A DNA stretch of 20,726 nucleotides from the IMG/VR virus record IMGVR_UViG_3300013880_000023; one strand, written 5' to 3'. The stretch comes from a virus. Shown one piece after another: positions 1-20,726 of the stretch. The position numbers and the translations under genes are program-made. How positions within the stretch are numbered: position 1 is the first letter of the stretch; each line of letters starts with the position of its first letter. The notes under the pieces are model-generated. The model searched no databases and was not told the origin of the DNA. It worked only from the letters and a program-made list of their open reading frames with translations.

Positions 1-232
1 GTGCCTTTATTTTTTTATAAAATCCTCTTCTTTCTTTTCTATTGGGTTTTTATAACTGAGTAGTTTGTTTTGTTATCTTATTCTTATTTTTTACCAAGGA
101 GAGATAACTTTTTTTATGGATATCGTTATGATATAGATATATGATAACATCTCTTCTTTTGATTGAGATTTATGATCTATATTTCTATTAACTCTTTTAT
201 TATTTATTACTTTTTTATTATTTTCTATAAAG

Positions 233-408
233 TGTGACAGCTGTGACAGCTGTGACACCTTTTATATGATCGGAATCTGCAAACGAGAACGTATATAAAG
301 GTATGCACATTATATATAACGATATATATATATGGGAAGTCTTTATATATAAGGAAAAACATAGAATAGGATAATATAATCGGTGTCACAGGTGTCACAG
401 CTGTCACA
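233..408. repeat. Inverted iteron-like arrays (3 x TGTGACA[G/C]C at 233-259; 3 x reverse complement at 382-408) around a 122-bp AT-rich spacer; candidate replication origin
   Basis: TGTGACAGC-TGTGACAGC-TGTGACACC and GGTGTCACA-GGTGTCACA-GCTGTCACA read directly; spacer contains TATATATA tracts; right arm is 11 bp from the helicase stop codon. Confidence 0.8.
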
Positions 409-412
409 GGTT

Positions 413-419
413 AAAAAAA
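413..419 (-). terminator. Oligo-T (T7) archaeal-type terminator candidate directly after helicase stop
   Basis: TGA followed by TTTTTTT on the minus strand. Confidence 0.4.
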
Positions 420-1820
420 TCATGATATCCAATTATCCAAATCCTCTTTATCATCGCTATTATCATCTTTTATGTTTATACCTATCGCCACCCTCTTTAA
501 TATGCCATCTACTCTCTTTCTATCTAATTTAACTCGTGGTATATCTCCCAATGTTTTAGAGAACTTATCCTTTGATACAGAATCAACACCATTCTCCTCA
601 CACCAATCCTTATAGTGATTGTAAAGATCTGCTACTACAATCCATAGATCAGGCTTTAGTGTGCATGCTTCATCAACAAATGCCATCGCAGAGTTTGACA
701 TCTTCATAAACTCCAGTTTAATATCCTCTACTCCTTTGCTTAAGGTAAATCTGAAGTTATTGCTCTTCAATCGCTTCAATCCTTCTATGCACCAGTTTAA
801 TATCCCAGGCAGCTCTCCTGCTTCAACAATATTCTTATCGAGATCCTTTATTGTTGCAGGATCGTCATCTAAAAACGTATTTGGAAATTTGATGACGAGC
901 ATCCTCTCCCAGAATGCAGTTGTGTTATCTTTTACTGTTGGAAATCTGTTCCCATGTATGATGAACTTGGCAAAGTTGACAAACCGTATTGGGTTTTGTT
1001 TATTTTTCACCTCGGCATCGACAGTATCACCACCGGTCAACATTTTAAACTCAGTGGTCTCCATCTCTCGTTTTGAGTTTGGCTCTGGTATTATATTCGC
1101 CATCTTTCCATACAAGTTTGCCTTTGAGAACCGGTTATCTCCATATAGTTGGTCTAATGGTACAGAGACATAATTTCCATCCCCAAGCAGATATTTTAAA
1201 ATATTGACAACCGTTGATTTGCCGTTTCTACCCCCTCCGTATAGCCAGAAAGACTTATGCGTTGGCATTGCCGGATACAGGCAGTACCCGAAGAACTCCT
1301 GAAGAACGGGAATATCCTCTTGCTCAACAACCTCTGATATGGTCTTTTTAAACAGAGGGCAGTCAGCCGTGGGATCATACTCCACGTCTATCTTGAAGGT
1401 AAAAATCTTCTCTGGATCAAACGGCTCAATCTCAAACGTCTCAAGATTGATCAATCCATTTTTCACAGGCAGATAGTTTTTATTTTTGTTGAACTCTTCC
1501 CGTGGCACATACGTTGCTCGTTTAATGTGATTGATTATCTCGATAACCAGGTGCGTTGTCGCCTTCTCTTGAAATATCTCCTCGATCTTGTTTTTTATGA
1601 ACGTCTCAGCCTCTCGATATATCCCAGCATCAAAATAATATACCGTCTCCGTATCCTCTGATGTTTTGAAACTATAAATAGAAAAAAGTCGTGCAAGGAT
1701 CTTACCAATATCTGGTCTGTATTTCTCATCCAAGCACAACTCGTCAAGATATTCGTTGCCGTCATAATCCAAAATCCGATCCAAAAACTCGATCTTTTTT
1801 GCCTGCTCTTTCTCATCCAT
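420..1820 (-). CDS. D5/P4-family SF3 replicative helicase (D5_N + SF3 ATPase + C-terminal winged helix), no primase domain
   Basis: D5_N-like 'LPVKNGLINLETFEIEPFDPEKIFTFKIDVEYDP', Walker A 'GGGRNGKST', Walker B-like 'NIIPE', motif C 'FIIHGN', 'FWERMLVIKF', C-terminal 'DLYNHYKDWCEENG'; RBS GAGAGGT; start coupled to upstream stop (TAATG). Confidence 0.92.
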   Translation of the reverse strand: MDEKEQAKKIEFLDRILDYDGNEYLDELCLDEKYRPDIGKILARLFSIYSFKTSEDTETVYYFDAGIYREAETFIKNKIEEIFQEKATTHLVIEIINHIKRATYVPREEFNKNKNYLPVKNGLINLETFEIEPFDPEKIFTFKIDVEYDPTADCPLFKKTISEVVEQEDIPVLQEFFGYCLYPAMPTHKSFWLYGGGRNGKSTVVNILKYLLGDGNYVSVPLDQLYGDNRFSKANLYGKMANIIPEPNSKREMETTEFKMLTGGDTVDAEVKNKQNPIRFVNFAKFIIHGNRFPTVKDNTTAFWERMLVIKFPNTFLDDDPATIKDLDKNIVEAGELPGILNWCIEGLKRLKSNNFRFTLSKGVEDIKLEFMKMSNSAMAFVDEACTLKPDLWIVVADLYNHYKDWCEENGVDSVSKDKFSKTLGDIPRVKLDRKRVDGILKRVAIGINIKDDNSDDKEDLDNWIS

Positions 1821-2014
1821 TACCTCTCCCCTCTCTCCCGATCAACAACCATTTGACAGAGATCTTTTACGATCTCACCGTTTTTAGATGATACTTTGCC
1901 GGTACGCATCTCATCTGCAATCTCACCTGCCTTTTTCTTCATCAGATACGATAATGCCCATAAAAACTCACCATCATTCAACCACTCATCTTCATCGTTT
2001 TTATTGTTTGCCAT
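1820..2014 (-). CDS. Hypothetical protein, 64 aa, translationally coupled to the helicase
   Basis: RBS GAGGT upstream; stop overlaps helicase ATG. Confidence 0.8.
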   Translation of the reverse strand: MANNKNDEDEWLNDGEFLWALSYLMKKKAGEIADEMRTGKVSSKNGEIVKDLCQMVVDRERGER

Positions 2015-2017
2015 ATT

Positions 2018-2368
2018 TTACCTCCCTCTTGTTTTATCAAAGCTTGTTTCATCAAGATGTTCTGCTTGTATTAGTGCAGCAAAACATGCCATACAAATAA
2101 AACCAACAAACATTGCTAACAGACATGCCACTGCAAACCCATTCATCCAATGCAACGGCTCATTCATGTTAAAAACCGTTTTTTCCTCTATTGGCACATG
2201 GATAGATCCTATCTCGTTACCTGCATCATCAAACATCATTGCATTACCATAGATAATCTCCGTCGTCCTATCTGACTGAAGATTGTCTAATGCAGACGCA
2301 CCAAATCCAAGAAAGCCTGCCACAAACACTATACTAGATACTACAAGCCATATGGTGTTTTTATCCAT
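2018..2368 (-). CDS. Hypothetical membrane protein, 116 aa, two hydrophobic segments
   Basis: RBS GGAGGT; N-terminal 'IWLVVSSIVFVAGFLGFGA' and C-terminal 'FAVACLLAMFVGFICMACFAALI'. Confidence 0.8.
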   Translation of the reverse strand: MDKNTIWLVVSSIVFVAGFLGFGASALDNLQSDRTTEIIYGNAMMFDDAGNEIGSIHVPIEEKTVFNMNEPLHWMNGFAVACLLAMFVGFICMACFAALIQAEHLDETSFDKTRGR

Positions 2369-2407
2369 TTTATTACCTCCAACATGTTTTAATTGGTCAT
2401 TTTTTCC

Positions 2408-2767
2408 TCATCTCACCTCAAACTTTGATAGGCACATCGCACCGAGTATTCTTCCGCTCTCATCTCTGACAACCTCACCCATGCAATAGATATCATCCCG
2501 GCAGAGTATTTTTGCGACAGGATAAGACGTGAGATAAATCGTCTCATCCTCTCGCTCCGGTATTGATTTTACTTCTCTATACTCATACTCATACACCTCT
2601 ATCTCTTGCCCGTCATACTCGACAATCTCAGATAGTAGTTTGTTCTCTTTACACCGAATCACTTTGCCAGATGGAGGGACAATTATATTCCCGATTGTGA
2701 TCTCATGTTTAGTCAAATTTACAATCCTTCTCACCCGTCTCCGTTGTATCTCGTTCGCAATTCTCAT
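2408..2767 (-). CDS. NLTxH-motif protein, 119 aa; possible ring-nuclease (Crn4-like) family member
   Basis: Start moved to ATG 2767 behind GAGGAGG; motifs 'NLTKHEI', 'PPSG', 'IP..E..IYLTS..VA', 'VVRDESGRILG' match a widespread MGE family; the functional label is from memory and unverified. Confidence 0.6.
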   Translation of the reverse strand: MRIANEIQRRRVRRIVNLTKHEITIGNIIVPPSGKVIRCKENKLLSEIVEYDGQEIEVYEYEYREVKSIPEREDETIYLTSYPVAKILCRDDIYCMGEVVRDESGRILGAMCLSKFEVR

Positions 2768-2894
2768 TTGTATCCTCCTCAAGTATTATTACTATGCAGG
2801 ATTTCCCTGCATAGGTTTTAAACCCGTTGATATGCCCGTACTTATCTACTTTGCACGCTATTGCCTCTTTCACATTCTCAAATATTGCTCTCAT
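2709..2894 (-). CDS. Small protein, 61 aa, resembling DUF2080/AbrB-like archaeal MGE proteins
   Basis: RBS GGAGGT; 'KVDKYGHI..FKTYAGKSCIVIIL' pattern; overlaps the next gene by 59 bp. Confidence 0.5.
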   Translation of the reverse strand: MRAIFENVKEAIACKVDKYGHINGFKTYAGKSCIVIILEEDTNENCERDTTETGEKDCKFD

Positions 2895-3022
2895 TTTTAA
2901 CCTCCATTTTTATTTTTATATTATCATCTCCTCTAAAGTTAGCAATCTCGTCTCGATCTCCTGTAGCTTTCTCTCCAGCCGATCTATTTTTTGTTCTAAA
3001 CTCCAATACTCATACTCCATTT

Positions 3023-3337
3023 TTAGATCACTCCAGTCGATCTAAGGAACTCCATCACGCCATAATAATCGTCCTCTTCCCAGCGTGAGTTATCGATCGT
3101 GCTCGTTTTCATAGATAGGTGCACCGTCTCACCCCTCCAGTTTCCGATGCTCCATTGTGCCGTCTCTTTATCATGGTTGACCATGATATCGAGCACAAGG
3201 CTTTCTTTTTCATCCTCGTCTAACAGTCCTAAAAATTCCAGCATCCCAGCATCCTGGCTGAAATATTCACTTGCTATCTCAGCCCCGAAGAAGCTGAAAT
3301 ATTCAACCTCCCGCATATTTATTTCTTTTTCATTCAT
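3023..3337 (-). CDS. Acidic hypothetical protein, 104 aa
   Basis: RBS GGAGGT; D/E-rich sequence. Confidence 0.8.
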   Translation of the reverse strand: MNEKEINMREVEYFSFFGAEIASEYFSQDAGMLEFLGLLDEDEKESLVLDIMVNHDKETAQWSIGNWRGETVHLSMKTSTIDNSRWEEDDYYGVMEFLRSTGVI

Positions 3338-3355
3338 TTTTTTATACCTCCAATT

Positions 3356-3565
3356 TTAATCATCCTCATGTCGCCACGCAAAGATTGATCGTGTGTAAAA
3401 CTCTATATTAAATTGGACACTCATTTCAAAGTTTTGTCTTTCTTCATCGTTTAATTCCTGCATTTTTTTCAATATTATGGCCTCGCCCAATTTTTCGAAA
3501 AGGGCATAAGATTGTGACCAATCAAGGTCGCATTCAAAATGTTGTTCTATCTTGTCCATTTTCAC
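3356..3565 (-). CDS. Hypothetical protein, 69 aa
   Basis: Start overlaps upstream stop by 4 bp; same strand as operon. Confidence 0.7.
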   Translation of the reverse strand: MKMDKIEQHFECDLDWSQSYALFEKLGEAIILKKMQELNDEERQNFEMSVQFNIEFYTRSIFAWRHEDD

Positions 3566-3828
3566 ACCTTCGTGTTTCTCTGTTTGATAGAGAGAGCTTC
3601 TGCCCCCTCTATTTCGGCGATGGTTTCATCTTGCAGAACGCTCTGATATCTCCTTAAAAAAGCGATCATTCTGTTTGCTCTTTCTTCTTGATTTTCAGCA
3701 TCTCCGAATATTTCGATCTCATCATCTGAATTAACCCATCCATCTTTTTGCATATCTACAATTACCTCCTCTTTCTCTACTGCAACACCATCGACTTCAC
3801 TTACGGTTTTTATTTCATTTGCTTTCAT
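3562..3828 (-). CDS. Acidic hypothetical protein, 88 aa
   Basis: RBS GGAGGTG. Confidence 0.8.
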   Translation of the reverse strand: MKANEIKTVSEVDGVAVEKEEVIVDMQKDGWVNSDDEIEIFGDAENQEERANRMIAFLRRYQSVLQDETIAEIEGAEALSIKQRNTKV

Positions 3829-3876
3829 TTTACACCTCCATTTTTGTTTTTTTTTCTAAAAATAAATAATAGAGAG

Positions 3877-4029
3877 TTAGATTATTTTTTCCATCTCTCT
3901 ATATGCCATTCTTGCTTTATGGTCTGCTAAATTCTGGTTTTTATTTCTTATCCCCTTAATCCTTTCGTAATCTATTGTGTCTATTATTCCATTTATCATT
4001 TCCCAGCTTTTTATTTCTTTTTCATCCAT
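3877..4029 (-). CDS. Hypothetical protein, 50 aa (MDEKEIKSWEMINGIIDTIDYERIKGIRNKNQNLADHKARMAYREMEKII); first gene of leftward operon
   Basis: Translated by hand; RBS GGAGG; not in ORF track (<60 aa). Confidence 0.75.
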   Translation of the reverse strand: MDEKEIKSWEMINGIIDTIDYERIKGIRNKNQNLADHKARMAYREMEKII

Positions 4030-4256
4030 TTTTATTGCCTCCAATTTACACTACAACCTATGGGTATATATAGTTTTGCTTTATTAAAACTTATGTATAT
4101 ACTCACAAGCATTAATAGAACTTATGGGTATATATATCTATCTATTTAAAAAAATAAAAGATTTTAAAATCTGGTGATGTTATCTTATGGTGATATGGTA
4201 ACGTGTAGATGTTAAAGTGTTATCTTTATATCCATAAATGACTGTATAAGATAACA
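4030..4256. promoter_or_regulatory. Divergent promoter region between early operon and recombinase, with repeated motifs
   Basis: AAC(C/T)TATGGGTATATATA at 4055-4072 and 4119-4136, partial copy 4088-4101; TGTTATCTTAT at 4178-4188 and inverted at 4246-4256. Confidence 0.6.
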
Positions 4257-4817
4257 ATGAGCTGGGATAAAAGATTGGATTTTGATGAATGGGATCTGAG
4301 GTTCAAGAAGGATATGCACGATCTTGCGAAAGAGAAAGAATATAACGAATTGAAGAAGAGACCTGTACCGGCAACAGTTCTTACCCGTCTTCTTTATACT
4401 TCAATTCTCTTGACTCAGATAGAGAACGGTTCAAGGATATCAGAGGCTGTTGAGGCGGTCTTGAGTTTCAAAAATAACAATGAGAGAATACAAAAGATAA
4501 GGGCACGGAAACGTAAAAAACTGAGCAAGGGCAAAGATGTTGATGTCCTGATAAAGATACCATCTGCCGTAAAAAAACAATATTTAGATCTGGATTATCC
4601 ATTTGAGAAAACATTGAACGGTGTAAAGATATTTGCAGTCCGTTATTACAAGATAAACACGCATTCGCTAAGATATTCTTGGATCGCAAAGATGGGTCGT
4701 GAAGGTATACCTACAAACCTGATCTCCAAAGCTATAAGGCATACGAACATCCAGACGATAGAAAACTATACTGCTGAGGATGAAGCCGACACGATAAAGA
4801 TGAATTTCATAAAATAA
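4257..4817 (+). CDS. Tyrosine recombinase/integrase, catalytic domain only (186 aa)
   Basis: Catalytic residues in order: 'GSRISEA' (R), 'RKRKK' (K), 'HSLR' (H-x-x-R), 'IRHTN' (H), 'ENY' (Y). Confidence 0.9.
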   Translation: MSWDKRLDFDEWDLRFKKDMHDLAKEKEYNELKKRPVPATVLTRLLYTSILLTQIENGSRISEAVEAVLSFKNNNERIQKIRARKRKKLSKGKDVDVLIKIPSAVKKQYLDLDYPFEKTLNGVKIFAVRYYKINTHSLRYSWIAKMGREGIPTNLISKAIRHTNIQTIENYTAEDEADTIKMNFIK

Positions 4818-4837
4818 AAAACAGATAAGTATATATA

Positions 4838-4859
4838 ATAATACTAATATTAGTATTAT
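4838..4859. repeat. Perfect 22-bp palindrome ATAATACTAATATTAGTATTAT
   Basis: Base pairing checked position by position; lies 20 bp after the recombinase stop. Confidence 0.9.
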
Positions 4860-4873
4860 ATAGGGAATAAAAT

Positions 4874-4996
4874 ATGGTGTTGCTAAAATGCAAAAAATGC
4901 GGAAAAGAATGGGACTATACTGGAACAAAGTCAGTATATGCCACGTGCCCGGACTGTCGTGCGTTGGTTAAAATAGAAACAAAAAAGGAGGCGTAA
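4874..4996 (+). CDS. Zinc-finger microprotein, 40 aa (MVLLKCKKCGKEWDYTGTKSVYATCPDCRALVKIETKKEA)
   Basis: CxxC...CPxC with the W-x-Y-x-G spacer typical of archaeal virus Zn fingers; translated by hand. Confidence 0.85.
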   Translation: MVLLKCKKCGKEWDYTGTKSVYATCPDCRALVKIETKKEA

Positions 4997-5002
4997 AGCA
5001 AT

Positions 5003-5056
5003 ATGGGTAATATAATGTCAATGTTAGGTTTTATCTTTGCACCACTACAAAAATAG
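5003..5056 (+). CDS. 17-aa hydrophobic peptide MGNIMSMLGFIFAPLQK
   Basis: RBS GGAGG at 4987-4991; similar to the peptide at 5931 (MSM[LV]G...AP[LV]Q). Confidence 0.5.
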   Translation: MGNIMSMLGFIFAPLQK

Positions 5057-5074
5057 ATAAAAGGAGATGAAAAA

Positions 5075-5320
5075 ATGGTGGATGAATCAGATAATAAAAA
5101 AAAGAGGATAGTTACAAAAAATAAAGATGCTGAGAAAATATCTGATAAACCCCTATATGAAGGAGGTAAACCTAAATGGAAAATGACAACTTTAAAAGTG
5201 GAGACGTTGAAGAAAGTAGACCAGATAAAAGTAGACCTGATAAAGATAGGCATAAAGAAAGTAGACCCGATGAAAGTAACGCTGAAAGAATGCCACCGTA
5301 TAGATATGAAAAGATTGTAA
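5075..5320 (+). CDS. Basic protein, 81 aa, possible ribbon-helix-helix-like DNA binder
   Basis: RBS AGGAG; 'MTTLKVETLKKVDQIK' resembles archaeal RHH N-termini (weak). Confidence 0.55.
   Translation: MVDESDNKKKRIVTKNKDAEKISDKPLYEGGKPKWKMTTLKVETLKKVDQIKVDLIKIGIKKVDPMKVTLKECHRIDMKRL
5213..5287 (+). repeat. Five in-register 15-bp units, consensus AAAGTAGACCNGATA (three close, two degenerate)
   Basis: 5213 AAAGTAGACCAGATA; 5228 AAAGTAGACCTGATA; 5243 AAGATAGGCATAAAG; 5258 AAAGTAGACCCGATG; 5273 AAAGTAACGCTGAAA. Confidence 0.8.
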
Positions 5321-5331
5321 GAGGTGAGATA

Positions 5332-5646
5332 ATGGAGAAGAAGAATTTAGAGGATGTATATAGGGAAAGTTTTCAACAGATGATGTTGACAGACAAGTTG
5401 ATACTAGAAGGACAAGACTATATAGCAAATATGAATCCAATAGATCGGATTTTGAAACCCATATCAGAATTGGATCCTAATGAACCATTGAGAAAGAATG
5501 CAATTGATAAACTTCAGTCTATGATGATAGATTGGCTTGATACTTATGCTGATATGTTGAAAGAGGGGCGAAATTTACCGAAAGATCTAATTGGAGAGGC
5601 AGCAGATCTAGCAAAGAGACAAAGAGAGAAACTGAAAGATGAATAG
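5332..5646 (+). CDS. Hypothetical helical protein, 104 aa (alternative in-frame start 5176 gives 156 aa)
   Basis: RBS GAGGTG before ATG 5332; AGGAGGT also precedes ATG 5176. Confidence 0.75.
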   Translation: MEKKNLEDVYRESFQQMMLTDKLILEGQDYIANMNPIDRILKPISELDPNEPLRKNAIDKLQSMMIDWLDTYADMLKEGRNLPKDLIGEAADLAKRQREKLKDE

Positions 5647-5890
5647 AGCTGAACATATAGCTGTAGACAATTTACTGTTAGGATATTCAATACAAGATGT
5701 TCATGAGTATATGGATTTAGCTGTAAAATGGCTTGGTGCTGGTCATCGCTCTATTCGGCATAACATAAACACGGTTGATGCAGCGAAGATATTGTTTGGT
5801 AATGAGGCAGGGTATATTGCTCTACTTCATCTACTTATAGATAATAAAATTGTAGATGTTGAGTTTTTAAAAAAACTAATAAAGAGTTAA
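5639..5890 (+). CDS. His/Asp-motif protein, 83 aa, probable metal-binding (DUF6915-like pattern)
   Basis: 'EH...DVHEYMD...GHRSIRH...FG...ALLHLLID' spacing; overlaps upstream stop. Confidence 0.65.
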   Translation: MNRAEHIAVDNLLLGYSIQDVHEYMDLAVKWLGAGHRSIRHNINTVDAAKILFGNEAGYIALLHLLIDNKIVDVEFLKKLIKS

Positions 5891-5930
5891 ATTATTACAA
5901 ATAAATAATAGAAAAGGAGGTAATTAAAAA

Positions 5931-6014
5931 ATGGATACAATGATGAGCATGGTTGGTCAGATGTGTATGGCACCTGTCCAACTAATACTGAACTTGATGA
6001 AAACAGTATTCTAA
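5931..6014 (+). CDS. 27-aa amphipathic peptide MDTMMSMVGQMCMAPVQLILNLMKTVF
   Basis: Strong RBS AGGAGGT; translated by hand; paralogue at 5003. Confidence 0.75.
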   Translation: MDTMMSMVGQMCMAPVQLILNLMKTVF

Positions 6015-6307
6015 ATTGATTGTGTATGATCAAAACATTTATATAGCCAATCGGTTAAGTTAATATTGCGTGATTATAATCATGCCGGATAGAGCCTCTC
6101 CAAAAGTATATTTTACCCGCTATTTTTTTATTTTTCTATTTTCATATTTTTTATATCTTGTATTGGTTTTAATAGAATCATAGAGGCATCAAAAACGATC
6201 GATAATGATGGCTCGTGTATGTTTTATCACGGTTTATTTTAGATGATGTATATTTACGTTTTTTAATATGGATTTAATAGAAAAGATTAAAAAAAAATAA
6301 AAAGTTT

Positions 6308-6595
6308 TTAAATTCTAATTGCTTGTACCGTGCTCATGCCTGTCGATCCACCAGCAGCAGATCCGCACAACGCCAATATCGGGCTACACACCGTAACAAT
6401 CGTATCAGTCATGCAACCAACCACCGCTCCTATTCCTCCTCCGATAAATGCTGGTATTATTGTTGGTAAACAACAAAAACACAAGTTTAGTGGTCCACAA
6501 CATATACCGAGCAGTCCCAATGGAGTTCCTGCTAATCCACAACCTATTGTTGCAAGCGCATCATCGTTTTTAAACAATTCTCTAATATGTCTCAT
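6308..6595 (-). CDS. Cys/Gly-rich hydrophobic protein, 95 aa, with MRHIRELFKNDDA leader
   Basis: RBS AGGAGTG; multiple Cys including CC pairs; leader nearly identical to that of 11052-11207. Confidence 0.85.
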   Translation of the reverse strand: MRHIRELFKNDDALATIGCGLAGTPLGLLGICCGPLNLCFCCLPTIIPAFIGGGIGAVVGCMTDTIVTVCSPILALCGSAAGGSTGMSTVQAIRI

Positions 6596-6639
6596 TTTAT
6601 TATCACTCCTTATTTTATCTTATTAATATTTAATACTAT

Positions 6640-6972
6640 TTATTTTTTCTTATGGAGATCAAAGAAATACTTTGCATCTTTCTCAGCCTCTCTTTTTGTC
6701 TCTCGATCAGTCGTAACGTTTGAAAGAGCCTGTAACGCTCTGGCAGTTGCAAGAGCATCTCCGCCATGAGCCCGTAATGCGTTCCTTCTTCTTTCGGCAA
6801 CAGGCATATCTTTAGACCAGTTCATCGTAGTTGTTGGTTTATACCATTTTTTACTTTTAGGCGTCCGTCCCGGTCTCCCTCGATCTTCTACTTTATATGT
6901 AGCAGGGGGCACATACGTCCCATCTTTTCTATGATACCCTTTTCTGTGAACGGTTAGTTTTTTTCGTGCCAT
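6640..6972 (-). CDS. Highly basic protein, 110 aa, candidate genome-condensing/virion core protein
   Basis: K/R-rich; 'KGYHRKDGTYV' motif; located in structural region. Confidence 0.8.
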   Translation of the reverse strand: MARKKLTVHRKGYHRKDGTYVPPATYKVEDRGRPGRTPKSKKWYKPTTTMNWSKDMPVAERRRNALRAHGGDALATARALQALSNVTTDRETKREAEKDAKYFFDLHKKK

Positions 6973-6981
6973 CTTAAATCA
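6929..6981. repeat. 53-bp perfect direct repeat, copy 1 (start of the 110-aa gene)
   Basis: CTATGATACCCTTTTCTGTGAACGGTTAGTTTTTTTCGTGCCATCTTAAATCA identical at 7557-7609. Confidence 0.95.
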
Positions 6982-7545
6982 TACCCTTTTTTTTTGATCT
7001 TTATCGCTTCTATTTATTCTCCTCTCATAATATATACGCCCACTTTTTGATGACCGCCTCCCCGGATGTTTTGCTACTAATTTCTCATCATGTGATCTGC
7101 CACGAGCAGTCTGGTTTCCTATTTGTCGATTGGTTTGTTTCGTTCTCTTTTGTGGTCTTTTAGATTTTTTAGTTCTTATTTTCGTCAATGCACTTTTTGG
7201 TACCCAAAAATCCATACCATTGTTATTTGTCAGCAATAAAGCCTTATCGGTCTTTCGTTTTATTTTTAAGTCTCCGTCGCTCTCTCCTATTAGTATTTGT
7301 AGATCAAGCTTGTTTTTTTTAGCGAACCAATCCGCTATTTGATATTTTTCCCCCTGTATAGATATCAGGCTCTTTTTCCATTTTTCTACATTATCTATAA
7401 ATCCTTTAGTTTTTAATCCGTTTTCATGTTGATATATAAATTCGCCTTTTCCTAAATCAACCGATATCAGTTTTGCACCCGGGTATTTTGCCCTGACATA
7501 TTCTTCTATATCACGCTTACTTATTTTTTTAGATACATCTGCCAT
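6979..7545 (-). CDS. Basic protein, 188 aa, with an R/K-rich C-terminal tail
   Basis: 'KTDKALLL...FWVPKSAL' motif; C-terminal 'HPGRRSSKSGRIYYERRINRSD'; flanked by 53-bp direct repeats. Confidence 0.85.
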   Translation of the reverse strand: MADVSKKISKRDIEEYVRAKYPGAKLISVDLGKGEFIYQHENGLKTKGFIDNVEKWKKSLISIQGEKYQIADWFAKKNKLDLQILIGESDGDLKIKRKTDKALLLTNNNGMDFWVPKSALTKIRTKKSKRPQKRTKQTNRQIGNQTARGRSHDEKLVAKHPGRRSSKSGRIYYERRINRSDKDQKKRV

Positions 7546-7600
7546 GTCGACCAGTCCTATGATACCCTTTTCTGTGAACGGTTAGTTTTTTTCGTGCCAT
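7529..7600 (-). pseudogene. Truncated duplicate of the 110-aa gene start (MARKKLTVHRKGYHRTGRHGRCI*)
   Basis: First 15 codons match 6640-6972 at protein level, then diverge and stop after 23 codons. Confidence 0.7.
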
Positions 7601-7609
7601 CTTAAATCA
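7557..7609. repeat. 53-bp perfect direct repeat, copy 2
   Basis: Identical to 6929-6981 (offset 628). Confidence 0.95.
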
Positions 7610-7618
7610 GATCCTTCT

Positions 7619-7738
7619 TCACCTCTTTTTTCTCCCACGGGACATATCTGCCTCATACACCGACAGCGGATCGCCTTTTACAAAATAGAGCTTGCCCTTC
7701 TGTCGTTTTATTCCAAGATCTTTAATTTTTTTAGCCAT
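7619..7738 (-). CDS. 39-aa basic microprotein resembling chromatin protein Cc1 (MAKKIKDLGIKRQKGKLYFVKGDPLSVYEADMSRGRKKR)
   Basis: RBS AGGAG; 'LGIKR.KG.LYFV....V....M.RG.K' recalls the Cc1 DNA-binding motif; translated by hand. Confidence 0.65.
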   Translation of the reverse strand: MAKKIKDLGIKRQKGKLYFVKGDPLSVYEADMSRGRKKR

Positions 7739-7757
7739 GTTTATAATCTCCTTGTTT

Positions 7758-8759
7758 TTATTTTATTACTTTTTTAGATCTTTCTCTTGCCGTCTTATGA
7801 ATAGATCTCGCTTTGTTGTTTTTAGGCTTTGTTAAATTATTTTTTATTGTAGAGCCAAGTTTTACTTTTTTGCCATTTCTCCACTCATAGACAATAATAT
7901 TAGAACCATACTCATCTGTAAACTCTTTTAGAACGACTGCGTTTGAGTCTTTTACTCCTCTTTTATACCGTCTATGTACCTCAAATCTTTCTTTGTTTGG
8001 TAATATGATTTGGAAATACCTGTCTAAGTTCTCCGCAGGTGAAAAATGAGCACGCCTAATTCTTGAATCGTTATATTTTTTCTCCACATCAGCAACAAAT
8101 AGTTTACCCTTTCTGTTCTTTCTTAAATCACCGGTCAGTAGAATTCTATCATATTTTATGTTGCTCTCTGGATCTCCCTCAACATAGCTATAATATCCGG
8201 TGGTTTTGTTTTTTATGTCTGACACTCGACCGACTGTCTCAAACTCTGTCATCTTCTCTATCGTGTTTCTATCCCTCGTCATTGATCCGCTACCGTGTTG
8301 CCGTGCATGGACTAACTCATGCGTATATACCCCCTCAGAGTCGATAAAATCTGGAGATATAGATATATAATTTAGTTTTGTAAAAAGATTATATGCATTT
8401 TGCCCCACAGCATGGTGAGATTTTAATGTTCCCTCTATATACACTCGCCCGATTTGTCTTCTCTCATCTGCAGTAAAGTCCTCCATTAAAACCTTTTTTG
8501 CCATCTGGTGAATTTTAGATATGGTTGCTTTTGTGCCACCCGTATATTTATATGATGTTTTTTTAATCCTCATTACATCATTTCTTGGATGGTCTATCCC
8601 GTTGAGATCGTATCTTTTATATCCACCCATTGCCCAATCGTTATATGTATCAGGAGAGTATGGCTTTATTTTTGCCATTTTGTTATAATCTATTGCCTTA
8701 GATCTATTGGATACGGCATCTGTTACCCAATCCTTCTTGCTGATTGATTTTTTGCTCAT
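7758..8759 (-). CDS. Basic protein, 333 aa, with a zincin-like metallopeptidase motif
   Basis: 'VYTHELVHARQH' (HExxH at 8307-8321) followed by 'IEKMTEFE' (possible third ligand); basic N- and C-termini. Confidence 0.75.
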   Translation of the reverse strand: MSKKSISKKDWVTDAVSNRSKAIDYNKMAKIKPYSPDTYNDWAMGGYKRYDLNGIDHPRNDVMRIKKTSYKYTGGTKATISKIHQMAKKVLMEDFTADERRQIGRVYIEGTLKSHHAVGQNAYNLFTKLNYISISPDFIDSEGVYTHELVHARQHGSGSMTRDRNTIEKMTEFETVGRVSDIKNKTTGYYSYVEGDPESNIKYDRILLTGDLRKNRKGKLFVADVEKKYNDSRIRRAHFSPAENLDRYFQIILPNKERFEVHRRYKRGVKDSNAVVLKEFTDEYGSNIIVYEWRNGKKVKLGSTIKNNLTKPKNNKARSIHKTARERSKKVIK

Positions 8760-8760
8760 C

Positions 8761-9048
8761 TTATCGTCTCACCTCTCTTTTAGATCTCTTTCTCGGTTTC
8801 CTATTCTTTAACGCTTTCAGGTTTTTTATCTCGGCAGCGTGGATCTTAGCCAATGCGGCAAAATGATCGCCTTGTTCTCTCGCATATACCGCCAGCCTTC
8901 GCAACCTGTTCTTATCTGCTTTAGTCTCCGCCTGTTTCATCAACTCCATCCGATCTTTATACTTCTTCTTGTACTCGTCAACAAGACCTAACGCCTCTTT
9001 ATGCTCCCGCTGCTCCGTTTTTATCATGCTGTCATAAGATTCAGTCAT
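8761..9048 (-). CDS. Basic coiled-coil protein, 95 aa
   Basis: Helical, charged sequence; abuts downstream gene. Confidence 0.8.
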   Translation of the reverse strand: MTESYDSMIKTEQREHKEALGLVDEYKKKYKDRMELMKQAETKADKNRLRRLAVYAREQGDHFAALAKIHAAEIKNLKALKNRKPRKRSKREVRR

Positions 9049-9093
9049 GTTTTATCACACATCTGATTGGTTTTATTAATTTGTTATTTTGTT

Positions 9094-9987
9094 TTAAACA
9101 GGTGCTATTGGTACTGCAAGAACCGCCAGCCACGGGACTGCAATAGCCAGACCAATACCATATTTTAAGAGCGTCCCTATATTACCTGCTTCGGGCAATA
9201 GTGAGAATATCTCGATAAACACGGCGATAGACCAGATGTACGCTATTATCTGACCAATCCTGAACGGATCTTTTAGACCGAACAGGTCAGAGATGCCAAA
9301 ATCGTAAGTCATGCACCATTTTGCAGTTAATAGTGGGTTAAACACTCCGCCAGCATATTTGAGTATTTGAGTACCCATTGAGGCAGCCATACCATACAAC
9401 GCTCTTGTTGTACGCTCTGTTATTGATTGCTCTTGCCATCCTGCTGACTGGGTTCTGCTCGTTAAGATGTTTTGCATTTGCTCGCTGTTAATAGACTCGT
9501 TGTAATATTTCTCCAATACTGATGAGTTCAATGCAGGCTGAAAGACGATAAAATCTGATCCATAAACGTTAGTCGTTCTGGTCGGTCCGATTATCTCATT
9601 TACCGGCACAGAGAAATAAACGGGATATGCTGCAGCGTACATGTTCTCATGCTGAAACATAACTCTACCATCCCTGATTGGTGCTATCATCTCTCCACTC
9701 TGAACCTTTGCCCATGACTCAGCTACGGTAGTTCCACTGCCAGCATGCACATGTGATAACGTGAATGGTTCAAACTTGCCAACGTTTTCTGGCAATAAAC
9801 TTTTGGATGGAGTGCCCTCAGTGGTGACAGTGATCTGAAGATCTTTAGCAACATTGGATGACGATATTTGTTCTGCCTCTGCAAAGATCTGATCACTATA
9901 TCCTGCAGGCACTCCAGGGGCAAACATGGCTACGATAAGAAAATAAACAGCACCGAATATGATCAGGCTGGTTAGATACCTGCTCAT
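9094..9987 (-). CDS. Membrane-anchored virion (tail/adsorption-like) protein, 297 aa
   Basis: N-terminal signal/TM, soluble middle, hydrophobic C-terminal helices; adjacent to capsid genes. Confidence 0.75.
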   Translation of the reverse strand: MSRYLTSLIIFGAVYFLIVAMFAPGVPAGYSDQIFAEAEQISSSNVAKDLQITVTTEGTPSKSLLPENVGKFEPFTLSHVHAGSGTTVAESWAKVQSGEMIAPIRDGRVMFQHENMYAAAYPVYFSVPVNEIIGPTRTTNVYGSDFIVFQPALNSSVLEKYYNESINSEQMQNILTSRTQSAGWQEQSITERTTRALYGMAASMGTQILKYAGGVFNPLLTAKWCMTYDFGISDLFGLKDPFRIGQIIAYIWSIAVFIEIFSLLPEAGNIGTLLKYGIGLAIAVPWLAVLAVPIAPV

Positions 9988-9988
9988 C

Positions 9989-10882
9989 CTAACTTCCTCC
10001 GCCCATCGTTCTTGTAAAAGATATAATCACTAATGCAACGGCAAAGATCGCTATCACGAATATTACATAAGTAGGTACGATCATTATGCCAGTTGATGCT
10101 GTTATTCCTGCACATAGCAATAAGATCCCTACCAGACCAACAAGACCAACACGCCAGCCTCCTATCTGTGCGAATATTGCTGATACGAATAGGATTATGA
10201 GAAGATAGATGATCTCTTTGTGCGTCGATACGATGGATATTCCTTCTTGAATAACTGTCTTAGTTGTTGTGATTAACGCTCCAATACTTGTATCCCCGCT
10301 TGCAGTGGCGGGTAGTATTGATCCTAATAAACCTAAATCTCCCGACTGTTTTGCTGGAGGTGATACTGGCGAGACGGTTGGTTGATATAATGTTGTCTTA
10401 TTAGATGTAGGAATATATACAGGATATACGGGTGTGATTGTTGTTGGTGCTGATGCAGTCCCTATTGTTGGTCTCTCTGCGTATGTAACACCATACGTGG
10501 CGGGCACAGATCCATACTGCTGAGGCGTATCAACTGGATATAAAATGTCTTTTGTATCTGTTTCTATCTGTGGTGTTACAAACTGACCTGCCTCTGTCTG
10601 TTTGGCTTGCTGTTGATCTAATCCATACGTGGCAGGGAGTACTTCGGTGCCAAGTTTCTTCATTCCAGAAAAGAATTGTTCCTTAATTTGGTCTGCTGTT
10701 AGACCACTCCTTGTCACGTCTTGTTTTACCTGACCAGAAGTAGTTTGTGTTGTTGGTTGAGATTGGTTTTCTTGGGCAATGGCAGAGATTGGACTAAAAA
10801 ACGAGAATAAAACAATAGCAAGTGCTAAACAGAGTGAGATAATACATGTAACTTTTGTCCGTCTTGCCATGCTTTTAGCCAT
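9989..10882 (-). CDS. Membrane-anchored virion protein, 297 aa, with Thr/Pro/Gln-rich ectodomain and about three C-terminal TM helices (fusellovirus VP4-like topology)
   Basis: N-terminal signal; repeated PATYG; three hydrophobic stretches at the C-terminus. Confidence 0.75.
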   Translation of the reverse strand: MAKSMARRTKVTCIISLCLALAIVLFSFFSPISAIAQENQSQPTTQTTSGQVKQDVTRSGLTADQIKEQFFSGMKKLGTEVLPATYGLDQQQAKQTEAGQFVTPQIETDTKDILYPVDTPQQYGSVPATYGVTYAERPTIGTASAPTTITPVYPVYIPTSNKTTLYQPTVSPVSPPAKQSGDLGLLGSILPATASGDTSIGALITTTKTVIQEGISIVSTHKEIIYLLIILFVSAIFAQIGGWRVGLVGLVGILLLCAGITASTGIMIVPTYVIFVIAIFAVALVIISFTRTMGGGS

Positions 10883-10948
10883 TTTAATACCCTTGCGGTT
10901 ATTAATTTTGTATTTGTATGATTCATATTCTACGATATCTGTCTATTT

Positions 10949-11050
10949 CTATTTACCTGCAGCCATCCTGCTAATGAACAAGGCAAGAGATCTAAACAAT
11001 GCCTGAACACAATACACCACATTCTGTGACGATGGTAAGAACAGTCCCAT
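10949..11050 (-). CDS. 33-aa peptide MGLFLPSSQNVVYCVQALFRSLALFISRMAAGK
   Basis: RBS GGAGG within upstream gene end; ends in GK. Confidence 0.7.
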   Translation of the reverse strand: MGLFLPSSQNVVYCVQALFRSLALFISRMAAGK

Positions 11051-11051
11051 T

Positions 11052-11207
11052 TTAGAACCCTCCACAAAAAGCTGATAATATTGCACCGACTAACGTTCCA
11101 AGTTCTGCCCATAATGCCTGCCAGATGGGACAGAAATATAAAATCGTTCCGTCTATCATCATACCAATGGCATCATCGTTTTTAAACAATTCTTTTATAT
11201 GTCTCAT
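11052..11207 (-). CDS. 51-aa peptide with leader: MRHIKELFKNDDAIGMMIDGTILYFCPIWQALWAELGTLVGAILSAFCGGF
   Basis: RBS AGGAGGTG; 38/40 nt identical to the start of 6308-6595. Confidence 0.85.
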   Translation of the reverse strand: MRHIKELFKNDDAIGMMIDGTILYFCPIWQALWAELGTLVGAILSAFCGGF

Positions 11208-11224
11208 TTACAATCAGCACCTCC

Positions 11225-11506
11225 TTAATCAGAATCATCCTTGTCATTGCCGAACCAACCCAGAATAGCAAAGATTAGCCCTATCATAAACATGACTATC
11301 ACGATTATTGGTATATATCCCCAGATCATTCCGAGCAGAGTAGGATTCATCTCCGTACCAGCCAGACTCTCAGGAAGACCACCAAACATCTGGAACGCTA
11401 TCGGGAACAAGATGCCTGCAAGTATGATACCGATGCCTATGGCCACTACTGCCTCAACCATCTCCTTGATCGTGAACGCCGCATCTTCATTTTTTATCAG
11501 TTTCAT
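11225..11506 (-). CDS. Spindle-shaped-virus-type capsid protein paralogue, 93 aa, with a class III-like leader (MKLIKNEDA)
   Basis: Two hydrophobic helices 'IGIGIILAGILFPIAF' and 'MIWGYIPIIVIVMFMIGLIF' mirror the fusellovirus VP1/VP3 pattern (IGIVLLPVI...LLNLVPLFYIL); RBS AGGAG. Confidence 0.75.
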   Translation of the reverse strand: MKLIKNEDAAFTIKEMVEAVVAIGIGIILAGILFPIAFQMFGGLPESLAGTEMNPTLLGMIWGYIPIIVIVMFMIGLIFAILGWFGNDKDDSD

Positions 11507-11553
11507 TTGATCCGACTCCTTTTTGTTTTAAATTTTGTATTTTATTGTAACAT

Positions 11554-11568
11554 AAAAAATAAAAAAAA
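11554..11568 (-). terminator. Oligo-T terminator candidate after the 77-aa capsid gene
   Basis: TTTTTTTTATTTTTT on minus strand about 35 bp after stop. Confidence 0.45.
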
Positions 11569-11602
11569 TGTTGATGCCTCCAGAAGGCTACCAGCACGCT
11601 GT

Positions 11603-11836
11603 TTATCTTCCACTGTCTTTTATAGTAGACATAGCGTAATATATAATGCCGATTGCAATCGCCAATATGACCATCATTGGGATCAGTGTCCATAGATTCT
11701 CAATACCAGCCATTGCACCAGTAAACTCTATGTCAGCTGACGAGAACATATTCAATGCCACTGGTATCAACGCAGCAACGATTATTAAACCGATTGCAAT
11801 GTTTATTATAGTCTCTATATCGAATGGTTTAGCCAT
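11603..11836 (-). CDS. Major capsid protein candidate of spindle-shaped-virus type, 77 aa
   Basis: 'IAIGLIIVAALIPVAL...TG...LWTLIPMMVILAIAIG' matches the fusellovirus/His1 two-helix MCP pattern; own AT-rich promoter and RBS GAGGTG. Confidence 0.8.
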   Translation of the reverse strand: MAKPFDIETIINIAIGLIIVAALIPVALNMFSSADIEFTGAMAGIENLWTLIPMMVILAIAIGIIYYAMSTIKDSGR

Positions 11837-11923
11837 TTTTTTAACACCTCTTATATTATTACTTTATTACTTTTTTAAATTTATTCAAAAAATTTAATTA
11901 AATAAAAACTTTTTACCAGAACA

Positions 11924-12040
11924 TCAGAGCATATTGCATAAGGACTGAATAACTCCGATTACAATGTTGCCAAAACCTCTAACGAACTCTTGGAACACCG
12001 CAGTAGATGGTATTGGACAGCATAATTGAATTATTCCCAT
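11924..12040 (-). CDS. 38-aa peptide MGIIQLCCPIPSTAVFQEFVRGFGNIVIGVIQSLCNML
   Basis: RBS GGAGGTG; TGATG coupling with upstream gene. Confidence 0.75.
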   Translation of the reverse strand: MGIIQLCCPIPSTAVFQEFVRGFGNIVIGVIQSLCNML

Positions 12041-12150
12041 CACTTACCACCTCCCAGACTAACTCCAGCCAACGACTTTGTAATTACCCGATACAGTTCA
12101 TTTTGCAATACAATGATATATTGCAAAATCGTATTAATCAAAGCACCCAT
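12040..12150 (-). CDS. 36-aa amphipathic peptide MGALINTILQYIIVLQNELYRVITKSLAGVSLGGGK
   Basis: RBS GAGGTG; ends in GK. Confidence 0.75.
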   Translation of the reverse strand: MGALINTILQYIIVLQNELYRVITKSLAGVSLGGGK

Positions 12151-12259
12151 TTTAATTGCACCTCTTCTTATTTATAATTTATTTGTTATATATATTTATT
12201 GGTTAATAATATATTTTGGTTAATATTATCATATTATCTTATGCATCTGATTTACCATC

Positions 12260-12538
12260 TTATTTGCCTGTTGCTCCCTGCATTACTGCCGGAACGGCTG
12301 CACTTGCACCACCAGATGACCCGCCGCCAAATATTCCACCAATCAACGATACCAAAGATCCGCACATTGTTGAACATGATGACAAAATACCCGAGCACAT
12401 TGATGACGTAGACGGTAATATATTTGCACACGTATTACCGATCGCCAATGCTGTTGTATTTGATATCAAAGACGTGCATATCTGTGGAAGACCACAACAA
12501 ACTGCACTACAACAAAACTGAGTTATTATTCCTGACAT
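12260..12538 (-). CDS. Cys/Ser/Gly-rich hydrophobic protein, 92 aa, ending in GK
   Basis: RBS AGGAGGT; many Cys, almost no charged residues. Confidence 0.85.
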   Translation of the reverse strand: MSGIITQFCCSAVCCGLPQICTSLISNTTALAIGNTCANILPSTSSMCSGILSSCSTMCGSLVSLIGGIFGGGSSGGASAAVPAVMQGATGK

Positions 12539-12542
12539 TTTT

Positions 12543-12794
12543 TTATACCTCCTTTTTTTTATCTTTATTTAAATTTAAGATTTTTTTGCATTGTGGGCAT
12601 TGTATAGACTCAGCCGTCGTTTTTAAGGAATACCACGTATAACCACAATACCAACACCGCACTTTTTTATAGATGTATTTTTTACATCTCGGGCATTGCA
12701 GAGGATGAAACCCCGAAGTAGATCGGGGAAACCATTCATACCCGCAATACTCACAATGCATCTTTTTTATTACTATTTTATTGTCTTCCATCAT
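12543..12794 (-). CDS. Double zinc-finger protein, 83 aa
   Basis: Two units CxxCGYxW...QCPxC. Confidence 0.85.
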   Translation of the reverse strand: MMEDNKIVIKKMHCEYCGYEWFPRSTSGFHPLQCPRCKKYIYKKVRCWYCGYTWYSLKTTAESIQCPQCKKILNLNKDKKKEV

Positions 12795-12814
12795 CTTATA
12801 TTCTTCTTATTTTA

Positions 12815-14284
12815 TTATTGTTTTTTAAGAAGAAAATATATACCGCCACTCCAACACAATACGATCAAAACAGGAATGATCAACCAGTATATATTAAAAC
12901 CGCCCTCTTTCTTCTCTTCTTCTATTGGTGCTGTTACTACTGGAATTCCTGTCTCTGTTTGCTCTTCAGGAATTGCCACCGATACATGATATGACCCGGA
13001 TGCATAAGCTGTATTCTCTATATCCGATACCTCTACCCTGTAATCCCCTTCCCGTGCATTATCAAGCATTAGGACAAACCTTCCAGACTGAATATCAGTG
13101 AAGTACTGAGTGCCATCAACGGTTACAATTAATCGTTTTTGTCCGTCTGGTATGTTTGTAGATCCCATTATCATCAGTTTACCATCAGCCGATAATGTGA
13201 CATCGCTTATCGTGATGGTAGGCAGATCAACCGAGACTTTTACCCTGTTCACTATGTCATAGTTCGATGATGCCGTCTGGTTGTTCATGAACCTGCTTAT
13301 ACCGTCTGGATACGATAACAGTTTGCCAGTTTCTTCTATGGAGCCGTAATGATAGAACCCATCCGCTCCCGGATGTACTATTAGCACATCGTACATTCCA
13401 CGCTGTAACCTGTCTATCGGAGAAATCATGCCGTTTCGATCATAGAACGAAAAGTTCAACGGTTTTACTGTAGCGTCAAATGTGCCATCCTCTGACATAA
13501 TGTTTAGCTGAGTGTACCCCGCAAGACCATTACCCACAAGCCAAACTTCGACTTTTTTAGTCCCGTCTGCTGTACCACTGATGTTTATATCTCCATGAAC
13601 TGTAGTCCTTGCCGATGCATTGAGAGATAGACGAGGCTCTGCTAAAAACACTGGAGCGACTGCCTGTATGTTCTTATCGTCTCCGTAATAGATTAATACG
13701 GAGTAGTTTCCGGGCTGTAGATTTTTAGTATTGATGTTTATATCAAACTTGCCGTCTGACACGGTTATGTTAGTTAAACCATATTCTCTTCCTCTGTCGT
13801 CTCTTATAACTGCTGTCAAATTATCCTTTAAATTAGTCTCTCCTGTAATGTTAACCATATCGCCATAGGTTGATACCCTGTCGATCTCCACCAAGTTTAT
13901 GAACGCATCCTCTGGCACCGGAGGTATAACCCTAAATATTGCATACTTACCAGAACTATACGCAATATAATACCCTTCTTTAAGATCCTTCGTATCAATA
14001 GACGTGCCCGATTTATCAACATCATGCCGTGCCTCTTTGTATATCTGCTCAACCGAGTTATAAACACCGTTCACCGTTGCTTGCGTATCGAATATAAGCA
14101 CTGTACCCCGTTCTATCGATCCTATTTCTTTATTCTCCAGCGTAACCTGTCTTGTTATTTTTGGTTGTTCTTTCTGCCCCGGCGTAAACATCTGTCCTTC
14201 TGCTATCTCTGACATGATAGGTATTGATACTGATAGACAGAATATTGCCAACACTATTATTCCGAATATTGTTTTACTATTCAT
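12815..14284 (-). CDS. S-layer-like secreted glycoprotein with repeated beta-rich domains and C-terminal membrane anchor, 489 aa
   Basis: Signal peptide; repeated '(I)xGxTN(L/I)' and 'GxYxVxI' motifs, 'YDVLIVHPGADG'; at least 8 N-x-S/T sequons; 'GGF'+TM+'KKQ' tail resembling PGF-CTERM. Confidence 0.75.
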   Translation of the reverse strand: MNSKTIFGIIVLAIFCLSVSIPIMSEIAEGQMFTPGQKEQPKITRQVTLENKEIGSIERGTVLIFDTQATVNGVYNSVEQIYKEARHDVDKSGTSIDTKDLKEGYYIAYSSGKYAIFRVIPPVPEDAFINLVEIDRVSTYGDMVNITGETNLKDNLTAVIRDDRGREYGLTNITVSDGKFDININTKNLQPGNYSVLIYYGDDKNIQAVAPVFLAEPRLSLNASARTTVHGDINISGTADGTKKVEVWLVGNGLAGYTQLNIMSEDGTFDATVKPLNFSFYDRNGMISPIDRLQRGMYDVLIVHPGADGFYHYGSIEETGKLLSYPDGISRFMNNQTASSNYDIVNRVKVSVDLPTITISDVTLSADGKLMIMGSTNIPDGQKRLIVTVDGTQYFTDIQSGRFVLMLDNAREGDYRVEVSDIENTAYASGSYHVSVAIPEEQTETGIPVVTAPIEEEKKEGGFNIYWLIIPVLIVLCWSGGIYFLLKKQ

Positions 14285-14323
14285 GTTTAAACTCTTCTCT
14301 TTTATTTATTTTTATTATAAATA

Positions 14324-14401
14324 TCATCTAACACAACATAGAGGTAATGTTTCATATATCATATCAATTACAAATAAAACCGCTTGAATACATATTTGCA
14401 T
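14324..14401 (-). CDS. 25-aa peptide MQICIQAVLFVIDMIYETLPLCCVR
   Basis: RBS GGTGA; paralogue of the next two genes. Confidence 0.75.
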   Translation of the reverse strand: MQICIQAVLFVIDMIYETLPLCCVR

Positions 14402-14414
14402 TTATATCACCCTA

Positions 14415-14489
14415 TCATCTATAAAATAATGGAAGTGACATCCATATAAATTTAACAACACATGCAAGTGTTTTTATAACGAATCCCAT
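14415..14489 (-). CDS. 24-aa peptide MGFVIKTLACVVKFIWMSLPLFYR
   Basis: RBS AGGTGA. Confidence 0.75.
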   Translation of the reverse strand: MGFVIKTLACVVKFIWMSLPLFYR

Positions 14490-14495
14490 CTTTTA

Positions 14496-14648
14496 TCACC
14501 TACACAACATTGGAATTGATGCCCAGATCCAATTCACCGCTTCTAACATCATTAAATAGGCATACCCTGCAATAGTACCCATAATTAAATTTAACCCATT
14601 AAATCCACAATTACATATATTGCATAGTAATGATATAGCTATCTTCAT
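14496..14648 (-). CDS. 50-aa peptide MKIAISLLCNICNCGFNGLNLIMGTIAGYAYLMMLEAVNWIWASIPMLCR
   Basis: Start 1 bp after upstream stop; C-terminus paralogous to the two downstream peptides. Confidence 0.75.
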   Translation of the reverse strand: MKIAISLLCNICNCGFNGLNLIMGTIAGYAYLMMLEAVNWIWASIPMLCR

Positions 14649-14649
14649 G

Positions 14650-14799
14650 CTATCCCCAGCCTAAAACTGCATTTATGATGTTAAATATAATATTAAGACA
14701 ACCTCCGCCACCACCAACAACCAGACTAACCCCCGAACTCACCCAGCTAAATATTACGTTCCATGCTGAACATACGATATGAAGCAACCCTCCAACCAT
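14650..14799 (-). CDS. 49-aa uncharged Gly-rich peptide MVGGLLHIVCSAWNVIFSWVSSGVSLVVGGGGGCLNIIFNIINAVLGWG
   Basis: RBS-like AGGATGGT; tight packing with the next gene. Confidence 0.75.
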   Translation of the reverse strand: MVGGLLHIVCSAWNVIFSWVSSGVSLVVGGGGGCLNIIFNIINAVLGWG

Positions 14800-14844
14800 T
14801 TTTTACCATCCTTTTATTTTCATTATTTTTTATTCATTTTATAT

Positions 14845-15021
14845 CTATTTAACTAACGCACCCGGTAATATGCTTACAACACCTCTAAACACACGATTGA
14901 TGATTGTTTGGATGTATGAACATGTGGAAACGATCTGAAACGCATAGTTAACTACATCGTAGAGATAGCAACATAAAGGCAAATTGATCTGACAACATAT
15001 ACCATAGCATATTGATTGCAT
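14845..15021 (-). CDS. 58-aa Cys-rich peptide (MQSICYGICCQINLPLCC...SILPGALVK)
   Basis: Start moved to ATG 15021 behind GAGGT. Confidence 0.75.
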   Translation of the reverse strand: MQSICYGICCQINLPLCCYLYDVVNYAFQIVSTCSYIQTIINRVFRGVVSILPGALVK

Positions 15022-15037
15022 ATTATACCTCATCATC

Positions 15038-15325
15038 TCATTTACCTAATGCAGCTATCAGATCACCTATAGCGGTCTCTGCAATCTCAATATAATTCAC
15101 AATACACGGGACAGATTGTAACCCAGCCATAATCATTGATATGAATTTGAGCCAGAGATCAAACAAGGACTGACCTCCACATATAACGAGATCACAACCT
15201 ATCTTACCTGCCGAACATACCCAAGAGTTTATGCACGGTACTAGAGTTAAACCTCCCGTTATTCCTGTCAATCCGAGACGAATTAAAGATGCTACAATCC
15301 CAAAAACTATTATACAGCATTCCAT
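15038..15325 (-). CDS. 95-aa Cys-rich hydrophobic protein ending AALGK
   Basis: N-terminus MECCI similar to MQTCI/MQTCL; C-terminus shared with 15803-15997. Confidence 0.8.
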   Translation of the reverse strand: MECCIIVFGIVASLIRLGLTGITGGLTLVPCINSWVCSAGKIGCDLVICGGQSLFDLWLKFISMIMAGLQSVPCIVNYIEIAETAIGDLIAALGK

Positions 15326-15345
15326 ATTTTATCTTTTTTCATTTT

Positions 15346-15786
15346 TTATGCAAATATCCACGATAATATTGTCTGCGAGACCTTACTGAATAGAGCTACG
15401 CCGTTAGAGTTACAAGCGAGTAATAAAATAAAGTATACTATTACTTGTATGATCATATATATAACTCCCGGAATTATCATTATTACTGTTAAAAATGAAG
15501 GTAATAATCCAGGTACGACGGCATTATTTAGAAAGGATAGACACATATTAGGCATTATATAGAGGAAAGGAAATGTTACACACAAAGGAAATAATATCAA
15601 GCTAAACAAATTATGAAGAATTAATCCAATACCTGTACAAATAAAAATGGGCCAATTCCAAATCATACCAATAATATAAAATCCTGCAATACCAGTAATT
15701 ATAGCAAATATAAGCATCAGAATACCCCAGACTACAAACTCCAATATCTCCAGAATTAAACATATTAAGTCTGTTATCGGTTCCAT
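15346..15786 (-). CDS. Extremely hydrophobic multi-pass membrane protein, 146 aa
   Basis: RBS GAGGT; nearly continuous hydrophobic helices with scattered Cys. Confidence 0.8.
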   Translation of the reverse strand: MEPITDLICLILEILEFVVWGILMLIFAIITGIAGFYIIGMIWNWPIFICTGIGLILHNLFSLILFPLCVTFPFLYIMPNMCLSFLNNAVVPGLLPSFLTVIMIIPGVIYMIIQVIVYFILLLACNSNGVALFSKVSQTILSWIFA

Positions 15787-15802
15787 ATCTTATTTTACCT
15801 CT

Positions 15803-15997
15803 TTATTTACCTAGTGCTGCTGGTATATTAATAAGTGCTCTGATTGCTTCGTTTATCATACCAATTATGTTCGTGCATCCAACTCCTACCGTTGTCATTA
15901 GGCATTGGTAACACACACATAAGTCAGGAATACCCTGACCAATCAATACCTTAATCCAACTTGCACATAGCCCAATTATTGCAATACACGTCTGCAT
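15803..15997 (-). CDS. 64-aa Cys-rich peptide ending AALGK
   Basis: MQTCIAIIGLCASW parallels MQTCLSVVGVCASW of the upstream gene. Confidence 0.8.
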   Translation of the reverse strand: MQTCIAIIGLCASWIKVLIGQGIPDLCVCYQCLMTTVGVGCTNIIGMINEAIRALINIPAALGK

Positions 15998-16047
15998 CTT
16001 TTTCTTATTTTATTTTTATATGATTATATGAGGTGCGATGATCATGG

Positions 16048-16251
16048 TTACTTCGGTGAAAATAGATCAGTTAATCTTGCCATAACAGAGTCAATATATG
16101 GTATGATTGGTGCACAAATTCCTCCAAAACAACCGCCACCGATTCCTACACAACCACTACATAATGACTGACAAACGGTAATAATGCTCTCCCCGAACAT
16201 AGCTTTAAACCAGCTTGCACATACTCCTACTACAGATAAACACGTTTGCAT
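16048..16251 (-). CDS. 67-aa Cys/Gly-rich peptide
   Basis: RBS GAGGT; paralogous N-terminus to 15803 and paralogous C-terminus to 16313. Confidence 0.8.
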   Translation of the reverse strand: MQTCLSVVGVCASWFKAMFGESIITVCQSLCSGCVGIGGGCFGGICAPIIPYIDSVMARLTDLFSPK

Positions 16252-16312
16252 TTTTATTTTTACCTCTTTTTTTATTTTTTATTTGTTTTACCTCTATTCT
16301 GACTTTTAACGA

Positions 16313-16477
16313 TCACTTTGCAGAGAATATAAGATCGTTGATCCTTGCAAAAATCGGATCGATATATGTAACGCATGATATCCCTGTCGATATTATAGAG
16401 CCGATAATGTTGCATATTTTTGGCATTAATGAACAAATACCCATACAGTTTTCTATCCACGTAACGATACAATCCAT
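16313..16477 (-). CDS. 54-aa Cys-rich peptide MDCIVTWIENCMGICSLMPKICNIIGSIISTGISCVTYIDPIFARINDLIFSAK
   Basis: Preferred to the track's 16272-16472 frame because the C-terminus YIDPIFARINDLIFSAK matches YIDSVMARLTDLFSPK of 16048-16251. Confidence 0.75.
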   Translation of the reverse strand: MDCIVTWIENCMGICSLMPKICNIIGSIISTGISCVTYIDPIFARINDLIFSAK

Positions 16478-16504
16478 CTTATTTTCCTGTATTTTCCTGT
16501 GTTT

Positions 16505-16675
16505 TTATTTATTTACAAACTGGGACATATTATCAATCGCAAAGGATATACATGATTCAATCCAAGCAACCCATTCTCCCCGCATGCACCAGAGACAAAT
16601 ATACGTGATCGTCTCTTGGATCGGTATCTGTATCAAATCGCATGCATAGTTCCAGAATCCTTGGTATATCATCAT
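16505..16675 (-). CDS. 56-aa peptide MMIYQGFWNYACDLIQIPIQETITYICLWCMRGEWVAWIESCISFAIDNMSQFVNK
   Basis: No clear RBS, but N-terminus parallels 16692-16826 and 'VAWIESC' parallels 'VTWIENC'. Confidence 0.65.
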   Translation of the reverse strand: MMIYQGFWNYACDLIQIPIQETITYICLWCMRGEWVAWIESCISFAIDNMSQFVNK

Positions 16676-16691
16676 ACAGCATCAATAAAAA

Positions 16692-16826
16692 TCATTGGTT
16701 AAAAAGACCAGAGAATACCTCTGTAATAACGTTCTTAAGAGTACTAACTATCGTCATTATCATGCTTTGAATCGGATATGCTATGGCATTACAAACAGCG
16801 TTTATTATCAATTCATAGATAATCAT
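16692..16826 (-). CDS. 44-aa peptide MIIYELIINAVCNAIAYPIQSMIMTIVSTLKNVITEVFSGLFNQ
   Basis: RBS GAGGT. Confidence 0.75.
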   Translation of the reverse strand: MIIYELIINAVCNAIAYPIQSMIMTIVSTLKNVITEVFSGLFNQ

Positions 16827-16847
16827 GTTTTACCTCTTTAGTCCTTC

Positions 16848-16991
16848 TTATTTGCCAAACTCTGCTGCCATGATGTTTACAGATGCACTGATCCCGTCTA
16901 CAAATCCCTGAATAAAGTTTGGAATCATGTACAATATCAATGTAAGAGAATACGGAGATGGGCAAAACAGATCGATAGCAAGACCTACCAT
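16848..16991 (-). CDS. 47-aa peptide MVGLAIDLFCPSPYSLTLILYMIPNFIQGFVDGISASVNIMAAEFGK
   Basis: GGTGAGGGG upstream; ends in GK; CP motif shared with 11924 and 11052. Confidence 0.7.
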   Translation of the reverse strand: MVGLAIDLFCPSPYSLTLILYMIPNFIQGFVDGISASVNIMAAEFGK

Positions 16992-16998
16992 AAGATCA

Positions 16999-17112
16999 TC
17001 ATCCCCTCACCAAAGACTGCAATAACTCACCGATTATCGTACCTATTGACATGCCAAGCGGATATGCAAGCTGGAATGCATACTCAATGATCGGCGTTAT
17101 TATTATCGACAT
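16999..17112 (-). CDS. 37-aa peptide MSIIITPIIEYAFQLAYPLGMSIGTIIGELLQSLVRG
   Basis: GAGTGA upstream; first gene of the array. Confidence 0.7.
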   Translation of the reverse strand: MSIIITPIIEYAFQLAYPLGMSIGTIIGELLQSLVRG

Positions 17113-17159
17113 GGTCACTCTTTTTTATCTTTTTTATTTTGTTGTTTTTTTCTTTTTTT
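17098..17159. repeat. 62-bp direct repeat, copy 1 (61/62 identical to 17469-17530)
   Basis: TATTATTATCGACAT[G/T]GTCACTCTTTTTTATCTTTTTTATTTTGTTGTTTTTTTCTTTTTTT; offset 371. Confidence 0.95.
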
Positions 17160-17231
17160 GGTTTTGTCTGAAACGCATAGATTTTAAAAATTATGTTTTT
17201 ACCTACTACTATATATAAATATCATGTTTGA

Positions 17232-17462
17232 TCAAAGAGCGAGCTCTACTATTATAAATGCTATAAATGCTAAAAGCATCAAAATGATCATGCCAATCCA
17301 CTGATTCTCAGACAATAGTGATGCTGTATAGTTAAGTTGTCTATATAGCATAATCCTGCTTATATCCTCATTATTGGTAAATCCTGCTTCTCGGCATATC
17401 GCAACTTCTTCTTTCAGTTGCTTAATTCTTCTTTCTTTGCGGCGTTCAGATAGTTTACTCAT
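17232..17462 (-). CDS. 76-aa protein with basic N-terminus and C-terminal TM helix
   Basis: 'WIGMIILMLLAFIAFIIVELAL'; lies between the 62-bp repeats. Confidence 0.75.
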   Translation of the reverse strand: MSKLSERRKERRIKQLKEEVAICREAGFTNNEDISRIMLYRQLNYTASLLSENQWIGMIILMLLAFIAFIIVELAL

Positions 17463-17468
17463 ACTTTA

Positions 17469-17530
17469 TATTATTATCGACATTGTCACTCTTTTTTATC
17501 TTTTTTATTTTGTTGTTTTTTTCTTTTTTT
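17469..17530. repeat. 62-bp direct repeat, copy 2; encodes a stub MSIII*
   Basis: Single mismatch at 17484 vs 17113. Confidence 0.95.
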
Positions 17531-17681
17531 CTCTTTTCTTTTTTTGCCGTCTTAATTTTATGCTTTCCTGGATCGTTTTGATCGCCATATATACAGAGAA
17601 TAACCGTGAATTTGTCGGAGGTTCATCATCTATACCTCTGGCCGCTTTACCTATCTGTTCAAGATCTCTTAATATAGACGT
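17505..17681 (-). pseudogene. 58-codon basic ORF with ACG where ATG is expected (pseudogene or non-canonical start)
   Basis: GGAGGTATAAAC-ACG TCT ATA...; open to TAA at 17505; only an internal ATG at codon 32. Confidence 0.45.
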
Positions 17682-17775
17682 GTTTATACCTCCAAGATAT
17701 TTATATATTATAAATGTTATCTTATAAATATATAAAGTTAATCATAAATTGGATAAAAGGAGGGATAAGGTCAAA

Positions 17776-18840
17776 ATGGTTAAACTTTTCAATGGTGTAA
17801 AACCTGTCATCGCATCTAAAATAGAAACAAGACGGCAGGCTTTTAGAGATTTTTATATTGAGCAAGAAAAAATGTCAGCCGATACAGATTATCACGTTAG
17901 ACCGCTCAATATAGACAATATCAATTTTATGGATCCGCTGGCTGCATGGGATGGCATGAAGGTGCTCAATCCTGTAGTGTCATGGATCGTTAAACGAATA
18001 TACCAGCCAGAGCCAAAACTAAACTGTGTGATGATGATAAATGGTCAGACAGGAAGTGGTAAATCGTACTCTGCGATAAAATTAGGCATACTCACCGATG
18101 ACGAGTTTGATGTCGACTCGGTTTGTTTCTCTCTCCGAGAGATGAGAGACCGAGTTGAGGAGGGTAGAAAAACAATAATATTGGATGACGTCGAGACGTT
18201 TGCCCATAGCAGGGATTCAATGACGAAACTGTCAAAGTGGTTGACAAAATATTTTGACATGGTACGTGCACGACGGAACTTTTTCATCCTGACTGCCCCG
18301 TCTTTCTATGAAGTTGACAAGATCCTCCGAGAGAGAACATTAGTGCAAGGAATCACAAAAGGAGTCAATATGGCGTGGGGGCATACGATATTAAAAACAT
18401 TTTTCATAGAGAAAGAGCCAAACTATGGCAAGATATACAAGCATAGACCGATTATATTTGATGAGAACACAGGAACATACAAAAAGATCAATGATATACG
18501 TCTGGGTAAACCATCAGACCGTATCATCAAAGAATATGAGGATAAAAAACTGGATATGTTCAATAAACTGGGCAAAAATATCGATAAAATTGAGCAACAT
18601 GACGAGATAGATAAGAACAAAGACAGAGACAAATATAAAATATATGCGGATGATTATATAGCCGGGATGACCATAAAAGAGATTGCAGACAAGTATAATG
18701 ATAAAGAGACGAATGTTAAAAAGGCTCTATCACATGCTAAACAGGTGCAGTATAGGATCAGAGATTTAAGAGTCAGAGAATTAAATGTAATCCATACGAC
18801 GGCGAAAGATTTGAATGAAAATACTTCAGTTATTGGCTAA
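17776..18840 (+). CDS. Viral P-loop ATPase (packaging/extrusion-type) with C-terminal helix-turn-helix
   Basis: Walker A 'INGQTGSGKSY', Walker B 'IILDD', 'FILTAP', 'DKILRE'; C-terminal 'GMTIKEIADKYNDKETNVKKAL'; ATG 17776 preferred to TTG 17749. Confidence 0.85.
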   Translation: MVKLFNGVKPVIASKIETRRQAFRDFYIEQEKMSADTDYHVRPLNIDNINFMDPLAAWDGMKVLNPVVSWIVKRIYQPEPKLNCVMMINGQTGSGKSYSAIKLGILTDDEFDVDSVCFSLREMRDRVEEGRKTIILDDVETFAHSRDSMTKLSKWLTKYFDMVRARRNFFILTAPSFYEVDKILRERTLVQGITKGVNMAWGHTILKTFFIEKEPNYGKIYKHRPIIFDENTGTYKKINDIRLGKPSDRIIKEYEDKKLDMFNKLGKNIDKIEQHDEIDKNKDRDKYKIYADDYIAGMTIKEIADKYNDKETNVKKALSHAKQVQYRIRDLRVRELNVIHTTAKDLNENTSVIG

Positions 18841-19025
18841 ACGGGTGCTTGATGAGAATTGCCCGTCCACACATTTTACCTGCGTCAATGTAATCCTAGT
18901 ATATATCTACAATGAAAAATTTTTTTTGCCTGACGGATATCTTTATATTTTATTATAATAGATATATATTATACAATTTTAAAATTTTTAAATTTTAAAA
19001 ATAAATGATAAAAAGGAGCTAAAAA

Positions 19026-19298
19026 ATGGATAACGTGCCTATTTTTGAGGCGGCTTTATCTGATGCAGGGAGTTTTGTCCCTTATGTTGGTTTTTTCATA
19101 ATATATATAGCGGTGATGTTCATACATGCAATGACACGGTTTAACCTGTTGGCATTATTTTTAGGATTTGCGTCGATATTCATAGCGCTAATGATGTTCA
19201 GTACTAATGCAATCTTTGCTGTGATGGTTGCCCTGCTTGGAGTTCTGTACTTTGTTTTTTTTGCACGGCAGGCAATACGAAATATGAGGGGTAAATAA
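19026..19298 (+). CDS. Membrane protein, 90 aa, about three TM helices
   Basis: RBS AGGAG; three hydrophobic stretches. Confidence 0.8.
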   Translation: MDNVPIFEAALSDAGSFVPYVGFFIIYIAVMFIHAMTRFNLLALFLGFASIFIALMMFSTNAIFAVMVALLGVLYFVFFARQAIRNMRGK

Positions 19299-19301
19299 AA
19301 A

Positions 19302-19808
19302 ATGTCGCTTTCTGCATATCAAATATGGCAGCATAAAAGAAGAGGTAAACGGTATTGTCAAGCGTGGATAATGAGAGATAACGAAGTGATCGGCGTTGAT
19401 AACGAGCCGTTTAGTACGGATAAATTCGAGTGGGGTGGCAAACTCTTTATTAGAAAAGATGCCCCGGATCTGATCTGGAACGATCGGGATATATATATCT
19501 ATGAATATGACAATGCACTCGGCAAAGTATTGCATGTTAATGATGCTCTCAATATGTCTTTTGATTGTGACACAAATGTTGATGATGCTAAAAAGAGTGT
19601 TATGGATATACCAGATAAAGACAAAAATAATAACGATGTAAAAATAGGATCAAAAATAGATCCGTCTTGGGTGTCTAAATATGTTGGTAGTCATATCATA
19701 GAGGATGCTATTCGTGGAATGCACCAGCAAGAGCGAGGCGTTGATTTCATGGGTATTTTGATGGGTGTCATAGTCCTGATACTGATTCTGTTCGTCTTCT
19801 TTGGATGA
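19302..19808 (+). CDS. 168-aa protein with C-terminal TM anchor
   Basis: RBS-like GGGGT; 'ILMGVIVLILILFVFFG' terminus. Confidence 0.8.
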   Translation: MSLSAYQIWQHKRRGKRYCQAWIMRDNEVIGVDNEPFSTDKFEWGGKLFIRKDAPDLIWNDRDIYIYEYDNALGKVLHVNDALNMSFDCDTNVDDAKKSVMDIPDKDKNNNDVKIGSKIDPSWVSKYVGSHIIEDAIRGMHQQERGVDFMGILMGVIVLILILFVFFG

Positions 19809-19850
19809 GTGATGGATGAGTGAGGATCCTAAAAAAAGAGATGGTATAAA

Positions 19851-20006
19851 ATGGCTGAGGTGTTTGGTGCTATAATAGACTGCATGATATGTATATCGTA
19901 TCCAGAATGGTATTGCAATACGATGATATCGTATTTTGATCGGTCACTGCAAGACCTGATCAAGTATGTCGATGAACTATGCGGGTTGTGCATGATGCCA
20001 ATATAA
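19851..20006 (+). CDS. 51-aa Cys-rich peptide MAEVFGAIIDCMICISYPEWYCNTMISYFDRSLQDLIKYVDELCGLCMMPI
   Basis: Fills the gap between two genes; GATGGTATAAAATG start context; five Cys. Confidence 0.7.
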   Translation: MAEVFGAIIDCMICISYPEWYCNTMISYFDRSLQDLIKYVDELCGLCMMPI

Positions 20007-20024
20007 AAATAGAGGAGGTATAAA

Positions 20025-20516
20025 ATGGCTCAAAATAAAAAAAGAGATGGGCAGGAATATGATGATGTCGGAGATGTAGACGACGATATTGATGATGAGA
20101 TAATAGACAAAGATGCTGATGACGGGCAAGAGGTGATGACGTACGCAAGACGACCACTTGTAGAGGAACGACTTAGGGATGATATTGAGGATATCGTCAA
20201 CGGGTTGATACCAAGAGCTCACACTGGTGATGAAGAGAGCCTGCATCGGCTTATCGCAATGTCAGACCTGCAAGGTAACTCGAGGGCTATCATGCCAGTA
20301 TTGCTAATGATGAATGCTGATATAGAGAAGACGCTCGGGAATAGATCAAAAGAGATTGACGAGTTTATTATCGGGTTTTGTCTTTCGTCTATTGGGTCTA
20401 ACCGGTACGGTAGAAAAGAGGTACTTTCTGCTATTGGTGGCGAACCGGTGCCTACCCAAAAAGAGGAAGGGATGAAAAGTGGAAGAGGGTTACTCAGCAG
20501 GATATTCGGACGGTAG
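20025..20516 (+). CDS. 163-aa protein with acidic N-terminus and amphipathic C-terminus
   Basis: RBS GAGGAGGT; 'SIGSNRYGRKEVL'; ends GLLSRIFGR. Confidence 0.85.
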   Translation: MAQNKKRDGQEYDDVGDVDDDIDDEIIDKDADDGQEVMTYARRPLVEERLRDDIEDIVNGLIPRAHTGDEESLHRLIAMSDLQGNSRAIMPVLLMMNADIEKTLGNRSKEIDEFIIGFCLSSIGSNRYGRKEVLSAIGGEPVPTQKEEGMKSGRGLLSRIFGR

Positions 20517-20726
20517 GGGATTAAAAAAGGAAACCTCACTAAAAATTAAATAAATCTTTATAAATGCTTAAAATATTGTACAAAACATAAGCACTTCTCT
20601 ATTGGTTAAACAAGAGGATTAATTATGTATAGGATAAATAGCCTAACTCAATTAATTTGATAAATATTTTATAAAACATTATCATAATAATTGCTATAAG
20701 AATAAAAGCACTACTGTTTATAATAT

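Follow-up and report, generated by a model that had tools for sequence, protein, structure and literature searches.

The window, that is, the whole stretch of 20,726 nucleotides analysed here, is a ~20.7-kb spindle-shaped archaeal virus of anaerobic digester or sludge communities, and in our reading its hosts are methane-producing archaea. It encodes two paralogues of the His1/SSV1-type capsid protein, MCP1 and MCP2. Three late genes in the same orientation, those of MCP2, a 95-aa protein and a 51-aa protein, carry a leader, and a GGAG-type ribosome-binding site precedes each of them. The 51-aa gene lies immediately downstream of MCP2, and the 95-aa gene is the final gene of the late leftward block; the product of the latter has 9 Cys and 15 Gly residues and overlapping hydrophobic segments across residues 17–82. 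The three reading frames and their translations are as an earlier note on this DNA gave them (Table 1).

Table 1. Leader-bearing genes, their leaders and neighbouring features of the window (a slash marks the predicted cut)
Feature	Position	Strand	Basis
95-aa Gly/Cys-rich membrane-protein precursor, leader MRHIRELFKNDDA/	6308..6595	(-)	Archaellin matrix score 14.4 bits
Leader codons of the 95-aa gene, donor of the shared leader	6557..6595	(-)	
333-aa basic protein with HELVH motif, sole protease-like candidate of the virus	7758..8759	(-)	Weak Atlas leads
51-aa precursor, leader MRHIKELFKNDDA/, 38-aa hydrophobic mature part	11052..11207	(-)	Archaellin matrix score 14.4 bits
Leader codons of the 51-aa gene, transplanted copy of the 95-aa leader	11169..11207	(-)	36/39 nt vs 6557-6595, random-level flanks
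MCP2, 93 aa, second His1/SSV1-type capsid paralogue, precursor MKLIKNEDA/AFTIKEM...	11225..11506	(-)	hhalign vs MCP1, AF2 model, archaellin matrix
Leader codons of MCP2, 9 codons	11480..11506	(-)	8/9 residues match archaellin leaders MKLFKNEDA (L093, L127) and MKLLKNEDA (L068)
MCP1, 77 aa, His1_capsid family, leaderless allele	11603..11836	(-)	Pfam PF25665, 37.4 bits, cut-off 27

MCP1 and MCP2 both qualify as His1/SSV1-type capsid proteins, a family recognised by its profile and by two hydrophobic helices of ~30 residues. MCP2 scored 16.7 bits against the Pfam His1_capsid model (cut-off 27) and aligned with MCP1 by hhalign (95.6%, E 1.2e-8), while its AF2 model is a two-helix hairpin with helices at residues 7–41 and 57–89 (pLDDT 76). 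Foldseek and VIA-align searches with this model returned generic helical hairpins only, with Z scores of 7.6 or less and no standout, and are uninformative either way. Against pilin and archaellin families, MCP2 gave no Pfam match at E up to 1 (Arch_flagellin, N_methyl, Class_IIIsignal) and no match to NCBIfam pilin models at E up to 10, where one member touched ComGE only (E 0.56); PDB sequences yielded no pilin or archaellin match.

The leaders were scored with a position matrix trained on 141 distinct leaders upstream of FTGLEAAIV in archaellin genes of archaeal genomes, that is, on cellular leaders only. The matrix ranked MCP2, the 95-aa and the 51-aa proteins first to third among the 295 ATG-initiated ORFs of the window (14.9, 14.4 and 14.4 bits). 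The class III reading of the earlier note, which had named signal prediction as its check, is strongly supported. At the threshold used, three matches were found in the window, whereas 200 shuffles averaged 0.01 and the reversed sequence had none; 92.6 kb of other viral DNA gave no match, and 858 kb of archaeal DNA gave two beyond the training leaders, one of them being another archaellin. Among the top matrix matches, a hydrophobic stretch follows the leader only in these three proteins, where it extends for ~20 residues directly past the cut (mean Kyte–Doolittle hydropathy over the next 22 residues of 1.73, 1.46 and 0.98, compared with no more than 0.3 for the seven matches ranked below them). 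A FlaFind-like regular expression was dropped, as it missed even genuine archaellin leaders.

Cellular archaellin leaders include MKLFKNEDA, MKLLKNEDA, MKKLVKNEDA and MRSLFQHDDA, and archaellins of the Methanoculleus type begin MKLFKNEDA/FTGLEAAIV. The viral leaders are likewise short and charged (9 and 13 residues, D/E at −2/−3 and K at −5), and A or G occupies −1 at the best-scoring junction in all MCP2, 51-aa, 95-aa and leader-bearing MCP1 homologues, just as −1 is G in 85 and A in 80 of the 165 archaellin leaders. In published archaellin leaders the last residue is small and follows charged (acidic or basic) ones, and leaders of 3–12 residues are processed (PMC10117864). The near-invariant +3 Gly of archaellins is T, T and M in the viral proteins, a residue that was not needed for in vitro cleavage of M. 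maripaludis FlaB2 by ArlK (PMC10117864); the K and E among the first eight post-junction positions of MCP2 count against a class III assignment. In homologues of MCP2 the best-scoring site always falls at the same aligned junction, down to 30% identity, with leaders of 9 to ~31 residues, G or A always at −1 and often K or R at −2 in distant members; the conservation of the junction, on which the earlier note had staked its reading, extends to all homologues. Judged by sequence, the leaders of MCP2, the 95-aa and the 51-aa proteins are strongly supported as class III (prepilin/archaellin-type) signals, and their carriers have the signal without being pilins.

According to the earlier note, one leader was common to the capsid protein and two unrelated peptides. 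At the DNA level the match between the latter two is as it reported, with two differences between 6558–6597 and 11170–11209 (38/40 nt), but the capsid leader agrees at only 12/39 nt and has nothing but its class in common with them. The full repeat (6553–6597 and 11165–11209) comprises 45 nt at 91% identity, and its 23-nt exact core occurs at these two sites only (0 expected from 100 shuffles). Identity between the two leaders is bounded by the ATG and the Ala(−1) codon, with 36/39 nt the same within these limits, as against 13/40 on the upstream side and 11/36 on the downstream side. When the 95-aa and 51-aa proteins were compared by BLASTP, the alignment was anchored on the leader, in which 12 of 13 residues are the same, and the other identities were scattered over a 15-residue gap; the cores are indeed unrelated. 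BLASTP of the 95-aa protein against a leaderless Cys-rich 92-aa protein (12260–12538) gave E 0.087, which does not establish paralogy.

Comparison with relatives indicated the direction of the transfer. The 95-aa leader has the same protein sequence in all four family members (the window, L008, L020 and L007), and its DNA in the window agrees with each of the other three at 37/39 nt. In L014 and L020, the leaders of the 51-aa orthologues, MFKDLCSNDDA/ and MSNFNFKSFLTNDDG/, respectively, are encoded by unrelated DNA (13–14/39) and are class III-like, and the orthologues retain NDD[AG]/IG beneath three unrelated leaders. In the window's clade, a copy of the 95-aa leader has taken the place of the 51-aa gene's earlier leader, which was of the same class but unrelated in sequence, and this overwriting accounts for the 38/40-nt identity. 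The proposal that a leader had been grafted onto cargo peptides holds insofar as a copy was transplanted; the cargo was not naive, since the 51-aa family already had a class III-like leader. The locus is a clear example of a signal-peptide module copied from one viral gene to another.

Leaders also come and go in the capsid genes. The earlier note described the MCP1 frame at 11603 as leaderless, which is true in the window but reflects a polymorphism: in the close relatives L015, L016 and L017, a clean 48-nt in-frame insertion following ATGGCA supplies a 16-codon leader that ends F[LI]KNT[VA]A/. In the alignment, leaderless alleles read M-AKPFD where leader-bearing ones read ...KNTVA/AAALD, and the leaderless start coincides exactly with the predicted cut. 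This virus makes do with a leaderless MCP1, so membrane insertion and assembly as such do not require the leader, a point against the precursor model set out below. MCP2 leaders, in turn, are swapped between near-identical viruses.

Peptidase_A24 was detected in none of the six window ORFs of at least 200 aa, and the window encodes no prepilin peptidase. Of the two enzyme sources that the earlier note had considered, the host's or the virus's own, the former is the likely one. Leader style varies among archaeal orders and therefore serves as a sequence-based host clue: D or E occurs at −2 in 0/17 Methanosarcinales archaellins, and leaders with an acidic −2 fit archaellins of the Methanomicrobiales. 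However, the GC content of the virus is 33–43% in 1-kb steps, and that of Methanoculleus-type genomes is well above this range. Pointing the same way, a comparable published spindle-shaped virus was assigned to Methanosarcina (PMC12451623). Searches of IMG/VR with MCP2 peptide patterns gave no confirmed match and no relatives, and an ELFKNDDA DNA pattern gave six matches, all inside unrelated proteins. A profile search of genome contigs with the MCP2 alignment revealed no provirus, and neither similar DNA nor a similar MCP was found in the phage collection.

We consider it probable that MCP2, the 51-aa and the 95-aa proteins are precursors with class III leaders that are cut by a prepilin-type peptidase of the host; the leader is a portable module. 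The hydrophobic segment behind the leader would insert in the host membrane with the leader facing the cytoplasm, where a host GxGD aspartic prepilin-type peptidase of the ArlK/FlaK, PibD or EppA class would cut past the Ala or Gly at −1. In MCP2, which has one additional Ala between the junction and Phe, the cut may alternatively fall one residue further on, before the Phe. The trimmed proteins would then become competent for packing into the budding virion, where we infer that the two small proteins also reside. Portability is evident from the 16-codon indel of MCP1, the exchange of MCP2 leaders and the overwritten leader of the 51-aa gene. Since the leader is near-identical to archaellin leaders, a host prepilin-type peptidase probably matures the virion proteins, and since the capsid leader matches host-type archaellin leaders at 8 of 9 residues, this one enzyme class is the prime candidate.

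The leaders could also be propeptides removed by another protease, either the viral 333-aa HExxH protein or an unrelated host enzyme, with the archaellin likeness being coincidental or convergent. The 333-aa gene lies in the late block and is conserved in the relative L020, and its product, besides the HELVH motif, has M78/SprT-like metallopeptidase leads in the Atlas that are weak and below reliability thresholds (feature score 0.88, structural TM 0.27–0.30). For SSV1, moreover, a viral, a cellular and an autocatalytic protease were all left open (PMC5748691). We nevertheless regard such a protease as unlikely: the 333-aa protein has no Pfam or PHROG match, the confidence of its Atlas model is low (pLDDT 0.48), it seems soluble and very basic whereas the scissile site is at the membrane face, the leaders are near-identical to a cellular substrate class, and SSV1 shows the same junction logic although it has no protease-like ORF (PMC5748691).

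Near-identity with archaellin leaders would also be expected if the leaders were kept, or their removal were beside the point, and served as mimics of archaellin or pilin precursors that compete for the host peptidase or enter the archaellum/pilus platform, for instance as a block on motility or as a means of superinfection exclusion via surface filaments. Archaeal viruses often enter via pili (PMC7217056), and no structural role is assigned to two of the carriers, both of them very small and hydrophobic. The strongest carrier is, however, a capsid paralogue; the MCP1 alleles with and without a leader suggest a dispensable, removable extension; and all related contigs reaching past MCP2 conserve the 51-aa gene right downstream of it, within the structural block. 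Mimicry is therefore improbable. Least credible, and in our judgement very remote, is a RiPP-like system in which a conserved leader steers an enzyme of modification or export to Cys-rich cores that vary, an analogy drawn in the earlier note. One leader does stand on two unrelated cores, and two 95-aa alleles that are otherwise 97–100% identical fall to random-level identity for ~100 nt past the leader. The analogy found no support: neither RiPP enzymes nor peptidase-containing transporters nor radical SAM, YcaO or Lan domains were found in the 20 largest ORFs, what follows the leaders is hydrophobic and resembles membrane segments, the C-terminus of the 95-aa family is conserved, and the same leader class, matching archaellins, occurs on a capsid protein.

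Cleavage by a host prepilin-type peptidase may reach beyond this virus. We see an even chance that, as a general rule, His1/SSV1-type spindle-shaped viruses have their major capsid protein matured by a host class III peptidase (PibD/ArlK), with a leader style that tracks the host's own leaders: [KR][GA]/E in Sulfolobales fuselloviruses, N[DE]x[AG]/ here and possibly MVEIDDG/ in His1 VP21. If true, such a rule would name the protease of SSV1 VP1, unknown since the 1980s, would have the capsid protein join assembly in the fashion of a pilin subunit, and would make the leader a freely exchangeable module that is also put on minor membrane proteins. Spindle-shaped viruses represent a common archaea-specific virion type in which the membrane maturation and assembly of the capsid protein are unsettled. 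A 2022 review names no such VP1 protease (PMC9608457), and in open-access papers we found no link between PibD, FlaK or class III signals or peptidases and capsid maturation.

Among known systems, RiPP precursors resemble the viral genes in having a conserved leader followed by a variable region; they differ in that no cognate enzymes were found here, membrane segments make up the mature parts, and the leader itself is of a protein-secretion/assembly signal class. Inovirus pVIII, a small helical coat protein inserted in the membrane, is matured by the host signal peptidase before the virion is extruded at the membrane. Leader peptidase removes its class I signal on the outer face, whereas here the signal is class III-type and the predicted GxGD aspartic cut is on the cytoplasmic face. 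Pre-archaellins of Methanomicrobiales (ArlB/FlaB, cut by ArlK/FlaK or PibD) share the leader length and the pattern M-K-L-[FLI]-K-N-E-D-A, in which acidic residues at −2/−3 precede a G or A at −1; F-T comes next, then a Glu within a few residues and then a hydrophobic helix. Unlike archaellins, the viral mature parts form either a capsid hairpin of two helices or a small peptide rich in Cys and Gly and have no HMM-level homology to them, the +3 Gly is absent, and MCP2 has its extra Ala before the Phe.

SSV1 carries the homologous capsid family, also as a paralogue pair of which one member has an N-terminal extension (VP1) and the other has none (VP3) (PMC5748691). The mature N-terminus of VP1 was determined to be Glu, its protease was called unknown, and the five upstream residues were essential (PMC5748691). 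Leaders in SSVs span 16 to ~70 residues with K/R at −2, in the Sulfolobales style, whereas those of the window and its near relatives span 9–18 residues (up to ~31 in distant MCP2 homologues) with D/E/N at −2; the SSV1 extension is essential, whereas MCP1 here naturally exists without one. In all seven fusellovirus VP1 precursors examined, [KR][GA]/E is followed by a hydrophobic stretch, and SSV1 VP1, like the predicted precursors of the window, is cut directly ahead of its first hydrophobic helix.

The three N-termini that an earlier note on this DNA had described, those of the capsid paralogue MCP2 (MKLIKNEDA/, the slash marking the predicted cut) and of a 95-aa and a 51-aa protein that both start with an MRHI... 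leader, were read identically in our translations, and the two MRHI... leaders do share 38 of 40 nt. Mature archaellins of Methanomicrobia start with FTGLEAAIV, and scanning the species-genome collection for this motif returned 120 loci from Methanomicrobiales, Methanocellales, Methanosarcinales, Archaeoglobi and ANME-1, which yielded 165 archaellin starts and 141 distinct leaders. These cellular leaders include MKLFKNEDA, MKLLKNEDA, MKKLVKNEDA, MKRVIRNEDA and MRSLFQHDDA, the first two being identical to the viral MCP2 leader at 8 of 9 residues and also similar to the viral ...LFKNDDA. A position matrix covering positions -7 to -1, trained on the cellular archaellin leaders alone, was run on all ATG-initiated ORFs of at least 30 aa in the six frames of the window (n = 295), where the top three ranks went, in this order, to MCP2 (14.9 bits), the 95-aa protein and the 51-aa protein (14.4 bits each). 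Among the high scorers, only these three carry a hydrophobic stretch after the leader. With fixed thresholds, the window gave 3 matches vs a mean of 0.01 over 200 shuffles, and its reversed sequence gave 0 at the same thresholds. No matrix match was found in 92.6 kb of other viral DNA, His1 and SSV1 among it, and 858 kb of archaeal DNA contained 2 matches outside the training set, one of which was another archaellin.

Relatives of the window came from short Logan/ENA contigs and three sludge/digester metagenome contigs only (L007-L020). Searching 1.84 billion proteins with an MCP2-homologue profile retrieved 13 relatives, and in every MCP2-type relative the best matrix position was the same aligned junction (e.g. 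...DDKG/AFTLKEM, ...DDDRA/AFTLTEV, ...EDKG/IFEISEV and ...DGRA/FTLTKIM), while leaders were 9 to about 31 residues long, with no constraint on the sequence upstream. The 51-aa family retained NDD[AG]/IG beneath three unrelated leaders; in the 95-aa family, the leader was constant throughout. Class III signals are characterized by a short leader, a small -1 residue, acidic or basic -2/-3 and then a hydrophobic core, and leaders of 5 and 3 residues are tolerated by ArlK and PibD (PMC10117864). The class III reading of the earlier note is thus backed by an independent, specific matrix test as well as by comparative evidence, and on these sequence grounds we consider it strongly supported for the viral leaders.

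The window is AT-rich (GC 33-43% across 1-kb windows), and its late genes form a long leftward block. MCP2 scored 16.7 bits against Pfam His1_capsid, matched an MCP1 alignment (hhalign 95.6%, E 1.2e-8) and was modeled by AF2 as a two-helix hairpin (pLDDT 76). Inverted arms beside the primase-helicase gene, composed of repeated CTGTGACAG-type units flanking an AT-rich spacer, constitute a candidate replication origin.

Features of the window and of the related loci discussed in the text
Feature	Coordinates	Strand	Remarks
Inverted arms, 57 nt	222-278 / 363-419		candidate origin region
D5-type primase-helicase	420-1820	(-)
Small tyrosine recombinase	4257-4817	(+)
95-aa gene	6308-6595	(-)
Direct repeat, 63 nt	6929-6991 / 7557-7619		95% identity
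33-aa ORF	10949-11050	(-)	MGLFLPSSQNVVYC...; begins right after the 51-aa gene stop
51-aa gene	11052-11207	(-)
MCP2, 93 aa	11225-11506	(-)	next to MCP1; its paralogue
MCP1, 77 aa	11603-11836	(-)	Pfam His1_capsid 37.4 bits, above cut-off 27; in late block
92-aa gene	12260-12538	(-)	third Cys/Gly-rich protein, without leader
Direct repeat, 62 nt	17098-17159 / 17469-17530		98% identity, 371 nt apart; within small-ORF array
95-aa gene allele	L007:588-866
Small ORF, related virus	L018:2667-2813
His1 VP21	L141:7341-7562
Fusellovirus VP1	L142:12567-13001

At the DNA level, the identity of the 95-aa and 51-aa genes is restricted to the leader codons (36/39 vs 13/40 upstream and 11/36 downstream). A repeat finder reported the leader pair as 45 nt at 91%, with a 23-nt core present in 2 copies in the window where none is expected by chance. 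In two relatives (L014 and L020), the 51-aa orthologue carries its own leader, the DNA of which is unrelated to the MRHI leader (13-14/39), while those of the window, L009, L016 and L017 bear the leader of the 95-aa gene (36/39) between flanks at random level. The 51-aa gene has therefore received a copy of the 95-aa gene's leader in place of an older, equivalent one, and the common AAYGATGATGC (N-D-D-A) is a plausible crossover point. MCP2 is modular in the same way, being identical between the window and L016 from codon +9 on, with differing 5' regions and leaders before it (MKLIKNEDA vs MKTNILTGLIRLRHDETA). The proposal of one shared leader holds for a single recent transplant, onto the 51-aa gene, within a class of exchangeable leaders; the analogy to RiPP precursors we reject. 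The 95-aa alleles of L007 and the window are 97-100% identical in flanks, leader and 3' half, and the ~100 nt just after the leader are at random-level identity, in the manner of a swapped cassette carrying the first hydrophobic, Cys-rich segment.

Elsewhere in the window, the 63-nt repeat is a second copy of the start of a 110-aa gene, with its ribosome-binding region and initial codons (MARKKLTVHRKGYH), leaving a short stub upstream of a 188-aa gene, another copied gene start. The 33-aa ORF is conserved, being also called in L010 and L017, with a counterpart in L018-L020. L016 and L018-L019 conserve the 92-aa protein, which shows no significant similarity to the 95-aa protein (E 0.087). In L018, a small ORF starting MASLIIDDAA/IATGYQVINLG (6.3 bits) may encode one more membrane peptide with a leader, alongside several Cys/Gly-rich ones that lack it.

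MCP1 has no leader in the window, L009 and L020, and carries the leader MAISKERFV[GS]F[LI]KNT[VA]A/ in L015, L016 and L017. The alleles differ by a clean 48-nt in-frame indel immediately after ATGGCA, and the leaderless start M-AKPFD aligns exactly at /AAALD. The extension is thus dispensable for mature MCP1, and the predicted cut would recreate the leaderless N-terminus.

Leader cleavage, the enzyme responsible and the topology are inferred. Since no window ORF of at least 200 aa matched Peptidase_A24, the most parsimonious assumption is that an enzyme of the host would cut the viral leaders. The sole protease-like viral gene encodes a 333-aa protein carrying HELVH; this protein is basic, apparently soluble and without a family match, and we give it low odds as the cutting protease. 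Regarding a host that would supply the enzyme, the archaellin -2 residue varies by order: Methanomicrobiales have D/E/N, Methanocellales A, and Methanosarcinales, Archaeoglobi and ANME-1 K/R. The viral leaders follow the D/E/N style typical of Methanomicrobiales, a hint toward such a host that conflicts with the window's low GC and with the published Methanosarcina assignment of a look-alike virus whose description the window fits (PMC12451623). The order-specific -2 residue could serve host prediction for viruses with such leaders.

We found no published claim of class III signals on spindle-virus capsid proteins in the open-access literature. The mature N-terminus of SSV1 VP1 is a Glu exposed by a protease described as 'unknown', with the five residues preceding the cut, and not the Glu itself, being essential; PibD is absent from that account (PMC5748691), and a 2022 SSV1 review does not mention any protease (PMC9608457). 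Deletion of pibD in S. islandicus left SSV9 infection unsupported, which was attributed there to pili loss (PMC7217056). In our comparison, all seven fusellovirus VP1 precursors (L142-L148) have [KR][GA] at -2/-1, a conserved Glu and then a hydrophobic helix, behind leaders of 16 to about 70 residues (...KLTKG/EATNIG, ...KLTRG/E, ...RITKG/E, ...KLAKA/E and ...KLRRA/E), and [KR][GA]/E reads as a Sulfolobales, PibD-style class III site. With the methanogen archaellin matrix, the His1 major capsid protein VP21, starting MVEIDDG/VEMAVGIFVV, reached 8.3 bits; it may have a 7-residue class III-like leader, which is suggestive only. As in the window, where MCP1 is without an extension, the VP1 paralogue VP3 of SSV1 has none.

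Follow-up and report, generated by a model that had tools for sequence, protein, structure and literature searches.

Fourteen small genes, packed in one orientation at 14324-17118 on the minus strand of a 20,726-nucleotide viral genome (the whole stretch analysed, hereafter the window), are, to judge from comparison with relatives, genuine protein-coding genes maintained by selection. Their predicted products are small hydrophobic proteins that lack a leader, carry almost no charge and tend to be helical, and the row forms the head of a co-directional block running into the genes for an Ig-like surface protein and two capsid proteins. The segment 14322-16531 is an exchangeable cassette, while the first four genes of the row and the flanks are stable. 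Tentatively, and with a likelihood that we place somewhat short of even, the products may be membrane-embedded accessory proteins of the virion or of its morphogenesis.

The virus and its gene order

The sources of the virus are oil-field, sludge and soil samples. Its major capsid protein (77 aa, 11603-11836, minus strand) has two hydrophobic helices and matches the Pfam family His1_capsid (PF25665; E 2.5e-9, 37.4 bits) above the curated cut-off of 27 bits, which supports the archaeal origin already proposed in the preliminary description. The array is carried by a spindle-shaped virus of archaea, uncultivated, whose capsid protein is of the His1 type. A 93-aa paralogue of this protein (11225-11506, minus strand; shuffle z 13.5 against the 77-aa protein) matches the same family weakly, below the cut-off (E 0.007). 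The replication module includes a D5-like helicase. Directly downstream of the array lies a gene of 489 aa (12815-14284, minus strand). Its product, as modelled by AlphaFold (pLDDT 65), opens with a signal-like helix at the N-terminus, continues as a series of beta-sandwich domains and ends in a membrane anchor; Foldseek places the Haloferax S-layer protein 7ptp, along with Ig-repeat adhesins, at the top of its matches, and the protein keeps 64-88% identity across all relatives. It is probably exposed on the virion surface or binds the receptor. Between about 17700 and about 6300 all genes are co-directional with short gaps between them, an orientation and spacing that suggest a single operon for the array and the structural genes.

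Fourteen genes maintained by selection

All 14 open reading frames first reported, of 24-146 aa, are present, the span reaching 17118 with the GTG start there; nine are shorter than 60 aa, so that a 60-aa filter does indeed miss most of them. They fill 90% of the span, with intergenic gaps of 1-61 nt. The best same-strand tiling covers 91% of the region (56% on the opposite strand), 5.5 sd above the mean of 500 Markov-1 randomisations (52%, sd 7%, maximum 72.5%). A Shine-Dalgarno-like match of at least four bases precedes nine of the 14 starts, against 33% of that strand's ATGs, a modest enrichment. Nine relatives, with 82-97% nucleotide identity, were compared. Every gene is intact in all relatives that cover it, and indels are multiples of three; in L004, the most divergent of the close relatives (82% identical), start, stop and frame are retained in all 14. 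Pooled dN/dS is 0.21-0.32 with an excess of third-position changes (35/17/89 against L001, for example), and synonymous change per site exceeds non-synonymous change in every gene with informative changes. A lack of frame conservation in relatives, named in the preliminary description as grounds for rejecting its proposal, is not what is seen: reading frames persist with their start and stop codons, and most substitutions are synonymous.

It might still be argued that only the genes of 146, 95, 67 and 64 aa are real, and that many of the smallest are untranslated, T-rich open frames. To be sure, those below 30 aa are supported by just six to eight substitutions each, some starts have no Shine-Dalgarno match, and transcription is not provable from contigs of RNA libraries. 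Against this stand the conservation in L004, the synonymous excess in all informative frames and the tiling, and also the fact that the best ribosome-binding sites (AGGTGAT, GGTGAT) precede the two smallest frames. Such an explanation is scarcely credible.

Numbered from the high-coordinate end, and all on the minus strand, the genes begin with the four that lie outside the cassette or at its edge. ORF 1 (16999-17112; 37 aa, or 39 aa from the GTG at 17118; ending ...LVRG) is intact in L001, L005, L009 and L017, with dN/dS 0.12-0.17 and a third-position excess; ORF 2 (16848-16991; 47 aa; ...AEFGK) is intact in L001, L002, L005, L009 and L017 (96% amino-acid identity), with dN/dS 0.16-0.20. ORF 3 (16692-16826; 44 aa), behind GAGGT, and ORF 4 (16505-16675; 56 aa; ...FVNK) have similar N-termini and are intact in six relatives each, with dN/dS 0-0.11 and 0.11-0.32; ORF 4 is the last gene common to L017 before the swapped cassette (79% amino-acid identity there). 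Paralogous subfamilies, as first described, are borne out: ORFs 5, 6, 7 and 9 belong to a single family in which both termini are conserved, and the pairs ORF 3/ORF 4 and ORF 12/ORF 13 are also related. In this family, ORF 5 (16313-16477; 54 aa; C-terminus YIDPIFARINDLIFSAK in the family alignment; dN/dS 0.12-0.15) is intact in seven relatives, an eighth (L002) being one base short in the alignment, with its stop not read. ORF 6 (16048-16251; 67 aa; MQTC...CASW...YIDSVMARLTDLFSPK) is intact in relatives with dN/dS 0.13-0.43, and scores a shuffle z of 13 against ORF 7 (15803-15997; 64 aa; MQTC...ALGK), which seven relatives keep intact and little changed. ORF 9 (15038-15325; 95 aa; MECC...IAALGK; dN/dS 0.19-0.37) carries a central insert; in L004 and L011 a 21-nt deletion, in frame, shortens it to 88 aa.

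Between these lies ORF 8 (15346-15786; 146 aa), with several long hydrophobic stretches and a GRAVY of 1.68, probably a polytopic membrane protein. It evolves fastest of the array, with pN 0.23 and dN/dS 0.38-0.40 in comparisons to L002 and L004 and a single 6-nt indel that leaves the frame intact; among 5.8 billion proteins its matches were confined to three clusters (62-93% identity). ORF 10 (14845-15036; 63 aa; ...GALVK) is identical in four relatives (dN/dS 0.22 for L004); its true start is probably the sixth codon, Met6 at 15021 (MQSIC..., 58 aa), because L004 begins there (MQTIC). ORF 11 (14650-14799; 49 aa) has no charged residue and a Gly-rich centre, with dN/dS 0.05-0.10 and an in-frame 12-nt deletion in L004. 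The last three are intact in L001 and L004: ORF 12 (14496-14648; 50 aa; ...IPMLCR; dN/dS 0.25-0.72), with a C-terminus like that of ORF 13 and final codons (TGT AGG TGA) that double as the ribosome-binding site of ORF 13; ORF 13 itself (14415-14489; 24 aa; ...LPLFYR; AGGTGAT upstream; five synonymous and three non-synonymous changes against L004); and ORF 14 (14324-14401; 25 aa; ...LPLCCVR; GGTGAT upstream; four and two).

Composition of the products

Cysteine makes up 6.3% of the array proteins against 0.5% of the large proteins of the virus, a 12-fold enrichment. Charge is low, although "nearly devoid of charged residues" somewhat overstated it: D, E, K and R together account for 7.8% of residues, compared with 27.5% for the large proteins; single peptides have between 0 and 10 of them, and net charge is about 0 or negative. 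GRAVY ranges from 0.4 to 1.7, typically about 1, and no N-terminal signal is visible. Ten of the 14 terminate in Lys or Arg (binomial p about 3e-12). Only at a few tight junctions (ORF 9 and ORF 12 among the Lys/Arg-ending genes) is it clear that the final codons contain the ribosome-binding site of the following gene; for Lys/Arg-ending genes with a spacer of at least 16 nt, such overlap cannot account for the basic end. Among relatives, variable positions number 0 of 17 for Lys, 1 of 12 for Arg, 2 of 29 for Pro, 14 of 52 for Cys and 34 of 134 for Ile; Cys exchanges with I, V, L, F and G. Substitution thus treats cysteine as one more small hydrophobic residue, and the constrained positions in these alignments are the rare polar and basic ones, including the C-terminal Lys or Arg. 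The amphipathic helices first proposed find support only in a low-confidence AlphaFold model of ORF 7 (three helices, pLDDT 56). A profile search run exhaustively over 1.84 billion proteins returned nothing beyond the array family itself, Pfam and NCBIfam, bacteriocin and precursor models included, gave no match, and comparison with the capsid protein found no homology (hhalign probability 0.2%).

About 20 small hydrophobic genes occur genome-wide. Nine outside the array had been listed; those at 5931 and 19851 (both plus strand), 6308, 10949, 11052, 11924, 12040 and 12260 are present, and none begins or ends at 5003. ORF 6308 is unbroken in L001, where most of its changes are synonymous; ORFs 10949 and 11052 were not found in L010 and are identical in L001, which makes that comparison uninformative for them. 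Three more (92, 36 and 39 aa; 11924-12538, minus strand) lie between the surface-protein and capsid genes and, unlike the array, are kept across all lineages, with 58-78% amino-acid identity in L010, L013, L017 and L020; the 92-aa and 36-aa products retain a C-terminal ...GK. The Cys-rich peptides 6308 and 11052 and the 93-aa capsid paralogue have in common an N-terminal, leader-like ...KN(D/E)DA motif, which hints at a shared maturation route.

A cassette exchanged between strains

Segment 14322-16531 is the sole part of the genome without a nucleotide match to L017 by blastn. Elsewhere L017 is collinear at 72-99% nucleotide identity, and its replacement (L017 3676-9959) consists of 6.3 kb of different hydrophobic genes. 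The same slot in L013, L020 and L017 holds other hydrophobic Cys/Gly-rich frames unrelated to the array, and in the more distant strains its genes include one of 784 aa with three charged residues. Between L013 and L020 the small frames share 42-52% amino-acid identity against 73-78% for flanking genes, with gene gain and loss in the block. From one lineage to another the block ahead of the 489-aa gene is replaced wholesale, so that the syntenic yet variable array which the preliminary description advised looking for does exist. The diversifying selection also supposed there is not seen: within the lineage selection is purifying, with dN/dS 0.1-0.4.

What the array may do

Under the reading as virion or morphogenesis proteins, the products would be made together with the structural proteins, would enter the host membrane without a signal peptide, and would serve as accessory parts of a hydrophobic virion shell or of the machinery of assembly, entry or exit, the basic C-terminal residue staying on the cytoplasmic side, which would become the virion interior. 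Minor envelope proteins, a secondary suggestion of the preliminary description, would fit the evidence better than toxins. ORFs 1, 2, 4 and 10 (16999, 16848, 16505 and 14845) speak against membrane spanning, as they have no 15-residue stretch of mean hydropathy of at least 1.6, and may be peripheral. For a virus of 20 kb, a set of at least 14 distinct accessory virion proteins would be unusually large, and wholesale cassette swapping fits non-structural "moron"-type accessory genes equally well.

The latter would make the products small host-membrane proteins acting during infection, outside the virion, in superinfection block, in viroporin-like changes of the envelope for exit, or in countering a host defence associated with the membrane. 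The leaderless, hydrophobic nature of the proteins suits such a role, as do the replacement of the cassette between otherwise collinear strains and the gene turnover of the L013/L020 pair, with divergence exceeding that of the flanks; small, strain-variable membrane proteins exchanged as cassettes between collinear genomes are what prophage morons and superinfection-exclusion genes look like. Those genes, however, are usually single or paired, with their own promoter and terminator, not a long, translationally packed row inside a block of capsid and surface-protein genes, away from any early or accessory region. The investment would also be very large (13% of the genome here, about 29% in L017), the purifying selection carries no sign of an arms race, and the peptides are not holin-like, having no charged C-terminal tail, in a genome where no lysin gene was recognised. 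We regard this alternative as unlikely, yet deserving of serious attention.

An arsenal of toxins or modified-peptide precursors (archaeocin-, bacteriocin- or RiPP-like) released against competitors or uninfected cells, the idea first put forward, is disfavoured and appears quite improbable. The peptides are short, tandem, paralogous and Cys-rich; their conserved ends and variable middles recall recognition sequences around a core peptide, some microhalocins (C8, S8) are likewise hydrophobic and Cys-rich, and leaderless or class II bacteriocins, phenol-soluble modulins and microhalocins are also short, helical and sometimes tandem. Leaderless bacteriocins, however, are cationic, while the near-neutral or negative array peptides are neither cationic nor amphipathic enough for these classes, match none of their models and have neither signal nor leader. 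Conservation of their cysteines does not exceed that of Ile or Leu, and the exchange of cysteine with I, V, L and F argues against a disulfide or thioether framework; at a GRAVY of about 1, free diffusion of the peptides is also unlikely. As noted from the outset, no modifying enzyme or exporter is recognised in the 20.7-kb genome, nor is an immunity or processing gene, and dN/dS of 0.1-0.4 points the same way.

Returning to the virion reading, it has counterparts. The statement that no spindle-shaped virus has anything like the array needs softening. His1 (Halspiviridae), with a capsid protein of the same Pfam family, has small hydrophobic ORF22, ORF24 and ORF25 adjoining its capsid gene, ORF21, and ORF26/27, which encode proteins with a signal and an anchor, hence, as here, beside a protein of about 500 aa with a signal and a C-terminal anchor. 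ORF22, 3' of the capsid gene, has 32 aa, a GRAVY of 1.45 and three Cys, and two small His1 frames are annotated with three transmembrane regions each. His1 has far fewer such genes, about three, non-paralogous and without sequence homology to the array, against 14 that are Cys-enriched and cassette-swapped; a relationship of the 489-aa protein to ORF27 could not be demonstrated (blastp E 4e-4, but hhalign probability 2.6%), and His1 has a protein-primed DNA polymerase B in place of a D5-like helicase. By analogy, not homology, the array proteins would functionally resemble pVII and pIX of filamentous phages (Inoviridae). There pVII, pIX and pVI are likewise leaderless and hydrophobic, tiny (about 32-33 aa) or otherwise small, their genes adjoin those of the major coat and receptor-binding proteins, and membrane insertion precedes assembly; the C-terminal residue of pVII is basic. 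Virus type and host domain differ, however, the phages have three such proteins, neither Cys-rich nor in a variable cassette, and location in the virion is putative here. Cassette exchange of the kind seen among these strains is the pattern expected for a strain-specific module facing the host envelope.

The array and its products

Fourteen ORFs of 24 to 146 aa succeed one another on the minus strand at 14324-17118, from ORF 1 (16999) to ORF 14 (14324), with 90% of the span taken up by ORF sequence and gaps between ORFs of 1-61 nt. The best tiling of ORFs on that strand covers 91% of the region, compared with 56% for the opposite strand and 52±7% (maximum 72.5%) in 500 Markov-1 randomisations. 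A preliminary description had noticed a row of co-oriented small ORFs, mostly hidden by a size filter, and this is what is found: nine of the 14 are shorter than 60 aa and are missed by the usual filter. Upstream of nine starts there is a Shine-Dalgarno-like match, against a background of 33%. A scan for bacterial-type promoters and terminators gave sites no commoner than in shuffled sequence, with a model that is bacterial and not applicable to archaea.

The Cys-rich, hydrophobic character of these peptides, also remarked upon at that early stage, stands out against the large proteins of the virus: cysteine makes up 6.3% of residues versus 0.5%, and charged residues 7.8% versus 27.5%. Net charge lies between -3 and +3 (zero or negative in 10 of 14) and GRAVY between 0.4 and 1.7. 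Hydrophobic stretches long enough to span a membrane occur only in some members, those of 146, 95, 64, 49, 25 and 24 aa; the remaining ones are hydrophobic without such a stretch. AlphaFold gives the 64-aa member three helices (pLDDT 56). All open straight into the hydrophobic body, lacking a charged N-region and any larger precursor.

Coding status and selection

These ORFs are real genes, and some of them are paralogues. Exact-protein look-ups find several of the peptides again in other assemblies. In nine related contigs (L001-L009, 82-97% nucleotide identity), each ORF is intact in all relatives that cover it, and length differences stay in frame (+6, -12 and -21 nt). Pooled over the array, dN/dS is 0.21-0.32. 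Changes accumulate at the third codon position, with counts of 35/17/89 against L001 and 93/57/165 against L004, and the direction is the same in every ORF with informative changes, those of 24 and 25 aa included. The preliminary description had named absence of frame conservation in relatives as the outcome that would speak against it; with frames intact, indels in frame and dN/dS at this level, the relatives therefore show the reverse wherever they cover the array. That the ORFs should be largely untranslated is highly improbable. Apparent internal deletions in L009 are scaffold gaps, that is, runs of N. The gene callers used on the relatives passed over many array genes or called antisense ORFs. 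Divergence is mosaic, some ORFs being identical in a given relative when their neighbours reach a pS of about 0.5, and this points to recombination among co-circulating strains.

Shared ends, variable middles and the role of cysteine

The paralogous subfamilies proposed from first inspection are borne out. One family comprises ORFs 16313, 16048, 15803 and 15038, built from an N-terminal module, M-[QED]-x-C...G..AS[WL].[KR], and a C-terminal module, C..YI[DE]....[DN]L...K, on either side of a variable middle that carries a large insert in the 95-aa member; shared ends are seen again in the pairs 16692/16505 and 14496/14415. Such a combination of shared ends and variable middle recalls the leader and follower of RiPPs, and it is equally typical of duplicated membrane proteins. 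A looser C-terminal helix ending in lysine extends to most array members and to the small ORFs 12260, 12040 and 10949.

The array proteins have a conserved basic C-terminus. Lysine or arginine is the last residue in 10 of the 14 ORFs, when the two together amount to only 3.5% of residues (p ~3e-12). One could see in this a by-product of translational coupling. In the ORFs with a K or R end, it is clear only at a few tight junctions, such as TGT AGG TGA before ORF 13 or GGT AAA TGA G ATG before ORF 10, that the final codons double as the ribosome-binding site of the next gene. Where the spacer is at least 16 nt, the next gene has its own upstream sequence; coupling is therefore rejected for most cases, and the basic end is mostly a property of the protein as such.

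Cysteine acts as one hydrophobic residue among others. Among the close relatives, 14 of 52 cysteine positions vary, as do 34 of 134 for isoleucine and 23 of 85 for leucine; cysteine gives way to I, V, L, F, W, Y, G or T, with cysteines newly gained at nine other positions. Constraint is strongest on lysine (0 of 17 variable), arginine (1 of 12), proline (2 of 29), glutamine and asparagine. A framework of disulfides, thioethers or metal ligands would not be expected to give such a pattern. Read from the alignments, it is that of helices presumably buried in hydrophobic surroundings, where cysteine would count as just another small apolar side chain and the few polar residues would be the ones that matter.

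The virus and the neighbours of the array

Lineage membership can be read from the 77-aa protein at 11603-11836 (-), which matches the Pfam family PF25665 (His1_capsid; E 2.5e-9, 37.4 bits, above the 27-bit cut-off) and has two hydrophobic stretches, at residues 5-34 and 45-72. The virus, known here from a metagenomic contig alone, thus appears to belong with spindle-shaped archaeal viruses that have a His1/SSV1-type capsid protein. A 93-aa protein at 11225-11506 (-) is a paralogue of this capsid protein. Recognisable genes for replication and integration are those for a D5-like primase-helicase, a short tyrosine recombinase and a VapE-like protein.

All genes between about 17700 and about 6300 lie on the minus strand. 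Reading down from 17700, the order starts with a small basic ORF, followed by a gene of 76 aa and the 14 peptide genes; next come the 489-aa protein, a zinc-ribbon protein and another three small hydrophobic ORFs; the two capsid genes, a pair of 297-aa membrane proteins and an HExxH protein close the series. On orientation and spacing, its sole basis, the array looks like the head of a structural block. All lineages keep the three small hydrophobic ORFs located between the 489-aa gene and the capsid genes.

The 489-aa protein (12815-14284, -), encoded directly downstream of the array, is predicted to consist of an N-terminal helix, a chain of beta-sandwiches and a C-terminal membrane helix (pLDDT 65). 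Among solved structures, those closest to it are the S-layer protein of Haloferax volcanii (7ptp, the best match) and Ig-repeat adhesins. It is 64-88% identical across all relatives, far more conserved than the adjoining cassette. Its probable role is at the virion surface or in receptor binding. Homology with VP27 of His1 was rejected, blastp giving E 4e-4 but hhalign a probability of 2.6%, and the two are treated as analogous only.

Several other features of the block deserve mention. The 76-aa gene (17232-17462) sits between two direct repeats of 62 bp, 98% identical, at 17098-17159 and 17469-17530. Within each copy lie the upstream gene's stop codon, a region for ribosome binding and the opening codons, which read MSIII; L001, L009 and L017 have the same arrangement. 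The small, very basic ORF at the head of the block (17533-17700, -) ends in KKKKTTK. GGAGGT lies just upstream of its open frame, with no standard start codon at the usual distance after it, and TATA-like boxes are found around 17700-17740; the counterpart in L017 has 57 aa and an ATG start. Two Cys-containing hydrophobic peptides (6308-6595 and 11052-11207, both -) open with MRHI(R/K)ELFKNDDA, which resembles MKLIKNEDAA, the N-terminal extension of the 93-aa capsid paralogue, and this suggests a leader or processing site common to the three. The HExxH protein (7758-8759, -; 333 aa, with HELVH) has no match in Pfam, and L010 and L017 conserve a homologue of 314 aa; it is possibly a metallopeptidase belonging to the structural block.

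Exchange of the cassette between lineages

The capsid protein and the 489-aa protein gave access to more distant members of the lineage, L013, L017 and L020/L021. The 24-kb contig L017 is collinear with the window at 72-99% nucleotide identity, with a single exception: ten ORFs at 14322-16531 face 6.3 kb in L017 (3676-9959) without any similarity. L017 keeps the first four array peptides at 79-100% amino-acid identity, and the fifth is partly matched. Other small hydrophobic ORFs then fill the slot, together with an ORF of 784 codons (4482-6836, +) whose product has a GRAVY of 2.31, 81 cysteines, 70 glycines and three charged residues. This ORF, known as a single sequence, has no internal repeats and has A at codon position 2 in just 2% of its codons; the gene caller of the assembly placed antisense ORFs over it. 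The slot also encodes a 314-aa Cys-rich protein with a signal peptide and three more Gly/Cys-rich ORFs.

A 251-aa Met-rich protein always adjoins this 314-aa protein (L017, 8120-8875; L013, 758-1519; L020, 921-1676), and it has no copy in the window. It has one hydrophobic segment and matches the STI1-like XPC-binding domain (PF09280, E 2.5e-8, above cut-off), and it could serve as a viral holdase that handles hydrophobic proteins. L013 and L020 have the genes for the 314-aa and the 251-aa protein in common. The small ORFs that immediately precede the 490-aa gene in these two contigs are 42-52% identical, with gene gain and loss; the flanking genes are 73-78% identical. Neither BLAST nor HMM searches found anything resembling the peptides of the window among these small ORFs. 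The module is thus exchanged as a whole between lineages; within a lineage, the array is stable and under purifying selection.

Homologues, habitat and RNA libraries

Outside these contigs the array peptides are orphans. They belong to no family of Pfam, PHROGs (noise only) or NCBIfam, the ESM Atlas holds no usable match, and an exhaustive search of 1.84 billion representative proteins with the profile of the four-member family retrieved only itself. The 146-aa protein falls in three clusters among 5.8 billion proteins. Descent of the peptides from the capsid protein was tried and rejected (hhalign probability 0.2%). Close relatives of the virus are absent from INPHARED, by DNA as well as by the 489-aa and capsid proteins, and from IMG/VR with four queries; no provirus or host genome came up among GTDB species genomes using patterns of the capsid protein and of a conserved 92-aa protein.

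The stretch is present in public runs of 11 studies, from oil-field, crude-oil, soil and wastewater metagenomes. Judging by these sample types, the host may be an anaerobic archaeon, perhaps a methanogen. Published contigs of spindle-shaped viruses from anaerobic digesters have been assigned to methanogens (PMC9796341), and a new family has been created for a Methanosarcina spindle-shaped virus with two copies of the capsid gene (PMC12451623). In the oil-field runs examined there are many strain variants and contig depth, a poor measure, rises into the thousands. Of the four runs examined, three are RNA libraries, drawn from two studies, and the fourth is a DNA run that shares its sample with one of the libraries. 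In all four, contigs span nearly the whole genome, array included, transcripts and carried-over viral DNA being inseparable there. Contig depths are not comparable between genes; in the paired sample, the RNA-to-DNA depth ratio, very uneven along the genome, points to real transcripts only weakly, if at all. One oil-field sample (runs X10 and X12) has a DNA depth of about 5 over the early-gene region, 727-4061, versus thousands elsewhere, and an RNA depth of 35-200 there. Contig depth being too crude a measure to choose by, this contrast may reflect strains whose early module differs, or else genuine early transcription.

What the array proteins may do

The array encodes orphan hydrophobic proteins, co-directional with the structural genes, in a variable locus that behaves like a cassette. 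Our tentative preference, held at somewhat less than even odds, is that they are minor components of the virion or factors for assembly, entry or exit. They would insert into the host membrane without a signal and would work with the hydrophobic capsid. The closest functional picture, by analogy and not homology, is that of the leaderless minor coat proteins of filamentous phages: like those of inoviruses, the array products are tiny, leaderless and hydrophobic, with a basic C-terminus, and are encoded beside coat and adsorption genes, a resemblance and nothing else. The nearest genomic precedent is His1, with its handful of small hydrophobic ORFs around the capsid gene. We found no description in the literature of such a hydrophobic, Cys-rich array in spindle-shaped archaeal viruses. 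A cassette of non-virion effectors of the host membrane, or of superinfection exclusion, is somewhat unlikely; it is hard to separate from a virion or assembly role without proteomics. Holins have at least one transmembrane segment, a charged, hydrophilic C-terminal tail and an adjacent lysin gene, whereas the array C-termini are hydrophobic with a single K or R, and no lysin gene is recognised in the window.

The arsenal of toxins or modified peptides imagined in the preliminary description is very unlikely. It finds an echo in the shortness of the peptides and in their abundant cysteine; against it stand their charge and hydrophobicity, the lack of leader, exporter or enzyme, the unconserved cysteines and purifying selection. 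Leaderless and class II bacteriocins and phenol-soluble modulins are cationic, amphipathic and water-dispersible, which the array peptides are not, and Pfam and NCBIfam scans (E up to 1) find in them no bacteriocin, PSM or precursor family. In toxins built on a cysteine framework (halocin C8-like, disulfide-rich) the cysteines are the most conserved residues and the toxin is cut from a signal-peptide or pro-protein precursor; here cysteines come and go, and the ORFs have neither type of precursor. As had been noted at the outset, neither a modifying enzyme nor an exporter is recognisable: the large ORFs of the 20.7-kb genome contain no Pfam transporter and no YcaO, radical SAM, LanM or similar domain. 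Immunity genes are not recognisable from sequence. A bolder thought, which we consider doubtful, is that an exchangeable repertoire of ultra-hydrophobic, Cys-laden proteins (24 to 784 aa, taking up 13-29% of the genome), accompanied in some strains by the STI1-like Met-rich protein as a possible holdase, would build or remodel a hydrophobic, largely proteinaceous shell or a strain-specific device for entry or fusion. If true, this would be a kind of virion component undescribed in any virus, and cassette exchange would set specificity for the host envelope. The remaining weight is left to functions not yet thought of.

Significance

Small hydrophobic accessory proteins in viral structural modules are of a kind already known. 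The novelty lies in the scale (14 in a row, about 20 genome-wide), in so extreme a composition, in the paralogy through shared ends and in the wholesale exchange of the cassette, which in relatives brings in a 784-aa protein nearly devoid of charge. In this lineage, between a seventh and a quarter of the genome encodes tiny orphan hydrophobic proteins, largely missed by standard gene callers; the array genes are nonetheless under selection and exchanged as a cassette, and they show in a concrete case how blind viral annotation can be to small ORFs. In the literature consulted, the spindle-shaped viruses from oxygen-free habitats rich in methanogens are so far metagenomic contigs, and the accessory proteins of spindle virions are poorly understood. 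If the array products are components of the virion or of the entry machinery, they would offer a handle on spindle-virion assembly and host recognition.
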